Positions 1 to 64,000 of a DNA stretch of 64,000 nt are shown here, in pieces. Within the stretch, counting starts at the first letter, position 1. Every line of letters starts with the position of its first letter. Location of the stretch: positions 1,240,001-1,304,000 of the forward strand of contig OZ025785.1 of NCBI GenBank assembly GCA_964019425.1, written 5' to 3'. A program made the translations under genes and the position numbers. The notes beneath the pieces were generated by a model. It ran no database searches. It was not told the origin of the DNA and worked only from the letters and a program-made list of their open reading frames with translations. Source of the stretch: Flectonema sp. DT1601 (Eukaryota).

Positions 1-958
1 AGCTGCTCGTCTTGAAGGTGTTTGTGCACCTGGTGCTGTTGCTATTGACAGTTCTTTACTACACTTTTTAAACATTCATGAGGGATGGTCTACTCGACAG
101 ATCTCTGAAAAGTTGAAAGGAATTGCAGAGGAACAAACAGACATAACCCTTCTCTTCCCTAATACTCTAGAACATGAAAGTTCAACCTCCTCAGTGTGTT
201 GTAGTTGGAGGAGTATGAGTAGTGCTGTAAGTGAAACACTTGTTGATAAGTTGACTTTAAAGAGATCCGCCACCACAAGTATTTTCAACCTTGAAATGAG
301 CAGCGAGGGTATTCACGTTCAAAATCACATAAACACATCGCTAGCGAAATCCATTGGCTGTTTGGAACGTACGGATGGGTCGATCGTATCGGTTCTTGCT
401 TCTTTCATAACTGTTGGTTGGAATACCAGCCGCCAATCATCTTCACATCTGCAAAGTGGAATCAGATTTGTTTCACTTCTGTTTGGTTTGTTTTCAGAGG
501 GAGACGTCTTTGTTGGAATCTCTTCGAGTCCCGTTCACTGTGGGTGGATTGGAACAAAAGAACAACGATTTATTACCGTCTTTGGTGACTGTGTTCAGAA
601 TTGCATGCACCTCTGCCAATCATGTGCTGATATTTCTGCCTTTGCCCTCTGCTCTGACTTTCCCACTGAAGTCAGTGTGTTGCGTCCTATCGATCGCTGG
701 AGAGGAAGTAATAGTGTCAAAACAGTTTACCAGATAAATGCTTCAAAATTAAAGCAGATAATTGCAACTAAAACACCTGAAGAAGTAGTGGACAACGAAG
801 ATCAGAGCAGTGAATGGGGTTGGAGTTCAGAATACACGGACGCTTTTACAAAAGGAGACTGGGAGACAATTGAAGAACAGCGAAACCCTTCCGACGATGT
901 CTTGAAGAGAGTTGCTGAACTTGCTCGGACTGGAAAGAGTCTGCGAATGATATTTTAG
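1..958 (+). CDS. Adenylate cyclase-like protein, 3' part (gene starts before the window)
   Basis: Near-identical to the C-terminal half of the 745-aa copies; the window opens at AARLEGVCAPG. Confidence 0.9.
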   Translation, partial: AARLEGVCAPGAVAIDSSLLHFLNIHEGWSTRQISEKLKGIAEEQTDITLLFPNTLEHESSTSSVCCSWRSMSSAVSETLVDKLTLKRSATTSIFNLEMSSEGIHVQNHINTSLAKSIGCLERTDGSIVSVLASFITVGWNTSRQSSSHLQSGIRFVSLLFGLFSEGDVFVGISSSPVHCGWIGTKEQRFITVFGDCVQNCMHLCQSCADISAFALCSDFPTEVSVLRPIDRWRGSNSVKTVYQINASKLKQIIATKTPEEVVDNEDQSSEWGWSSEYTDAFTKGDWETIEEQRNPSDDVLKRVAELARTGKSLRMIF

Positions 959-1170
959 TCAGCACTCGCAATACGGTGAAATCGGGACAGATGTATCCTT
1001 GGAGAGTTCATTCATAATTATTTTGTGTCATTTCTATGCCACAGCATTGCCTTTTTTTATTTACACCGACTGATTAAGAGCCGTTATTTATTATTGTTGT
1101 TTGTGGTCAACTGTTTAGAATATTCTTATATCTTTTGATTTAACAGTGAAATGATTTACTGAAGGTCAAC

Positions 1171-3408
1171 ATGACGACAGTAAACAATCAATCAACTCGT
1201 ATTGCTGACGCGTATTCTCCGTTTCGCATCTTTTACTCGGATGATGACACGGAAGAAGATCGTCGCAAGAAAAAAATCTCTACATCTACTGTAATGTTCG
1301 GCTATGTGGGTATGGGGGCGTCTTTGTTATCTGCAACTTCAACCTATGTAATGCTTTATTCTTACTGTGTATTAAGTAGTCTCCCATTTATGTTGAAATG
1401 GGCGATCACGAAAAAACAAAGAGACAATGAGATAGCTGCGGTTCTGCTACTCTGGGTACCACTAATATTACTATTTGACTTGGTACATATGAGTGAGATG
1501 ATGGATCCCATTTGGCCGACTGTAGTGTTGACAGTTGATGTCACATTGCTTTGTAAATTACCCACAAGAGTTACTTCAACAATCGTATTAACTGTATCCT
1601 TCTATATGTCCTTGTTGTGTGCAGAAAGAATCCTGAGATTTGGTCTTTTTGACATATTCCCAGTCGAAAAACTAAAACTTATGAACAAGTGTTTCAACAT
1701 CACACAAGAGGAAATAGATGCCACCCCGTGCAAAATAGAACCAACATATGCGGTCACGTTTTGTATGTTATATTTAGGTGTCTTTATCCTTGACTATTAC
1801 TGTACGAGGGGATTCGCTGTGGGTATGCGAAATGAACAGGCTAAACTAAAAGCCAGTGTGTCCCTTGCTGAGAATGTTGTCACTTCTCTTGTTAGATTTG
1901 ATTTGGAAGAAGCGAAAAGTCAACTCTCCAGTGAAGACACTCCGCTAACAGCAACTCTATCAACTCTGATAGAAAACTTACGACTATATCGTCCATACTT
2001 ACCAGATGCTTTATTTGAGCTTTCTGAGCAGGTGAGATCCCGTGACACGGTGAAACCTCCTGAAGGACATGCTGCCATAGTCTTCACTGACTTGAAATCA
2101 TCAACAGCTATTTGGGAAGCCTCACCTGATGCTATGAAGCGCGCGTTGAAAACCCACAACAAGATAATTCGCAATGGGATATCTGAATTTGAAGGTTACG
2201 AAGTGAAAACGATTGGAGATTCGTTTATGGTGGCGTTTGCCGAATTCGAATCCGCCTGCAAATTCGCGATGTCGATCCAAGAAAAGTTCAGCTATGCTTC
2301 ATGGCCTAATGATTTGGTGCTTCCGGCAGAATTCCAAAGGCATGCATGGACAGGTCTTATGATGCGAATTGGTGTTCACTTCGGAGAAGTTGCAAGCGAC
2401 GTCAGTGCTTGCAGTGGTCGAACTGATTATGTTGGGAGAAGTGTTAACAAAGCTGCTCGTCTTGAAGGTGTTTGTGCACCTGGTGCTGTTGCTATTGACA
2501 GTTCTTTACGTCACCTTTTAAACATTCGTGAGGGATGGTCTACTCGACAGATCTCTGAAAAGTTGAAAGGAATTGCAGAGGAACAAACAGACATAACCCT
2601 TCTCTTCCCTAATACTCTAGAACATGAAAGTTCAACCTCCTCAGTGTGTTGTAGTTGGAGGAGTATGAGTAGTGCTGTAAGTGAAACACTTGTTGATAAG
2701 TTGACCTTAAAGAGATCCGCCACCACAAGTATTTTCAACCTTGAAATGAGCAGCGAGGGTATTCACGTTCAAAATCACATAAACACATCGCTAGCGAAAT
2801 CCATTGGCTGTTTGGAACGTACGGATGGGTCGATCGTATCGGTTCTTGCTTCTTTCATAACTGTTGGTTGGAATACCAGCCGCCAATCATCTTCACATCT
2901 GCAAAGTGGAATCAGATTTGTTTCACTTCTGTTTGGTTTGTTTTCAGAGGGAGACGTCTTTGTTGGAATCTCTTCGAGTCCCGTTCACTGTGGGTGGATT
3001 GGAACAAAAGAACAACGATTTATTACCGTCTTTGGTGACTGTGTTCAGAATTGCATGCACCTCTGCCAATCATGTGCTGATATTTCTGCCTTTGCCCTCT
3101 GCTCTGACTTTCCCACTGAAGTCAGTGTGTTGCGTCCTATCGATCGCTGGAGAGGAAGTAATGGTGTCAAAACAGTTTACCAGATAAATGCTTCAAAATT
3201 AAAGCAGATAATTGCAACTAAAGCACCTGAAGAAGTAGTGGACAACGAAGATCAGAGCAGTGAATGGGGTTGGAGTTCAGAATACACGGACGCTTTTACA
3301 AAGGGAGACTGGGAGACAATTGAAGAACAGCGAAACCCTTCCGACGATGTCTTGAAGAGAGTTGCTGAACTTGCTCGGACTGGAAAGAGTCTGCGAATGA
3401 TATTTTAG
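1171..3408 (+). CDS. Multi-pass membrane class III adenylate cyclase-like protein, 745 aa (variant N-terminus)
   Basis: Several hydrophobic segments in aa ~40-215. Class III cyclase motifs IVFTDLKSST, EVKTIGDSFMVAF, MRIGVHFG and DYVGRSVNKAARLE; Lys in VKTIGD suggests ATP specificity. Confidence 0.92.
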   Translation: MTTVNNQSTRIADAYSPFRIFYSDDDTEEDRRKKKISTSTVMFGYVGMGASLLSATSTYVMLYSYCVLSSLPFMLKWAITKKQRDNEIAAVLLLWVPLILLFDLVHMSEMMDPIWPTVVLTVDVTLLCKLPTRVTSTIVLTVSFYMSLLCAERILRFGLFDIFPVEKLKLMNKCFNITQEEIDATPCKIEPTYAVTFCMLYLGVFILDYYCTRGFAVGMRNEQAKLKASVSLAENVVTSLVRFDLEEAKSQLSSEDTPLTATLSTLIENLRLYRPYLPDALFELSEQVRSRDTVKPPEGHAAIVFTDLKSSTAIWEASPDAMKRALKTHNKIIRNGISEFEGYEVKTIGDSFMVAFAEFESACKFAMSIQEKFSYASWPNDLVLPAEFQRHAWTGLMMRIGVHFGEVASDVSACSGRTDYVGRSVNKAARLEGVCAPGAVAIDSSLRHLLNIREGWSTRQISEKLKGIAEEQTDITLLFPNTLEHESSTSSVCCSWRSMSSAVSETLVDKLTLKRSATTSIFNLEMSSEGIHVQNHINTSLAKSIGCLERTDGSIVSVLASFITVGWNTSRQSSSHLQSGIRFVSLLFGLFSEGDVFVGISSSPVHCGWIGTKEQRFITVFGDCVQNCMHLCQSCADISAFALCSDFPTEVSVLRPIDRWRGSNGVKTVYQINASKLKQIIATKAPEEVVDNEDQSSEWGWSSEYTDAFTKGDWETIEEQRNPSDDVLKRVAELARTGKSLRMIF

Positions 3409-3620
3409 TCAGCACTCGCAATTCGGTGAAATCGGGACAGATGTATCCTTGGAGAGTTCATTCATAATTATTTTGTGTCATTTCTATGCCACAGCATTGC
3501 CTTTTTTTATTTACACCGACTGATTAAGAGCCGTTATTTATTATTGTTGTTTGTGGTCAACTGTTTAGAATATTCTTATATCTTTTGATTTAACAGTGAA
3601 ATGATTTACTGAAGGTCAAC

Positions 3621-5858
3621 ATGACGACAGTAAACAATCAATCAACTCGTATTGCTGACGCGTATTCTCCGTTTCGAATCTTTTACTCGGAAGATGACAC
3701 GGAAGAAGATCGTCGCAAGAAAAAAATCACTACATCTACTATACTATTTGCCTATTTAGGTATGCTCAGGACTTTCGCGTGGCCATCGCAGTCCTTTGTT
3801 ATGCTTTGTTGTTACGGTGTTGTAACTAGTCTTCCGTTCTTGTTGAAATGGGCGATCACAAAGAAACAAAGAGACAATGAGATAGCTACGTATTTGCTTC
3901 TCTGGGTTCCAATGGTATTACTATTTGACTTGGTTTATATGAGTGAAATGATGGATCCCATTTGGCCGACTGTGGTGTTAATAGCGGATGTTGCGTTGCT
4001 TTGTAGATTACCCACAAGAGTTAATTCAACAATCATAGTATTAGTAACTTTATATATGATCTTGCTGTGTTCAGAAAGAATCCTGAGATTCGGTCTTTAC
4101 GAACTGTTACCAAGCAAAAAAATGAGATTATTAGATACGTGTTTCAACATAACACAAGAAGAAATAGATGCCACCCCGTGTAAAATTAATCCCATTAATG
4201 CGATATCAACTTCTTGGACATATTTGGGTATTTTTATCCTTGACTATTACTGTACGATGGGATTCGCTGTGGGTATGCGAAATGAACAGGCTAAACTAAA
4301 AGCCAGTGTGTCCCTTGCTGAGAATGTTGTCACTTCTCTTGTTGGATTTGATTTGGAAGAAGCGAAAAGTCAACTCTCCAGTGAAGACACTCCGCTAACA
4401 GCAACTCTATCAACTCTGATAGAAAACTTACGACTATATCGTCCATACTTACCAGATGCTTTATTTGAGCTATCTGAGCAGGTAGGATCCCGTGACACGG
4501 TGAAACCTCCTGAAGGACATGCTGCCATAGTCTTCACTGACTTGAAATCTTCAACAGCTATTTGGGAAGCCTCACCCGATGCTATGAAGCGCGCGTTGAA
4601 AACCCACAACAAGATAATTCGCAATGGGATATCTGAATTTGAAGGTTACGAAGTGAAAACGATTGGAGATTCGTTTATGGTGGCGTTTGCCGAATTCGAA
4701 TCCGCCTGCAAATTCGCGATGTCGATCCAAGAAAAGTTCAGCTATGCTTCATGGCCTAATGATTTGGTGCTTCCGGCAGAATTTCAGAGGCATGCATGGA
4801 CAGGTCTTATGATGCGAATTGGTGTTCACTTCGGAGAAGTTGCAAGCGACGTCAGTGCTTGCAGTGGTCGAACTGATTATGTTGGGAGAAGTGTTAACAA
4901 AGCTGCTCGTCTTGAAGGTGTTTGTGCACCTGGTGCTGTTGCTATTGACAGTTCTTTACTACACTTTTTAAGCATTCGTGAGGGATGGTCTACTCGACAG
5001 ATCTCTGAAAAGTTGAAAGGAATTGCAGAGGAACAAACAGACATAACCCTTCTCTTCCCTAATACTCTAGAACATGAAAGTTCAACCTCCTCAGTGTGTT
5101 GTAGTTGGAGGAGTATGAGTAGTGCTGTAAGTGAAACACTTGTTGATAAGTTGACTTTAAAGAGATCCGCCACCACAAGTATTTTCAACCTTGAAATGAG
5201 CAGCGAGGGTATTCACGTTCAAAATCACATAAACACATCGCTAGCGAAATCCATTGGCTGTTTGGAACGTACGGATGGGTCGATCGTATCGGTTCTTGCT
5301 TCTTTCATAACTGTTGGTTGGAATACCAGCCGCCAATCATCTTCACATCTGCAAAGTGGAATCAGATTTGTTTCACTTCTATTTGGTTTGTTTTCAGAGG
5401 GAGACGTCTTTGTTGGAATCTCTTCGAGTCCCGTTCACTGTGGGTGGATTGGAACAAAAGAACAACGATTTATTACCGTCTTTGGTGACTGTGTTCAGAA
5501 TTGCATGCACCTCTGCCAATCATGTGCTGATATTTCTGCCTTTGCCCTCTGCTCTGACTTTCCCACTGAAGTCAGTGTGTTGCGTCCTATCGATCGCTGG
5601 AGAGGAAGTAATGGTGTCAAAACAGTTTACCAGATAAATGCTTCAAAATTAAAGCAGATAATTGCAACTAAAGCACCTGAAGAAGTAGTGGACAACGAAG
5701 ATCAGAGCAGTGAATGGGGTTGGAGTTCAGAATACACGGACGCTTTTACAAAGGGAGACTGGGAGACAATTGAAGAACAGCGAAACCCTTCCGACGATGT
5801 CTTGAAGAGAGTTGCTGAACTTGCTCGGACTGGAAAGAGTCTGCGAATGATATTTTAG
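3621..5858 (+). CDS. Membrane adenylate cyclase-like protein, 745 aa
   Basis: Same cyclase motifs; the transmembrane region differs from the 1171 copy. Confidence 0.92.
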   Translation: MTTVNNQSTRIADAYSPFRIFYSEDDTEEDRRKKKITTSTILFAYLGMLRTFAWPSQSFVMLCCYGVVTSLPFLLKWAITKKQRDNEIATYLLLWVPMVLLFDLVYMSEMMDPIWPTVVLIADVALLCRLPTRVNSTIIVLVTLYMILLCSERILRFGLYELLPSKKMRLLDTCFNITQEEIDATPCKINPINAISTSWTYLGIFILDYYCTMGFAVGMRNEQAKLKASVSLAENVVTSLVGFDLEEAKSQLSSEDTPLTATLSTLIENLRLYRPYLPDALFELSEQVGSRDTVKPPEGHAAIVFTDLKSSTAIWEASPDAMKRALKTHNKIIRNGISEFEGYEVKTIGDSFMVAFAEFESACKFAMSIQEKFSYASWPNDLVLPAEFQRHAWTGLMMRIGVHFGEVASDVSACSGRTDYVGRSVNKAARLEGVCAPGAVAIDSSLLHFLSIREGWSTRQISEKLKGIAEEQTDITLLFPNTLEHESSTSSVCCSWRSMSSAVSETLVDKLTLKRSATTSIFNLEMSSEGIHVQNHINTSLAKSIGCLERTDGSIVSVLASFITVGWNTSRQSSSHLQSGIRFVSLLFGLFSEGDVFVGISSSPVHCGWIGTKEQRFITVFGDCVQNCMHLCQSCADISAFALCSDFPTEVSVLRPIDRWRGSNGVKTVYQINASKLKQIIATKAPEEVVDNEDQSSEWGWSSEYTDAFTKGDWETIEEQRNPSDDVLKRVAELARTGKSLRMIF

Positions 5859-6070
5859 TCAGCACTCGCAATTCGGTGAAATCGGGACAGATGTATCCTT
5901 GGAGAGTTCATTCATAATTATTTTGTGTCATTTCTATGCCACAGCATTGCCTTTTTTTATTTACACCGACTGATTAAGAGCCGTTATTTATTATTGTTGT
6001 TTGTGGTCAACTGTTTAGAATATTCTTATATCTTTTGATTTAACAGTGAAATGATTTACTGAAGGTCAAC

Positions 6071-8308
6071 ATGACGACAGTAAACAATCAATCAACTCGT
6101 ATTGCTGACGCGTATTCTCCGTTTCGAATCTTTTACTCGGAAGATGACACGGAAGAAGATCGTCGCAAGAAAAAAATCACTACATCTACTATACTATTTG
6201 CCTATTTAGGTATGCTCAGGACTTTCGCGTGGCCATCGCAGTCCTTTGTTATGCTTTGTTGTTACGGTGTTGTAACTAGTCTTCCGTTCTTGTTGAAATG
6301 GGCGATCACAAAGAAACAAAGAGACAATGAGATAGCTACGTATTTGCTTCTCTGGGTTCCAATGGTATTACTATTTGACTTGGTTTATATGAGTGAAATG
6401 ATGGATCCCATTTGGCCGACTGTGGTGTTAATAGCGGATGTTGCGTTGCTTTGTAGATTACCCACAAGAGTTAATTCAACAATCATAGTATTAGTAACTT
6501 TATATATGATCTTGCTGTGTTCAGAAAGAATCCTGAGATTCGGTCTTTACGAACTGTTACCAAGCAAAAAAATGAGATTATTAGATACGTGTTTCAACAT
6601 AACACAAGAAGAAATAGATGCCACCCCGTGTAAAATTAATCCCATTAATGCGATATCAACTTCTTGGACATATTTGGGTATTTTTATCCTTGACTATTAC
6701 TGTACGATGGGATTCGCTGTGGGTATGCGAAATGAACAGGCTAAACTAAAAGCCAGTGTGTCCCTTGCTGAGAATGTTGTCACTTCTCTTGTTGGATTTG
6801 ATTTGGAAGAAGCGAAAAGTCAACTCTCCAGTGAAGACACTCCGCTAACAGCAACTCTATCAACTCTGATAGAAAACTTACGACTATATCGTCCATACTT
6901 ACCAGATGCTTTATTTGAGCTATCTGAGCAGGTAGGATCCCGTGACACGGTGAAACCTCCTGAAGGACATGCTGCCATAGTCTTCACTGACTTGAAATCT
7001 TCAACAGCTATTTGGGAAGCCTCACCCGATGCTATGAAGCGCGCGTTGAAAACCCACAACAAGATAATTCGCAATGGGATATCTGAATTTGAAGGTTACG
7101 AAGTGAAAACGATTGGAGATTCGTTTATGGTGGCGTTTGCCGAATTCGAATCCGCCTGCAAATTCGCGATGTCGATCCAAGAAAAGTTCAGCTATGCTTC
7201 ATGGCCTAATGATTTGGTGCTTCCGGCAGAATTTCAGAGGCATGCATGGACAGGTCTTATGATGCGAATTGGTGTTCACTTCGGAGAAGTTGCAAGCGAC
7301 GTCAGTGCTTGCAGTGGTCGAACTGATTATGTTGGGAGAAGTGTTAACAAAGCTGCTCGTCTTGAAGGTGTTTGTGCACCTGGTGCTGTTGCTATTGACA
7401 GTTCTTTACTACACTTTTTAAGCATTCGTGAGGGATGGTCTACTCGACAGATCTCTGAAAAGTTGAAAGGAATTGCAGAGGAACAAACAGACATAACCCT
7501 TCTCTTCCCTAATACTCTAGAACATGAAAGTTCAACCTCCTCAGTGTGTTGTAGTTGGAGGAGTATGAGTAGTGCTGTAAGTGAAACACTTGTTGATAAG
7601 TTGACTTTAAAGAGATCCGCCACCACAAGTATTTTCAACCTTGAAATGAGCAGCGAGGGTATTCACGTTCAAAATCACATAAACACATCGCTAGCGAAAT
7701 CCATTGGCTGTTTGGAACGTACGGATGGGTCGATCGTATCGGTTCTTGCTTCTTTCATAACTGTTGGTTGGAATACCAGCCGCCAATCATCTTCACATCT
7801 GCAAAGTGGAATCAGATTTGTTTCACTTCTATTTGGTTTGTTTTCAGAGGGAGACGTCTTTGTTGGAATCTCTTCGAGTCCCGTTCACTGTGGGTGGATT
7901 GGAACAAAAGAACAACGATTTATTACCGTCTTTGGTGACTGTGTTCAGAATTGCATGCACCTCTGCCAATCATGTGCTGATATTTCTGCCTTTGCCCTCT
8001 GCTCTGACTTTCCCACTGAAGTCAGTGTGTTGCGTCCTATCGATCGCTGGAGAGGAAGTAATGGTGTCAAAACAGTTTACCAGATAAATGCTTCAAAATT
8101 AAAGCAGATAATTGCAACTAAAACACCTGAAGAAGTAGTGGACAACGAAGATCAGAGCAGTGAATGGGGTTGGAGTTCAGAATACACGGACGCTTTTACA
8201 AAGGGAGACTGGGAGACAATTGAAGAACAGCGAAACCCTTCCGACGATGTCTTGAAGAGAGTTGCTGAACTTGCTCGGACTGGAAAGAGTCTGCGAATGA
8301 TATTTTAG
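6071..8308 (+). CDS. Membrane adenylate cyclase-like protein, 745 aa
   Basis: Essentially identical to the 3621 copy (KAPEE/KTPEE difference). Confidence 0.92.
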   Translation: MTTVNNQSTRIADAYSPFRIFYSEDDTEEDRRKKKITTSTILFAYLGMLRTFAWPSQSFVMLCCYGVVTSLPFLLKWAITKKQRDNEIATYLLLWVPMVLLFDLVYMSEMMDPIWPTVVLIADVALLCRLPTRVNSTIIVLVTLYMILLCSERILRFGLYELLPSKKMRLLDTCFNITQEEIDATPCKINPINAISTSWTYLGIFILDYYCTMGFAVGMRNEQAKLKASVSLAENVVTSLVGFDLEEAKSQLSSEDTPLTATLSTLIENLRLYRPYLPDALFELSEQVGSRDTVKPPEGHAAIVFTDLKSSTAIWEASPDAMKRALKTHNKIIRNGISEFEGYEVKTIGDSFMVAFAEFESACKFAMSIQEKFSYASWPNDLVLPAEFQRHAWTGLMMRIGVHFGEVASDVSACSGRTDYVGRSVNKAARLEGVCAPGAVAIDSSLLHFLSIREGWSTRQISEKLKGIAEEQTDITLLFPNTLEHESSTSSVCCSWRSMSSAVSETLVDKLTLKRSATTSIFNLEMSSEGIHVQNHINTSLAKSIGCLERTDGSIVSVLASFITVGWNTSRQSSSHLQSGIRFVSLLFGLFSEGDVFVGISSSPVHCGWIGTKEQRFITVFGDCVQNCMHLCQSCADISAFALCSDFPTEVSVLRPIDRWRGSNGVKTVYQINASKLKQIIATKTPEEVVDNEDQSSEWGWSSEYTDAFTKGDWETIEEQRNPSDDVLKRVAELARTGKSLRMIF

Positions 8309-8743
8309 TCAGCACTCGCAATACGGTGAAATCGGGACAGATGTATCCTTGGAGAGTTCATTCATAATTATTTTGTGTCATTTCTATGCCGCAATTTATT
8401 ATTTTTTAAAATTTCCTTTTCTGGGATATGTTCTGCTTGTTTTACGCGCCATGCGGATCTTTAATACTAGCTGTTTCAGCGATTCAAATTTATGATTGGT
8501 TTCGGAAGTAGCGAGGTACAGAGGCGATCTATGTTTTCTTTATTTACCCTTTTAAATGTTAAAGACAAATAATATAGTTTTCCCATTTATGTTTTCTTTT
8601 TCTAGACGTAATTTGTCTTTGATTAACAACTGTTAATATTTTTTAGTCAAGTACTTGATATTAATTTTAATACCTAAAGTTGTTACTGTTCTTCCATTGT
8701 CAAAGTTTCACCCCCTTTTAAATGTTTCAGATTATTATTCAAA

Positions 8744-9529
8744 ATGGCAGCTGCTGTTGTCGGAGACTCAGAATTCGATGTAGGGGCATTATTAATTGTA
8801 AACCGAGTACAGCCAGATGGATACACTGAAGAAGTCTTAAAACGTTCAGCACAAGCAGAAACACAAGAATTAGTTGCGAAGCTTTTTGATTTGCCGACCG
8901 ACGTCAATGACGATGGCGTACTGGTATGTTTTGCTGTTTTCTTTTTGTGGTGGCTAAAGTAGTTGTTCTCTTTTGTTTTTGGAACATCTCACATGTGATT
9001 AAGGAAAATAATATTTAGTTGTAACCACTAACAGGCACACCTTCCGAACCCAACGTACCAACTCCCTCGTGAAAAACCACCACCGTCTGATAAGGCGTTA
9101 ACAAAGTGGGAAGAATTTAGAAAGGAGAAGGGATTGAAAAAGAGGAATAAGGAGAAGCGTGTCTGGGATGAAGAGAAGCAGGAACACGTAGCAGTGTATG
9201 GAGCAAAGAGAAGACAGTTGGACAGAAAGATGGATTGGCTGAGAGAAGTACCAGATAACTACACTCCAAAAGAAGATGGAGGAGATGCCTTTCTTGACGA
9301 TAAAATCGACCGTCGTGAGCGTGTTAGCAAACAGAAGTCACGTGAGCAGGCTAACCAGCGTCGCAGCCGCGATAACAGCGCCATTGCTTCTCTCGACACA
9401 GCCTCTTCCAAACTCGCTACTGCTAGTATGGGTAAATTCGATAGCAATGCGTCGAAGGTTAGCATTGGAAAGAAGGCACCAAAAAAAGCCGCCAAGAAAT
9501 CTAAAATTGCCATGCGCAAGAGAAGGTAA
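8744..9529 (+). CDS. RRS1: Ribosome biogenesis regulatory protein (exons 8744-8923, 9035-9529)
   Basis: A GTATGT...CTAACAG intron (8924-9034) joins the exons in frame, giving TQELVAKLFDLP...LPNPTYQLPREKPPP...LTKWEEFRKEKG...VWDEEKQE, the RRS1 signature. Confidence 0.9.
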
Positions 9530-10149
9530 GCTCCCTACTTCAAATATCTACTTCTGTGTTATAGCGTCCTTAGCGACGGCTCGGGGCCGAAATGCACGTT
9601 TTCTGAAACCCTGTCGGGGTTATGATGACACTTCTGGTTGGGAGGAGGATACCTATCGGCAGTGGGTGTTATTTGGTTTGTTACTCCTGTTTGAATTGTT
9701 ATCGTAAGATCGAAGATTGTCACGACGTTAAGCTCAACCCTTTTTGCTTGCAGAACTGTGAATCAGCAGGTTGCAATAGCTGTGTATCCAGTTGGTATTT
9801 GTAGTCAGCCTTTTTTCTTACCTTCAATGTGATGAAGACGGTGCAGATTTTTATATTATTAAGCATTCTTCCAATGATCGTTGTCTGGGCAAGAAAGGAA
9901 TAAAAAATGTTAGCACCAGTTACGTGCGCAAAACAAGTTTCGGTATCTTCCCAACCCCTTTCCTTTCCTCCTGTTTAAAGTTATCAATCGGTTCTCAGCT
10001 AATCATTACGTCACAAAGTGTTTTATCAGTAGTTTGGTTGTATTGAATTGTTTTTCTTATGTAACTTTTTTTTCAACACAGAAACATAACAGAAGCCCTG
10101 GAGTAGTCTTAAGAAGCAAATTACATTATCTTTTTCAGACATCTGCAAA

Positions 10150-10807
10150 ATGTCAGTGTTACGGTCTGCCCTGTTACTGGCTGTTGTTGCCTGTGCTGTG
10201 GGTATTACTGTGAAAGTTGAACCAAGATCTGAAGAATGTTTAATTGAAGAGATATCAGATCACGGTGTACCAATCACAATGATATTTCAGGTCACAGCTG
10301 GTGGTCATCTTGATATTGATTGCATGATTAGTGACCAAAGAGGAAATGTTATTCAGTCATACAAGGGACAACAAGACGGAAGACATCATTGGACAAGTGT
10401 CGGCTCAGGAGAATACAAAATCTGTTTCTCCAATGAGATGGCAAGGTACACCCCAAAGTGGGTTTCGTTCTACATTTCAGTTGGCAACAGTCCAAACACA
10501 GCGAGATTGGAACACCTTGACCCTATTGAGCAGACTATTATCCAGCTCTCACAGGGACTTACTGAGCTTCAGGACGAGCAGAAGCTTCTCCGTGCGGTAG
10601 AGCGCTTGCACAGAGATACTATCGACACCACTAACACAAGAATCCTGTACTGGTCTATCTTTGAAGCAATTGTCCTTGTCACAATGGGTCTGTTTCAGGT
10701 ATGCGTTTCTGTTCCTGTCAGTTGAATGAGTTGTGTGGAAATCAACAAAAACAACAAAACAGATTTACTATCTGAAGAGATTCCTAGAAGTGAAGTCATC
10801 AATCTAA
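10150..10807 (+). CDS. p24/emp24/gp25L (TMED) family cargo receptor (exons 10150-10698, 10763-10807)
   Basis: Signal peptide, GOLD domain (EECLIEE...GEYKICFSNEM), coiled coil and a TM helix. A GTATGC...AACAG intron gives the typical tail FQIYYLKRFLEVKSSI*. Confidence 0.93.
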
Positions 10808-11309
10808 GTTCTGAGAGGGGGAAAAGGGGAAAAAAAAAAGAGAGAGAACAAAAACAAGGAACTGGAGACTGCTGTTCGCACGTTTTCTTTTGTTGCTGTC
10901 ATTTGTTTTTTTTTTTTTTTTTTTTTTACTTTTTTGCTTTAAAACGCTGCAGTGATCTGCGCACCGCCAAAAGTCATCTCCTGTTCTTATTACAATTCAA
11001 GTTGGTGCATTTGGAGAAAAAAAAAAAGATGAAAGTAAAAAGGAACGAATTTACAGAAAACAACCGAGTGTTTGTTTTTTTTTTGTTTTTTTCGCATTTG
11101 AGGGGAAAAAAAGAAGAAAAACAGCTAATGAATATGGATAACGATTCTTACCGAGCGATTAAGCTGAGTCAGCAATAAAAAACAATATGCAGCACAGAGT
11201 ACAGGTCACACTAACTATGAGATATTTATGATTGCATTCGTTTGAAGTCATCGTTCGTCAGTTTTGAAAAATTATTTCCTAACAGATACAAACATGGCAT
11301 CAGAGTAAA

Positions 11310-12083
11310 ATGACCTTACCTCCATTGCCAATCCTTGACGACCGATGCTCTATCTTTAACACCAGCAGTGACTGCGCACTGGATGCTCTCTGCATGTGGA
11401 ATGGCGACTGCCTTTCCGTGAAAACTACAGAGAATGGACAAGACCCAGTCGTGTGGATAATTGTAACTAGCTTGGTTGTAGTGTGCATTGGTATCGTAGG
11501 AATAGTGTGGTCAAAGGTCAGATACCAACGAATGAAGACAATCGAAGAGATGCACAAAGTGTCATACTCGAAATCCCTTTTACAACAAGAGCAGTCTGAT
11601 GAACTTCGAAAACGCGACCGTGAAATGGAACATTTGAAAGAGAAAGCTGGGGAGATTGAAGAACTGCAGTCAGAGCAAAAATCCCTTCAGAAAAAGGTTA
11701 AAGATGCCGATAAAGCAATACAAATTCAGGATGGGAAATTAAGTAAACAATATGAGACGATTGACAACCACGAAACCGCTCGAGCTCGGGAGGCTTCGAT
11801 CCGCGACTTGGATTCCGATTTGCGCGAGTCTGAACTTTACAGATCGATCTCATCTGGTCGCCACACTGACATCAGTAGACTAACCAGATCTCTTAATTAC
11901 TCGGGGGTTGTTAATTCATTGAAACGCTCAAGTGGGATGAGCACATATTCTATCCACAGTAAGGTTTTCAATTCTGATAGCCCATCTCCAATAACTTCCC
12001 CTGCTTGCTCTCCCACAAACAGCGTTGCTGGCTCTGCATCTGTGATAGGTACTCGAGGTTCCATTCGATTGCCAACAGTATAA
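11310..12083 (+). CDS. Hypothetical single-pass membrane protein with short Cys-rich ectodomain and cytosolic coiled coil
   Basis: 257-aa ORF: Cys cluster, hydrophobic VVWIIVTSLVVVCIGIVGIVW, E/K/Q-rich stretch and Ser-rich tail. Confidence 0.7.
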   Translation: MTLPPLPILDDRCSIFNTSSDCALDALCMWNGDCLSVKTTENGQDPVVWIIVTSLVVVCIGIVGIVWSKVRYQRMKTIEEMHKVSYSKSLLQQEQSDELRKRDREMEHLKEKAGEIEELQSEQKSLQKKVKDADKAIQIQDGKLSKQYETIDNHETARAREASIRDLDSDLRESELYRSISSGRHTDISRLTRSLNYSGVVNSLKRSSGMSTYSIHSKVFNSDSPSPITSPACSPTNSVAGSASVIGTRGSIRLPTV

Positions 12084-12886
12084 GTGACCTTGTCGCTCTC
12101 GATGATTGTGAGCCGAAAACAGCACGCGTTGTTTGTGAAAACCCTTTTCTACTTGGTTGTTTTTTTTTTGCAATCATTTTTAAACAATAAAGGTGGAACC
12201 CACTTTATAGTTTTTTTTTTTCTTTCCACATTTGTTAACTGTGCGTCATATCAAGCTGTGACTGTAGCTGCTGGATAACTGGCAATGTTCGCTTTAAGCC
12301 TATCGAGGTATTAAATTACCGAGGTCTACTCAATTTATTCTTTTTTTTTGCGCGTTCTGAGATAATTTCCTTCTACGAAATACTGACATTGTGATTATTT
12401 CACGGTTAGCTACAAAAGGAATGGAAACAAACCAATTCAGCGTGGCCCTAGTTGCATTTGTTTTGGGATTTGTTACTTTTGCCTTCCAGTATGATTCACC
12501 TATTTGTTTTTCATCTGGATGGTTTTGTTATGTCTATCTCCGCCTGCTGAATTGCAGTCTGAGTGAAGGATATACACCAGACTGCGGTCAGTAAAATTCC
12601 AAACGAAATCGTCTGTGAAGATTTCGATAGTTGAATTAAGTTTTGTAACGATGTACTGCGCAAACAGGAGGCTGAAGGATAACCGCTTACTGACAGCAGC
12701 TTTACTTTGGCCCACCACCCAGGGTGAGTCAAAGAATTTTAAAATGCTCCACTGTGAGCGTCCTTTTAATCTACGGTAAAAACTTTACCAACACTTTTGA
12801 TTTAATGATTGTATGCACCTTCATGTTACAAGATTATTGTTTCCCCCTTACAGCAAAAAAAAACTACCTTCTTCGAACAAAAATTT

Positions 12887-13957
12887 ATGATCCCTAATAA
12901 TGCTCATATATCACTGCTGGTTGTCATAGCCATCGCAGGTGGGGCAGAAGCCATGAATGCCACCGGTACTGTAACCTATTTATTAGCGTGTGATTCTTGC
13001 TGTGCTACGCCGGCGCCTGAATCAAAATCCTCAATACCAACTTGGATTTCTGTTATAGCAGGGATTGGGCTGTTGTTCCTGAGTGGATGTTTCAGTGGGC
13101 TGACACTCGGTCTTCTCGGTCTGGACACAATGGCTCTAAGGGCCGTTTCTGAAGCAGGCCAAGAGCCTCAAAAAAGCTATGCAAGAGCAATTACCCCACT
13201 GAGAAAGGATGGGAACCTACTATTGTGCACTCTCCTTTTGGGAAATGTCATGGTGAACGTAATGATTCCCATATTGTTGGCAGATCTGACGGGTGGTCTA
13301 TTCGGTTTTGTCTTCTCAACCGTTTTCATTGTTATTTTCGGGGAGATTGTTCCTCAAGCCACTTGTTCTCGCTATGCTCTTTACATCGGATCAAAATCTA
13401 TTCCCTTAGTATCTTTTTTCATGTTCATTTTGTACATCTTCGCCAAACCCATAGCAGTGGTTCTTGATAAACTCTTGGGAAGAGACGCAGGACAGATCTA
13501 TGATAAGTCAGAGCTTAAGCAACTGTTGTGGCAGCACCTAACAGAAGAGAAGCTGGAAGTAAGAGAATATCAAATTGTCTCGAGAGGATTGGATCTGCAA
13601 AAGACAGAAATTGAAGCTATAATGACCCCAGAAGACAAAATGTACAAGCTGGACATTGAAACGATACTTACTATTGATAAGCTACTCGAAATTTGGCAGA
13701 CTGGTCATTCTCGAATCCCTGTAGTTGAGAGAGTTCCTAACATGGAAAGTTCTTACCCTCCTCACCGTGAAGAATACATTGGTGTTCTGTACACCAAGGA
13801 TCTTATTACATGTCGGGTTGAAGATCGTGTTACCGTCAGACAAATTCTTGCTTTCTACAACCGAGGACCTCCACTCTTCTTGGACAAGAATACCAAGTTG
13901 GATGCTGCTCTTGATGCTTTCAAAAAGAGAAAGACGCACATGTCCATTGTCACCGAG
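12887..13957 (+). CDS. CNNM: CNNM/DUF21-CBS metal transporter, exon 1
   Basis: DUF21 motifs LSGCFSGLTLGLLGLD, LLCTLLLGNVMVN and IVIFGEIVPQA; CBS pair (IMTP, GHSRIPV, YIGVLYTKDL); donor GAG|GTATGA at 13958. Confidence 0.92.
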
Positions 13958-14086
13958 GTATGATTATTTTTTTTATGTTCCTTTTCCTTTCCTCCTCCTG
14001 TTGTCGTTGGAGTTCTAAGTTTCTCTTATTCAGGACAAGCAGTTAAAGCAAGCAACTCGTACTCCAGCTCATTAAATTGTTATTAA

Positions 14087-15621
14087 CCCTTACACCACCG
14101 TAAGAACCCCCAAAACAACGGGTCCAAAAATTTACTGTTTTTCAAAAGGAGAAAAGGTACCCCCCCAGAAAACCTATGTACCCAACCGGACACAACTACT
14201 CCTACGGGTCAATAGCACCTGTCACCCAGGTGCGTACCTCGGTGCGTTGTTGCACATTCAGCAGAACTAACAAAGTCGGCAGTGTCGCAATAACGTACTC
14301 AACGGTTTCCATTCATAGCAGCTGCATGTTATTCCCTTCCCGTATTTTGAAAGGGATAATGTTTCTGCGCAACATCATGTCAGAGGGAGCCCAAGTAAAG
14401 AGAATGCCAAATCACGGCCGATATTAAATCGAAAAATCAGATTTTCCCTGTTTTTTGAGCTTGTAAAAGCCCTCTGGTAGCGGAAAATACACAAACAACC
14501 CGCATCATGGCACAGCAGGTTCAGACACACAGGAGGATTACCGCATCGGGGTTGATAAGCTCGAAAAATATAAATAACATCGATCCCAGATCATGGAACT
14601 TCATTAGGAACAGTGCAGCTACTCAGATCAGACCGTGTTGGGCTGGATCTATAAACTTCCGCTCTTTACCCCACCAGCCTACTGGATTTTTGGGAAGTTG
14701 GCGGTTTAGGAACATCACGAGGAATTTTGTAGTTTTGGAGGATGTGATACCTTTTGAAACACGGGTAAGCACAAAGCGCTTGGTTGCATCGCTCACAGAA
14801 TTCTAGTGATTGTGCGCGCGCGGTACTGATGGTGTTATTAATAGTGTTGGTGCCGTTCTGGTACGTTTAAAATGTACCTATAAGCTGCCCAAAACAAAGC
14901 CAATTCGAAGGATAAGAATCTCTTGCTTCTCCAGCCAGATTCACTACTATCCGTCCAAATTCCACCATGCCCGTCACTTGACGAAGTATCTGACCCCAAA
15001 TGGGGAGGGGAGGTAACAAGGGTTACCAAGAATAAAAACACGTCTCCAAGAAACGTTAAAGATTAGAGTTGCACGCAACTCGGAGCTGCAGGTTTTTGAG
15101 TTTTTCTTCGGATAATCAGTTTTCCAGCTGATGAAGAAAAACTCTGAGGTCTATGCCTCACAGAGGAAGAAAATTTAAAACCAGTACGAGCAGGAGCGAA
15201 GGGCCTTTGTTGGCACAACACTACTGACGCGCCTCCCAATAAAATCTAACCTGGGGATTACTGGGGTTTGAATGACATGCTGTTGACCCCCTGTTGTTCT
15301 TTCCGCAAGTGTTTTCACATAATCGCTTCGCCGAAATACTGAGGAACTCACACTTCTCTGCGACGATGGATTAACAAATACTGTTGCATCCTCATCAGAA
15401 CTGTGGACCGACATATTTCCCAAGTTGATTTTGGCCAGCTTTAGCAAATGGAAAATTTACCATTTAATAAAAACTATTGCGGCGCAACATGTAAGGAACA
15501 TAAAAGACATCGCAATAATACCTCTCCTGTGAAATCGTTGTACTCAGAAATGCAAAATTTTCACTTAGCAAAAAAAAAATTTTTTTTTCAGACTGATATA
15601 TCAGCTCCGGTGGTGTAAGGG
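14087..15621 (-). mobile_element. Non-autonomous/decayed piggyBac-like DNA transposon in CNNM intron 1
   Basis: Perfect 14-bp TIRs CCCTTACACCACCG (14087-14100) and CGGTGGTGTAAGGG (15608-15621), flanked by TTAA and TTGA. Minus-strand remnant FCERCNQALCAYPCFKRYH (14744-14800) resembles the piggyBac transposase C-terminal Cys-rich domain. Confidence 0.82.
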
Positions 15622-15671
15622 TTGAGTTCATATTATTTTAAGTTCAGCTTCAACAATCACAACCAACACAG

Positions 15672-16099
15672 ACAATTTCCCCTGATCAGGGAGACCCTCA
15701 CGTTGAGGTTGCAGGCATTGCAACTTTAGAGGATGTAATCGAGCAACTTGTGGGTGAAGAAATTGTGGATGAGCACGACACCTACATCAACATAGGTGCC
15801 ACACGTATGAAAAAAACAGACCGTTCCACAAGCATCCCACTGGGAGCGCTCCAGCTTCAGTTGAAGAACATGCAGCATGAACAAACTGTCGCAATTGCCA
15901 AGTATCTCCAATATTCTCTCTCTGACCCATTTTCTGGGCTTTCTGAAAGCCAGGCCACATTTCTCATTAACAGGGTGGGAATGCGTGAGCTGCGCTGCTC
16001 TGTTAAGAATGTCCCAGATTCCATTACCTCGCAAGACAATGTGTGGCTGTACAAGAAAGACTGCACAATGGAAAACTTCACAATGGTGTTAAGTGGAAG
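15672..16099 (+). CDS. CNNM: CNNM transporter, exon 2
   Basis: Acceptor ACACAG at 15671; GDPHVEVAGIATLEDVIEQLVGEEIVDEHD completes CBS2; ends FTMVLSG-AG|GTGTGT. Confidence 0.9.
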
Positions 16100-16138
16100 G
16101 TGTGTATTCTTTAAATCAAATTATGAAAAAAGATAAAG

Positions 16139-16211
16139 TGGTCACAATGGGGCTCGAACCCATGGCCAATGGCTTATTAGACCAACGCTCTACCGACTGA
16201 GCTATGCGACC
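16139..16211 (-). tRNA. tRNA-Ile (anticodon AAT), copy 1
   Basis: Reverse complement GGTCGCATAGCTCAGTCGGTAGAGCGTTGGTCTAATAAGCCATTGGCCATGGGTTCGAGCCCCATTGTGACCA has an acceptor stem, D arm, CT-AAT-AA loop and GGTTCGAGCC T arm. Confidence 0.93.
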
Positions 16212-16599
16212 TCTGTTTTAAGAAAACCTTTTTCTTTTGAAGAAAACTTTTTATTTATAAAGAACTTCTAAAGAGAAACAAAAAGGTGTTTTTTATTTTT
16301 GCATTTAACAAGTATTGTAAGAACGAAAAAGAATGTTGGCAGCACACGTAAACCTCCTTTAGCTTTATCAGTCGGTTCACGGTTTCGTGCACAAACAAAA
16401 AATCACAGTGTTATATCATTATTTTCTGTATAGTTGAAGTTAAAGCCAATTCTTTTTTAAAAAACCTTCTCCCCGATACGTGTCAGGTTCCAATATTTTT
16501 TACGTCTTTTTTAATCAAAAAACGATTTTACGTAAAGCAATTTGGATGGCCCCAAGTCTTCTGAGTTACGAAACCTAAATCGGCTTCCGCCCGAAAAAG

Positions 16600-16672
16600 T
16601 GGTCACAATGGGGCTCGAACCCATGGCCAATGGCTTATTAGACCAACGCTCTACCGACTGAGCTATGCGACC
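16600..16672 (-). tRNA. tRNA-Ile (anticodon AAT), copy 2
   Basis: Identical 73-nt sequence to copy 1. Confidence 0.93.
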
Positions 16673-16975
16673 TCTGTTTTACGAGCTGCAACTTCGACAT
16701 GAAGTTTTTCGTTATTGTTCTTACCTTCTCCACATATTTACATATGTGATAAGTATAAGTCATATCTTACGATTGACAATTCCTCCCCATAAATAAATTT
16801 CTTTTTATTATTTTATTTTACACCTGCCTTACTAACTTGGGGAGAAAGAAAGGATGAACAATGGGCCTCTTATGAGGTGGGCAATTGCCCTGGACCCACA
16901 TTAAATGTACGCGTGTTTTGCGTCAGCCCGTTGCTGTAGAAAAAGAAGAGACAGTTTCAGGTAGTAATGAAAAAA

Positions 16976-17014
16976 AACCAACGATTCTAAAGCTACAGTT
17001 TCTGTACTTTATTG
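16976..17014 (+). ncRNA. Spliced-leader (mini-exon) sequence, retrocopied; not a complete SL RNA gene
   Basis: 39 nt, AACCAACGATTCTAAAGCTACAGTTTCTGTACTTTATTG. It ends in the euglenozoan SL 3' signature CAGTTTCTGTACTTTATTG and closely resembles the Diplonema SL as I recall it. It is not followed by a GT donor or SL intron. Confidence 0.88.
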
Positions 17015-17656
17015 TTTTTTCCCTCCCTCGCCCCATCCCCGTCAGCGAGTAGGAAAGCGCAGCTAGGAATTTTTCCACGCAAGCGGATCCCACAACCCGA
17101 CCACCCTTCCCCACGCTCACCCCATCCACCCTCCCCCACCCCAACAAAAGAAGAAAACGGCGGCAGCCACGTGACACACTCGTGTTCGTGTAGCGAAGCG
17201 TTTCGGCGACTTCGAAGACGACGACGACGACGACGACGTAGAAGAGACGGTGTATGTGACTGACCTTCTTCTTCCTTATTTATTTGTTTACTTTTGTTAA
17301 TTACTTCCTCTTAATTTCATTCCTCTCTTAGATTGTTGTTTATTTGCTTATTTATTTGTTTGTTTATTTGTCTGTTTATCTGTCTGTATATTCTGTTACT
17401 ATCTGTTATTTTGTTACATTTATCTGTAGTACATTTTTGTTATTGTTAAATTAAAACATCTTCTTCACAGTTTTTTCCCTCCCTCGCCCCATCCCCGTCA
17501 GCGAGTAGGAAAGCGCAGCTAGGAATTTTTCCACGCAAGCGGATCCCACAACCCGACCACCCTTCCCCACGCTCACCCCATCCACCCTCCCCCACCCCAA
17601 CAAAAGAAGAAAACGGCGGCAGCCACGTGACACACTCGTGTTCGTGTAGCGAAGCG
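17014..17656 (+). repeat. 187-bp direct repeat pair (17014-17200 and 17470-17656)
   Basis: Identical gttttttccctccctcgcc...gtgtagcgaagcg, offset 456. Copy 1 follows the SL; copy 2 follows TTCTTCACAG. Confidence 0.95.
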
Positions 17657-17718
17657 CTTAGCGCTTTAAAGTCTTTTAAGTCGCAGAAGTCGCCCCCGTC
17701 GCCCCCCGACCCCCACAG

Positions 17719-17772
17719 GGTATTGAACCCAGGTGGACCAGAAGACAGACGGTGACAAAAACCACTGCGCCA
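17719..17772 (-). promoter_or_regulatory. tRNA-like Pol III internal promoter (A box and B box)
   Basis: Minus strand TGGCGCAGTGG (A box, 17772-17762) and GGTTCAATACC (B box, 17729-17719), 32 nt apart; no complete cloverleaf seen. Confidence 0.6.
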
Positions 17773-18007
17773 AAGTATATTGTTGAAAAAAAAATTTTTT
17801 ATTGTTTATTATATATATTAATTAGGTCATATTTATTTAGAAGAATTTGGTATTACTTGTCGTTGTTTATTTAGAAAATACTAAGGAAGAAAGAGGAAGA
17901 AAAAAAAAAAAAAAAAAAAAAAGAAATTAGATTTTGCATAGGCATACTTGCAGAGGAGGAGATAAACGCGGGTCCTTCAGTAAGCTCTAGTACATCGGCG
18001 GGGTAGG

Positions 18008-18052
<45 letters not shown>

Positions 18053-18303
18053 CATCTATCTTCGGTCTACGAACGCTTTGAGTCGGCCAGCAGTCACAAA
18101 CGGACATTGAAGGCGCGGATAATTGTTGTTGCTGTGGAAACCTTGCTCTGCTGAAGAAGGAGTTGAAATTTTCCCCACCTGCATTCTGATTCGAGTTGTC
18201 TTCGAGAGTACTTTGCTTTGGTCAAAAAAAAGTTACTTATTCATCCAGCTCATACGTCCTTCTCATCTTTTCTGGAGACTGGACCGCTGGTGAACGCGCA
18301 AAC

Positions 18304-18600
18304 AGAACAAATTTTTTCTTTTGTTCTTCATTAAAACTACACTGAGACACGGTCTTCCGCAATACATCGCACGAACAGAACATATCCTTTCTTGTTCTCG
18401 TTTAAACACCGCTTTAAGACAGCGAAAAGAACATATCCTTTTTTTTGTTCTTGTTTAAACTCTGCTTTGATACACGGTCTTCCGCTAGTCAGCGCGCGAG
18501 AAGAACATATCTTTTCTTGTTCTCGTTTAAACTTTGCTTTTAAGACCTGCAAACAGAGCATATCTTTTTTTTGTTCCTGTTAAAACTCTTTTTTAAGACA
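18304..18600. repeat. Degenerate tandem repeat with internal palindrome AGAACA-N10/11-TGTTCT (about 5 copies, ~126-bp higher-order period)
   Basis: Recurrent agaacatatc(c/t)ttt...tgttct(c/t)gtttaaac...ctttaagac; acacggtcttccgc occurs twice about 125 bp apart. Confidence 0.75.
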
Positions 18601-18753
18601 AAGCGTTACGAATCAGCCTGCGGGAGGAGAAGGAAGAACTCTCTCACTAGCTTTGTTTGGTGCCCGTGGTGGTGACTACCATTCTGCGTCGGAACTGTAC
18701 GGGGGTGACCGCATAGACAGAAGAGTTCGGAAAGCGGAGGATACGCGAGCCAG

Positions 18754-18784
<31 letters not shown>

Positions 18785-18895
18785 ACTCCACACACACGTA
18801 CAGGGCTAACAAGGAGAAGAGCAGGTAAGTCGATTGTCTTTTTTCGGGTTCCATACACAAATCATCCACAGCGAAGAGAACGGAAAAGGAAGAGT

Positions 18896-18938
<43 letters not shown>

Positions 18939-18941
<3 letters not shown>

Positions 18942-21900
18942 AGAATGGAGAAAACAATGTTACTGTGTGGGTACGTGCTGCTGTGGGCACTACTAAGTGG
19001 AACGAGGGCGCAACAGACGTCCGGAGTGGGTAAGCAGAGGTTAGCCCCAGTGCCAGGCGGATGGCACACCCCTCTTTTCACAACGCTGGACAAAGGCCCA
19101 CTGTTTTCATCGCGCATCAGCCGACGCGTAACACGCCCGATCCCCCCGCACCCATTTATAACCCCCAACAGCTCAAACAGCCCCAACAATACGGCAAGCG
19201 GACGCGCTTTCCAACATGGACGAGAGGGGGTGTGGGTCCCGCGGAGGGGAACGGAAACGGCCGGGAACCGGGTGAGGCGAGACCACCCAAAGCCACCTCC
19301 AGACAAGGGAGGAAGGGAGCTCCTGAAGAGGGCGTCCCCGAAAGTGGCGTCCAAGGCGGCAAGGCGGCTGGAAAGGAGGAGGAGGAAGCTGCTGAAGGAA
19401 CGGCAGGAGAGGTGGGAGCGGTGGGCGGGAGAGTTGGAGAAGTTCCACGCCAGGCGAGAGAGGTTCCGCGCGGAGACAGAGAGGCCAAGGAAGAACAAGG
19501 CGGAGACACCGAGGAAGCGACGGGCAGGGCCCGAAAGGGACTGGACAAAGCCAGGAGGGCACAAGGCGGAGCCCAGACCATGGTATGCGAGGCCGTCAGA
19601 CCTGGCAGGAGGAGGGCAAAGCAAGGAGAGGACGAAGTGCCCGGTGGTGGGGTGCAGCGTCTGGGTGAGGGGTGACCTAGAGTACCACTTCAAACAACAC
19701 CTGAAGGGAGTGGTACCGGGGGAGGTAACGGCCCAGATGGCATCCGACAGACTCGGAAAGCAGATCTGCAAGGCCTGCGGGGAGCTGAGTACCGGATTGG
19801 TGCACCAGACAGTGAGGTGTCGGGAGATGTTGGACCTCAAGGGACGGCTGGGGGTAGCGACGGGACCCACGCCGGAACTGGCAAGCCTGAAGTGCGAGGG
19901 AGCAAAAGTATTCCGGGTGATTGGGGATGGGAATTGCCTGTTCAGGAGTGTGTGCCAACTCCTAGAGACGCCAGAGGGGTGGAAGGGCAGACATGGAGAG
20001 CTCCGCAGGAGAACGGCAGGATACCTGACCAAGAACAGGGAAAGGTTCGAGGTCTTCTTCCAGGACGCGGACGCATTCGGAGTATATGCGAGGGCGTTGG
20101 AAGAGGATGGATGCTGGGGCGATGCATTGGCCCTACAGGTCATGGCAGAGGACCTACAGTGCCGCTTCGTCGTCGTGGTGAGGACGGAAACGCTGGTGGT
20201 GGAAGGGCCATCGGACCCGAAGCGGACGCTGGTCTTGACCCTGCAAAACGGGTGCCACTACGACCCAGTGGAGGCATCCGAGGACTGCGTCGCGCGGCTG
20301 CTACAGAGCGCCCGGAGGTTGGAGTTAGTGTCGCCAGGCCCGCTGTCGCAAGCAGCAGGAGGCGAGCCGGCAGTGCTGCAGACAGCCTCCCGACAGGCCC
20401 AGCTGCACGAGTGCCCCCAAGCGGAGTGCCCGAAACACAAGGGAGGCTTCGAGGAGTGGGCGGAGCTCCTAAGACACGTGGACGAGCACGCATTCAGTGG
20501 CAACCCGCTGACGCATGGACAGTTGGCGAGGCTAGGCCTCCGGGAATGTCCGGTGTGCTGTGGGATCATCGGGCAGGACCAGCCGATGCATCCGGGGTGC
20601 AGTGAGAAACTGCAGAAGGTCCAACTGGGGGACGTGTACACGGCGTTCCGGAAGCGGGTGCTGGAGAGCCAGAGCTTCCCCTCTTTGGAGGAAATAGCCA
20701 GCAGGAGGAGGCCGATAGCGAAGAAGCTGCCGGTGCCCCTGTTGCACCATTTGGGGCGAGCACTCAAGCTGGCGCTTGATCTAGTCGTGGAGCGGAACGA
20801 TGAGTGGGCATGGAAGCTGCTCTTGATGCTCCCGACTTGTACACTGCGGAGGATACGGAGGGGGGGTAGGAGGTTGTCGACCAGCAATCTGACAGGGGCT
20901 GTCGACGACCTGCAGGCATGGATTCGGGGGGATTTTGAGGGACTGTGGAAAGCGGCGGCCCCCCGCAAGGCGACGGGAAGGCCAGCAGTGAAAGAGGCGG
21001 GGCAAAAAGGAAGGAACGACAGGGCCACGTCGCTAGCGAGGGAGGGTTGCCTGTCACAGGCGATCTCGGCCCTAGACGCGCCGCCGCCAGCAGAACGAAC
21101 CGAGAAGGTGCTGGAGCAGATGCGCACCCTACACCCGAGGGCGAGCGGACCCCCATCGGCCACGGCAGGGCAGGAGGTGCAGATAGCAGAGGTGGAGCTG
21201 CTAGCATGCCTACGCTCCTTCCACAGGGGGTCGAGTGGAGGGCCTTCGGGCCTCGCGCCGCAACACCTGAAGGACGTGGTGGAGCGGGGTGAGGTGCCGG
21301 GGCTGGTAGCCTCGATCACGGAGGTGGTGAGGATTCTGGCGAACGGGAGGGCGCCGCGGGAAGTAGCGCCGCTGCTGGCGGGGGCGAACCTGACGGCGCT
21401 GGAGAAAGAAGGGAAGCCGGGGGAGCACCGGCCAGTCGCGGTGGGGGAAACATGGAGGCGGCTGGTGGCGAAGATCCTGTGCGGGGCATACAGGTCCCAG
21501 GCGAGGAGCTCGTTGCTAGAAGTGAGACAACTGGGAGTAGCGGTGTCGGGGGGAGTGGAGGCGGCGGTGCACACCCTGCATGAGTTCCGCGCGGAGCACG
21601 CGCTCTCGTCACAGAAAGTGTTCGTGAAGATAGACTTCTCGAACGCCTTCAACTGCGTGAAGAGGGGGGCGTTCCTGGATTCGACGAGGGATACCCTGCT
21701 GGAGAGCTGGGTCAGCTGGTGTTACGGAGCGCCGACGTGGTTGCTGTTTGGGGACGAGAGGCTGAGCTCGGAGGAGGGCGCTCAGCAGGGGGATCCGTTG
21801 GGTCCCTTGCTGTTCTCGCTGGCAATCAAGCCGGCGCTGCAGAAGGTGTTGGAGGCGAAGCCGGAGTTGGCGTGCTTCTACCTGGACGATGGGCTGGTGG

Positions 21901-24900
21901 CGGGCACCCTGGAACAGGTAGACAAGGCCCTCCAAATCCTGCAGAAGGAGACGGCGGAGCTGGGGCTGACGCTGAGGCCGGACAAGTGCCAGACGCACGT
22001 GCTCGACTCAGCCCAGAACACCCTGCCCTTGGGGTGGGGGTTGGAAGGGATGAGACCCCCACTGTACAACGGGGACTTCCTGGGGGCACCGTTCGGGACG
22101 GAGGAACACTGCCAGGAGTTCGTCGACAGGAAGGTGGCGCAGCTGGAGAAGAAAGCGGAGCTGCTAGCAGACCTGCAGGACCGGCAGGTGGCCATGGTGC
22201 TCCTAAGGCAATGCATGGGCTTCTGCAAGGTGACCCACCTGATGCGATGCTGCACGCATGGGAAAATGGACACCTCGATGCGGAAGGTGGACGAGCTGAT
22301 GAGGTCCACGGCGAGCCGAGTGTTGGGCCTGACACTGGAGGGGCCAAAGTGGATGCAAGCACAACTGCCGACCCGGATGGGGGGATTGGGGCTGCGGTCA
22401 TGTGCAGAGCACAGGGGAGCAGCACTATTGGGATCCCTGGAATTAGTCCAAGGGGTGAGCAAGTCACTGTGGGAGGGGTTCAAGGGGGTGCTGATGCCAG
22501 CACTGAAGAAGGGGTTGAACCTCGCCCTCCCGGAGGAGCTAAGGATAGAAGAAGACGGGCCGGGGCCGAACCCCCAGAGGCTGTCCTCGGCGAAACTGGA
22601 CCAGGTCAAGAGAGACTGCCTGCTGGCGGGGGCGAATGACCCGCGCGATAAAGGGAGGCTGCTCTCCCTGCGCATGGATAAGGCGAGCGCATGGCTGCAA
22701 CAAGCAGATGAAGAGTGCGCGATGGACCCAGAGACGTTCAGGATCGCATGTGGGATGCGATTGGGCGCAGCGCTGTTCGCGGAAGGGGCAGTATGCAGGA
22801 TATGCTCAGGCCCACAGGATAGGCAGGGATACCATGCCTCAATCTGTATCAAAAACGGCCACGTGCACCAGCGACACGAGAGGGTGAAGGAGGAGTTCAT
22901 CTCCATCTTTAAGCAGGCGGGATTGCCGCTGCTGAGAGAACCCAGCCACCTACTGGGACCCAACAAGCAGAGACCGGGGGACTGGTACTGCCAAGAGGGG
23001 CTGAGGGAGGGGAGAGGCAGAGCCTTCGACATCACAGTGGTAAACCCGGGGAAAATTAAATTGTATAAAACCCCGGGGCAAGCCGCGAGAGAAGCAGAGT
23101 CCCTGAAAGGGAACAAGTACGCGGAGCAGTGCACGAAACACGGGATTAATTTCTCGACAATTGCGCTGGAAGCGTACGGAGGGATGGGACGGGAAGCAGT
23201 GGGAACCCTGAAGAAGTTGGTGCAGATCTGCGCAACGAACTCGACGGTGCCACACCGGGAGATCGCGGGGGAGATGGCGAGGAGGATCTCGACATCGGTG
23301 GTAGTGGCGACGGCGGAAGCACTGAGAGCGAGGGAGGCGTCGGTGGCGATGGACTCAGTGAACCCATTGCCAAGGACGAAACCGCCGCCCGAGATGACGG
23401 AGAAGCCGACATCACAAGAGAGAGAACCAAGACCGAGAGCGGAAACGGAAGAGATCCAGCAGCCGGAAGTAATGCGACAGTCGGCAGGACCGCCCCCGAC
23501 GATGAGAGGTTTGCCGAACATCGGGAACTCCTGCTACCTCAACGCGTCCGTACAGTGCCTGCTGAAGGGCACGGCACTGACACAAGTGCTGACGGGGAAG
23601 GAGGAAGTGGGGATGTCGGGCCTCCTGAGTGGAGTGGTCAAAGGGAGTGGGGAGTGCCTGGAGAAGCTGTCCGAGATGTTCGACCCGCTACAAGACAGGC
23701 GGCAGGGGGAGGTAGTAGGAACCCTGACGTCCATAGTAGACGCCCTGTTGGAGGAGAAGAAAGAGGTGTGCGAACCGTTGTTCTCGGCAGTACAGCTGAA
23801 ACAGCTGGTCTGCACGGGATGTGCGGACGCCTCCGGATCGACGGATGAGTTGACGCTGATCCCACTGTGTGGCCGTACACCACAAGTGAGGCTTCAGCCG
23901 ACGAAGGAGAGAGTCGAGCGGTCCTGCGAGAAGCTGTGCGGCAGCAATGAGGCCACGCTGGAAGAGAGTTTCGCCTCGCTCCCAAGCTCCTTGATCTTCC
24001 AGAGAGACAAGCAGGACACGCAAGGGTCCTTGGGATGGGAAGAGCGCTTCCAGGTGCAGGTCGGGGAGAGGGTGATGACGTACCAGCAAACGGGAGCGAT
24101 CGCACACCTCGGGAGTGACAACGCGGGGCATTACGTGTCATACACGTGGGACGGAGTAGGCTGGCAGAAGCAAGACGACAAGGCAATAAGCCAAGTGTCG
24201 ACAGAGGAGATCCACGGGACGAAACCAGTAGTAGTGGTCTACTCGAGGGTGGAGGGATCGACCCAAGAGGACGTCGGGGTGCCGGTGAGATGGATTCCGG
24301 TGGCGAACAAGGACCGGATGGAGGTACGCGAGGCACCGCCGTCGGAGGAGGACACCGCGGGGTACACGTCCAGGGAAGAGGCGGAGTGTGTCCTCCGGAC
24401 GCGAGTAGTAGGGGGGCAGACGCAGCGCAAGCTGCTCTTACTGGTATCGAGCGTCTGGAACGCGGAGATGGAGAAGCTGGGGGCGGCAGCATGCCTGATA
24501 CACATGGGAACGCTCGACAGGAGGTTCACGTGGTCGGGCTGCCTACCGACATGGGACGAAGCGACTGCGGAGTACGTGGCAGCGCTGCTAGGGCTCAACG
24601 CGATCAGGGAGAGATCGCAACTGCTGGGGGGTGAGACACAGATCGAGGTGGTCACACCGCAGCAGGGGTGGGGAGTCGAGCAGCAGGAGGCGCTGAAGTT
24701 GGTAGCGCTCCCGTCGGTGATAGAACACCAGGTGACGGAAAGCTCACGAGGGGTGGAGAACCTGGCCCTCTGGGAAGCGGAATCGGCGGCATGGGACGAG
24801 CCGGTGGAACTCTCGGAGGACGGGCTCGACTACTTGGTGATCGAGCTGGAGATGAATCTGGGGCTGTCCCAATTGAGGGGAAAGGCGGTGGAACCGGATG

Positions 24901-27900
24901 AATCCCAGTCGCTCCCAGGAGGGTCGACGGCATCAGGCGAAGACAGACCACGAGCCGAAGCGCCAGCCCAGGTGGAAGCGCAGACGACGGAAGCACAAGG
25001 AGCGGAAGCAGTAGGGCTGAGAGACGAGCCAGCACAGGAAGTGGGACAACCCGAGGAAAAAGAGCCCCCATCCCCCGACCCCCCGTCGAAGGAGGAGAAG
25101 CTGTATGCGGTGGCGGTGGGATGGAAACCGGGAGTGTATGCATCGTGGGAGGAGGCGAAGGCACAGACGGAAGGGTGCCCGAATGCGACACACCAGAGTT
25201 TCTCCTCCAGGAAGGAGGCGGACAGGTTCGTAGAGAGGTGGCAGCCGGAGACCAGGGAACCGACCCGGGCCACGGAGGGTGTCAGCCCACGTAAGTGGTA
25301 CGCAGTGGCGAGGGGCAGGGCGGTAGGCCTGTTCCAATGCTGGAACGAGGCGAACTCGATGGTGTCAGGCTACGCGGCGGCGAGACACAAGAGTTTCGCA
25401 AGCAAGGGGGAGGCGGAGGGATACCTCCGAACCCACCTGCTGGGGGAGGTGGTTGGCGAAGTAGGGACGAGGTACACCTTGGTGTACGCATGCGAGGAAG
25501 ACCCGGTAACGGGCCGTCTGGGGGCGGCGGCGAGCTGGTTGGACACACACCGTTTCGAGGTGTTGGGCACATGGTCAGCTGGCCTGCCAGCGGGAGACAC
25601 ACACTGGGGGCGATACTTCGCAGCCCTGGTGGGGCTGGTAGCGGCCAAGGCGTGTGGAGGCCCCGTCCCAGCGGAGGCATCCCTGCTGCTGCGAGGAAGC
25701 ACGACACACTGGTCGACGGACCAGAGAGAGGTGCTGGAGGAGGCGGAGTTGATGGGGAGGCGTACGACGCTGGTGGAGATGCCAGAGAGGATGAGAACAC
25801 ACGCGACGGAGGAGGCTGAAAAAGCGGCGAAGGAGGGCTCGACCTCAGTGACGGAAGCCGTGATGAAGGTTTTCACAGAGGGGGCAAAGAACTGCCTGGG
25901 ACACGGGACACAGACGGGTCCCTTCACGGTGCGGTGGGAGGGAAGACAACTGCGTCTGGAACCCCAGTACACAGAAGAGGGGACGGGATCGTCAGGCGGC
26001 CGAGAGTCGGTGGAAGGAGAAGACGCGAGGGTAGAGGGCCGAGACGAGCAGAGCCCGGTCCCAACCCCGAAGGGGGCCGTGCAAAGGGTAGAGGCGGGAG
26101 TCCTGGAGTTGAGCTCGGAAGGGTCGGAGGGAGATGACGATAGATCATCCTCCCCAGCGACAGGGCAGGACGAAGGGAACGGTTCCATGTCGGGAGGCTC
26201 CTTGGGGAGTCCAGGGACGTCGGACATGGAAGTAGAAGAACAGACGGACGAAAGGGACCAGTCGGTAGACCCGTCGGCAGCAGAGACCTCAGGCGAAAAC
26301 CATCACCTGGCCGAGGACCTGCAAGTCGAGAAGGGGGACGAGCTGGACGAGACGTCCCACCACTCAGGAGAGCCACCGTCGTCAGACGGCATGGACGGAG
26401 TGGAGGGGTTGGAGGACCTGGAAGACTCACAGTCGGAGATGGAAGTCGACGGAGAAAATGTGACGGAAGGGTCAGTAGTCCAGTACGTCGAGGAGACGTC
26501 AGAGGACGTGGTCCAGGTGGCAGAGTCGGACACAGAGGAGGAGGGATCGTCAGACTCCCAAATGACCATGACGGTCGATGAACAGGAATGGGAAGAGGGA
26601 GCGGCGCCCGAGGGGAACGCAGGTCAGATGGCCTGGATGCTGGGACTACACCCAGAAGGGGGGAACGCGGAAACACGACGGGAGGGCCAATCGGAGCCCC
26701 TTTCAAAGCTGGTGAACTCAGGCGAAACAAAACCAATGGCCGAGAGATCCAGTTTGGGGGCGAAGATGGGACCACGCGCAGTGGGTAGTGACGGGAGCGG
26801 GGAAGACGCAGAGAGATCGCCGGGCACGGTGTCGACACCGAGCACGAGAGGGAGGACGAAGTACAGAAAGGGAATGGAGGAGGAGAGGGAGGAGTGTGTG
26901 TCGCCGAAGACAAATACGGGAAGGGGACGCACGAGAGGCCGGAAGGCAAAGACGGGGGCAAAGGGGGCCGGAAAGGAGGACCCAAGTCCGCAGGTGTTGC
27001 AGGCGGAAATGGGAGAGTCCACCCCGAGCTCAGGTGAACGGCAGGCGAGGAGGAGGTACAGGAAGGGAGAAGAGAGGGAGAGGATAGAGGTTCTCTCCCC
27101 AGACCCGAGCAGGAAAGCGAAGAGGAAGAGACGCAAGCAGAAGGAACCGGAGCCAGTGGAGGGCACCACGAGGGAACAGGCGCCGCGGAGTTACAACAGG
27201 AAACCCACACTGCGTCGGGTAGGTAAGGGAGACACACCCGACACAATGGGGTACGCACACGGGCCCCCGGGCTCCCTGACCTCGTTCACGGACGCGGGCG
27301 TACGCCCGGAGCCGGCGGAGCGAGACGGACAAGGTGTGGCAGGAGTAGAGTTGGTCACAAGGTCGTCGTCACAGAGTGAGAAAAGCACCCAAGGAGAGAT
27401 GAGGGAGAGAGAAGGGGATCCAACACGAAGGGTCCTGGACTTCTCGTCGAAAGGGGGAAGGTGCTAGGGACTCCACGAAGGAGGTCTCAAGAGTCGAGGA
27501 AAAAACAGAGCCAAGACCCCAGAGCCAACCCAAAACACATGGTAGAGGACGAGGGAGAACAAGAGCGGGAGCGAGGTTAGAAACGTGACCAAAGCCCCCG
27601 CGAAGCAGGAGACACAACCTGCAACCAGACCCCCCCCAAAAAAAAAAACCCCGGTCAACGAGGCAAACTCGGACCAAAACATGCTTTTCACCCCCCCCCC
27701 AGGAAACACCGACCAGTGGAGCCAAAGGCCACACACATATTATAAAAATCAAAGGCCGCCCCCCAACCCAAGAAAAGGATGAAAAACTTTCAAGCGAAAA
27801 AACTTGACGTCCGTGCGCCCCAGAGATCAAAGGACGGACGACTCACACCCCCTTCTTTCGCCCCATTTTATTTACTGGTACAGCGACAAATGTAAAGCTG

Positions 27901-28198
27901 GGTAGACGACGAATTATTCTTTGTGCACAGAGACAAGGGATCCATGAGAACAAAGGATCAAGAGAAGAAGTGCACATTCCCCCTTCCCAAACCCAGAAAC
28001 ATGAGAACTCATTAAATTGAAGGGTCATGTCTTTTCAAGTCGAAAAATGCTTAAATGCAAAAGAAGACTGTCGTCCCCAGCTCGCGGGTTTTCCCTGTCG
28101 CTGTATGTCGAGACAACGATCAGAGTCAGAAGAAGGATTGTACTATTAACAGCATAATGAAAAAGGACAAAGAGAGTAGTTTCCATTTTATCTTCCCG

Positions 28199-28273
<75 letters not shown>
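18939..28273 (+). mobile_element. CRE/SLACS-like non-LTR retrotransposon (RT + restriction-like endonuclease) with OTU and USP domains; the 5' boundary may extend to 16682
   Basis: Single long GC-rich ORF, ~730-nt 3' UTR and an A75 tail (28199-28273) abutting tRNA-Ile upstream flank sequence. Confidence 0.9.
18945..27467 (+). CDS. Retrotransposon polyprotein: ZnF-OTU-ZnF-RT-CCHC/RLE endonuclease-USP-RNaseH-like-2x RNase H1 N-terminal (hybrid-binding)-RNaseH-like-acidic tail
   Basis: OTU: GDGNCLFRSV...WGD...HYD. RT: SSGGPSG, RPVAVGETWRRLVAK, QLGVAVSGG, KIDFSNAFN, GAQQGDPLGPLLF, YLDDG, QLPTRMGGLG. RLE: CRIC..HASIC, RHE, RPGD..FDITV, KGNKY, ALEAYGG. USP: GLPNIGNSCYLNASVQCL...HLG..AGHY..W..QDD. 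HBD: YAVAVGWKPGVYASWEEAKAQ and YAVARGRAVGLFQCW. The first ATG after the A40 tract is taken as the start. Confidence 0.9.
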   Translation: MEKTMLLCGYVLLWALLSGTRAQQTSGVGKQRLAPVPGGWHTPLFTTLDKGPLFSSRISRRVTRPIPPHPFITPNSSNSPNNTASGRAFQHGREGVWVPRRGTETAGNRVRRDHPKPPPDKGGRELLKRASPKVASKAARRLERRRRKLLKERQERWERWAGELEKFHARRERFRAETERPRKNKAETPRKRRAGPERDWTKPGGHKAEPRPWYARPSDLAGGGQSKERTKCPVVGCSVWVRGDLEYHFKQHLKGVVPGEVTAQMASDRLGKQICKACGELSTGLVHQTVRCREMLDLKGRLGVATGPTPELASLKCEGAKVFRVIGDGNCLFRSVCQLLETPEGWKGRHGELRRRTAGYLTKNRERFEVFFQDADAFGVYARALEEDGCWGDALALQVMAEDLQCRFVVVVRTETLVVEGPSDPKRTLVLTLQNGCHYDPVEASEDCVARLLQSARRLELVSPGPLSQAAGGEPAVLQTASRQAQLHECPQAECPKHKGGFEEWAELLRHVDEHAFSGNPLTHGQLARLGLRECPVCCGIIGQDQPMHPGCSEKLQKVQLGDVYTAFRKRVLESQSFPSLEEIASRRRPIAKKLPVPLLHHLGRALKLALDLVVERNDEWAWKLLLMLPTCTLRRIRRGGRRLSTSNLTGAVDDLQAWIRGDFEGLWKAAAPRKATGRPAVKEAGQKGRNDRATSLAREGCLSQAISALDAPPPAERTEKVLEQMRTLHPRASGPPSATAGQEVQIAEVELLACLRSFHRGSSGGPSGLAPQHLKDVVERGEVPGLVASITEVVRILANGRAPREVAPLLAGANLTALEKEGKPGEHRPVAVGETWRRLVAKILCGAYRSQARSSLLEVRQLGVAVSGGVEAAVHTLHEFRAEHALSSQKVFVKIDFSNAFNCVKRGAFLDSTRDTLLESWVSWCYGAPTWLLFGDERLSSEEGAQQGDPLGPLLFSLAIKPALQKVLEAKPELACFYLDDGLVAGTLEQVDKALQILQKETAELGLTLRPDKCQTHVLDSAQNTLPLGWGLEGMRPPLYNGDFLGAPFGTEEHCQEFVDRKVAQLEKKAELLADLQDRQVAMVLLRQCMGFCKVTHLMRCCTHGKMDTSMRKVDELMRSTASRVLGLTLEGPKWMQAQLPTRMGGLGLRSCAEHRGAALLGSLELVQGVSKSLWEGFKGVLMPALKKGLNLALPEELRIEEDGPGPNPQRLSSAKLDQVKRDCLLAGANDPRDKGRLLSLRMDKASAWLQQADEECAMDPETFRIACGMRLGAALFAEGAVCRICSGPQDRQGYHASICIKNGHVHQRHERVKEEFISIFKQAGLPLLREPSHLLGPNKQRPGDWYCQEGLREGRGRAFDITVVNPGKIKLYKTPGQAAREAESLKGNKYAEQCTKHGINFSTIALEAYGGMGREAVGTLKKLVQICATNSTVPHREIAGEMARRISTSVVVATAEALRAREASVAMDSVNPLPRTKPPPEMTEKPTSQEREPRPRAETEEIQQPEVMRQSAGPPPTMRGLPNIGNSCYLNASVQCLLKGTALTQVLTGKEEVGMSGLLSGVVKGSGECLEKLSEMFDPLQDRRQGEVVGTLTSIVDALLEEKKEVCEPLFSAVQLKQLVCTGCADASGSTDELTLIPLCGRTPQVRLQPTKERVERSCEKLCGSNEATLEESFASLPSSLIFQRDKQDTQGSLGWEERFQVQVGERVMTYQQTGAIAHLGSDNAGHYVSYTWDGVGWQKQDDKAISQVSTEEIHGTKPVVVVYSRVEGSTQEDVGVPVRWIPVANKDRMEVREAPPSEEDTAGYTSREEAECVLRTRVVGGQTQRKLLLLVSSVWNAEMEKLGAAACLIHMGTLDRRFTWSGCLPTWDEATAEYVAALLGLNAIRERSQLLGGETQIEVVTPQQGWGVEQQEALKLVALPSVIEHQVTESSRGVENLALWEAESAAWDEPVELSEDGLDYLVIELEMNLGLSQLRGKAVEPDESQSLPGGSTASGEDRPRAEAPAQVEAQTTEAQGAEAVGLRDEPAQEVGQPEEKEPPSPDPPSKEEKLYAVAVGWKPGVYASWEEAKAQTEGCPNATHQSFSSRKEADRFVERWQPETREPTRATEGVSPRKWYAVARGRAVGLFQCWNEANSMVSGYAAARHKSFASKGEAEGYLRTHLLGEVVGEVGTRYTLVYACEEDPVTGRLGAAASWLDTHRFEVLGTWSAGLPAGDTHWGRYFAALVGLVAAKACGGPVPAEASLLLRGSTTHWSTDQREVLEEAELMGRRTTLVEMPERMRTHATEEAEKAAKEGSTSVTEAVMKVFTEGAKNCLGHGTQTGPFTVRWEGRQLRLEPQYTEEGTGSSGGRESVEGEDARVEGRDEQSPVPTPKGAVQRVEAGVLELSSEGSEGDDDRSSSPATGQDEGNGSMSGGSLGSPGTSDMEVEEQTDERDQSVDPSAAETSGENHHLAEDLQVEKGDELDETSHHSGEPPSSDGMDGVEGLEDLEDSQSEMEVDGENVTEGSVVQYVEETSEDVVQVAESDTEEEGSSDSQMTMTVDEQEWEEGAAPEGNAGQMAWMLGLHPEGGNAETRREGQSEPLSKLVNSGETKPMAERSSLGAKMGPRAVGSDGSGEDAERSPGTVSTPSTRGRTKYRKGMEEEREECVSPKTNTGRGRTRGRKAKTGAKGAGKEDPSPQVLQAEMGESTPSSGERQARRRYRKGEERERIEVLSPDPSRKAKRKRRKQKEPEPVEGTTREQAPRSYNRKPTLRRVGKGDTPDTMGYAHGPPGSLTSFTDAGVRPEPAERDGQGVAGVELVTRSSSQSEKSTQGEMREREGDPTRRVLDFSSKGGRC

Positions 28274-28277
<4 letters not shown>

Positions 28278-28366
28278 TAAGAAAACTTTTATTTATAAAA
28301 AACTTTTCTTTTTTTTGGAGGAGACACGAGTCACGATCCAGGACCAACACTCAAAAAAAAAAAAAA

Positions 28367-31300
28367 GACTTCACGGCGGACACGGTCAGGAAGGAGATAA
28401 CAAGGTATTCTTTGGCAGGAGGTTCGCCATTGGCTTTCCTTAAACAGATCCTAAATAACCTGGCACTGAAGGAGTGCGCGGTGTGGGGGGGGACTCTGAG
28501 GAGCCTGTTCGAATCCAGATTGAAAGCGACACACAGGTGTGTATGTGGGTTTGTGAGGCAGGAGGTGCAGCTGAGTTTCATGGTCTTGGACCCAAAGACC
28601 AAGCCGGAGACAGCAAAGATCATCCTCTTAGGAGGGCCGCTCGAAGAAGAGACGAAGAGTCCAACGATCTGCGAGAGGTGTAGATCGCCAAACAGAGACT
28701 GCACTGTGCAGTGGAGATTCGCCGAGATGCCGCCGATCCTGTTCGCGAAGGAGAGAGTGGAACAGACGACGAGGGCCGCCTTTCAGGTAGAGACTGAAAG
28801 CGGGCCACGCAGTTATGTTTTAACGGGGAGTGTATGTGGCAATGGGAGACATGCAATGACAATGGTAAGAACGCCGAGGAACCGATGGGCATGTGTGAGC
28901 GACGAACGGGTGCGGAGCAAAGAAGGACCAGGCACGGGGCCGCTTTATTGGGTGTATACGAGAATCGAAGGAACGGAGGGTCTGTTAAGTGAGAAGCTCC
29001 TCTCCATAGACCACCGCATGCGGACAAGCCGAGCACTGAAGCCACGCCCAATGGACGATAAATCGGGACGAGCGAGGCGGTGGTACTTTGACCAAAAAAC
29101 ACAAGTAGCGAAGGAGGCGGTGGTAGAAAGGAGGGAAGAGCCAGTTCTGCATGTGGAAAAGCCGAGGGCAGAGCAACCACCATCCCCGTCGGAGCCGAAA
29201 CCTTTGGAGCCAGCATCAAACGGAGACATTGCGAAACTGACGCAAGAGACGAAGGAAGAGCCACCAGTACAAACTAACCGCTCCAAAGGGGACGGTGGGC
29301 AGCAGGCGCTGCCGCCGCCCCAGCTGCTCAAGTCTGAGGCGCGGAGTCCAGAGCGGGCAGAAGGCTCAACAACGGAACCAATGCGAATGGACGGGAGCGA
29401 CCAGACTAAAGACGTCACCGAACCGTCGGCGGGGATAGGATTGCACGCAGGAGGGAATTACTCGGACACATCCCTGTCGCTATCGGAACCGCCGCCTGTG
29501 AAACCCCACGGAAATGTCGAGACTTTGGAGCCAGCATCAAACGGAGACATTGCGAAGCTGACGCAGGAGACGAAGGAAGCGCCACCAGTACAAACTAACC
29601 GCTCCGAAGGGGACGGTGGGCAACAGGCGCCGCCGCCGCCCCAGCTGCTCAAGTCTGAGGCGCGGAGTCCAGAGCGGGCAGAAGGCTCAACAACGGAACC
29701 AATGCGAATGGACGGGAGCGACCAGACTAAAGACGTCACCGAACCGTCGGCGGGGATAGGATCGCACGCAGGAGGGAATTACTCGGACACATCCCTGTCG
29801 CTATCGGAACCGCCGCCTGTGAAACCCCACGAAAATGTCGAGCGGATGCCACAGGGACTGAGTGCGGTGCCATTGACGCTGTCAAAGCAACCGGAGGACC
29901 AGGATAGACGACAGACACCTCCGGCTCCCCAGCAGTCCGTATTAAAACTACAAGAAACAGGACAGGATTTGCTACAGGTCCCGGTGAAAGTAGCCGAGCG
30001 GTCGAAAGAACCGGAGGCGCCGCCTGCGGTAAAAGAAGAGTCGAACCTGCCGGCGAGGAACCTTTCACCACCGGTGTCTATTTTAACACCAAGCCAGGAC
30101 GTGCGGATGCCTACGCAGCCGTTGCGTGATCCCGAGCAGGGAGAACCGCATGCACTTGTGAAACCGACAGAGGGCGCACAGACGCAAGCGAATGGAGTGG
30201 TTTCAGAAGGAGCAGCCCCACAGAAGAGCAGAAGGGAGCCGACAGAACCTAAGACGTCTAGGGAGCAAGGTCTAAAACTGGGCTTTTACGCAACAGGACC
30301 GACCACGTGGGAGACAGCACCGTGGGAAGGAGAGCAAGACCCAGAGGAGGCCCAACAAAAGAGGGAGCCACTGGTACCACAGGAAGCAAACGCTCGGGAG
30401 GAAGACCGCGAGGGATATGACGAACCGACAGCGCGTGGAACAGACGGAGAAGCTGATGTACAGATGGAGAACTATGAGAGCCAGGAAGGGGCGAACTCCC
30501 AGGAACTAATGGAGGAAGTTACAGGGGAGATTGCCGAAACGAGCGAGCCGCTAGCGTATGGAATGGATGAAGGGGGTGATATACTCATGGAGGACTGTGA
30601 ACCGGAATCAAACCTTTTCTGCACGCGGGTAGCGCCAGCGGCCCCGTGTCTTGGTAGCAGAGGCCCGGACGTCACCGAACCGCAGAGCCAAGGGGGTGGG
30701 ACGAATATCCAGACGCGGACCACCTGGATGGAGGGCCTGACGAACCTCGGAGACTCGTGTTACCTGAACGCCACCTTGCAGGCACTACTGAAGGGGTCGC
30801 ATGTGGATTTCCAGCGGGCACGGAACACCCCTCACGTATGCGGGACGAGGTGTACAGTGTGCGCACTAGCACTGGTGCAGGGAGGTGGGTCGCAAGGAGA
30901 GATAACGAGGATCACAAGAGAATGGATGGGAAGAGGACAACAGGACGCCCACGGAGCCCTACTACACATAGTGTCGGACCTGCAGGAAAGAGCAAGACCA
31001 GGCGACCTCTTAGCAAACGCTTTCACATGCATGGTGGCAGTAGAACGCACGTGCATATGCTGTGGCGGAGGGAGCCAATCAATCGAGCTGGACTGCGGCC
31101 TGATACTGCGGGGATGGGACCTACAGTCGGCACTGGAGTCGACGACGATACCACAGGACTACGTGTGCGGACTGTGCGGTACGGGGTCTATGCAGGAGCG
31201 CAGGATTTTGATGGAGGCGCCGGAAACGATGATCGTATGCATTGTGAACGAGAATGCCACGAAAATGGCGCTGGGAGAACAAGTGTCGATGCGGAACAGC

Positions 31301-33650
31301 AAGATACAGGCCGACTATAGGGTGTCCGCTGTGGTGGTCCATCAGGGGTGTCTGGGATCGGGTCACTACACGTCTTTCACCCTATCACCGGGCGGCTGGA
31401 GGTACCAGGACGATGAGGTGGAGCGAGCAACAAGCTGGCGAGAGGTGCTGTCGTCTGTCCCTTACGTGCTATTCCTGCGAAGACAAGCTACAAAGGAGAT
31501 GTTCTGCGCAAATGAAGTTCCGATGATGCCACGACTAGCTCCACAGGTGGTCAGGGCAACGCCTCCAGAGCAGCACGGAATGGAAGGAAGGGATTATAGG
31601 CAAGTGAACAGTGAAATGCTCATACGGCCTGGAACGCAAAAGTCACGGACACAGTGTGAAGTACCACAATCAACACGGACCCAAAACCCACCGAACCTGC
31701 TAAGGACGGTGAAGACACTAGGTCGGTGCGAGAAGAAGAACGCCACGCGTGTCACAATACGAGCACACACAACGAAAGGCCAGAGGAGTCAACCGGCGAC
31801 GCGAATGGAGAGCAAGTTCAAGCTCTATGCTATCTCGAAGGGAAGGGGACGCACTACCATCGTGAATAGCTGGGCAGAGGCCGAGAAACAGACGAAGGGA
31901 CTCTCTTGCGCTGTTTATCAGGGCTTCAATAATGGAGAGGAGGCGGAGGCTTTCCTGAGAAGCACTGACCCAGAGTATAAGACAGCAGACAAGCCAGTAA
32001 AAGGCCCACGCAGAAATCGGCGGTACGCGGTCCCGTGTGGACGGCGTCCAGGAACGTACAGCACATGGAGTGAAGCCTCACTGCAAGTGCTACGCTGTCC
32101 AGGTGGGAAGGTGAAGAAGCTTTGCACGGACAGGGGAGCACGGGAGTACGTCGAAGAGCACAGAGCCACGAAAGGGTTAACGCAGCCAACACCACCACAT
32201 CCAGCTGTGTACCTTTTCTTAGGCAAAACCGGAAGGGCGTGCCTGGTGCGGAGTGGCGGAGGACCAGTGATGAAGAAGTGGCATGAGACCACAGGAGAGG
32301 AAAAAGACCCCATGCTGGCCGCACTAGAATTGGCACTGGAATGGGTCACAGGGAAGGGCCTCCTGGAGGGACCCGTGGAAGTGCAAGCGTACGCACCCTT
32401 GGAACAGTGGACGAGAGAACGGTGGGAGAAATTCGGGGCGATAAGTAGCGTGGTAAGGGCACGAGGACTAGTGTTGAGGCTGGCGGACCTACCTGTCGAA
32501 GTAAAGCACACAGCTTACCAGTGGGTGTGCCAAGTGATGACAGGCGAAACAGAGGTAGAACAGAAACCGAAGCCAGCGGAACCAGTCGAGGAGCCGAAGG
32601 AAGGATCGGCAGATCCCCACCATGGACGTGAGCCCCGAATAGGATGGCGCCCAAGTGCGATCCATGAGCCTGAGGAGGGAGTGCGAGGACAGTCGGAACC
32701 GGAAGCGGCTTTTAGAGATTCGAAGAAGAGGGCGAAGATCGAGCTAATAGAATGGCACTCTGAAAAGCCCATCTATGAGCTGTTCTACGCAGCAACACAG
32801 AGGGAGACGAGAACGTGTGTTGTAAGTGGCGGTGAAGTGATCCACATGTGGAGATTCCCCCTCAAGGAATGCTCGCCGAACCGCGAGGGTAAGGCGTTAG
32901 GGATCGGGATGGCGCAGCTGCTAAGTTACGGAGACGCAGTGAAGGAAATAGTGGCGTACGGCTCACTCGAGCACTCAGTAGAGTCACACCGACGATACAT
33001 CGAGGTCTCGCAGAGAATGGCGCATCGACTTGGATCAACGCTGAGGCTGGAGCGCCTGCCCCCCGAAGCCAGCGAAGAGGCCTACCGATGGGTGAGAGGT
33101 GAGGAAAAAGTCGGGAGGAGATTGTTAAAGTGGAAGGAGGAGAACGGTAAGGAAGTCTCACAGGCGGTAACAAGCACACACGAGAAAAATATTGTGCCTG
33201 AAACCACCACGGAGCCTACCATGGACCATGACTCAGACAAGATGACGTCAGACTCGAGCTCGATCTGCTCCCCACCGACACAAGAAGACCGCCCCCCAGT
33301 AGGGATGTGTGGGTGCGGAAAGGAGATACCGCAAGCAGCGATCAAGAATCCGGTGAAACACCCGACGAAGGGATGGTGTGATAGGTGTGGAGAGCGGATC
33401 GCGAAGGGAACGCGGGTAGTCATGTGCGTGAAGTGTGACTACGCTGAATGCTGCGGATTGTTGGAGAGATCGCGGCGTGGGAAAGAGAAGAGGAAAAGGA
33501 AATCACGGGGATCGCGATCGAAAAACGATGCCATGTGAGAAGCATGAAACGGAAAGTGAATGAACGGAAAAAATTAAATGTAAAGAAGTGAACTTGTAAA
33601 AAATGTAAAGAAGCAAACATGTTAAAAGAAAAATGAAAAAAAAAAAAAAG
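28367..33650 (+). mobile_element. 5'-truncated relative of the CRE-like element (C-terminal accessory region only; frame open to 33538)
   Basis: Starts abruptly after an A tract inside a USP-like domain (His box VCGNGRH..W..VSDE). Then a full USP (GLTNLGDSCYLNATLQAL, QQDA, GSGHY..W.YQDD), two RNase H1 N-terminal modules (YAISKGR..NSWAEAEKQ; YAVPCGRRPGTYSTWSEA), a terminal CDRC...CVKCDY zinc finger and an A-rich 3' UTR. No RT is present, so family membership is inferred from architecture. Confidence 0.75.
29202..29842 (+). repeat. 321-bp (107-aa) in-frame tandem duplication
   Basis: ctttggagccagcatcaaacgg at 29202 and 29523; the protein repeats LEPASNGDIAKLTQE...PPVKPH. Confidence 0.95.
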
Positions 33651-33954
33651 AAGAGTGAAAAGGAAGACAGAGTTGTATGTAAACTGTATGTAAATGTAAG
33701 AAGAAAGAAAAAACACGCTGGAAGTGGGAGTGCAACCATCAGCGCAAACACAACCACAAATATTGTTTTTTTTTTTTTTCCTTTTTCTTTTCTTCGCTTC
33801 GGCGACAGATATGGTAGGACCTAGAAAACCGGCCCAAAACTTGTGTTGCAGTTTATCTTTTTAGCGCACACTCATGTAACATAAGGATCGCTGGTTCCGA
33901 GGGTTTGCTCTCCTGCCATACTTGCCTCTCACCTCCCTCAAAAAAAAAAAAAAA

Positions 33955-34307
33955 AAAATAATAACAAATTGATATTGGCGACTACGTGTCACCTACTTTA
34001 CTTCCAAAGTCTAAGGTTAGATGTCTGTTCCATCCACCTTATGATCAACGCGAGTGATGGAAGCCACGCCAAAGTGAAGAGGGCTTCAAGGTTAGGAATT
34101 TCGTTGGCAATAATAAGTTCCCGATCGCGATCCCACTTGCCGGTCAGTGTTGAGAAGCCCAGGATTTTGAACCTGGCCGAGTCGAGTTTGGGAGATTGAC
34201 ATCCCTGCAGCAGGTGAACCTGTGAGGACGGTTCGCCACAAAATGGGCAGTCGATCGTCTTGCGCCAGTTCTGAATTAGCGGGTGACATCCTGTCCGGAA
34301 GTTCGCT
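33955..34307 (-). mobile_element. Fragment of Ingi/I-like LINE subfamily A (C-terminal zinc-knuckle region)
   Basis: Near-identical to 36671-37023. Confidence 0.88.
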
Positions 34308-34319
34308 TAAAACCTTCTT

Positions 34320-35915
34320 CTTATTTCTTTTTTTATTTATTTATTTAGTCACATCCCCTCTGTCTTTCCACTTTATTTTTCTTCATTCTGAGCATTCTTG
34401 CCCTTCTTATTTTTTGATAAAGTAAACAAGTAAAAACAAGTGCAACTGTCCTGAGTCCGTTGGAGGACTTCCCCGGATAGGAATCTCAAGACACAGTTAA
34501 TATAAAGCGAAGGATCAGTACAGGGACGGTGGCCAAAGACCACTGGGTTACCTACGAGCCATGAAGCTCTGCGGATGTCCTCAGAGAAATTAGGAGATGA
34601 TTAAGGAGTGTGATAAGGGAGAATGATACTAATGAATTAGCAACTACCAATCAGTTAACAGTTTGATAAGCCTGTTCGTTGTTCCAAATGCCATAAGTAG
34701 CCGGCTAGGGCGTGAAGATTTCTCGTCGCAAACATTATTGAAAGATTTAGTTTGGTCTCGGAGATTCTCGCTTCCTGAATGTTTGATCTAATTGTTCCTT
34801 CTCTGATGCGGACCACGTCACCATCCTCGCAATCAAATATTAGATGTCGGGCAGAAGAGTCTGTTCTTTTGCAGAAGGGGCACTTTATCGGTAGTTCATT
34901 TACCCTGAGCAGGGGGTGAGAGCCCGTTCTGAACCTGGCTATCCTTATCTCTGATTCTCTCAGCATGTCCTTGGGGTATCGAGCCGCTCTCAGGCCTCTG
35001 GTAGCATCAAGATATTGCCTAAGCATCACCCGTTTGATCGGTGGTTTCGCCCTTGTTGAACCCTCCATAATCTTACCAAACAGCTTTCTGTTAGCTTCCC
35101 TCACTATCCTTGACTTATGTGCGAAGAAGTCCATAGTCGTTGACACCGGCTTGCTCTTAACATCTTTTGAGATCTTTTTCGCCAGTTCATCTGCCTTGTC
35201 ATGCGGTTCAATTCCCACGTGAGCTGGGATGAATTGAAGGTGTACGAATGAGTCTAATTTTCTTATCCCTTCTAGTATCGAGAGAGAGTTCAGCTTCCTC
35301 TGAGCCGCAATTCCACCACGCAGCTCATCCAGATTGGATTTAGAATCACTGAAGACTCTCGTGATTCCAGATCTGGGACCCAAGACAGAGGTTGCTTTTC
35401 CAAATTCACTTATTAACAGCTTCAGAGTTACCTGTTCAGCTTTATAACTACTTTCCGTTGCAACAAGTCTCGATGCCATGGTCCGTTCGCACGGCGTGAT
35501 CTGCACTGCTGCTGCGCCTGCCGTGTAGTTGACTGGGTCGTGGGATCCGTCAACAAAAATTGACGAGGTACAAGGCCTAAGTTCGCTGCAGTACTCCTCG
35601 AACTTAGCCTTGTCCACTTCAGCAACAAGATATCTCCAGGTTCGGAACATCTATCCATGGCTCGATGCTGTCAGGCATGACAATCCCCTGGATCTCTATA
35701 TTTCGGTCCTCGGTCGGTAAAGTTGAACTCCAAGTTCCACTAGCGATTCCCTTCGTAGAAGGAACCCAATCCAGTGATCGATACCTGAATAGAGCAATCC
35801 TGGCTTGCTTCTCAATCTGCAGTCTCATCGGGAGTATGTTCGCCTCCCACAGTAACGGAAGGGACCTTCGCAGCCGGTGATCTTTCTAGCTATCTTCCTC
35901 AGATTCAGGTCAATA
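34320..35915 (-). mobile_element. Ingi/I-like LINE subfamily B, 5'-truncated and frameshifted (RNase H + zinc knuckle + 3' UTR)
   Basis: RNase H IFVDGS...SYKAEQ...VFSDSKS...LQFIPAHVGIEPHDKADELAK; RTGSHP..CPFC..HLIFDC; (TAAA)n-like 3' end near 34330. Confidence 0.85.
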
Positions 35916-36142
35916 GGTAAGGAATTTCTCCCTGTCCAATGCGGGATCCTGGGATTTTGTAAAACCGCAGCTGTTGCTGATTTGAATATTGTCCGAAGCA
36001 ATCCAAGGTTTGATAGAGTCAGGTTGAACGAGCCCCACGCTTTCTAGTTGACCTTCAGTAAGGGGAATGAGGCCACACATGGAAGAGAATGCGAACAGTT
36101 CTAGTTTCGGACTTCATCGCAAGGTTCTTGAAAAAGAAAATG

Positions 36143-36215
36143 TGGTCACAATGGGGCTCGAACCCATGGCCAATGGCTTATTAGACCAACGCTCTACCGA
36201 CTGAGCTATGCGACC
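36143..36215 (-). tRNA. tRNA-Ile (anticodon AAT), copy 3
   Basis: Identical 73-nt sequence to copies 1 and 2. Confidence 0.93.
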
Positions 36216-36246
36216 TCTGTTTTAAGAAAACTTTTCTTTTTTTTGG

Positions 36247-39111
36247 TTACACTCGTCTGTGCTACCAAACTCTTTGTTCTTTTCACTTCTATGTTTTGTC
36301 TTTCTTTTATACTTTCTTTTTGACTTAAGTCTGACAAATTGGAAAACACGGGAAACATAGGTAGGCTCCGCCTGAGGACGTAAGAAGAGCGGCAACGGAA
36401 AAAATAAATGGTCACGCGTCCTTGAAATTGGACACACGAAGCTAATTCGGTTACCATTCCTACCATCGATAAGGAAAACAAAGAGTCGAGCATATAACTA
36501 GAGCGGTGGTCAAAGACCACTTGAACAGCCCGAAGGCCTGCCCTCAAGAGAAATTTATAAGGAGAATAGGAGAAGAAGGAGACAGGAGTGTTGGATGAGA
36601 CACTGCGACAACACCGAAGGTGATGTGCAGTTACCCAACCAGGAGATGATTGATAATGATGAAAATACTAAAAATAATAACAAATTGATATTGGCGACTA
36701 CATGTCACCTACTTTACTTCCAAAGTCTAAGGTTAGATGTTTGTTCCATCCACCTTATGATCAACGCGAGTGATGGAAGCCACGCCAAAGTGAAGAGAGC
36801 TTCAAGGTTAGGAATTTCGTTGGCAATAATAAGTTCTCGATCGCGATCCCACTTGCCGGTCAGTGTTGAGAAGCCCAGGATTTTGAACCTGGCCGAGTCG
36901 AGTTTGGGAGATTGACATCCCTGTAGCAGGTGAACCTGTGAGGACGGTTCGCCACAAAATGGGCAGTCGATCGTCTTGCGCCAGTTCTGAATTAGCGGGT
37001 GACATCCTGTCCGGAAGTTCGCTATCCGTATCTCGTCGGCTCTTTCCATCCCAGGAGGGTATTTAACTGAACGGCCTCTGATGAGGTGTTTGTAGCAGGT
37101 GTAACCACTCACGTTAAGCAGATCCTTCTTGATGCAGCGCTTAACATGTGATGATCGCGAGAAGTAAGTGCCTTTGACTAGCACAGGTCGGATGTTCTTA
37201 TTGTGCGCTGCTTCCTTTGCAAGCGCGTCAACTTCATCGTGAAATTCGATTCCAATGTGTGAGGGGATGAATTGCAAATGCACTTTCATCTCACACATGC
37301 GCAGGTATTCCAGTATCTTGAGGGACTCGGAATTCTTCTGTCTGCATCTTCCACCCAGCAGTTCATCCAGAAGGGATTTTGAGTCCGTGAATATCCTCAC
37401 AGATCTCATTGAGGGATCTTTGCTAAACACTGTTCTCAGATGTCTAGCCGCGTTCTTCAGAGCATGTTGTTCAGCCCTGTAGCTGCAGTCAGCTTGATAA
37501 AGCCTAGACGCGTAAGCAGATCGAAGGCCGCTACGTGACTTGGCAATATGAGCCGCACCGGCCGCGCCGGAAGCAGAGTAAGAGCCATCGCAGTTGATTA
37601 CCATGTCGACAGGAGGTAACGTTCCAATGTACGACATGAATTTTTCTTTGTCCACCGCAGGGTTCGCGGACTTCGGAAATCCGCAGCCGTTGCTAATCCT
37701 AAGGTTTGTCGGAGATACCCAGGGTTCCATCAAGTCAGGCTGTACAAGGCACTGGCTTTCACGCTGGCTGTCAATGCCAGGAAGGAGGCCAGCCCAGTAG
37801 CTTTGGGTTGAGGCGAGTCTGTTGGTACTAGGTATCCAAGTCATGGCTTTATACCTGTAGTACGCTATCTTGGTTTGCTTTTCAATCTGACGTTTAAAAG
37901 GAAGCATGTCCGCTTCCCACAGTAGAAGTTCTCTCGGTGTGCACCTGCTGCATCCAGTAACCAGCCTGGCAACCTTCCTCAGTTCGAAATCAATACTATC
38001 AACGCTGTTGCTTATCAGCCAACCAAAGCTATCGAGCGCATAAGAGATTCTCGCAGTTACGTAAAGGTTCTTGACCATATTTAGCGTTTTGTAGTCAAGA
38101 TCATACGGTTGAAGGCATTGAAGCAGAGATATTCCCTTTTTCAGTTCTTCATGAATCTTAGCCACCTGTTTGTGGAAAGTGAGTCTGTCGTCGATGTGAA
38201 CTCCGAGGTATTTCACTGAGTCCACGATTGGCAACAGAAATGCGGTTTTAAATCTGGCTTTCACCACCATCACGTTGTCAAGTTCATCTTGCGTTTTGAT
38301 CGGAGTTCCATCAACCTCGAGAATAGTTTCGCCGCTTTGAAGCATGGGTCTAGAAGAGTTTAAGTTGATACTCTTTTCAATGTCACTATAGTCCATTTTG
38401 ATAACGTTTTCCACAACAGATCTGGAAAATAGTAATTCGCGATTGCAGGTGTCGTTGAGAATCGTATCCTTCGTACGGACTTTCATCTTAAGAGCACAGG
38501 TCTTTGAGACCGACAGGGCCATGTCGTTGTCAGAACACCATTGATCCACTTTATCAAGTATTATTTGAGCATTTGAAAGAGCTTCTTCCATGTTATGTCC
38601 AGATACTACACATGCTGTATCATCCGCATACAGAGCAGACGTCGTTGTTTCTTTCTCCAGTTCCAAAATCTTGCAGAGGTCATCAACGTAGATAAGATAG
38701 AGAAGAGGACCCAGGATCGATCCCTGTGGAACCCTTAGCCAGAGTACGGAATTCGCTAAAATAACCATTTGCTTCAACTCTAACCTTCCTGTTTGTAAGA
38801 AAGTCTGTGATCCATCTGATAATAACATTCGGAACACCCATCTTTACCAATTTTAATAAAAGTATCTTATGGTTGATCCTGTCAAACGCAGCAGTAAAAT
38901 CAAACGATAAGAACACCGATCTCTTTCTCTTCATGTGCATCCTTACGACGGCATCTACCAAAACGGTGATCTGTTCGCAGGTATTTCTCCCCCTTCTGAA
39001 TCCAGCCTGTAGTGGGCTGAGTGACGAATGTTTAGTGAGCCAGTGCATGAGTCGGTCATACACGAGCCTCTCCGCAAGTTTCCCAACAACCGATGTGAGC
39101 GTAATGGGTCT
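36247..39111 (-). mobile_element. Ingi/I-like LINE subfamily A, 5'-truncated (RT-RNase H-zinc knuckle; coding about 39111-36714, one frameshift near 38730)
   Basis: RPITLTSVVGK, QAGFRRGR, FDFTAAFD, VPQGSILGPLLY, LYADD, KYLGVHID; RNase H CDGS..RAEQ..FTDSKS..FIPSHIGIEFHDEVD; CPFC..HLLQGC. Confidence 0.9.
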
Positions 39112-39161
39112 TTTTTATTATAAATAAATAAATCTTTCTTTTCTTTCTTTTCTTTTTTTTA

Positions 39162-40718
39162 CCAGGAAGGGTCTTGCACTCCTGGGTAAACTAGAACAGT
39201 ATGACTTTGATTTTAAGACGCTGTGCATGGTCAAGAACCTGTACATACTTTCAAGGCTGTCATATGGGCTGGAGAGCTTCGGTCCTTTCCTATCTGAGGG
39301 TCAGATTGATCTTGTGGACTTGAATCTGAAGAAGATTGCGAGAAGGATAACGGGTTGCAGCATCTACACCAGGTCTCTCCCACTGCTCTTGGAGGCGAAC
39401 ATGCTCCCGATGAAGTTGATAATAGAAAAACAGGCCAGAACTGCTCTGTTTAGGTATAGATCGCTGAAGTGGTTACGTTCGACGAACCGAATAGCGAAAG
39501 GATTCTGGAGTTCTAAGTTGCCGCAGGAAGATTGTACATCGCCCTCCAAGGAATTGTTCAACCTGACAGCATCGAACCCTGGGCGGATGTACCAAATCGA
39601 GATGAGATATCCTGTGGATATGGTCATACCAAGACCGGTGATGCAGATGTGGATAGGAACAAATTTGAGGAATACTGCAGGGACCTAGTCCCTTGCAACT
39701 CGGCTATATATGTGGACGGCTCACATGATCCTGCTAACTACGCTGCGGGTGCGGCAGCAGTACAGGTCTCACCAACTGAGAGAACGATGTCGTCAAGACT
39801 TGTAGCTACTGAAAGCAGCTACAAGGCTGAACAAGTGACACTCAAACTGCTGATGAGAGAAATTGGCAAAGCTGACTCGATCTTGGGTCCCAGGTCAGGT
39901 ATTACCAGAATCTTCAGTGACTCGAAATCCAACCTGGGGGGATTGTTGCCCAGAGGAAGTTGAACTCTCTGTTAATACTGAAAAGCATTAGGGATCTGAA
40001 GACACAGGTGCATCTCCAGTTCATCCCGGCCCATGTGGGGATTGAACCACATGATAAGGCTGATAAGCTGGCCAAAGAAGTCTCGAAGGATGCCGAAAGT
40101 AAACCGGTCTCAACGACCATGGATTTCTTCGCCCACAAATCAAGGGTAGCGAGGGAGTCTCACAGGAAGTTGATAGGAAAGATGATGGAAGCCTCCAATG
40201 AAACGGGTGATGCTCAGACAGTATCTGGAGGCGACCGGAGGATTGAGAACTGCCAGATATCCGAAAGACATGCTGAGGGCTTCGGAAGTAAGAATTGCAC
40301 AATTCAGAACGGGTTCACACCCCTTGCTGAGAGACAAAGGCGTACAGCTGAAGTGCCCTTTTTGTAGATGGACGGACTCATCACCTAGACACTTGATGTT
40401 TAACTGCATGGACTCTGCTCTTGTACGCATCAGAAATGGAACGATTGGATCTGTCATGGAAGAAGCGAAGATTTCAAAGAAGGAACACAGCCTGCCATTT
40501 ATGTTTGCTACGAGGAACTTACATTCCCTCGCTGGCTTCATATGGCATTTAGAACAATGGACGGCAACAAGCTGTTATCAGAAGTTACTATCTTTTTAGT
40601 ATATCATACTCATACATCACTCCTAATTCATCTCCTAATAACTCTCTGAGGACATCCGTAGAGCTTCATAGCTCGCAGGTAACCCAGTGGTCTTTGGCCA
40701 CCGTCTCCGTATTGATCA
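39162..40718 (+). mobile_element. Ingi/I-like LINE subfamily B, degenerate copy in the opposite orientation
   Basis: ORF pieces 39227-39688, 39532-39963, 39960-40367 and 40198-40599 are homologous to 34655-35828, with frameshifts and deletions; the 3' UTR matches 34510-34620. Confidence 0.85.
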
Positions 40719-41292
40719 TTACACTCCTGGGCAACCGTCTTCTTTGTTCATTGTTGTTTTTCACTTCAATGTTTGCCTTTCTTTTTCACTTTCTTTTGGT
40801 AAAAGTCTGACAAGAAACACGGGAAACATGGTAGGCTCCTCTTGAGGACGTCAGAAGAGCGGCATCGGATATGAAGTAGTCACGCATCCTTTAAAATTGG
40901 ATGCACGAAGCACATTCCTGATACAATTCCTACCATCGTTGGGGAAACAAGGAGACGGGCTGTCCACAGCGGCGGTCAAAGACCGCTTTAGTCCGAAGAC
41001 TCTGCCCTCAAGAGTTTATTTCATGAGGAGTAAATACTTGGTGCAGATGCTGCAACCCGCTATCATTCTCTCGATCTTTTTCAGATTTTTCAGAAAGTCC
41101 ACACCACGCACTGCGTCTTGAATTTAAAGCATACCGCTCAAGTTTCCCCAGGAGTGCAAGACCCTTCCTGGTCTCATCCGGCATCTTTCCAACCTGCGTT
41201 CCATAAGATAGATCACCATCAATGTGCACCCCCAGGTATCTAACGCTGTCTACCATCAGCATTAGTACTGCGGTTAACAACTTCACTCTCAA
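40719..41292 (-). mobile_element. Chimeric Ingi-like remnants (A-type 3' UTR plus B-type RT fragment)
   Basis: 40719-41030 aligns to 36247-36560; VDSVRYLGVHIDGDL...RKGLALLGKLE at 41130-41260. Confidence 0.75.
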
Positions 41293-41761
41293 CTGACTTG
41301 TTCTATCAGGAAAATTACAAGCAAGTCTTTCGTATTAACGACTTCAATTCATTACCCTGAGAATGGTCATTTGTGCAACCCACACCCCACATGTGTCACT
41401 TTGCATTAGTTATCTACAAGCCCAAGGATCTGTTGTGCCTTTCGACAAGTCATCAAGAGACTACACAAGCGGTGTCGTCTGCATAAAGAGCCGCGACAGA
41501 GCCAGTTTTCCCCCAACAAATTTGCCACCTTTTTATATTTACCTCCGTTTTTAGGAGTCTTTTTTTTTCCCCCCCTCATTCAGTTACTATTCCTACCGTC
41601 GTTGAGGGAAAAATAAGACTCACCCTGTTCCTCTTTAGTTGTCCTGACTGAGCGCTCGGTAGGAAATGGAGTACAATCTCAGCATGATATTGTACAATGA
41701 ATTTTTCTTTCTGCTTTTACTTAATTGCTAGATCAAACATTAAAAAACAAAACAAAAACAG

Positions 41762-42065
41762 TATTGAAATTATTTCGGGATCAGAAGGTTTCCGTACGGA
41801 GTTGGGGCCTAATCAGTTTGTTGGTGCCGCTTCTATACGCCAACTCAGTCCTGTTAAGGCAGACTTCGACTGCAGAATATCAACATCGCCTGTGAGGGTA
41901 TTGCAGATGACATATGCTGATTTGGAAGCCGCAAAGCAGCACGGAGAGTCTGATAGTGAGCCAGCCATGGGAAACAGTAATGGCAGCATTAGTGATTGTG
42001 ATACACCCATTCTTGAAAGGAAATATTCCAACCCTATCGCCCCCTCCGATGTCACTTTTCAATAA
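41762..42065 (+). CDS. CNNM: CNNM transporter, exon 3 (cyclic-nucleotide-binding-homology domain)
   Basis: Acceptor AAAACAG at 41761. The phase-2 join AG+T gives MVLSG-S-IEIISGSEGFRTELGPNQFVG...ADFDCRI, resembling the CNNM CNBH strand pattern. Confidence 0.82.
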
Positions 42066-43968
42066 ATATTCTTTTTGTTATTCTCCGATATGGTTTGTTG
42101 CATCACGCGTTATGTTTTTTTTTATCCTGTTATCATTTTTTTAATTTCACATAGCCTTATTGGCATTCGTTTGGGAAAGTTCGAACTTCATTCTTTCTTC
42201 GAGGAAGGAAGGGACGTCGGCACCGAGATCGCCAGATGGTGATCGTATTAACTCTGTTTTCATCGCATCAGGTTGGCCTTTGCTTTTTACTTCCGCTAAG
42301 TGCAACATGTTCCCGTACATCTTACTTTCTCAGTCTGACCACCCGCATTATTCGTTATGTATTTCTAGCTCCCTTTCTAAAAAAATATTACTTGTGCCTC
42401 TTGGTATATTCGTTAATATTCTTTTTTATGCCCCTTCGATTGAAGATGGTACTTTGTCCACATTTTCACTTCAATCAAGGCTCAGCGATTCCAGCCTCGC
42501 AGGGGTTTTCGCGTCTTGAAGACTGTTGCCCGTTTTTTCGGGACGTTAGTCAAACTTCTTTTTTACTGATCGAAGACAAATGACCATGGTATCACCACCA
42601 TGATGAGTTACTGGTAAGGATCACGGATATAAATCTTCACCGAGTCGAATCAAGAAATAGTTAACAAGTAACCGCGTCTCTCCCGTGTTGTGATGTTGTG
42701 AAGTGCGTAACTTTATAGGAATCTTCTGAGGTATCCAAATCAGTGTCTTGAAAGGTCCGATTGTTCCAGTACTGAGTAAACGGGCTAAACAAACTTATTA
42801 GACGAATCCTACAGAAGCGTGTGCGTGTATTTCCCTCATGTCTGAAACGACGGAACCCGTAGCCTTTTGCATTACTTTTCGTACAAAGAAGATTAGCTAA
42901 CTGAATCGTTAATGTAGCTAAAGCGAAAAATAATATTATCGGGTAAGTAGCGGAACCAGACAACAGGAACTCTAACTCCTTTACTATTGTCTCGCTGCTT
43001 TGATTTTAGTTCGAATGAAGTGTTTGGTACTGAGTTCAATCAAAGGTCCCCGGTTAAATAGATCTCACACCCTAATAAAAAAAAAAAAAAAAAAAACCCG
43101 TTTTTTGCGTGTTGTTCCCCTTTTCCCTCATCAAGGCGTGCATGTTTGGTTCTTTGGAATGCTGTTGAAAAAAAGAATGAAAGGTATCAAGTGTTGCAGT
43201 TTTTTTTTTTTTTTTTTTTAAATTTTCATCTTTTTATTGCTTGCTCATGCTTGGTTTTCGCTGCCATAAAGCAAGTGACTACAAGATATGATTAATTTTT
43301 TACGAGTCATTCCTCCTTGAGTTACGGAAAGCTTTTTGAACTTTATAAAAAAAGATTTTTTGTACTTGTTGAATGGCTTTGCCTTGACACAATAAATCGA
43401 CCTGCAGGATAGAATCTCTCTCACTGGATTATTCGCTATACAACATTTATTTCCTTTTGTGTTTTCTTTTTATTTTTCACTCCTCCGGGGTTCCCCACCT
43501 TCTTGACTGACGCATGTGAACTTAATGAAAGAAATATATGACAGAGAAAGAAGTAAGAAAACAAAAGAGAAATAGTGGTTTTACGTTGCAGCCGATCAGA
43601 AAGAGGAACTATTGTCTAGCCTATGTTTGGATTTTATGATACGTTCCCAGCGAAATTGGGAGATGCAAAGAGAAGCAAGAGAATAAAATACAGGAGTCAA
43701 AAGAAAAGACATTTGAGAAAAAAAAAAAAAAAAAAAAAAAATAGCAAAAGCATTTAAAAAAAATTTTAAAAAAAAAAAAAAAAAACATATGAAACTTAGT
43801 TAGCTAAGATATCTTATCGTAGTAAATTGTCATCTAAAAAGCGAATGCAAATCGAATGCTTTATTGGCGATGTTATACTGGCAGATTTGTGTCTTAGCTG
43901 TGATTATCATCCTACCTACCTAGTTATTGACCTTTATTATATCTTCATACCAACAGGTGATCGCAAAG

Positions 43969-46905
43969 ATGCTCAGAACAACATTAGGGCGGAGCGTCCG
44001 CCGAATGGGTGTTCCTGCAAGGCAGCCCTTGCACACATTTGATAATTTATTTAACGGCTCTAGTGCAGAGTACTTGGATGGATTATACGAAAAGTGGTGT
44101 GAAGACCCAGCGAGTGTGAATAATGATTTAGCGATGTTTTTCGAAAAGGCTGATACAAAGGAAGGTGCTGAAGAGCTTCTTGAAGAGAATTTGAGACCAA
44201 TTTCTCAGGTAAAGGATGCCAGTGCAACTCCAAAATCAGTCCTACATGCCTTACGAGTAGGTTGGATGTTGAGACTGTGGGCAGTGAGAGGACACAGATT
44301 AGCTAATTTAGATCCCTTAAACCTTGCAGAACATGGAGACTTTCGTAAACCAGGAGTGTCAAAAGTATCTGACAGACCATTGTTCCACCCAGCTAACTTT
44401 GGATTCAAACCAGAAGACATGAGTCAAGTTGTTGATCTCGCTGTAAGTGACAAAATTGGTGGGTTCGTCGCCATGGACCAAACCCCAACCACTGTTCAAG
44501 AAATCTACGACAGATTGAAGGAAACTTACGGTGGTAAAATTGGATGGGAATACATGCACATCTACGACGCTAAAAAGCTCCTTTGGCTCCGCAAGCGTAT
44601 TGAGACTCCAAACCAGGCAAGAGTAGAGCTTGACTACAAGGAACTCCTCCACTGGTTGGGTAGGGCTCAGTACTTTGAAGAGTTTCTGAGCATTAAATTC
44701 TCAAGCATGAAGAGATTCGGTCTTGATGGAGGAGAGGTATTGATTCCCGGGTTAATTGAACTGCTTGAAAAAAGTTCCGACCTCGGAGTCGAACACGTCG
44801 TAATGGGAATGCCACACAGAGGTAGATTGAATGTGTTAGCAAACGTAGCTGGAAAGCCATTGGGTGCAATCTTTAATGAGTTCCAAGGAAAGTTGGGAGG
44901 GCTAGAATTTGGATCTGGAGATGTAAAGTACCACTTGGGATTCTCTGAGAAGCGAGAAATGAGAAACGGGAAAACACTTGGAATGTCGCTAGTCGCAAAC
45001 CCATCTCACTTAGAAGCTGTAAACCCTGTTGTTCAGGGGAAAGTCAAAGCAAAGCAATATTTTGCTAACCACGAAGACCAAGGTAAGGTATTAGGTGTTA
45101 TCATGCACGGTGATGCTGCATTCGCAGGTCAGGGAGTCTGCTTCGAATCAATGGGACTTGGAGACCTAACAGAATACGGCACTGGTGGTATTATTCACAT
45201 TATTGTAAACAATCAAATTGGATTTACTACGGACCCAGTAAGCAGCAGAAGTACTCCATATTGCAGTGACCTCGGTAAGATATTTGGAGCTCCAATTTTT
45301 CATGTAAACGCAGATGCGATTCCAGAAGTTATCAGAGTTTTTAAAATGGCTGCTGAGTGGAGAGCAAAATGGAAAACAGATGTCGTTATTGATCTCATTT
45401 GCTACCGTCGTTATGGTCACAACGAAACTGATGAACCATTATTCACTCAACCAGTTATGTACAAGAAGATTAAGGACCATCCACCTCAGGTGGAGCAGTA
45501 CACTCGCTACCTTATAGAAAATGATTTACTTGCAAAGAAAGACATCGACTCTGAAAAGAAAAAGGTTTCTGACATCTTCAAAACCGAATTTAAGAACATG
45601 GATCAATATCAACACAGAGGAAGATCACCGAGAGCTGAGTGGCTGGAATCATTCTGGGCGGGATTCAAGTCACCGCTACAGCTGGCGAGAATTAAGCCAA
45701 CAGGAATTGATGTAGAAAACCTTACAAAGATTGGTACCGAAATCACAACTTTTCCTCAAGGGTTTAACCTTCACTCGACACTAGCCAGAGTGTTTTCTCA
45801 ACGTAAGGCGAGCATCGAATCCGGGGAAGGAATTGACTGGTCTACTGCTGAATCTCTCGCTTTTGCGACTCTCTTAGCTGAGGGTAACCATGTCCGTGTG
45901 TCTGGACAAGATGTCGAACGTGGAACTTTCTCTCAGCGTCACGCTACCGTCCACGATCAATCGACTGGTGAAAGTTACCAACCCCTTGCTAATATCGCTG
46001 GTGCTACCGCCAAAGCAACAATCATTAACTCATCTCTCAGTGAGTTTGGTGTTCTTGGATTTGAAGTCGGCTACAGCAGTGAAAACCCGAACCAGCTTGT
46101 TATTTGGGAAGCGCAGTTTGGTGATTTTGCGAACACAGCTCAGGTCATTTTTGATCAATTCTTGTCATCAGGAGAAACCAAGTGGTTCCGTCAATGTGGA
46201 CTTGTTGTTAATCTTCCTCATGGTTATGACGGAGCTGGTCCAGAGCACAGTAGTGGAAGACTTGAGAGATTCTTACAGCAAACACCAGAACCAGAAGAAA
46301 ATCCAATGATTGACCCAATTGCTGCTAGACAACAGTGTTGCTGGCAGGTATGCTACCCAAGTACACCGGCAAACTACTTTCACTTGCTGAGACGTCAGAT
46401 TCACCGTGACTTTAGAAAGCCTCTTGTACTGTTCTTTGCTAAAAGTACTCTGCGTGCACCAAACGTATCATCATTGTCAGAGCTCGGTGCAGACTCGGAA
46501 TTCCAGCCTGTTATTGATGACGACAAGGTGACTGATGTCTCAAAGGTCCGAAAGATCATTTTCTGCTCTGGTCAGATTTATCATCTGTTGGATGCAAAGC
46601 GTTCAGGTGATGATGTTGCGATCGTTAGAATTGAGGAGTTGGCACCATTCCCATGGGGATGTGTTACAGAAGTACTAAAGAAGTACCCAGAATCTGCTGA
46701 TTTACAGTGGTGCCAAGAAGAACCAAAGAACATGGGAGCATGGTTGTTTGTTGAGGTCAGAATTCAAAATATCCTTTCCTCCATGGGACAGGACTCTCGC
46801 GATCTCATCTTTAACGGACGTGCCGCAGCTGCTGCACCAGCGACTGGGCACAAGAAGCTTCATGACATGGAGCATGCTACTCTATTGCAAGCAGCCTTTG
46901 CGTAA
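43969..46905 (+). CDS. OGDH: 2-oxoglutarate dehydrogenase E1 component, mitochondrial
   Basis: KRFGLDGGE, GMPHRGRLNVL, GDVKYHLG, NPSHLEAV, HGDAAFAGQG (TPP), SGQDVERGTFSQRH, GPEHSSGRLERFLQ; Arg-rich presequence MLRTTLGRSVRR. Confidence 0.97.
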   Translation: MLRTTLGRSVRRMGVPARQPLHTFDNLFNGSSAEYLDGLYEKWCEDPASVNNDLAMFFEKADTKEGAEELLEENLRPISQVKDASATPKSVLHALRVGWMLRLWAVRGHRLANLDPLNLAEHGDFRKPGVSKVSDRPLFHPANFGFKPEDMSQVVDLAVSDKIGGFVAMDQTPTTVQEIYDRLKETYGGKIGWEYMHIYDAKKLLWLRKRIETPNQARVELDYKELLHWLGRAQYFEEFLSIKFSSMKRFGLDGGEVLIPGLIELLEKSSDLGVEHVVMGMPHRGRLNVLANVAGKPLGAIFNEFQGKLGGLEFGSGDVKYHLGFSEKREMRNGKTLGMSLVANPSHLEAVNPVVQGKVKAKQYFANHEDQGKVLGVIMHGDAAFAGQGVCFESMGLGDLTEYGTGGIIHIIVNNQIGFTTDPVSSRSTPYCSDLGKIFGAPIFHVNADAIPEVIRVFKMAAEWRAKWKTDVVIDLICYRRYGHNETDEPLFTQPVMYKKIKDHPPQVEQYTRYLIENDLLAKKDIDSEKKKVSDIFKTEFKNMDQYQHRGRSPRAEWLESFWAGFKSPLQLARIKPTGIDVENLTKIGTEITTFPQGFNLHSTLARVFSQRKASIESGEGIDWSTAESLAFATLLAEGNHVRVSGQDVERGTFSQRHATVHDQSTGESYQPLANIAGATAKATIINSSLSEFGVLGFEVGYSSENPNQLVIWEAQFGDFANTAQVIFDQFLSSGETKWFRQCGLVVNLPHGYDGAGPEHSSGRLERFLQQTPEPEENPMIDPIAARQQCCWQVCYPSTPANYFHLLRRQIHRDFRKPLVLFFAKSTLRAPNVSSLSELGADSEFQPVIDDDKVTDVSKVRKIIFCSGQIYHLLDAKRSGDDVAIVRIEELAPFPWGCVTEVLKKYPESADLQWCQEEPKNMGAWLFVEVRIQNILSSMGQDSRDLIFNGRAAAAAPATGHKKLHDMEHATLLQAAFA

Positions 46906-48345
46906 GTGCTCCGTAACTTGTTAAGCTATACGAACCAATCAGACTGAAGGAGCACTTTTAGTTCTGTTCGTTATGTAGTAGGTACGTGCAGCATGCTGCA
47001 GTCTATTTCTTACAAATAAGGGAGTCAGTTCCCAATACGAAAAGCAATAAACGTTTTTAACCTGTCGATACTGAAAACGTTAGCGGTACCCTGAGTAGGT
47101 ATCTTATTTCTTAACTCGGTAATGTCTTCCGTGCATTCTTTTTATTGTATTTGTTGCCTCTAATTCGTCCCAAGGTTTCTCCTGGTCTCTATTTTGAGTT
47201 GTATGAAACCCTCTTTATGAGGAGGGGAAGTGTTTCATCCCATACCACGTCGGTGGCGTCGCGTTTGAGTTCGCAGTGGTGAGTGTGCCGTCTTCCCACC
47301 CGTTACGTTATTTTTTTTACACTGGTTCTTAGTGATTGCAACAAGCTGTATAATCATGACAACGGCTGACTAGCCCGAGTTGGGCGTTTTATACTGAGCA
47401 TCTGTAACAACAATTCATTTTCTTACTCTATCATGACTTGTATTAGTGTATGAGAACGAAAAATAAAAAAATAAAAAAAAAAAAATTCGCTACTCCCTCC
47501 ATACCTTTTTTTTTTTTTTTGAAGAATTCCTGTCGAATTAAGTGTAGACTGGCTAACTTTTTTTTTTTTTTTTTTTTGTAAGAACCCTCTCACCATAGAG
47601 GTTCACGTTGTTCTAGTTTTTATTTTATTTTTTGTCGTGATATATACGCACCGGTGTGACTTCAACGTTCTGTTGTTCATTCACGCTAATAAACTTTTTT
47701 TTCCCTTGGTGGTTGCTTGCCGTTCTGCGGCAACATTATAAATTAAATAACTTGAAGCTGCTGCGATACAGTATTCTCTTTTCTTTTTTTTTTTTTTTTT
47801 TTTTTTGTATTTTTTTTAAAAATTGATTCACGTTGTTGACTGAGAGCCATTTTTTTTTCAATATTTAGCTGGTGGCATTAAAATACTGTAATAGACGGGA
47901 AAGGTTAGCCTGAATGCCTAGGAAGCTAGTCGTTCTAGAGGCGTCGTCTTACAGCTAAATATGTCAATTATGGAGTATCAGCTTCCTTGAAGAGATTAAC
48001 CTGAAGAAGAAGAAGAAAAAAAAAAAAAGAAGAAGAAAAGGTGAAATGTGGAGAAATAAAAAAAAATTTAAAAAAAAAAAAAAAACGAGCCCGCAACCAG
48101 TAGCAGGCTAAATAAACAAAGTGAATACATAAAAAAAAAGATAGTCAGCCGTCCTGTTTTTTTTTTTTTTTTCCATGTTTTTTGCAGCTGTTTATTTCTC
48201 ATTGTTTTATATCAGCAGTTCCATTACTTCATTGTAGACACGACATGCGACCTGACACAGAAGAGGTCCCGAGGGACTCAGTAGTTGTGCTATTCCGTAT
48301 GTGAATTATATTACTATTCACCAGAACTTCTTCTCAACAATAAAA

Positions 48346-48837
48346 ATGAAGAGAACGCGTTCCGTAACTGTACCTCCACCAGGAGAAGACTCTGTACCAA
48401 ATGTGATTCACCTCGAGAAAGATGATAACGGGGAAGATAACTACACATTCAGTTTGGGATTCCTACACTGCAAGGTAAAGTACCAATGTATAGCAAAGAT
48501 GAATATACAGGGATGGGTTGATGATGCTGAAGAAATAACCTGTGAAGCACCATGTAAAGAGATTACAGTCAACAACACTAAGCAGGAAATTGATGAGCTT
48601 GGTCGCAAGTTTTGTACTGTTGTTGCGGGAGTCTGTGTACAGGAGGAAGGTCCTGTTGGGTTCAGTTTGCGGCTCGTCTCAAAGGATGGAACAAGCAAGA
48701 TCCTCCACCTTAAAATGCAAGTACTTGGTGATAATCAGGGGCATCCAGCACTGAGATGTGGCGTCACTAGACTGGAACTTCCGCACCCTCCAACCCACCC
48801 AGACTTGTGTTATGTGAGTGAAGATGACACAAAATAA
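48346..48837 (+). CDS. C20orf27/ADISSP (DUF4517)-like protein
   Basis: FSLGFL..K.KY and C-terminal VLGDNQGHPALRCGV resemble this family as I recall it. Confidence 0.6.
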   Translation: MKRTRSVTVPPPGEDSVPNVIHLEKDDNGEDNYTFSLGFLHCKVKYQCIAKMNIQGWVDDAEEITCEAPCKEITVNNTKQEIDELGRKFCTVVAGVCVQEEGPVGFSLRLVSKDGTSKILHLKMQVLGDNQGHPALRCGVTRLELPHPPTHPDLCYVSEDDTK

Positions 48838-49445
48838 CACTACATCGGATTCATCTGTAGTATATCCAATTCGCTTCATTTAGCACGCGTGAAAAAAAAA
48901 GCGAAGATGTATAAACGCTTTTTGACTCCAGAGTAGGTTCCTCCTCATCCTGCTTTCCGTCATTGATGAGTTCGTATTCCGTTGTCTGGATTAGTTTACT
49001 TGCCCTCCCCTATTGTTGACATTAACAGCATTAACAGTTTTTTAAGGTTTTTTGAATTTCGAAAAAAAATTGCTTTTTTTTTTTTTTTTTTTTTGACCTT
49101 TTTGGTTTTTGGTAAGTCTTCGGAGTCTTTGACACCTCTTAGGAACGCGGCGAACTTGACTACCTGAAAAAAAGACCCAAAAAACCTTGGTCGCTTGGTC
49201 TGGTTCGGTGCATGTAGTTTACACTCAGGTACTCTACCTTGACGCTACTGTATCGATGGAATGAAATACTGAATTTACGAAAGTGTTTACTGTAATATAA
49301 TAATCACGGCTCTGCGCATTGTTTTTCGCTATCCCCACTGTTTTGGAGAAATTGTATGACAAAAAAGAGTGCAGTGACACATAAAATTATTAGGGTCCTA
49401 TTCAGCTTATTGTACTTTATAACCAGAAAACTCACAACATTGAAG

Positions 49446-50894
49446 ATGAACGGACATCAGATTGATGTCTCGCCATTAGTGGGACAGGTTAGACAGACGC
49501 GCAGGGTACCTACAGCTGGATCCCCAGGAGTTGATGAGGCTAGAACCAGAGCCATGGCAAGAGCGACATCGTACCGCAGCAAACAGAGATCCATGTCACT
49601 TCCATTGGAAAGAATGTCTTCCAGGAAATCCGTCAGCAGCATCACTGCAATCAAGACACCTCGTGATGGATTAACAACTCCTAGAAAGATCCAAGAAGAG
49701 AATTCCTTTACACCGGTATGCTGTCATATCCTCGTCAGAGCTACCCGTCCATTACCAAATAAACAATACCAATAACAACACAGGGATCATCAACTCAAGA
49801 TCGTGTAAAGCAGGCCATGGAGCGGGCAGCAAGGCGCACAAGAGCAAAGGTGCCGTTGGCTGTGGGAAGTGAATTTAGAAGGTATGTAGGAAACAAATTT
49901 TACTGAGATACTTTCACAGCTTTAAGCACGGTATAATACTAACGTAAATACAGAAGTCAAAGCATGCCCAGCAGTATCGGAAGCTCACCGTCACGGACGT
50001 CATCCCACAGAAGCTCCAGCAGAGATCCTCGTCTCCGACGAGTTAACACACTGCGCAGAAAACTCTACGGGGTTCTGACTGAATTAGAGGACTTAGAGAA
50101 GGTGACTTGTATGTGCCGTAGAAGGCCGTGTTGTCTTGTTATCACATTGTTGGTTTGTTGTTGTTATAAGTAATTAAAAATATAAAACAGCTGGTGCGTT
50201 GACACCGTCATCCCGCTTGTCTGCTGGATGGGAACTTGCACTGAAGGAGGGTCAGCGAAAGGAGGAGTATTTGCAGTCATTGTTAAACCAGAGCCTGGAA
50301 GAAATAAAGATTCACAGGATTGCAAGGGAAAAAGCAGAAGAAGAGCTGAGCAGACTCCGTATCCTGGGTAAGACCTCCCTAGATGTGGAGCTGAGGGAGG
50401 AGCTTGAAAGTGCTGGATGCCTATACCCTGATCCACCTGAAGACGCTCTCTCACAGATGAGAGGTGAAATAATCCGATTGCGGACTGAAAACGACGGTCT
50501 CAAAATGAAAGTTGAGGTTCTTCAGGAGAGAACTCCTACAAAGTTTCACACACTCCCTTTGAAAAGCAGAGATGGTCTTAAAAGACTAGAGTTAGAGGGT
50601 CGATGTGTGGCGTTGGAGCAGATGGTTAAGAGTCAGGAACTTACCCGCTCACAACACCTCCTTCCACACAACGTCAGAACCATTCTTCTCAACAACGAAG
50701 TCGGGTCCGCTCAACAGGAGCAGATCATGAGTGATATTCATGACTTTATTCAGGAACAGAGTACTGGGAATGGTAGCGTTCTCGGCTCACCGACTAGCAT
50801 CTCCCCAACCACAATGTCGCCAGCTATGAAGGAGCGAACAATTTATAGTGTAATTAAACCGCCATCCACGAGCCCTCCAAATAGCGCGCCGTGA
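49446..50894 (+). CDS. Hypothetical coiled-coil protein (exons 49446-49715, 49784-49881, 49954-50108, 50191-50894)
   Basis: Three GTATG...CAG introns with consistent phases (0, 2, 1) join the ORF fragments into one frame. Confidence 0.75.
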
Positions 50895-52588
50895 GTGATA
50901 TCTAATGCGAGCTAATGGCGTTGCATCAGTCAGTAGAATGTGTTGACAAAGTTGTGGAGTGAAGCAGTTTGACATGTGTTGTTAGTATCGATCCCTTTCC
51001 CGTTCCCTTTCCGTAAGATGGTCTCCAGTTTGGCTGTATTATCTGATTACCTTTTTTTATTTTCTTAGTCGTCTCATTCCCTAAGTCCCTTCACCTCCCC
51101 CAACTTTTTCTTTCTCTTACAATTACTTACTGTAAGAACCAAAAGAAACTTGGCGGCACGCGTAAACTATTTCTTAATATCCTATCTGGTTTACACAAAC
51201 GAAACATCATCAGTGTTCGAAATCAGATATCCTAACGCTTTCGAGCGATACAATTGGAGTAAGTTGAATTTTTAACTTTTCTTGTTGGTGTGGTCGGTAT
51301 ATTTTGATTTTTTTTTCCCCTCCCAATTTTAGCCAAGTTTTAAGTTGCTATCTAATTACAGTATCAAGTTCCTAGCTGGGTTCTGTTGGTAGGTGACATA
51401 AACAGACGATCAGCCGCATCCTTTCTCTTATAATGACCTGGTTAACATTCGCAGTAATCCTCTTTTATTTTTTCCAATTAGTAAAAAACATAAACAAAAC
51501 AAAAAGGGGGGATTTGATTGTGCGGTTCACATTCAAACAATACGTGGTTGGGACGGGGGGGAAAGAAGGATGAAAAGTTCTCTTCGCCTTTAGTTCTTGA
51601 AAAATGATCCGAATTGCGTGACCAGAGAGTCAGCGAATACCATATTTATATTTTTTTTTCTTCCTTTTTCTTCTTCCCCTTGTTCTTGTTTCTTCCCAAT
51701 CGGTCACTTGGGGGAGTTTTTTTTAATGCACGTGTTGCATCTTACCAATTATCAACATTATGCACACGAAATTGTACATAATTTTCGCAGGCAATAATCG
51801 ATGAGGAATCGGTGTTGTGTGTAGTCAATTACATCACTTCGATAGTGCTGTTTTTCAAAAAAACTGAAATAAAAATCCAATTCCGTTGCGAACGAAATAG
51901 TTAGAATTAGTTGTTATGGAAGTAACGTCTTTCACTCTTTCTCCAAAAAAAGAAATATTTGAGAAATGAACGGCAGGACAAAGCCAAGCTGGTTGGGAGT
52001 AAGTTGCATGATCAAAGTATCATCTTCGTAACTCCTTTTACAAAATAAAATAAAAAAAAGTAGTTCACTGTAGCAATTGCGCTATCACAGAAGTCCTAAT
52101 CAGTCTCTTCTATTTATGTTTGGCACGCCAACACCTTTTTTCCTTCACTTCAGTATTCCAAGAGTTGTTGTTGTTGTTGTTTTTTTTTTTTTTTTGTCAC
52201 TGAGTTACATTGTGATGTAGCGAAATGCGACCTTGATTTCATTTTATATGTTTAGGCACTTGATTGTTCTCGATTTGGTGTCGTTTTACGAGACTGGTAG
52301 AAACAAAAGACGGTCGGAAAGAAACCAAAGAAGAAAGAAAGAAAAAAACTACTGAAAAAGAGATGATGGGATATGTGGAAGTAGCGTTTTCGGATGTGTC
52401 CGTTAACAAAAAAAAGAAGAATAAGTGTACTGTGTTACTGGTTCTTTGTTGTACTCAGATTTTGTGACTTTTTGATCAACTAATTGTTGGGAAGTAATAT
52501 TTTATTGTTTCCTCCTCTACAGTCTACCAATAAGATGAGAAGACGTTGATTATTTATATTCCTTCCCTCAGCTAAATGTAATTACAAC

Positions 52589-54382
52589 ATGACACGTATA
52601 AGAACCCGTGTTGTTCTTCCGTTTTTTGTCATTCTGTCAGGAGTTGTGTTGTATTTGTCGCTCAATATTTCACTTGGCAGTGACGTGGAAGAAGTGAAGG
52701 TATCCTTTTCACCAATTCCCACCCAAGAATCGAAATCTGTGAAAGTCACCAGCGCGGTTGTGGAAAGTGTCTTGAAGACTACTGACAATCAAACATCCAT
52801 ACAACGGTTAAAGAGAGAAGAAGCAGTTTATTTGCAAGCGGAATTAGCTGGGGGATTGAACAACCAGCGAATATGTCTTGCGAATGCCATAGCGCTGGCG
52901 TACCTGTTAGACCTGAAGTTGCTAAAGCCAACAGGTTTGGGTCCGTTCTCTGAAGTGACGGGTTCGAAACAGTTAGAACAAAAATCGGTTGACATAAACG
53001 AGTACTTTGATCTGTCACTCCTCGACCTTTCAGTAACCAATACTGGACTTATTAAAATGCTTCCATCACTTCCTCATGGCACTAAGAAGATCAAAGCACA
53101 CTTCAAGAGTGGTTCGCATTTGCCACATGAACTCGTATCACAGATTTCTGATTTAGTGTTGTCAAAAAAAGCCAATTATTTGAAGCTGAAATGTCAATTT
53201 TCTGTCGATTGGCTGTCAAGCCCACAAGCCATTCAACATGTAGCAACTGAAGTGATGAACAAGATACGACCTGCCAAGAAGATTAAAGAGGTTGCTGAGG
53301 GTATAATACAGAAATTACCGGACCAATACATTGCTTTACATGTGCGAGCTGAGCCTGATTGGGTTGTGCTTCGTGCCGCAGCATTCGAAAGGATTTCGGC
53401 AAACTTTGACAAAGACTCTGTCACAGAGGGTGAAATTACGGCAGCTCTCCTCTCGGCCAAGTCCATTCTTGTTCCACCTTTCCACAACACAACAATCTAC
53501 ATTGCTGGGGGAACCCCTTGTGATGACTACTTGTTGTACTCAGTAGCTACAAAGCTATCATTACTGCCAAATGTGTTTTGTGGAACGCGGAAAAAAACAA
53601 CCGGAATAGAACTTACGCGTCTTTCAAAGGGAAAAGCAAACAACCTACAGATGCGCAGGGGCGACATGTCATACATCAAAGGATACGTTGACCAGTTAAT
53701 AGCTGAAAGAAGTAGCATTTTTATTGGCCGAAAAGAGTCTTCTTGGGCTGCCATGGTTGCATATGTGAGACGAATGCAGATGGGGTTTTTACAACCGAGT
53801 ACGTTGTATTTACCAGACTACGAAAGGCGGATAAAGAAAAGGGAAGGGTCAGGGGACCTCGACATAAAATGTTTTAACTTTAAGTGCGTCCCTGAAGAGA
53901 CTCCATTCAATGTAAAAAATAGCTATTTTGCTGTTGATATGATGTTGGAGGTTGTGGGTACTGAGAGTGCTCGTTTTGAAGATGTTTTTAAATGTCTGAG
54001 TCAGACATCTCTTAAAGTGTGGCCAGGTATTATGGATAACTCTAACTGCCCTGTGCGACAGTTTCTTTCCTGGTTTGACTCGCGCATACTTCCTTTTCCA
54101 ATTCACGTTACAATCCAAAAGACATCTCATGATGCCGATACTGGGTGGGTTCACTCCTGGATTCCTTCATTTGTTCATTCACAATTAAACATAACTTCGT
54201 TCCTGGATTCTGTTCTTCCTCCTCCAAGAGGAATCTGGATCTACGTAGGTTCGTTAAAATTTTTACACACTCTCTCTGTGTTACCAACAGAAGCTTTTGT
54301 TGAATGTCAAAAGTGCGTTGAGGATATTCGGAAACTGCGTATTCATGGAGTTTATGCACATATGATTTCTCCAAGAACTTAA
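52589..54382 (+). CDS. GDP-fucose O-fucosyltransferase-like type II membrane glycosyltransferase
   Basis: N-terminal signal anchor; GGLNNQR, YIALHVRAEPDW, IYIAGG and VDQLIAERSSIFIG..SSW motifs. Confidence 0.82.
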   Translation: MTRIRTRVVLPFFVILSGVVLYLSLNISLGSDVEEVKVSFSPIPTQESKSVKVTSAVVESVLKTTDNQTSIQRLKREEAVYLQAELAGGLNNQRICLANAIALAYLLDLKLLKPTGLGPFSEVTGSKQLEQKSVDINEYFDLSLLDLSVTNTGLIKMLPSLPHGTKKIKAHFKSGSHLPHELVSQISDLVLSKKANYLKLKCQFSVDWLSSPQAIQHVATEVMNKIRPAKKIKEVAEGIIQKLPDQYIALHVRAEPDWVVLRAAAFERISANFDKDSVTEGEITAALLSAKSILVPPFHNTTIYIAGGTPCDDYLLYSVATKLSLLPNVFCGTRKKTTGIELTRLSKGKANNLQMRRGDMSYIKGYVDQLIAERSSIFIGRKESSWAAMVAYVRRMQMGFLQPSTLYLPDYERRIKKREGSGDLDIKCFNFKCVPEETPFNVKNSYFAVDMMLEVVGTESARFEDVFKCLSQTSLKVWPGIMDNSNCPVRQFLSWFDSRILPFPIHVTIQKTSHDADTGWVHSWIPSFVHSQLNITSFLDSVLPPPRGIWIYVGSLKFLHTLSVLPTEAFVECQKCVEDIRKLRIHGVYAHMISPRT

Positions 54383-54733
54383 TTCTGAAGTTCGTACATC
54401 ATCTGTGAAAACCACAGCTGCTGTCCAAAACAGTTAAGAATTTTGATCCAACTTGTCACCGCAATCACTGTGTTGTTTAGCCAGGGTCAGCCACTTTATT
54501 TTTGATTTGTTTGTTTCTTTTTTTAAAGCGAAACTTAATTATCACTTTTTACTTAACAGCGAAGATGACATTATCGGAACCCCCAGCGGCATTAATCTCA
54601 ATAGGTTGGACTAAATTGTGCAACAAAAAAAAAAGAAAGTCTGTTTGAAAAAATATGTTTTGCACGTTCCTCAATCTCATCATACTCCAAGCCATTCATT
54701 ATTACATTTCGTAGGTTACTCAGGCGAGTTAAA

Positions 54734-55440
54734 ATGCAACTCTCGGTTACGTTCCCAGAGACGTTGTTTTCACAGCTTCTGGAGAGTCGCTCGTGAAGGA
54801 TGCATTGCAGGTTGCAGCTGACGAGTGGGGTACCGATACTGACTTTCTTGAGCTTTCACTCGCAGGATCGCTGCTTCGAGGTAGTCGACTGGTGTCGTAC
54901 GGAGTGGAGGACGGTTCGCTGTTGTTGGAATGGAATGGCTCACAGATGCTGCAAAGAGAGCGAAGGCATTCCTACGAGGAGAACGGGATCAGGACGGGTT
55001 TTTCTGCCTTGATACTCCCACATTCGCTTTGGATGGCTGTCTTCAGTTTAGTAACGGTGAGTGGTTCTCTGATGATGTTACGAACATCTCATTCAGCAAC
55101 TCTGAACCCTCAGTCACGACCGTTTCGGATGATTTCTTATGCTCATCTCGTAAGGTTATAAAGGTCAGTCTCAGGTCTCAGTAATGTTTCAGCTGTTGGA
55201 GACCATTTTCTATTTTGTTGTTCATCCCTCACATCTGTTACCTTATCAGGTCTCAGCAATGTTTTAGTTGTTGGACACTCTTTTCTAAAAAATTGTTCAT
55301 CACTTACTTCCTTGAATTTAACCCTCACGGATGTGAAATCCGTTGGATTTCCTAGAAGGTTGTTCATCCATTAACAGAGACGAACTGCATACGAGCATGA
55401 GGGATTGTCTTGCCCCCCGTTTTCTAAATTTGATTAACAA
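54734..55440 (+). pseudogene. Frameshifted ubiquitin-like + leucine-rich-repeat gene
   Basis: Pieces in different frames: LQVAADEWG..LELSLAG..LVSYGVEDGS, then repeats such as NVSAVGDHFLFCCSSLTSVTLSGLSNVLVVGHSFLKNCSSLTSLNL, broken by frameshifts and stops. Confidence 0.6.
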
Positions 55441-55551
55441 CTGCAAATCTGTCGTCAGGACGATCCTGTATACGGTATATGATTACCGAGTGAATTGTTT
55501 TGTATCCTTCATCAACGTGACGTACCTTTTTCAACAGGAGACAATGTCAAT

Positions 55552-58500
55552 ATGACCTCGTTGGTGCGACAAGACTCCTCCCAACGCTCGTCGCCGAAGG
55601 CGGGTTTAGCGAGGCCTGAAAGAGCACCAAGTCCCGGATCATTATCCGGATGGGGATCGATAAATGGAAAAAAACCCAGCGGGATGTCGCCACTGTTGAT
55701 AAACTATATCTCAGCAATGGAATCGGTCGGAGTTGGATTGCAGTGCGGATGGAAGCAATTGACTCAGAACTACCCAGCAGCTGAACAGCATAGTCCTTTG
55801 GGATCGCCACGGGGATCACCTAGAGTCTCACCACGAGGTAACCCGCCACTCTCCCCCTCGCGACGCCGCATCCTTTCACAAGCTCTAAGCGGTTCGTACG
55901 CTCGGTCAGCAGATTTCGAACGAATTTATGATTCTCTTGGAGAGAGCGATAAAAGTGCTTTTTGCCGAAAACTTTGGAACATAGTCGTTTCTGCTATGAA
56001 CACTGCGCCCGTGAAGACCTCGACTATTGAACAAGAGCTGGGGAGTATGTTTTTGAAGGGGAGGAGGAACAGAGGATTCGGAAGGACATTTGCCGCTGCA
56101 GGTGACGGTTCCTTCCGTCTGGTGACAGAAGAAGAGATGGAATGTGATAGAAATGAAGATGAAGACTCCCAGCACTTTGATAATCGCGAATGTTCTCTCA
56201 CAATGGATCCGCTGTTGGGAAAACGACACACTTCTGTGTTTGTTGAACAAACACGAAGGCAGAGTTTTGGATCTGAAAATTCGATCAAACGTGAAACAAC
56301 TGATGACTGGGTTCCTTTAAGTATTCAACGTCAAGATTCTACACTGTCTTCGAACAAGGGAAGCAGACAGAACAGTTTGAATACCAAATTCCACAGATCT
56401 CAATCGACTGGACTGGCCGAGCTTGAACAAAGCCAAAGCGGTTACCTTCCATCATCAATGATACCGGAACTCCTTGTTGAAGGCGTTACCGCCAAAGATG
56501 ACCACGTTGCCTCACGGTTCGATTCCTGTGCATCGTTAAAAAACCACAAGGTAGTTGAAACAACAACGCTGAGTAAAGGAGAGGATCAAGACGGCAACAC
56601 GACAATTAACCAATATGCAGTCGTGGGAGACTTGGGGAGGGGCTCATACTCAAAAGTAAAATTAGTCCTTCACAATGACTCCGGCGAACCATTCGCACTG
56701 AAGATAATGAACAAATCACTGCTCAACAAGATAAAAAAATACTCTGGCACTGCCATGTCACAAGCAAGAGTTGAACTTGCCATTATGAAGAAAATTGCCC
56801 ACCCAAGAATTGTCAGGCTGCACGAGATCATTGACGATCCCATAAAGAATAAAATGTACTTAATACTGGACTACATTGACGGAGGACAGATATGTGATTT
56901 GTCCATTGAGGGGACGTGTGACATGGTCCCACCTCGAAAAGTAGCAAAATACCTGAGGCAGATAGTCTCTGCCTTACAGTACCTTCATCGCCACAACATC
57001 ATCCACAGAGATATCAAACCAGGTAATCTATTACTTGACAGGCAAGATAACGTTTATCTCTGTGACTTTGGCGTCTCATCAATAATGGAAGGCGACGATG
57101 TCATCCATGATCTTGAAGGAACACCGTACTTCTTGTCACCTGAAATTTGTGAAGGTATGTTATTATCATATTTCGTCTAAAAATCGCGGACGGCAGGATT
57201 TGAACCTGCGCGGGCAGAGCCCAACGCATTTCGAGTGCGCCTCCGTAACCACTTGGATACGTCCGCTTTCCAAAAGAAAAAAATCCAGACTTGCTTTTTT
57301 ATTATTATTTGCTTTCCGGTAACATTCGCCTGTCTTTCCAGATTTTTTTTTGTTATTTTCGTTATTTTCTTTGTGCTTCTTTTGGTTTAAGTCTAACAAT
57401 TGAAGCATTTGATAGGTCGTGTAAACACCATCGTCGTCATTTCCGTCTTGCTGGCCTTTTCAAATTGACCGTCGTCCATTAATCGGACTTCTCCTGACAT
57501 TAGTAAAATCCCATTAGTCTTACTGCTGAGAGTCTCCAATGATTTGAGTATTTTGTATTTTGAAATAATCCTTGTTTAGATTGGGTGGGCCTCACCGGTT
57601 TTGAACTTCCTTGTGCCTCGCTGTTTTGAGGGTTCCCATTCTCGCTGCTACACTGTTCGCAGTTGTACCCACTTTGGGGAACGTGAGCTCAACCAGCACC
57701 CCGTTCTATAATTTACTTCATCGAGGAACCGTTGATGAGGTTCTTGGAGGTGTGTCCTTCGTCATTCTCCGCTTACTCGAGATCTGTGATGTGTCTGCAT
57801 TTCGTCAACCTCGGTGTGAAATATCTAGGGAGATTACATCTGGAGAAGCTGAGCTTTGTGGTCTTGTGGTGATGCTCGTATTTCCATTTTACCAAGTTGA
57901 ATGATGTCCATTAATGTTACCCATCAGGTGTTCGAGAGATCTTTGCCGATTTCCATTTTCCCGATAAGAAAATCGATTTTTTTCTCATTCAAAACTAAAC
58001 CAAACTACAACAGGCGATTCATACGTGCATGGCAAAGTGGCTGACATTTGGGCACTCGGCGTTACGGTATACATTTTGTTGTGTGGAGTAGTGCCGTTTA
58101 ACGGAGATAGTAAGCTAGACATAATGCATCGCATCCAGAACGACGCTGTTCATATACCCATCACCCTTGATCCTGTGACCAAGGGATTGCTTAAACAAAT
58201 GCTTAACAAGAGTCCGAAAAATCGAATAACCCTCGATGCTTTGAGAGATCACGAGTTTATCAGTGGTCACGGTGAAAGGACTAGTGTGCAGTACGAGCAG
58301 CCCATCATCATCTCGCGTAGAGACGTGTTGAAAGCTGTAAGTATGGGGTTGAATCTTAACCCGTGTCCGTCTATAGTAAAAGTTCGTGCGATGAAGGTCA
58401 TAAAGAAATATTGTGATGATTTACGAAAACGGCTGAGGGACAAAAAGAAACAGGCGCGCATTCCACCCCCTGGTCTTCCGAGGCCTCCTTCGAAAAAGGA

Positions 58501-59502
58501 AAGTCGCGTTCCTGCAGCAATCAACACAAATATACAAACTGAGAGTACAAGTGATGACAGTGGAAGCAGTGGTGAGTGCAGTGATGTTGATGTGTGTGAC
58601 ACTGGCAACAATTTCATCATTAGCATAAATGACAATGAAGACGGTTGTAACCTTGACGGTGGCAACAACAACAACAACAACAACAATAACGACACGGACA
58701 ACAGCAATACAATTACTATTAATATAAATAATAATACTAATACCAACATCTGTAATTTCGGCGTCGATGACAAACCCGAACTGGAGTTAAGCCAAAATGA
58801 TTTTGTAGTCTCACCAACAAGCAGTGAATCTGGTTCACTGTGCAATGAGTCATCAAGTCTTATGGAGTCTCCCAGTTTGGAGTCAACTGCTTCTCTTTCT
58901 CCAACACCACCTCACCCAGAAAAGCCAAATCTTTGTTCAAAACGTCCATCAGTTATAGATCTTGGGTCAACGTCTCCTATTCCATCTCCCCCATTGCTAG
59001 CGTCAAAGTGTGGTTCTCCATCTATTTGTAGTCGTCCCAAATCAAGGAGTGTGGTTGCGGACTCTTCTGAAAAGCAGATCAGCAGATCTATGTCCGCTGG
59101 ACCTCTCGATAAGATATCAGCTTCAGCTGATTTCTCAGGTTTGCTTCAACGGAATCAGCTCTTGATAGAGCCGCGTGACCTCGATCCCCTTCGAACCCCT
59201 TCCCCCGCTTCCCCTGCTTGGGGCTCTGACGTATCTCGAGAGGATGACTTACGCTATCTCTCTCGGATGTCAGAATGCGATCACGATAGCCCCGTACGTG
59301 CGTCTTCCCGACCCACTACTTCCCCTTACTTTAGGCACCTAGAGCCTATTCCTCTCACAGGTATGTAGTCTTTTCTTTGATATTAGTGGTAAATTCACTT
59401 CTGTTGTTGTTAAATAAAAAAATCTCCAAAACAGCTGCTCTTCCAGCAAGTCGAGGTTCGTTGCGGAAACTAGAGCCTCTCCAGTTAAATGTATCCGGGT
59501 AG
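55552..59502 (+). CDS. CaMKK/SAK1-like Ser/Thr protein kinase (exons 55552-57154, 58014-59360, 59435-59502)
   Basis: INQY..LGRGSYSKVKL, ALKIMNK, HPRIVRLHEIIDDP, HRDIKPGN, DFG and GTPYFLSPE, spliced to GDSYVHGKVADIWALGVT; introns are GTATGT...CAG. Confidence 0.9.
57185..57266 (-). tRNA. tRNA-Ser (anticodon CGA), intronic and antisense
   Basis: Reverse complement GCGGACGTATCCAAGTGGTTACGGAGGCGCACTCGAAATGCGTTGGGCTCTGCCCGCGCAGGTTCAAATCCTGCCGTCCGCG is 82 nt with a long variable arm and a CT-CGA-AA loop. Confidence 0.92.
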
Positions 59503-62406
59503 GTTATTCAAGTGTTGGTTTTATTTTTTTGAATGACTTATCTAGCTACAATGCACCTTGTTGTAGTTTATTGCGAATATTTGTTTTGTATGTGGCTTCT
59601 GTAAACCGTTTTGGACTCGGTTTTTGTTTATTGTGCTAATTTTTGTTTCTTCCCTGTTTTTTTTTAATATATCCATTTAGCATTTTTCCTTTTCGTGCTG
59701 ACACAATCACACGATGGATTTAGCCGGCGGTTCTCTGTCACTGTTTCCCCCTCTTTTTTTTTTATCCTGCCTATTTCACTCAAAAAAAAAATATCGCACT
59801 TATTAATATATGCTCGACTTCCTTGTCAAAGTTAAGAAGTTTGTTTCTAAAGTTTCTTTGTTAGTTTCACGAATACCTGTCAATCAACAAGTGCTGTGAG
59901 CCACCGAAGTGAATTTCACTGTCGAGGGGCTTTGCGGTATCAATCAGACTTTATTGATTCGATAAATAACTTTAAAAAAAAACAAAAAAAAAAAAAAAAA
60001 AAAAAAGTGAGAAATGCGGACTGACAGGCACAGTTAGCCTCTGTACGCCACTATTTAGTATCATATTTTTGTTACTGATAGTTTGCGACCGGATTCGTTA
60101 TTCCTCTCTTTGATGCTTGTCCGTTTTAAATAATCCAACTAAGGATTGAGTACAGTGTGGTGCGGTGGTTATTTTATGTTAGTATGGTTAATTGTAGTCC
60201 AGCAGTGAAGAAATCTGATTGCCCCTTTTCTGTTTTAAATACTGTTGGTGTGTGGTATTATTATTGGTGGTGTGTTTCTCAAGCAAAAATTGTCATGAAA
60301 CATTGGTGTGTGCAAATTACATTTACTTTGATACTCTAGCTAGCTTGAAGTTAATGTCAGACCGGTGCAGTGATTTGGAGAATTTTTTTTTCCAAGACTC
60401 GTGTTGCTTGGATTTTCTTGCGTTTTTTTTTTTTTTTTTTTTTTTTGTTTGTTTGTTGCTTATTTTCTTGAATTTTATTATTTTATTTGCCCAGGAAACT
60501 TTCTTGTGGCCGAAAGAGGAATTATACAATAAATAAATAAATAAATACCGACTGCCTTCGTGCGGTCAGTCGTGGAGTTAACATTTGTAAGCAACTCTCT
60601 TTACAGCTTCTTTAGCCCCTCAATAAAGTAACTCTCTTCACCGATATATTATTGCCCTGAACAACCATTTTTGCCCGTCTTTTTTTCATTGGTTTTTTAG
60701 GAACGCAAACCTCACAGCATTTGCTCGTGATCATTTTTAAATATAAAAGTGGAAAGCTGTATTAAGAGCTGATTGACAGCCTAGCTCGATATATGCTTGG
60801 CCGCTTTTCTTAGTGCACTTGGTCCGCAATTTGAATACCAATAAAACCTATCACCTTAAGATCATAGTTTATGACTTTGGGTTCTTTCGGGAAGAGACCC
60901 ACATCTCCAACACTAACGTTACGAGACAGAATACTTCACATTCCAGTCAAAGCAAATGGTGTCTATTTTTTCCGTTAAGGCTACCAAAAAAGCTTACCCA
61001 TTCAGTACTTCGGATTCTGTTGTTGTTATATTATATTATTTTTTACCCCTCTTTTTGGCTTCTTTCCATGTTTCCCCTATTCACGTCGTCTTATGTTTGT
61101 GCGAGGTCACACAAGTTGTTCCAGAAACGTTAATTGGACTACTCTTTTGTTAGTCGCCGTATCGTACTTGAAGAACTAAAGTGAAGCATTTTATATCCTT
61201 TTTTGAGGATGCACCAGTTTTTTCTTTTTCCCACTCTTTCATCCTTTCTTTCTTCTTCTTCTTCTTTTTTGATACGATTGTAAGTCGTTATCCCTCCTCG
61301 TCTGTGAGCAACTCAAAGTTTTGACTTCGTCTCGACTTCTGTTATCAATAATAACAAACAATTTACAAAAGGTACCATTTACCTCTGCCCGTCAGTAGTC
61401 GTTTACTTTGTGAAGTCATCTTCTTTGGAGAGTCATGTTGCTATGAATAGTTCTCTAATCTTTTCTTTTTTTTTGACTGTTTAACCAAGTAGGACACTCG
61501 GTGATGGTCAGCAAAAATAATGGAATAATCTTTTCTTCACCCACCTTCCTTTTTTCTTTTTTTTACAATCGTTGGTCACTCACTCAGGTGTGACAATAAG
61601 CTGCTGTCGACCATAGGGGGTTTATATATCTCACAAGTCGGAACTGTTGACATTTCCTGAAATCAATAATGAATATCGCGTCCGATATGGATGCCCGCCA
61701 TGCAACTAAATCAATCAAAAAAAAAATTTCAGATTTCCAATGATTTGTTTTTTTTTAATATTCAATATTTCATTTACCTGGTCGTATTTGTTTCTACATA
61801 CGGAGACAAAGTCAAATGCGACTTTTAGCGGACAATTAGCACGCCCGTAGTTGTAGACTCCTTTTTTTTTTTTCCCCTTTGTTCCTTTCCTTTCTTTATC
61901 TTGCTGGCAACGAAAAAATAAAATAAAAAGTAAATATTGAAACAGAAAAAATCCCCCATTTTCTTAATGTGATGGCGATTAGAATAAAGCAAGGGCGTGA
62001 AAAGTTTCACTTGTTGGGTTAGAAAAAAAAAAAGGGAAAAAAAAAAAAGAAAACATAATAATGGAACACCTTTCGATGTTTCTGTTTTCACCCGAACAAT
62101 GAAAATACAAGTGAGAAATTAACAAGAGGAAAAAAAAAAAAAAAAAAAAAAGTCCCGACAAATCCAGTCTCAAAGCACCCCAGCTCTCCTAGTAGGTTCT
62201 TTTGATCCCCCCCAGCTTGCGTAAGAAAAAAAAGTTTTAAAAAAAAAAAAAAACTCCGTAAAAAAAAAAAAAAAGAAAGCCAGTGATAGTATCCCACGGA
62301 ACACGCCATTAAATTGGTTCGAAGTCAAGAATCATGATGAGGCTAATTACTTCTCAGCTTTGCACAGTGACACCAGTCAAAAACATGTCAAAACGGAAAT
62401 ATTAAA

Positions 62407-64000
62407 ATGGGTCTCTCGAGCAAAGATTTGCGAGACCTGCTACGGCGGAATGGCATAGCAAAAAAAATATTACACCAACTGCAAAAGAGTGATGTTGATG
62501 GAGCGAAATTCTGCAAGTTAAGTGAAGAAGACTTATTGAAGAATGGAGCTGTTGATGACCATACTCGGAAAAAGTTGCTTCGTCTTCAATCCCGAATGAA
62601 GAAAAATGAACAAGAAATTAATCAAGATATCCCTCCTCACATGAAAAAAGCAGCAGAAGCCTTGGAGCGTTTTTACAAAGCCAACAAATGCACTGACAAA
62701 TATGGAAAAGCGCAGAGCATAATCGATAATTTCGCTGACAATCCAGCGCTTCTGCACACCGAGTTCAAGAAGAAGTACCCAAGTAAACATAAAGATTTGT
62801 CGTTTCTGGGAACGCTTGCTGAAGAAGACGCAGCAGTAAAGAAAAAGATTGAACAGCTCGGTAAGAAGTTAGACGCAGTTTATAAGAAAGCTGGTTCACC
62901 AGAAGTAGGGAAAGGAGTCCACATTGTTTCCTGTCATAGTGACTCACCTGTAGACCTCTATAACCTTCTTGACGGCAACTACCCACCTAAGGACATAAAA
63001 TTCATCGCCGATTGGGCCGGTGTCAAACAAGACAATAAAACCCGTAAAAAACGCGAAAAGGAAAAAGCTGATGAAGAGGAGAAGAAGAAAAAAGAAAAGG
63101 AAGAAGCGGAAGAACTTGCTCAAGAACAACAAAAAGAAGAGGAACAAAAAAAGAAGGCCGACGACGACAAAAAGCAAAAAAGAAAGGACGCGGTAGCGGC
63201 AAAAGCACGAATTGCTGCTGAAGAGGAAGCGAGGGAAGCAGAATTGCAACGCCAGCAGGAAGAAGCTGAAGAGCACGAACATGAGCGGCTTAGGAAGGAA
63301 GAAGAACAAGAAGCGCAACGCGCTTCGAGTGTGAATGAGACACCTAAAAAGACTTCGGCACCTGTTATTCAAAACTCACTACAAGACGAAGCCGATGCAG
63401 CACGACAGCAACGCAAACGAGAATGGGAAGCTCACCAACAGGAGCAGGAGCGACTGAAGAATGAAGAATTTGATTTGATCCGTCAACGTGAACAGCAAGC
63501 TCTCGAGTCCCATCGAGCAAAGCGTGAAGCCCTTCGAGAAGCTGAACGACGGAGAACGGCAGAGAAAACTCTCCAAAGAGCTGACTGGGAAGTTCCACTG
63601 AACGAAGCGAGAAGCAAACTTCATGAAATGGGACAAACTATACACCAGTACTCGATGCGCGAAGAAGACCAGTTAGAGTTTATACGCGAGCTGGAATTCG
63701 AAAAAAGCCTCTTGCAAGAAAGGTTGTTGAAGCGAAGGCGGGCGAATTGCTCAAAAGCATCTCAGTGTGACATGCAACCAGACCCAGAAACAATTAGAAA
63801 AGGTCCCTCTGTGGGGATGCAACAAATGCTTGGACAACAACACAGACAGATATTGGAATTACAGAAACAAGTTGGGGATGCTGATGGTGAGGTATTTCGT
63901 TTAGAAAAGGAACTTCGAGCACTTCATTTATCAGACAAGAGATACCAGACTCAGGCAAGAGATGCTCAGAATCGATTAATGCATATGCACCAGGCACAGA
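62407..64000 (+). CDS. Hypothetical protein with N-terminal SAM-like domain and long charged coiled coil (runs off the window)
   Basis: Open frame from ATG 62407 to the window end; DVDGAKFCKLSEEDLLKNGAVDDHTRKKLL resembles SAM; E/K/R/Q-rich middle. Confidence 0.75.
   Translation, partial: MGLSSKDLRDLLRRNGIAKKILHQLQKSDVDGAKFCKLSEEDLLKNGAVDDHTRKKLLRLQSRMKKNEQEINQDIPPHMKKAAEALERFYKANKCTDKYGKAQSIIDNFADNPALLHTEFKKKYPSKHKDLSFLGTLAEEDAAVKKKIEQLGKKLDAVYKKAGSPEVGKGVHIVSCHSDSPVDLYNLLDGNYPPKDIKFIADWAGVKQDNKTRKKREKEKADEEEKKKKEKEEAEELAQEQQKEEEQKKKADDDKKQKRKDAVAAKARIAAEEEAREAELQRQQEEAEEHEHERLRKEEEQEAQRASSVNETPKKTSAPVIQNSLQDEADAARQQRKREWEAHQQEQERLKNEEFDLIRQREQQALESHRAKREALREAERRRTAEKTLQRADWEVPLNEARSKLHEMGQTIHQYSMREEDQLEFIRELEFEKSLLQERLLKRRRANCSKASQCDMQPDPETIRKGPSVGMQQMLGQQHRQILELQKQVGDADGEVFRLEKELRALHLSDKRYQTQARDAQNRLMHMHQAQ

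Follow-up and report, generated by a model that had tools for sequence, protein, structure and literature searches.

The standard example of spliced-leader (SL) gene targeting is that of the CRE elements, for which the target provides both promoter and cap. The trypanosomatid members (SLACS, CZAR, CRE1 and CRE2) encode zinc fingers, RT and RLE in a single ORF and have a poly(A) tail, internal repeats and a target-site duplication (PMC12278014), with an SL exon on the 5′ side. In Diplonema papillatum, the 'SLACS 132 kDa' proteins comprise 745 genes in one orthogroup (supplement file 5 of PMC10161547). Other elements use tRNA genes as targets. The NeSL-related RLE non-LTR elements NeSL-1_TV, LIN15_SM and LIN25_SM have their 3′ junctions inside the tRNA gene, in the same orientation (PMC4640811); the known RLE tRNA targeters cut inside the gene. 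Elements that target the upstream side belong to the L1 clade or are LTR elements: dictyostelid NLTR-A inserts 2–6 bp and TRE5 40–54 bp upstream of tRNA genes, TRE5 in opposite orientation, and yeast Ty3 lies 1–4 bp from the tRNA-gene start site (PMC5911963). SL sequence has also been connected with reverse-transcribed DNA elsewhere. In dinoflagellate retrogenes a genomic SL relic marks cDNA of a trans-spliced mRNA, and RNA of the LTR retrotransposon Cer1 is SL1-trans-spliced, the trans-spliced RNA being subgenomic and the full-length RNA skipping the site (PMC3315495).

The locus described here lies in a 64,000 nt stretch of Flectonema sp. DT1601 (contig OZ025785.1, positions 1,240,001–1,304,000; hereafter the window), in which three tRNA-Ile(AAT) genes of the same sequence are encoded on the minus strand (copy 1, 16138–16211; copy 2, 16599–16672; copy 3, 36142–36215). 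An insert of 11.6 kb (16682–28273) starts nine bases upstream of copy 2, which is intact, and stands head-to-head with it. As the earlier note had claimed, the insert is bracketed by an exact 6 bp duplication, GTTTTA (plus strand, 16676–16681 and 28274–28279), the left copy of which occupies positions −4 to −9 of tRNA-Ile copy 2; this was the sole match among 14 duplication lengths tested across both junctions. The missing tRNA flank was likewise said to resume behind the A75 tail of the main element, here called element A (28199–28273, plus strand, by direct sequence count), and it does so. With copy 3 as the empty-site reference for −1 to −31 and copy 1 as the second, the sequence from 28274 matches the copy 1 flank exactly over 13 nt and the copy 3 flank over 17 nt, and when 28274–28318 (plus strand, corresponding to empty-site positions −4 to −48) is aligned locally with 3,196 tiles of the window, the best non-self alignments are to those same two flanks. 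GTTTTA occurs 19 times on the plus and 17 times on the minus strand of the window; thus the 6-mer alone is undiagnostic, and it is the resumed flank that is diagnostic. The flank motif TTTAAGAAAAC, which could have been common away from tRNA genes, occurs three times in the window and only at the tRNA-flank sites compared. The resumed flank runs for 45 bp before a second retroelement, element B, starts. It includes the displaced TATA-like motif to which the earlier note drew attention; copy 1 and copy 2 both have the motif in their flanks, copy 3 lacks it, and TTATAAA occurs eight times per strand in the window. An essential role for the motif was rejected because of its absence at copy 3. The insertion is real in the assembled sequence. 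The 5′ junction is not spanned by any independent read or contig of two public sequencing runs, and the contig pieces listed from one of them, run X1, leave the 3′ junction uncovered.

Element A lies on the plus strand, as does every host ORF with a Pfam match in the window, and has a single intact ORF, which counts 2,840 codons when read from its first ATG (18945–27467; 2,885 codons stop to stop, from 18810). Within it are zinc-finger motifs (by motif reading), an OTU domain (about 19923–20264, Pfam), RT (21405–22001, Pfam E 7.5e-17), CCHC and RLE-type motifs (22794–23129; residues 1329–1346 and 1388–1437), a USP/UCH domain (23505–24242, Pfam), two Cauli_VI (RNase H1 hybrid-binding) domains (25098–25427, Pfam) and, at its end, an acidic tail; the 3′ UTR (27468–28198) follows. 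Behind the Cauli_VI pair, a possible dead RNase H fold (25470–25838) is a lead only: Atlas scores of 0.88–0.90 point to the RNase H clan, a single-sequence model has a pLDDT of 39.9, and searches gave no Pfam match and one unrelated-looking match. RT, poly(A) tail and target-site duplication are those of a TPRT non-LTR element. The RLE type is indicated by a CCHC finger and then a PD-(D/E)xK-type nuclease after the RT, with no Pfam match to an APE domain in the protein. We take the post-RT motifs CCHC, RPGD, D and ExxK to be RLE, a name that no Pfam model carries. The single ORF, zinc-finger motifs and internal repeat region give a CRE-type layout.

The closest named relatives are the D. papillatum 'SLACS 132 kDa' proteins (E 1e-133), with about 32–36 % identity over RT–RLE and the same OTU–RT–USP order (e.g. 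KAJ9438409.1); in contrast to element A, two D. papillatum proteins scanned gave no match to Cauli_VI. In a quick tree of 37 rows, built without reference CRE or outgroup sequences, element A groups with SLACS-annotated D. papillatum proteins (SH-aLRT 94). R2 structures match it only at E 2e-6 or weaker. Pfam matches, motifs, tree and tRNA-flank junctions together support the earlier reading of an RLE-type, CRE/SLACS-like non-LTR element outside the SL RNA genes. Compared with trypanosomatid CRE elements, the ORF is more than twice as long and includes OTU, USP and two hybrid-binding domains, and the fixed insertion in an SL RNA gene is replaced by tRNA upstream DNA on the flanks, including the 3′ side. 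Unlike the NeSL-related elements, element A lies upstream of its tRNA gene, in opposite orientation, and leaves the coding sequence whole. It shares the position just upstream of a tRNA gene with TRE5, NLTR-A and Ty3; however, those are L1-clade elements with APE or, for Ty3, LTR elements, each with many-copy targeting, whereas element A is an RLE element seen in one insertion.

The 5′ end is more complex than the earlier note allowed, which took 16682–28273 as one element and overlooked an SL, an acceptor repeat and a foreign-looking piece of 294 bp. A single element beginning at 16682 was rejected because this piece, segment X (16682–16975, plus strand, 37 % GC), precedes the SL. It ends in six A residues and holds seven ATGs in 294 nt, compared with none in the 5′ UTR of the element. 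No similar stretch was found elsewhere in the window, and public contigs of the two runs leave it uncovered, a gap that proves nothing. Segment X likely derives from the 3′ portion of some other polyadenylated RNA. Next comes a complete 39 nt SL exon (16976–17014, plus strand), present once in the window and lacking both an intron and an SL-gene upstream flank. Its identity rests on a contig of run X1 in which the SL recurs with no differences, continues into sequence starting with GT and has another upstream flank. We take the SL to be diplonemid-type, given its length and the nearest named proteins of the element; the literature search matched it to no printed diplonemid sequence. The SL exon of D. 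papillatum is 39 bp (PMC10161547).

The SL is joined to the internal repeat exactly at the point that, in the second copy of the repeat, lies behind a polypyrimidine tract and AG. Downstream of the SL is a 456 bp unit (17015–17470, plus strand), made up of a 186 nt segment, which is identical to 17471–17656, and a T-rich tract with CAG at its end (17468–17470). The unit holds 19 AG dinucleotides, three of them behind a tract with more than 50 % T, and position 17470 is likely a trans-splice acceptor, as judged from these signals. A 486 bp contig of run X1 (456 + 30) circles round the unit at a depth of 10.5, with the ORF uncovered there, and in the second run, X2, unit depth is 9.4 against 2.2–4.2 for ORF pieces; neither depth is a copy number. 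The contig is also the de Bruijn loop expected from the window structure, so longer arrays elsewhere are unproven, contig depth being the sole hint of them. The 5′ UTR proper (17471–18944, plus strand, 1,474 nt) has four long A runs and a 125 bp tandem repeat. ATG is the single trinucleotide absent from it; 1,000 dinucleotide shuffles gave a mean of 9.7 and a minimum of 2, and seven host stretches of equal length, chosen as non-coding, have 14–27. An ATG-free leader fits cap-dependent scanning.

With a complete SL near its start, the insert was likely copied from a trans-spliced mRNA and not, as with the known relatives, carried in an SL gene. Together, the SL at an acceptor, the ATG-free UTR and the foreign 294 bp point to an SL-trans-spliced template and probably to a template jump. 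The reading we favour, at a probability of roughly 0.55 and for a single insertion with junctions taken from the assembly alone, is that of an intact CRE/SLACS-like element, a TPRT copy of an SL-capped mRNA, for which the open, A/T-rich character of the DNA ahead of tRNA genes, and no strict sequence target, likely decided the site. The parent copy would have been transcribed through read-through of a host polycistronic unit. The order of features along the DNA suggests that the SL was then joined to the AG of the element's own acceptor unit, giving SL–unit–UTR–ORF–poly(A). From the duplication, the RLE-type nuclease would have made one nick between −4 and −3 on the tRNA-sense strand and a second between −9 and −10 on the opposite strand. 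The RT may then have copied the mRNA in full, as far as the 5′ end of the SL, before switching to the A tail of a different RNA, 294 nt of which it copied as segment X; R2 provides a described case of template jumps in vivo by an RLE element (PMC3414825). The spare acceptor at 17470 would be kept in the new copy, the transcript of which, shorter by one unit, could receive a cap once more; the units in tandem may serve as a renewable 5′ end replacing a promoter or an SL-gene target. The SL, which marks the RNA template directly, would be joined at the element's own acceptor, which separates element A from trypanosomatid CRE elements, and it marks a retrotransposon where the dinoflagellate relics mark host genes. 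In contrast to Cer1, the full-length template itself appears to be capped and retains a spare acceptor. Element A may illustrate how a CRE-like element can live off the SL array, by read-through and its own trans-splice acceptors.

Less probable, and tentative, is the reading of the earlier note that family A specifically targets Pol III transcription start sites. It would then be a CRE-like element gone from the SL RNA genes and tethered upstream of tRNA genes, either by contact with TFIIIB/C or through R-loops recognized by its pair of RNase H1 hybrid-binding domains. The nick at −4/−3, opposite orientation and unharmed tRNA gene resemble NLTR-A (2–6 bp upstream) and Ty3 (PMC5911963). By chance, 0.0001–0.008 family A insertions would fall within 10 bp upstream of any tRNA gene, assuming unmeasured values of 50–280 Mb for the genome, 100–400 tRNA genes and 35–100 copies; however, the site was picked for its tRNA adjacency, and if 2,000 insertions of whatever kind are counted, 0.007–0.16 would be expected. 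Cauli_VI occurs in families A and B and is absent from the two D. papillatum relatives scanned, and tRNA genes of Trypanosoma brucei are R-loop-enriched (PMC6294496). Against this, ARAGORN found no tRNA gene in the 80 best distant loci (431,517 bp), a weak result because identity there is 27–45 % and most contigs are short; Rfam on nine of these loci found nothing.

The neighbouring retroelements also bear on strict targeting. Element B (28319–33958, plus strand, A19 tail) is a 5′-truncated member of a second CRE-like family; full-length proteins of this family, 4,614–4,730 aa with OTU, RT, USP and Cauli_VI, match it at about 99 % identity. Its 5′ junction, with 3 nt of microhomology, joins at about −49 of tRNA-Ile copy 2, but its priming end is away from the tRNA flank, at an A-rich site in the 3′ UTR of an element C sequence, about 425 bp from that flank. 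Element C (36247–39110, minus strand) is ingi-like, with RT and RNase H motifs, and terminates on its 3′ side 31 bp upstream of tRNA-Ile copy 3 (at −32); a second piece, 97.8 % identical, is at 33946–34307. The C sequences near copies 2 and 3 probably go back to a single ancestral insertion. Given this shared ancestry and the priming of B within C, elements B and C are not independent at the tRNA flank and were rejected as independent proof of targeting. A short repeat ends 78 bp upstream of copy 1, and its X1 contig carries T12. Retroelements of other types, including ingi-like elements with a different nuclease, have ends within 80 bp upstream of the three tRNA-Ile genes, which suggests site choice through regional preference as much as family-specific aiming. 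No element match was found upstream of the tRNA-Ser gene (57185–57266), and all tblastn RT/ingi-like matches in the window fall in 18.8–41.3 kb.

More speculative than strict targeting itself is its combination with the SL evidence: a CRE-lineage RLE element gone from the SL genes, spending its acceptors one per generation and re-expanding them, and homing to tRNA starts, possibly via the captured hybrid-binding pair. If true, this would be the first RLE element aimed upstream of Pol III genes, and one protein would combine two unrelated deubiquitinase folds. An RLE case, and one whose tether could be tested, would then join the convergent strategy known from elements of the L1 clade and from LTR elements.

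Since an SL, an acceptor repeat and segment X stand inside the left junction, the duplication may belong to an earlier small insertion. The GTTTTA duplication would then stem from segment X, as a small retrocopy with a poly(A) tail, and element A would later have entered this A tail, its own duplication hidden in A runs, its target an A-tract with no tRNA link. The six-A end of X and its difference from the element UTR in ATG content agree with this, and the A-rich priming of element B and a small A14-tailed insertion inside B indicate that short tailed insertions and A-tract priming do occur at the locus. Two rare events would be required at one spot, though, jumps after full-length copying are known for RLE elements (PMC3414825), and no repetition of X was observed in the window or in the two runs, where a gap proves nothing; we consider this course unlikely.

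A classical-CRE origin of the SL, from a donor copy seated in an SL RNA gene and read from the SL promoter with no trans-splicing, is improbable. Trypanosomatid CRE elements do insert in SL RNA genes (PMC12278014), the last 19 nt of the SL also adjoin a related element at metagenome locus L073, and the A11 tail of this relative precedes the 3′ 23 nt of SL-like sequence; but the SL junction here falls exactly on AG behind the T-rich tract of a repeated unit, the 3′ flank is not SL, and the family A members listed are scattered over 15 contigs. An assembly chimera between repeat copies, to which the repeat-dense locus and the lack of independent read support in two runs might point, is very improbable, a mis-join being unlikely to yield a 6 bp duplication and an in-register flank behind poly(A), and the 8.6 kb ORF being uninterrupted.

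A metagenome scan for relatives confirmed 481 of 601 stretches; an exact 26 nt search of metagenome contigs with the element A 3′ end gave no matches, and no spurious ORF was found that reads out of the 3′ UTR, across the tail and on into a different flank. None of the 23 pattern matches of a viral-contig profile scan was confirmed. Among the sequencing runs found there were no RNA runs; two runs matched, with a share of 0.07. The family A cluster comprises 35 proteins, of which the 15 listed lie on 15 contigs that differ in length, with 94.8–100 % identity to element A. Families A and B share contigs in 3 of the 15, one of them probably the window, a count that is uninformative without the number of contigs. 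One other protein copy is identical to element A over 2,836 aa, so the family looks young, and 1 of the 15 has six foreign N-terminal residues.

Three tRNA-Ile(AAT) genes of identical sequence were identified on the minus strand by ARAGORN and Rfam: copy 1 (16138–16211), copy 2 (16599–16672) and copy 3 (36142–36215). Upstream of copy 2, nine bases of flank are kept before 11,592 bp of other DNA ending in A75; at 28274 the flank restarts with the 6 bp GTTTTA duplicated, and of 14 duplication lengths tested this is the single one that matches. These features bear out the insert with duplication described in an earlier note. The resumed flank (45 bp) is an exact match to the copy 1 flank over 13 nt and to the copy 3 flank over 17 nt, and both flanks beat every other tile of the window, the self-match excepted. 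GTTTTA by itself is frequent in the window (19 on the plus and 17 on the minus strand). The flank motif was also checked for rarity away from tRNAs, and the 11-mer TTTAAGAAAAC is restricted, within the window, to the three tRNA-Ile flanks. The proposed TATA-like flank motif holds in part, copy 3 being without it. The observation of an insertion stands as read from the assembly, both junctions lying outside the contigs of two public sequencing runs with small shares.

The inserted DNA (16682–28273) carries element A on the plus strand, which contains a single ORF (18810–27467; first ATG at 18945; 2,840 codons) with Pfam matches to OTU, RT, UCH and two Cauli_VI domains. CCHC and RPGD-D-ExxK motifs lie downstream of the RT, and we take these motifs to be an RLE. 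Among named relatives, the best matches are Diplonema papillatum proteins with a SLACS annotation; solved R2 proteins are weak matches. In a 37-row tree from a quick search, with neither reference CRE rows nor an outgroup, element A groups with the D. papillatum proteins (SH-aLRT 94), and a 10-row clade (98) holds element A, these relatives and family B, a second CRE-like family. The family-A cluster comprises 35 proteins, and the 15 listed occupy 15 contigs of differing length and are 94.8–100 % identical to A. Family A is young and dispersed, and the element A insertion is real, young and CRE-like. Additionally, OTU (19923–20264) and USP (23505–24242) deubiquitinase domains, both with Cys and His motifs, occur within this one protein, and the D. 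papillatum relatives share the pair.

The earlier account was right as to duplication and tail and overlooked the 5′ end, where a 39-nt spliced-leader (SL) exon (16976–17014) occurs once in the window. A contig from X1, one of the two public runs, carries the same 39 nt with 0 differences, followed by GT and preceded by a flank differing from that in the window, as expected of an SL RNA gene. The SL exon of D. papillatum is given as 39 bp (PMC10161547). Judging by the D. papillatum relatives and this SL, the host is probably a diplonemid. The 186 nt behind the SL in the window have an identical second copy starting at 17471, preceded there by a T-rich tract and then CAG. Splicing at this acceptor would put the SL at exactly the position it occupies. 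Within the 456-bp unit, 3 of 19 AGs are preceded by a tract of >50 % T. The 1,474 nt between 17471 and the start codon lack ATG, the sole trinucleotide missing from them; 1,000 shuffles average 9.7 and never fall below 2, and seven host stretches, picked by the analyst as non-coding, hold 14–27. A 486-bp X1 contig makes one full circuit of the 456-bp unit, which fits tandem unit arrays in other family-A copies, although the window's own structure could also have produced it as a loop in the assembly graph. The SL-capped 5′ end is unusual and well supported. Separately, the SL RNA gene in X1 has TTTTAAG just before +1, resembling the opposite-strand tRNA flank motif, perhaps by chance. The 5′ UTR also holds, at 17902–18938, a tandem repeat of 125 bp and four long A runs of ~22, 42, 28 and 40 nt.

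The sequence itself contains the duplication and the tail, an intact ORF, an SL placed at an acceptor position, a UTR free of ATG and a spare acceptor. The Pfam-matched host ORFs all lie on the plus strand, as do A and B, so transcription may have been by read-through. The SL would then be added by trans-splicing at an upstream 456-bp unit, and the target nicked at −4/−3 and −9/−10. Reverse transcription would run full length and jump onto another polyadenylated RNA, giving segment X (16682–16975), the 294 bp before the SL, which has 7 ATGs, ends in six A and shows no similar stretch in the rest of the window. Alternatively, segment X may have integrated first, its A tail later being struck by element A. 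Jumps from the 5′ end of element RNA onto cellular RNAs are described for R2, an RLE element (PMC3414825). A fungal LINE is reported to make double jumps (PMC2104539). SL relics are reported on retrocopies of dinoflagellate genes, and a subgenomic Cer1 RNA is spliced with SL1 (PMC3315495).

Trypanosomatid CRE elements are described as inserting in SL RNA genes (PMC12278014), whereas element A does not lie in one. Known RLE tRNA-gene targeters cut within the tRNA gene (PMC4640811, S6 Fig), and the tRNA-upstream targeters in one review table are L1-clade or LTR elements (PMC5911963). A survey of titles and abstract openings, with subscription journals and Repbase reports mostly outside it, found no SL-capped dispersed CRE, no CRE upstream of tRNA genes and no OTU–USP pair in a CRE-like element. 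OTU-bearing CRE elements may have descriptions in those journals or reports.

With genome sizes, tRNA counts and copy numbers all assumed, chance would place 0.0001–0.008 family-A insertions in the 10 bp preceding a tRNA gene, but 0.007–0.16 if any of 2,000 insertions counts, and the present site was chosen for its tRNA adjacency. No tRNA gene was found in 431,517 bp around the best 80 of 481 confirmed distant-relative stretches, one of which, metagenome locus L073, has an SL-like target. Targeting of tRNA genes by family A is a plausible hypothesis; strict targeting seems less likely than not (roughly 0.3). R-loops are reported at Trypanosoma brucei tRNA genes (PMC6294496), making the two predicted hybrid-binding domains of element A, speculatively, a candidate tether. 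At 4695–6290 of L073, the A11 tail of the distant CRE-like element is followed by 23 nt from the 3′ end of an SL-like sequence and by a 1.5-kb piece with the same 3′ end, after which comes a degenerate SL-like site; locus L071 holds a decayed form of this SL piece.

Element B (28319–33958, plus strand), a 5′-truncated member of family B (26 clustered proteins), starts behind the 45-bp flank, and its A19 tail abuts the 3′ UTR of an ingi-like piece of the element C type. The copy 3 flank breaks at the matching point, there into the 3′ end of element C (36247–39110, minus strand); copies 2 and 3 are therefore probably duplicates each carrying C, with B having replaced ~425 bp of it. A further ingi-like piece starts directly behind the copy 3 terminator, and a short repeat (16289–16447), which in X1 terminates in T12, ends 78 bp upstream of copy 1. 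Retroelement protein matches in the window all fall within 18.8–41.3 kb, and none was found for its tRNA-Ser gene. A retro-type end lies ≤80 bp upstream of three of the window's four tRNA genes, involving at least two nuclease classes in events that are not all independent.

Family B codes for proteins of 4,614–4,730 aa (P0040 and P0042), a very large size by the standard of non-LTR ORFs. They combine a long N-terminal stretch of tandem repeats with OTU and RT domains, RLE-type motifs, two Cauli_VI and apparently two USP-like domains. Near the 5′ junction of B (28342–28369), a ~25-nt insertion of 8 nt plus A14 between two GAC copies shifts the frame. At least five ingi-like (RT and RNase H) pieces surround copy 3 in both orientations (33946–41307), from two families with ~30–40 % protein identity. 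The short T12-ended repeat between copies 1 and 2, assembled from both public runs, is possibly a SINE-like 3′ end. At positions 1–8393, 2,450-bp units are repeated in tandem, and every unit carries an adenylate/guanylate cyclase ORF of 752 codons.

What the first reader, a model, noticed from the sequence alone, without database searches (positions are those of the whole stretch)
16976..17656. Genomic spliced leader fused exactly where a duplicate of the same sequence has a splice acceptor: SL-R-(GT...AG)-R
Seen: the full 39-nt SL is joined to a 186-nt segment R (17015-17200). The second R (17471-17656) is preceded by a U-rich tract ending TTCTTCACAG, so SL+R is exactly the product of trans-splicing at 17470. 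A GTATGT donor-like site lies at 17252. Inference: a trans-spliced RNA was reverse-transcribed to its very 5' end and reinserted. A retroelement in a host intron could get a capped 5' end by trans-splicing, with the duplicated R plus a spare acceptor replacing the signal lost each cycle. SLACS/CZAR 5' regions also carry ~185-bp repeats as I recall, which may be coincidental. Alternative: a separate SL-headed non-autonomous retroposon ending at the A23 tract (17900-17922).
Basis: partly seen in the sequence, partly recalled or inferred. Interest (0 to 1): 0.85.

Follow-up and report, generated by a model that had tools for sequence, protein, structure and literature searches.

The report
Leader-capped retrotransposon with spare splice acceptor
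A young jumping gene in a marine protist genome carries an exact DNA copy of the host's 39-base mRNA leader, fused where a repeat of the same sequence has a splice-acceptor-like site, so its RNA was likely capped by the host's trans-splicing before being copied back into DNA, and the repeated unit may act as a reserve of such sites for the next round.

Summary
Observation confirmed: a 39-nt SL (16976-17014) is joined to R (186 nt, exact duplicate at 17471-17656, preceded by CAG). The same 39-mer is followed by GT, as an SL RNA gene, in two runs that also hold this repeat. SL-R lies inside an 11.6-kb CRE-like insertion (6-bp target duplication GTTTTA, 3 nt upstream of a tRNA-Ile gene; 2840-aa OTU-RT-RLE-UCH ORF; A75 tail), from a young family with two other full-length ORFs at 99.5-100% identity. 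From 17255 to the ORF start there is no ATG (0 seen, 9.8 expected; longest such stretch in the window), so R heads the element's leader rather than a separate retroposon. Three runs hold the 456/462-bp unit (R + linker + GT..AG) as a closed-loop contig, pointing to longer tandem arrays elsewhere. Corrections: the SL is not the end of the insertion (294 extra nt precede it), and no RNA data could test splicing. Best reading (0.6): a trans-spliced, intron-retaining element RNA was retroposed and keeps one spare acceptor. That the array exists to resupply acceptors is untested (0.3). New variant of a known kind.

The parts
16599..16672 (-). tRNA-Ile(AAT) gene, one of three copies; its 5' end lies 3 nt from the insertion site, head to head with the element
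16676..16681 (+). left target-site duplication GTTTTA
   Evidence: the other two tRNA copies continue GTTTTAAGAAAAC here
16682..16975 (+). segment P: 294 nt of unknown origin inside the target duplication, ending in A6; 7 ATG, so not part of the ATG-free leader; likely the 3' end of another RNA joined by template jump (inferred)
   Evidence: no similarity elsewhere in the window or to fetched loci; no Rfam match
16976..17014 (+). complete 39-nt spliced leader exon, not followed by GT
17015..17200 (+). R, first copy (186 nt, C-rich)
17201..17251 (+). 51-nt linker with a (GAC)n run
17252..17470 (+). 219-nt intron-like segment: GTATGT ... T-rich ... CAG; holds the only ATG between SL and ORF (17254), followed at once by TGA
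17471..17656 (+). R, second copy, identical to the first, directly after the CAG
17657..18944 (+). rest of the ATG-free leader: four A runs (23, 42, 28, 40 nt) and a 125-bp repeat at 18298-18589
18945..27467 (+). intact 2840-aa ORF: OTU protease-like, reverse transcriptase, restriction-like endonuclease motif (22794-23030), UCH protease-like, two RNase H1 N-terminal (Cauli_VI) domains
27468..28198 (+). 3' untranslated region
28199..28273 (+). poly(A) tail, 75 nt
28274..28279 (+). right target-site duplication GTTTTA, continuing as tRNA-Ile upstream flank
12809..16099 (+). host CNNM-family gene, first exons; a donor-like GT at 16100 opens the inferred intron that holds the insertion (exon limits read from the frames, not from RNA)

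Best explanation
This is a full-length copy of a young CRE-like retrotransposon whose DNA holds the host spliced leader fused to a 5' repeat unit, likely because the element's RNA was trans-spliced at the acceptor of one unit and then reverse-transcribed to its capped end while the next unit's intron was still in place. Step by step: (1, shown) the 5' region is SL-R-linker-GT..AG-R followed by an ATG-free leader, the ORF and a poly(A) tail, bounded by a 6-bp duplication next to a tRNA gene. (2, inferred from closed-loop contigs) donor copies carry longer arrays of the 456-bp unit, each ending in an acceptor. (3, inferred) the element has no promoter of its own and rides on read-through transcription; the host splices SL onto an acceptor, which supplies the cap and cuts off upstream RNA. 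(4, inferred) an RNA trans-spliced at the second-last acceptor was copied by target-primed reverse transcription; at the cap the enzyme jumped to the A-ending 3' end of another RNA and added segment P. (5, predicted) this copy can be trans-spliced once more at 17470, giving an ATG-free SL-R-leader-ORF mRNA, but its daughters would have no acceptor unless the array regrows by unequal exchange or by template switching between R copies.
For: SL identity and GT-followed gene form in the two runs that also hold the unit at 0 differences. Junction in register with the CAG. No ATG on the + strand from 17255 to 18944: 0 seen against 9.8 expected in 17471-18944, 0 of 2000 shuffles as low, ATG the only absent trinucleotide of 64, 22 CAT on the same stretch, and the longest ATG-free run of the window (1691 nt; next 464 on +, 971 on -). 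Both spliced forms are ATG-free and the unspliced form has only an ATG-TGA start-stop. X1, X3 and X4 each hold one contig of 486 or 492 nt that reads spacer end-R-49 nt-spacer and repeats the same 30 nt at both ends, a closed 456/462-bp loop, with no SL or tail branch laid. In X2 the unit piece has depth 9.4 and the seven ORF pieces listed 2.2-4.2. X5's single matching contig is exactly 17470-17656, ending at both branch points of the duplication (depth 2, about 40% of the run read, so weak). The SL's upstream flank differs from that of the SL gene in X1 and X2, and no SL remnant follows the tail. The family is young: a cluster of 35 proteins; 2 of the 15 listed are full-length at 99.5% and 100% identity. 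A second euglenozoan case: L052 has an SL-like 36-mer, not followed by GT, 15 nt before the ATG of a related RT ORF.
Against: No independent contig spans the SL-R junction in the 7 runs laid. The insertion does not start at the SL, so an extra step (template jump or two insertions) is needed. The 5' ends of the other copies could not be read. The closed-loop contigs are not physically linked to the ORF; X1 and X4 hold the unit but nothing of the ORF's first 770 bases, which also fits a free-standing array. Contig depth is not a copy number (tool's caveat). The CAG at 17470 is only the third most T-rich AG of the unit, and other candidate acceptors lie downstream (for example 17718). 5' tandem repeats are common in this clade without any known splicing role.
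Confidence: 0.6

Rival explanations
1. The 456-bp unit is an independent tandem array (a satellite or an array of small trans-spliced non-coding genes). An SL-capped RNA from it was joined to the front of this one retrotransposon copy by template switching, so SL-R is a passenger and not a heritable part of the element.
For: X1, X3, X4 hold the unit as a closed loop without the tail; X1 and X4 lack the ORF start. The insertion already contains one apparently captured piece (P). The leader has its own candidate acceptors downstream of R2. Chimeras of LINE copies with other RNAs are documented for LINE-1 (PMC13174262 passages).
Against: R2 passes into the ATG-free leader with no A run or other seam at 17656/17657; the one ATG in the unit sits in the donor and is closed by a stop; X5's contig ends exactly where R1 and R2 diverge; no Rfam family and no unusual fold (z 0.23 and -0.72) suggests a small RNA gene in R.
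Confidence: 0.17
2. The SL comes from DNA, not from trans-splicing: a parent copy sits in an SL RNA gene right after the exon, as trypanosomatid CRE elements do, is transcribed from the SL promoter starting at +1, and a daughter landed off-target next to a tRNA gene.
For: CRE1, CRE2, SLACS and CZAR insert in SL RNA genes. That CRE1's duplication ends at the exon's last base and that SLACS is transcribed from the SL promoter are recalled, not read here. L052 fits this arrangement as well.
Against: It does not explain why the element's first base is exactly the base that follows CAG in the repeat, unless trans-splicing set that end earlier. The only target that could be read is a tRNA flank; no SL remnant follows the tail; the SL-gene contigs of X1 and X2 continue with GT, not with R.
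Confidence: 0.13
3. One reading: a separate SL-headed non-autonomous retroposon that ends at the A23 run (17900-17922), with further short A-tailed inserts between it and the CRE-like ORF.
For: Four long A runs divide 17657-18944 into pieces that each look like an A-tailed 3' end.
Against: Unrelated 3' ends would carry ATGs, as P (7 in 294 nt) and the 3' UTR (11 in 731 nt) do; 17901-18944 has 0 against 6.8 expected, 0 of 2000 shuffles. No target duplication was seen between the pieces.
Confidence: 0.06
4. Assembly artefact: an SL-bearing transcript or a collapsed repeat was stitched into the contig.
For: No independent contig spans P-SL or SL-R; R1 and R2 are identical, and the true number of units may be larger.
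Against: The SL is internal, flanked by genomic-looking sequence and enclosed by a target duplication that matches the tRNA flank; the downstream intron-like segment is unspliced; element pieces match X2 at about 99%.
Confidence: 0.04

Closest known systems
CRE clade of trypanosomatids: CRE1, CRE2, SLACS, CZAR (PMC12278014, PMC5814959, PMC3636483 passages)
   Same: Single long ORF with RT followed by a restriction-like endonuclease, poly(A) tail, target duplication, internal repeat regions, SL sequence at the 5' junction.
   Different: Those elements sit inside SL RNA genes, so their SL is target DNA with the rest of the gene after the tail. Here the target is a tRNA flank, no SL remnant follows the tail, the repeat unit ends in an acceptor-like CAG in register with the SL, and the ORF adds OTU, UCH and Cauli_VI domains.
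MoTeR / FoTeR telomeric CRE-related elements (PMC12857005 passages)
   Same: Same endonuclease motif order; variable-number tandem repeats concentrated 5' of the ORF.
   Different: No trans-splicing role is described in the passages read; the target is the telomere.
SL-tagged retrogenes of dinoflagellates (PMC5585692, PMC12014239, PMC6050394; search listing and abstract starts only)
   Same: A DNA copy of the trans-spliced leader marks a reverse-transcribed mRNA.
   Different: Those are passive copies of cellular mRNAs; here the SL heads the retroelement's own leader and is followed by a spare acceptor.
Cer1 of C. elegans (PMC3315495 passages) and L1Tc/ingi Pr77 (PMC5814959 passages)
   Same: Retrotransposons in trans-splicing hosts; Cer1 has an SL1-accepting site.
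   Different: Cer1's full-length 8-kb RNA was not trans-spliced; L1Tc makes its 5' end with an internal promoter and ribozyme and lacks SL. Neither leaves SL in the DNA copy.
Mouse L1 5' monomer arrays (recalled, not read)
   Same: A tandem array at the 5' end holds the signal that defines the RNA start, so losing part of it per cycle is tolerated.
   Different: There the signal is a promoter; here it would be a trans-splice acceptor.
tRNA-gene-specific RLE elements NeSL-1_TV, LIN15_SM, LIN25_SM (PMC4640811 passage)
   Same: RLE-type elements that target tRNA genes.
   Different: They are NeSL-related. tRNA targeting here rests on one insertion.

Membership tests
CRE clade non-LTR retrotransposon | Single ORF with reverse transcriptase | tested here: met
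   RVT_1 E 7.5e-17 in one 2840-aa ORF; R2 proteins are the best solved relatives
CRE clade non-LTR retrotransposon | Restriction-like endonuclease after the RT (CCHC, RH, E, RPxD, D) | tested here: met
   aa 1284-1362 match a pattern relaxed from the PMC12857005 passage; it reads RHE for RHD/N, RPGD for R/KPD, and several spacings differ by 1-2 residues
CRE clade non-LTR retrotransposon | Poly(A) tail and target-site duplication | tested here: met
   A75 and GTTTTA on both sides
CRE clade non-LTR retrotransposon | RT phylogeny with named CRE1/SLACS/CZAR/MoTeR | not tested
   No protein named as one of these came back among the rows listed (one search has no names), so no tree was built; 'CRE-like' rests on motifs and architecture
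SL-gene-specific CRE elements (SLACS, CZAR, CRE1/2) | Insertion inside an SL RNA gene, with part of the SL duplicated after the tail | tested here: not met
   tRNA flank after the tail; no other SL 12-mer in the window; upstream flank unlike the SL gene in X1 and X2. Other copies not testable
SL RNA gene | 39-nt exon followed by GT and the SL intron | tested here: not met
   Followed by R; the GT form exists separately in X1 and X2
Retroposed trans-spliced RNA | SL joined in DNA at a splice-acceptor position | tested here: met
   Junction equals the base after CAG in the second copy
Retroposed trans-spliced RNA | SL is the 5' end of the inserted DNA | tested here: not met
   294 nt lie between the left duplication and the SL
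Retroposed trans-spliced RNA | SL is added at that acceptor in RNA | not testable with these tools
   No run on record as RNA; all laid runs are contigs
Promoter-linked DNA-encoded SL of giant viruses | AAAAT(T)GA ending 18-19 nt before the SL and T at -1 | tested here: not met
   18 of 18 non-GT collection copies have both; the window has neither
HDV-like ribozyme or other known RNA at the 5' end (R2, L1Tc type) | Rfam match or unusually stable fold | tested here: not met
   (one chance match, E 3.2)

The most novel reading that the evidence does not exclude
A retrotransposon family that has replaced a promoter with a magazine of disposable trans-splice acceptors: a 5' tandem array of exon-intron units, one or more spent in each round when the host adds the capped leader, and refilled by template switching of its reverse transcriptase between identical R copies. 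Copy fitness would then be counted in remaining units, and the genome would hold a ladder of SL-(unit)n copies ending in dead n = 0 copies.
Probability: 0.3. Interest if true: 0.82.

Novelty: new variant of a known kind. Interest (0 to 1): 0.62.

Why it matters
Non-LTR elements must regain, in every cycle, the signal that makes their RNA's 5' end. Known answers are internal promoters, ribozymes, monomer arrays, or sitting in a transcribed target gene. This copy suggests another: use host trans-splicing for the cap and carry spare acceptors. It gives a direct test (count units behind SL in each genomic copy; map SL junctions in RNA). It also offers a reading of two old CRE-clade features, the SL at the 5' junction and the 5' repeat regions, as products of trans-splicing, and it hints at a CRE-like element that targets a tRNA flank.

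Tried and rejected
No whole genome is held, so a genome-wide search for R and SL-R was impossible. No RNA holder listed. No joint 17251/17471 (cis-spliced unit) and no SL-R-spanning contig in the 7 runs laid; X6 and X7 had nothing laid; all are low-depth contigs, so this shows no absence. The one GT..AG-like joint listed (15696-18545, X3, 21-nt side) is from unrelated DNA and was ignored. A 25-nt R pattern found 0 metagenome contigs; R and P had only low-complexity hits among the 52 SL loci. Rfam: only tRNAs at gathering score, nothing credible in 16673-18950. R is not unusually structured. Three protein searches and the representative search gave many RT relatives at about 30-45% identity but no named SLACS/CRE1 protein, so no tree. 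The viral promoter geometry was tested on the window's SL and is absent. Earlier-finding look-ups by sequence, by place and by one word set returned nothing. The supplement search of PMC10161547 found no SL sequence in the 7 files held as text; a supplement not held could list diplonemid SLs and name the group more exactly.

Full report
Observation. The 39-mer is at 16976-17014, R is identical over 186 nt at 17015-17200 and 17471-17656 (period 456), the second R follows TTCTTCACAG, and GTATGT starts at 17252. The GT..AG segment is 219 nt, 56% T. No other piece of the SL of 12 nt or more occurs in the window.

The 39-mer is a spliced leader. In two public runs (X1, X2) it is matched exactly and continues with GT, as an SL RNA gene does; the same runs hold the repeat unit with 0 differences. 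Collection scans gave 52 loci with 54 matches; 50 of 54 are identical over 39 nt, and 32 of these 50 continue with GT. A published euglenozoan SL agrees at 37 of 39 positions (PMC3795323, one passage); that this published sequence is the Diplonema one is recalled. Host genes of the window have GT-AG introns read from their frames; diplonemids are intron-rich and kinetoplastids intron-poor (PMC11613528 passages), and D. papillatum has a 39-nt SL exon and many SLACS-like RT genes (PMC10161547, passages and section 10; supplement search). The host is therefore probably a diplonemid (inference).

Setting. SL-R lies in the 5' part of an 11.6-kb insertion. An ORF from 18945 to 27467 (2840 aa) has OTU, RT, UCH and two Cauli_VI domains and a restriction-like endonuclease motif at 22794-23030 that fits a relaxed CRE-type pattern; R2 proteins are its best solved relatives. 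It ends in A75 (28199-28273). What follows the tail is the upstream flank of the tRNA-Ile genes (17 nt identical to the third copy's flank), and GTTTTA occurs both there and 3 nt from the 5' end of the second tRNA copy. So the insertion runs from 16682 to 28273 with a 6-bp duplication, head to head with the tRNA, in the sense of a host CNNM gene after a donor-like site at 16100. The family is young: the protein cluster has 35 members; of the 15 listed, two are full-length (99.5% and 100% identical; the latter on a 43.6-kb contig, shorter than this window) and 13 are partial.

R belongs with the ORF. From 17255 to 18944 the + strand has no ATG. For 17471-18944 the count is 0 against 9.8 expected, none of 2000 dinucleotide shuffles is as low, ATG is the only trinucleotide absent, and the opposite strand has 22. 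It is the longest ATG-free stretch of the window (1691 nt; next 464 on +, 971 on -). The part after the A23 run alone gives 0 against 6.8. The only ATG between SL and ORF is inside the donor motif and is followed at once by TGA; both the trans-spliced and the cis-spliced form are ATG-free. This is what a scanned 1.5-kb 5' leader looks like, and it speaks against a separate retroposon ending at A23. R itself is too short for its lack of ATG to count alone (the whole first unit has 1 against 4.0, 6% of shuffles), so the link of R2 to the leader also rests on the absence of a visible seam.

The unit is probably a longer tandem repeat. Three of the four runs first laid (X1, X3, X4) hold one contig of 486 or 492 nt reading spacer end, R, 49 masked nt, spacer, with the same 30 nt at both ends: a closed loop of 456 or 462 bp. 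A structure with only two R copies would give branches to the SL and to the tail at depths like the spacer's; none was laid, though X4's loop has depth 19.6 and X1's 10.5 (X1's SL gene contig: 5.0; X3's loop only 2.2). In X2 the unit piece has depth 9.4 and the seven listed ORF pieces 2.2-4.2. The tool warns that contig depth is no copy number and that a filter drops records, so this is a hint of arrays several units long, either at the head of other copies or elsewhere. X5's one matching contig is exactly 17470-17656, the stretch between the two branch points of the window's duplication; at depth 2 with about 40% of the run read it is weak support. 5' tandem repeats are usual in this clade (PMC12278014 and PMC12857005 passages).

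A correction. The SL is not the first base of the insertion: 294 nt (P) lie between the left duplication and the SL. P ends in A6, has 7 ATG, resembles nothing in the window or the fetched loci, and differs from the SL gene's upstream flank in X1 and X2. The simplest account is a jump of the reverse transcriptase from the capped end to the A-ending 3' end of another RNA (end-to-end jumping by R2-type enzymes is recalled; LINE-1 chimeras by template switching are described in PMC13174262 passages). Two successive insertions, or P as a fixed part of the family, are not excluded.

Mechanism. I commit to this: element RNA made by read-through is trans-spliced at the acceptor of a 5' unit; an RNA that kept the next unit's intron was reverse-transcribed to its cap and inserted by the tRNA gene. 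The copy keeps one acceptor (17470) and can make a capped, ATG-free mRNA once more. The anatomy is shown; trans-splicing as the source of the junction is inferred from register (about 4% by chance for any AG, 0.7% for the three most T-rich ones; this AG ranks third), and I put it near 0.8; R as part of the family's leader near 0.75; together 0.6. That arrays are kept and refilled to replace spent acceptors is untested (0.3).

Rivals. A free array captured by template switch (0.17) fits the loops found without ORF in X1 and X4. A parent in an SL RNA gene transcribed from the SL promoter (0.13) fits what is known of CRE1, SLACS and CZAR (PMC5814959, PMC3636483 passages; details of CRE1's duplication and SLACS transcription recalled) but leaves the register unexplained. 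A separate retroposon (0.06) and an artefact (0.04) are least likely.

Parallels. L052, a contig in a bacterial bin, has a kinetoplastid-like SL (last 36 nt; not followed by GT) 15 nt before the ATG of a related RT ORF, with no repeat of the following 18 nt; only 15 nt of upstream DNA exist, so target and mechanism cannot be told. Two unchecked notes of this scan report SL-headed LINE copies in a euglenid. Cer1 has an SL1 site, but its full-length RNA was not trans-spliced (PMC3315495 passages); L1Tc makes SL-free RNA. tRNA targeting is known for NeSL-related elements (PMC4640811 passage).

Literature. Ten searches listed no paper describing an SL-headed CRE-like copy with a repeated acceptor. 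I saw listings and abstract starts, and passages of 13 papers (those cited, plus PMC13393146, PMC5871332, PMC6597758); the original CRE1, SLACS and CZAR papers were not read, and they may discuss trans-splicing as the source of the 5' junction.

Side result. Of 51 SL matches with enough upstream DNA, the 18 not followed by GT (17 distinct) all have AAAAT(T)GA ending 18-19 nt upstream and T at -1; 0 of 33 GT-followed ones have the motif; background 0.1%. Three short matches were left out. These loci are gene-dense and some carry giant-virus markers (Pox_VLTF3, TFIIS, Bro-N, KilA-N); AAAAATTGA is the giant-virus early promoter (PMC5871332 passage). This scan has noted the same for dinoflagellate and kinetoplastid leaders. 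The window's SL lacks that geometry.

Verdict. Real feature; new variant of a known kind; interest 0.62.

Noticed in passing
L004, L005, L009, L010, L017, L018, L023-L025, L033, L036, L042, L044, L045, L047-L050, L055: Giant-virus-like contigs carry the complete 39-nt diplonemid-type SL in DNA in front of genes, with AAAAT(T)GA ending 18-19 nt upstream and T at -1 (18 of 18 non-GT copies, 0 of 33 GT-followed). One 238-kb viral contig has four such genes and a Pox_VLTF3 gene. Points to giant viruses of diplonemids whose early mRNAs would start with the host leader. L055 has a one-base variant with the same geometry; L057 has a kinetoplastid-type SL without that motif.
   Followed up: partly
L052:19-54 and 70-2184: SL-like 36-mer, not followed by GT, 15 nt before the ATG of an RT ORF related to the window's (tblastn E 1.7e-12): a second euglenozoan SL-headed CRE-like element, in a contig binned with a bacterium.
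   Followed up: partly
window 16138-16211, 16599-16672, 36142-36215: Three tRNA-Ile(AAT) genes on the minus strand inside the inferred CNNM intron, the first two 461 bp apart; X1 and X2 hold near-identical spacer pieces, so this may be a multi-copy tRNA unit used as a target.
   Followed up: partly
window about 28320-33650: A second, 5'-truncated element (UCH and two Cauli_VI domains, no RT found, 320-bp internal duplication) starts about 45 nt further into the same tRNA upstream flank; no nucleotide similarity to the first element.
   Followed up: no
window 33946-41300: Several copies of an RT/RNase H-type element in both orientations (RVT_1 at 36714-38837, minus strand) fill the rest of the intron.
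   Followed up: no
window 18945-19015: The ORF starts with a hydrophobic, signal-peptide-like stretch; relatives P0002 and L052 also have hydrophobic N-terminal segments, which is odd for a retrotransposon protein.
   Followed up: no
window 17204-17215 and 17688-17697: The linker after R1 and the tail after R2 contain a short complementary stretch (about 10 nt); significance not tested.
   Followed up: no
window 16790-16845: P contains a T-rich tract, TACTAAC and an AG 9 nt later, resembling a branch point and acceptor.
   Followed up: no
window 1-8310: Tandem array of adenylate/guanylate cyclase genes, period 2450 bp, 98-99% alike.
   Followed up: no
window 57185-57266: tRNA-Ser(CGA) on the minus strand directly after the first part of a split protein kinase reading frame, so probably another intronic tRNA.
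   Followed up: no

What the first reader, a model, noticed from the sequence alone, without database searches (positions are those of the whole stretch)
18945..27467. CRE-like retrotransposon carrying two different deubiquitinases (OTU and USP) in one intact polyprotein
Seen: one uninterrupted ~2840-aa ORF. An OTU domain lies upstream of RT (Cys codon 19935, His codon 20256) and a USP/peptidase C19 domain downstream of the RLE endonuclease (Cys box codon 23532, GHY about 24127, W..QDD). Catalytic residues appear intact in both. Known: RT+RLE with these motifs marks CRE/SLACS/CZAR-type elements, and some transposons have captured Ulp1 or OTU proteases. I know of no non-LTR element with a USP, or with two DUB classes. 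Inference: the DUBs could protect the element RNP from proteasomal turnover, strip ubiquitin at the target site, or process the polyprotein.
Basis: partly seen in the sequence, partly recalled or inferred. Interest (0 to 1): 0.92.

Follow-up and report, generated by a model that had tools for sequence, protein, structure and literature searches.

The report
Retrotransposon carrying two ubiquitin-removing enzymes
A young, multi-copy jumping gene of a marine flagellate (likely a diplonemid) encodes one giant protein whose copying and cutting domains are flanked by two unrelated domains predicted to remove ubiquitin, a layout also found in Diplonema papillatum and likely used to trim and protect the element's own protein.

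Summary
Confirmed and extended. The 2840-aa ORF (18945-27467) is uninterrupted: zinc fingers, OTU (Pfam 2e-12), RT, restriction-like endonuclease, USP (Pfam 3e-11; predicted model matches USP folds), catalytic residues intact. Two RNase H1 hybrid-binding domains and two apparently dead RNase H-like domains follow. It is no one-off chimera: the cluster has 35 members, including a distinct full-length copy. D. papillatum KAJ9439003.1 has the same OTU-RT-RLE-USP order at about 32% identity, and sister families carry OTU-RT-RLE-OTU. Animal-type CRE elements separately carry USP2-like and USP35-like domains. The copy spans 16682-28273, with poly(A) and a 6-bp target duplication beside a tRNA-Ile gene in a host intron. 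It is not in a spliced-leader gene, but holds a spliced leader joined to a copy of the sequence that follows one of its own AG acceptors. A ubiquitin-tail-like [LM]xGG motif precedes the OTU module in 5 of 5 families versus 4 of 26 controls, suggesting leader self-cleavage (inferred). Transposons with Ulp1, OTU or Josephin are published; my searches found no non-LTR element with a USP or with two DUB classes. No activity was tested. New variant of a known kind.

The parts
16599..16672 (-). tRNA-Ile(AAT) gene; the element lies 3-9 bp off its 5' end, head to head
   Evidence: ARAGORN and Rfam
16676..16681 (+). Left copy of the 6-bp target-site duplication (GTTTTA)
   Evidence: Flank of this tRNA departs from the other two tRNA-Ile copies right after these bases
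16682..16975 (+). 5'-most segment inside the duplication, ending in A6; role unknown (promoter, or a template-jumped RNA)
   Evidence: Sequence; no credible Rfam match; folding z -2.0
16976..17014 (+). Complete 39-nt euglenozoan spliced-leader exon, with no SL intron after it
   Evidence: 37 of 39 identical to 'Euglenozoa 14' in PMC3795323
17015..17203 (+). R1: copy of the sequence that follows the AG at 17469-17470, joined directly to the SL; inferred cDNA of a trans-spliced element RNA
   Evidence: 190-nt match at 99.5% to R2
17204..17470 (+). Spacer with pyrimidine-rich tract ending in CAG, a predicted trans-splice acceptor
   Evidence: Sequence; X1 contig 17137-17545 bridges R1-spacer-R2 without differences
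17471..17659 (+). R2, second copy of the repeat
18825..18871 (+). GTAAGT...CAG stretch before the A40 run and ATG: second predicted acceptor or short intron
   Evidence: Sequence; splicing not shown
18945..27467 (+). ORF1, 2840 aa (P0001)
19602..19613 (+). LAGG, aa 220-223: ubiquitin-C-terminus-like motif closing the basic leader; predicted cleavage site
   Evidence: [LM]xGG at this boundary in 5 of 5 N-OTU families vs 4 of 26 heads without OTU
19638..19820 (+). First zinc-finger-like pair (aa 232-292)
   Evidence: Motif scan and alignment to D. papillatum relative
19890..20276 (+). OTU domain, Asp328/Cys331/His438
20412..20600 (+). Second zinc-finger-like pair (aa 490-552)
21180..22484 (+). 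Reverse transcriptase (YLDD aa 979-982)
22794..23324 (+). CCHC knuckle and restriction-like endonuclease (RH, PD-D, K motifs)
   Evidence: Motif positions; no Pfam model hit
23496..24260 (+). Compact USP/C19 domain, Asn1525/Cys1530/His1729/Asp1744, four finger cysteines kept
24426..24800 (+). RNase H-like domain 1, most catalytic acids missing (predicted inactive)
   Evidence: Atlas features 0.90-0.91 to RNase H clusters; similar to domain 2, z 11; no Pfam or PDB sequence hit
25098..25436 (+). Two RNase H1 hybrid-binding (Cauli_VI) domains
25470..25859 (+). RNase H-like domain 2, catalytic acids missing (predicted inactive)
25962..27464 (+). Acidic then basic low-hydrophobicity tail, likely disordered
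   Evidence: Composition
27468..28273 (+). 3' UTR and poly(A) of 75 (28199-28273)
28274..28279 (+). Right copy of the target duplication, followed by the tRNA-Ile upstream flank
   Evidence: 13-mer found only here and beside the other two tRNA-Ile genes; 0 of 100 shuffles reach 3 matches
28366..33538 (+). 5'-truncated sister element: partial USP, long linker, intact USP (30734-31474), 2 x Cauli_VI, two RNase H-like domains; no RT left
16100..41761 (+). 25.7-kb GT-AG intron of a host CNNM gene (12809-42062) that holds all of the above in sense orientation
   Evidence: Joining at these sites gives an open 619-aa frame; CNNM Pfam hit; no RNA evidence

Best explanation
This is an intact, recently copied CRE-clade non-LTR retrotransposon, likely of a diplonemid, whose single protein carries two predicted deubiquitinases around the RT-endonuclease core: the OTU likely cuts its own chain after a ubiquitin-like LAGG to shed the leader, and the USP likely strips ubiquitin from the element's own protein-RNA complex so that it survives long enough to insert. 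Shown: the ORF, domains, catalytic residues, copies, poly(A), target duplication, and the same domain order in D. papillatum. Inferred from family knowledge: target-primed reverse transcription by RT and RLE. Inferred from sequence: transcription by read-through in the host intron, with SL trans-splicing at the element's own AG. Inferred and untested: both protease activities and their substrates; binding of the RNA:cDNA hybrid by the two hybrid-binding domains without cutting, since both RNase H folds look dead.
For: Domains and residues. Copies: 35 cluster members, 15 listed; 2 hold OTU+RT+RLE+USP (P0009 with 15 differences; P0017 identical, on a 43.6-kb contig), 13 of 15 end at the same C-terminus. 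Conservation: D. papillatum KAJ9439003.1 has OTU, RT and UCH (E 9e-4, 4e-21, 1e-7) at 31.6% identity over OTU-RLE and 21.6% over the USP, with Cys, His and Asp kept. 10 of 10 aligned OTU domains keep Cys and His. Sister families fill the C-terminal slot with a second OTU (P0287, P0317), so the slot is held by a DUB of either class. 12 of 19 relatives with a tail of 150 aa or more after the RLE carry a DUB there. [LM]xGG at the leader boundary in 5 of 5 vs 4 of 26, Fisher p 7e-4; no such motif within 400 aa before 13 of 14 C-terminal DUBs. SL joined exactly where the AG acceptor would join it.
Against: No activity, expression or substrate data. The LxGG motif was defined after looking, and the five families are kin, so the p value overstates. 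The 12 of 19 count is inflated because the query contained the USP, and one of the 8 USP calls (P0004) is weak. Most relatives have no DUB: 8 OTU and 8 USP among 260 hits, 0 of 80 metagenome loci (mostly short), so DUBs are not needed for CRE transposition in general. This USP has RQGE where USPs have QQD, and the D. papillatum USP lacks the usual Asn five residues before the Cys, so activity on ubiquitin may be weak or altered. The RNase H-like calls rest on language-model features and one shuffle test; similarity to the window's own Ingi-type RNase H was marginal for 1 of 8 pairs.
Confidence: 0.5

Rival explanations
1. The DUBs act in trans at the insertion site: they would remove ubiquitin marks from histones or repair factors at the nicked DNA, damping or steering the damage response while the cDNA is joined.
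For: Both domains ride on the protein that binds the target; the hybrid-binding domains beside the USP would hold it at the RNA:cDNA hybrid. Some animal-type RT-USP relatives carry a PHD finger. PMC2836005 proposes a repair-related role for transposon OTU/Ulp1 domains (passages).
Against: Does not explain the LxGG motif. Captured USPs resemble different host subfamilies (USP2-like E 3e-91, USP35-like E 2e-47), which fits a need for generic activity better than a specific chromatin substrate.
Confidence: 0.25
2. Both domains only shield the polyprotein from the proteasome; nothing is cleaved at LAGG and the motif is chance or a binding site.
For: Long low-hydrophobicity tail and leader; OTU and USP seem interchangeable in the C-terminal slot; GG motifs occur by chance in 0.1-21% of 120-aa windows of these proteins.
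Against: The motif sits at the same boundary in five families at 30-40% identity whose leaders are otherwise unlike.
Confidence: 0.15
3. The USP (and perhaps the OTU) is neutral cargo picked up from host mRNA by a promiscuous RT, like the dead RNase H domains, with no role in transposition.
For: The element does capture RNA pieces (SL-R1, RNase H1 parts). Other CRE tails hold unrelated domains such as MLLE. The sister element's first USP is partial, and its His box is degenerate.
Against: Cys, His and Asp survive at 22-27% identity in three diplonemid-type USPs while RNase H acids are lost.
Confidence: 0.08
4. A one-off chimera or misassembly of a CRE element with a host USP gene.
For: None found; no single public contig spans the whole stretch in the two runs laid, which the tool says proves nothing.
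Against: Distinct full-length copy P0009, the sister element next door, the relative P0145 (RLE 54-59% identical, USP Cys box downstream) and D. papillatum KAJ9439003.1 and KAJ9464156.1.
Confidence: 0.02

Closest known systems
Trypanosomatid CRE clade (CRE1, CRE2, SLACS, CZAR)
   Same: Single ORF, N-terminal zinc fingers, RT, C-terminal RLE, poly(A), TSD (features as in PMC12278014, passages); D. papillatum relatives are auto-named 'SLACS 132 kDa protein'.
   Different: Not inserted in an SL RNA gene; OTU, USP, hybrid-binding and RNase H-like domains added; 'OTU', 'protease' and 'peptidase' occur 0 times in that survey's main text.
NeSL and Utopia-1_TSP (Ulp1 protease) and oomycete Utopia (RNase H)
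   Same: RLE-type non-LTR elements with a captured ubiquitin-like-protein protease or RNase H (PMC4640811, passages).
   Different: One Ulp1 at the N-terminus, other clade; here two DUB classes flank the core and the RNase H folds are C-terminal and look dead.
Dualen/RandI-type ORF2p with Josephin and a Symbiodinium ORF2p with OTU
   Same: Non-LTR RT fused to an N-terminal DUB (PMC13405545, passages).
   Different: One DUB class each as described; no USP; mentioned in passing.
Ginger1, Helitron, Mutator and a Trichomonas transposase with peptidase C19
   Same: Mobile-element proteins with OTU, Ulp1 or C19 domains (PMC2836005, passages).
   Different: DNA transposons; that paper says a Ginger1 has OTU or Ulp1 but not both.
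Unnamed animal-type CRE proteins with C-terminal USP (P0264, P0225, P0245, P0223, P0298, P0057)
   Same: RT-RLE-USP in one predicted protein.
   Different: Separate RT branch that holds named lepidopteran proteins; host-like USP2 or USP35 domains; no OTU; found here, not in print to my searches.

Membership tests
CRE clade (broad) | Single ORF with RT and C-terminal CCHC + restriction-like endonuclease | tested here: met
CRE clade (broad) | One or two N-terminal zinc-finger-like motifs | tested here: met
   aa 232-292 and 490-552, aligned with a D. papillatum relative
CRE clade (broad) | 3' poly(A) and target-site duplication | tested here: met
   A75 at 28199-28273; GTTTTA at 16676 and 28274
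CRE clade (broad) | RT groups with reference CRE1/SLACS/CZAR/Cnl1/MoTeR sequences | tested here: inconclusive
   No reference sequences were available from the tools; the RT groups weakly (SH-aLRT 81; FastTree 0.91) with D. papillatum proteins auto-named SLACS
SL-gene-specific CRE (SLACS, CZAR, CRE1/2) | Insertion inside the SL RNA gene, with SL sequence duplicated at the ends | tested here: not met
   Only one exact SL match in the window, inside the element; flanks are tRNA-Ile upstream sequence
OTU deubiquitinases | Pfam PF02338 above cut-off; Cys-His with flanking Asp | tested here: met
   48.2 bits vs 23.3; D328/C331/H438/D440 aligned to OTUD3
OTU deubiquitinases | Isopeptidase activity on ubiquitin | not testable with these tools
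   needs assay
USP / peptidase C19 | Pfam PF00443 above cut-off; Cys, His, Asp boxes; palm-thumb-fingers fold | tested here: met
   44 bits vs 23.9; model matches USP36/46/35
USP / peptidase C19 | QQD-type box for ubiquitin tail binding | tested here: inconclusive
   RQGE here, QQD in the sister element, QHD in D. papillatum
USP / peptidase C19 | Isopeptidase activity on ubiquitin | not testable with these tools
   needs assay
RNase H1 | N-terminal hybrid-binding domain | tested here: met
   two copies
RNase H1 | D-E-D-D catalytic acids | tested here: not met
   mostly replaced in both RNase H-like domains when aligned to the window's Ingi-type RNase H (weak alignment)
tRNA-targeting RLE elements (NeSL-1_TV, LIN15/25_SM in PMC4640811) | Most copies at the same tRNA position | tested here: inconclusive
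   This copy is beside tRNA-Ile; none of 7 'before' loose ends in public contigs shows that flank, several of them spurious

The most novel reading that the evidence does not exclude
CRE retrotransposons across eukaryotes repeatedly recruit deubiquitinases into a slot behind the endonuclease (USP2-like, USP35-like, a diplonemid-type compact USP, or a second OTU), and a diplonemid lineage adds an OTU that matures the polyprotein at a ubiquitin-mimic LxGG site, as viral papain-like proteases do. Ubiquitin-dependent destruction would then be a general, so far unrecognised restriction on target-primed retrotransposition, which these elements counter with their own enzymes while also carrying their own trans-splice acceptors.
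Probability: 0.3. Interest if true: 0.85.

Novelty: new variant of a known kind. Interest (0 to 1): 0.68.

Why it matters
Captured ubiquitin/SUMO proteases in transposons have been noted since at least 2010 with only a guess at their role (PMC2836005). This family makes the question testable: two compact, intact DUB domains of different classes in one young element, a predicted self-cleavage site, natural variants with OTU+USP, OTU+OTU, USP only or none, and a relative in D. papillatum, the sequenced model diplonemid. If the DUBs raise insertion rates, it points to ubiquitin as a host restriction on target-primed reverse transcription, relevant to R2-type gene-insertion tools. It also shows that proteins auto-annotated 'SLACS' in diplonemids are a different, larger kind of element.

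Tried and rejected
No whole genome is held for the window, so copy flanks could not be read directly. Sequencing runs: no RNA holder listed; two low-share runs, contigs only; depth not used. Strict tRNA targeting: not supported by loose ends, not excluded. The sister element P0002 found no relatives of 1004-3198 aa. Single-sequence fold of the USP failed (pLDDT 38). No OTU or USP in 80 metagenome loci. Donor of the USP: compact viral-contig USPs match at 21-26% over the domain, but trees are unresolved with long branches; no donor is claimed. One origin of all USP-bearing elements: strict RT monophyly is rejected (p-AU 9e-5), but the window's RT as sister of the whole animal-type branch is not (p-AU 0.54), and USP monophyly against viral rows is not rejected (p-AU 0.40). 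Independent capture rests mainly on different host-subfamily matches. No 2A-like NPGP motif. No ribozyme or other Rfam family in the 5' region. The lysine run at the start of ORF 28055 is the first element's poly(A) read in frame, not protein. No earlier findings. Two wanted papers (Kojima 2020 review; Kojima and Fujiwara 2005) are not held and Repbase cannot be searched, so the layout could be catalogued there. No complex prediction was run.


Full report
Observation. The frame 18945-27467 is open for 2840 codons in a block of 59-66% GC within a roughly 42% GC window. Pfam gives OTU (327-413, E 1.9e-12), RVT_1 (821-1019), UCH (1521-1766, E 2.7e-11) and two Cauli_VI domains, all above curated cut-offs. 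The OTU aligns over its length to OTUD3. The USP is compact (about 250 aa), keeps the Cys, His and Asp boxes and four finger cysteines, and its 5-sequence model (pLDDT 74) matches solved USPs at E about 1e-16; three of the five rows were host-like USPs, so the model leans that way. A single-sequence fold failed.

More domains. The Cauli_VI pair matches the hybrid-binding domain of human and yeast RNase H1. The segments on either side (aa 1828-1952, 2176-2305) score 0.90-0.91 to RNase H clusters in the Atlas (one source of evidence, modest shared-feature counts) and resemble each other (z 11). They have no Pfam or PDB sequence hit and lack most catalytic acids in a weak alignment. I read them as dead RNase H folds.

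Ends and setting. A 75-base poly(A) at 28199-28273 is followed by a 13-mer that occurs only there and beside two of the three tRNA-Ile genes (0 of 100 shuffles). The third tRNA-Ile (16599-16672, minus) has the same flank up to GTTTTA and then diverges. So the insertion spans 16682-28273 with a 6-bp duplication 3-9 bp from the tRNA's 5' end. Everything from 16100 to 41761 reads as one GT-AG intron of a CNNM gene in the same orientation (no RNA check); PMC10161547 reports transposons inside Diplonema introns (passages). Whether the family prefers tRNA genes is open: none of 7 upstream loose ends in two low-share public runs shows this flank, and several are short chance matches.

Spliced leader. 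16976-17014 is a whole SL exon, 37 of 39 identical to 'Euglenozoa 14' in PMC3795323 (table passage; the table names no species, and my link of this type to Diplonema is recalled). It is followed not by an SL intron but by 189 bases that recur at 17471-17659 directly behind a pyrimidine tract and CAG. This is what a reverse-transcribed, trans-spliced element RNA would leave (inference). An X2 contig shows the acceptor region duplicated in another copy, a weak hint that tandem acceptors replace the one lost at each round. With cis-introns and D. papillatum best hits, the host is likely a diplonemid.

Copies. The protein's 90% cluster has 35 members; 15 were listed. Of these 15, 2 are full length with both DUBs: P0009, 15 substitutions; P0017, identical, on a contig shorter than the window. 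Two start in or before the RT, and 13 end at the same C-terminus, as 5'-truncated non-LTR copies would, although stops could also explain short members. P0010 may be this very locus. A 5'-truncated sister element follows at 28366-33538 with an intact USP (26% identical) and the same Cauli_VI pair.

Relatives. Among 260 distinct hits from two searches, home-built profiles found 8 with OTU and 8 with USP (one weak), none with both. Of 19 hits with 150 aa or more after the RLE, 12 carry a DUB there, a share inflated by the USP in the query. Cluster look-ups changed the picture: D. papillatum KAJ9439003.1 (3379 aa) has OTU (E 9e-4, below cut-off), RT and a full UCH (E 1e-7, above cut-off) in the same order, and KAJ9464156.1 has RT and UCH. 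Identity to the window protein is 31.6% over OTU-RLE and 21.6% over the USP, with catalytic residues kept. These are gene models and may include splicing. Two other families read OTU-RT-RLE-OTU. In a 214-row FastTree and a 39-row IQ-TREE of the RT (near-duplicates dropped, rows under 75% coverage left out, among them P0004 and P0145), the window's RT falls, with weak support, with these OTU families. Six other RT-RLE-USP proteins fall in a well-separated branch with named lepidopteran proteins; two of three tested match different host subfamilies strongly (USP2 E 3e-91, USP35 E 2e-47; the third has no close solved relative). Strict monophyly of USP bearers is rejected (p-AU 9e-5), a sister position of the window's RT to that whole branch is not (0.54). 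Repeated capture is likely, not proven. None of 80 metagenome loci had either domain.

A processing clue. In 5 of 5 families with an N-terminal OTU and upstream sequence, [LM]xGG closes an unconserved leader: 8-12 residues before the first zinc finger in two, 32-38 residues before the OTU Cys in three. It occurs anywhere in 4 of 26 long heads without OTU. Ubiquitin ends in LRGG and viral papain-like proteases cut at LxGG (established knowledge, recalled). The motif was defined after looking and the families are kin, so this is a lead. No such motif precedes 13 of 14 C-terminal DUBs, so the USP is unlikely to cut itself free.

Mechanism. Most likely: read-through transcription and SL trans-splicing (inferred); OTU removes the leader (inferred, about 0.4); RT and RLE insert by target-primed reverse transcription (family knowledge); the USP keeps the large, partly disordered complex from proteasomal removal (inferred); hybrid-binding domains hold the RNA:cDNA hybrid (inferred). 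Overall 0.5 for this functional reading, above 0.9 for the identity of the element. Rivals: chromatin or repair editing at the target (0.25), pure shielding without cleavage (0.15), neutral cargo (0.08), artefact (0.02).

What is known. Ulp1 in NeSL/Utopia (PMC4640811, passages); Josephin and OTU on non-LTR ORF2p (PMC13405545, passages); OTU, Ulp1 and one C19 on DNA transposases (PMC2836005, passages). Trypanosomatid CRE elements are described without proteases (PMC12278014, passages); PMC12477816 gave nothing relevant (one passage). D. papillatum SLACS-like genes are counted, 745 in one orthogroup, without domain analysis in what I saw (PMC10161547 passages and 7 supplement files searched for four terms). 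Searches for a USP or two DUB classes in a non-LTR element returned 0, 1, 0, 2 and 2 papers and a broad list of 1,682 with 20 shown; none that I saw reports it. Searches were seen as listings. Repbase, subscription journals and two wanted papers were out of reach.

Verdict. Real, intact and lineage-wide; a CRE-clade element but not an SL-gene-specific one; new variant of a known kind; interest 0.68. The surprise is smaller than 'unique locus' but broader: a recurring DUB slot in CRE elements with a directly testable cleavage site.

Noticed in passing
window 28319-33650: 5'-truncated sister element with a partial and a complete USP, a 321-bp internal duplication (29202-29842), two hybrid-binding domains and a C-terminal Cys cluster; preceded by a 33-base piece with its own A14; it starts about 40 bp further into the same tRNA-Ile upstream flank.
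   Followed up: partly
window 33946-41200: Several broken Ingi/L1Tc-like RT-RNase H copies on both strands; one ends about 35 bp upstream of the tRNA-Ile at 36142-36215, so tRNA-Ile flanks in this intron collect two kinds of LINE.
   Followed up: partly
window 16100-41761: 25.7-kb intron of a CNNM gene holding three tRNA-Ile genes and all the elements; joining the exons gives an open 619-aa frame.
   Followed up: yes
window 18945-19010: The ORF begins with a signal-peptide-like stretch; leaders of three related families hold hydrophobic segments, as do 7 of 26 control heads. Unexplained.
   Followed up: partly
window 18298-18600: 2.3 copies of a 125-bp repeat in the element's 5' region; CRE elements are described with internal repeat regions.
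   Followed up: no
window 1171-8308: Three tandem 745-aa ORFs at 2450-bp spacing; the first, the only one scanned, is an adenylate/guanylate cyclase.
   Followed up: no
P0264, P0225, P0245, P0223, P0298, P0057: Animal-type CRE proteins with C-terminal host-like USP domains, some with a PHD finger; apparently unreported and worth a study of their own.
   Followed up: partly
P0179, P0172, P0163, P0167, P0029, P0226: Other CRE-type proteins with captured MLLE, Prim-Pol, weak Ulp1 or an independent N-terminal OTU domain.
   Followed up: no
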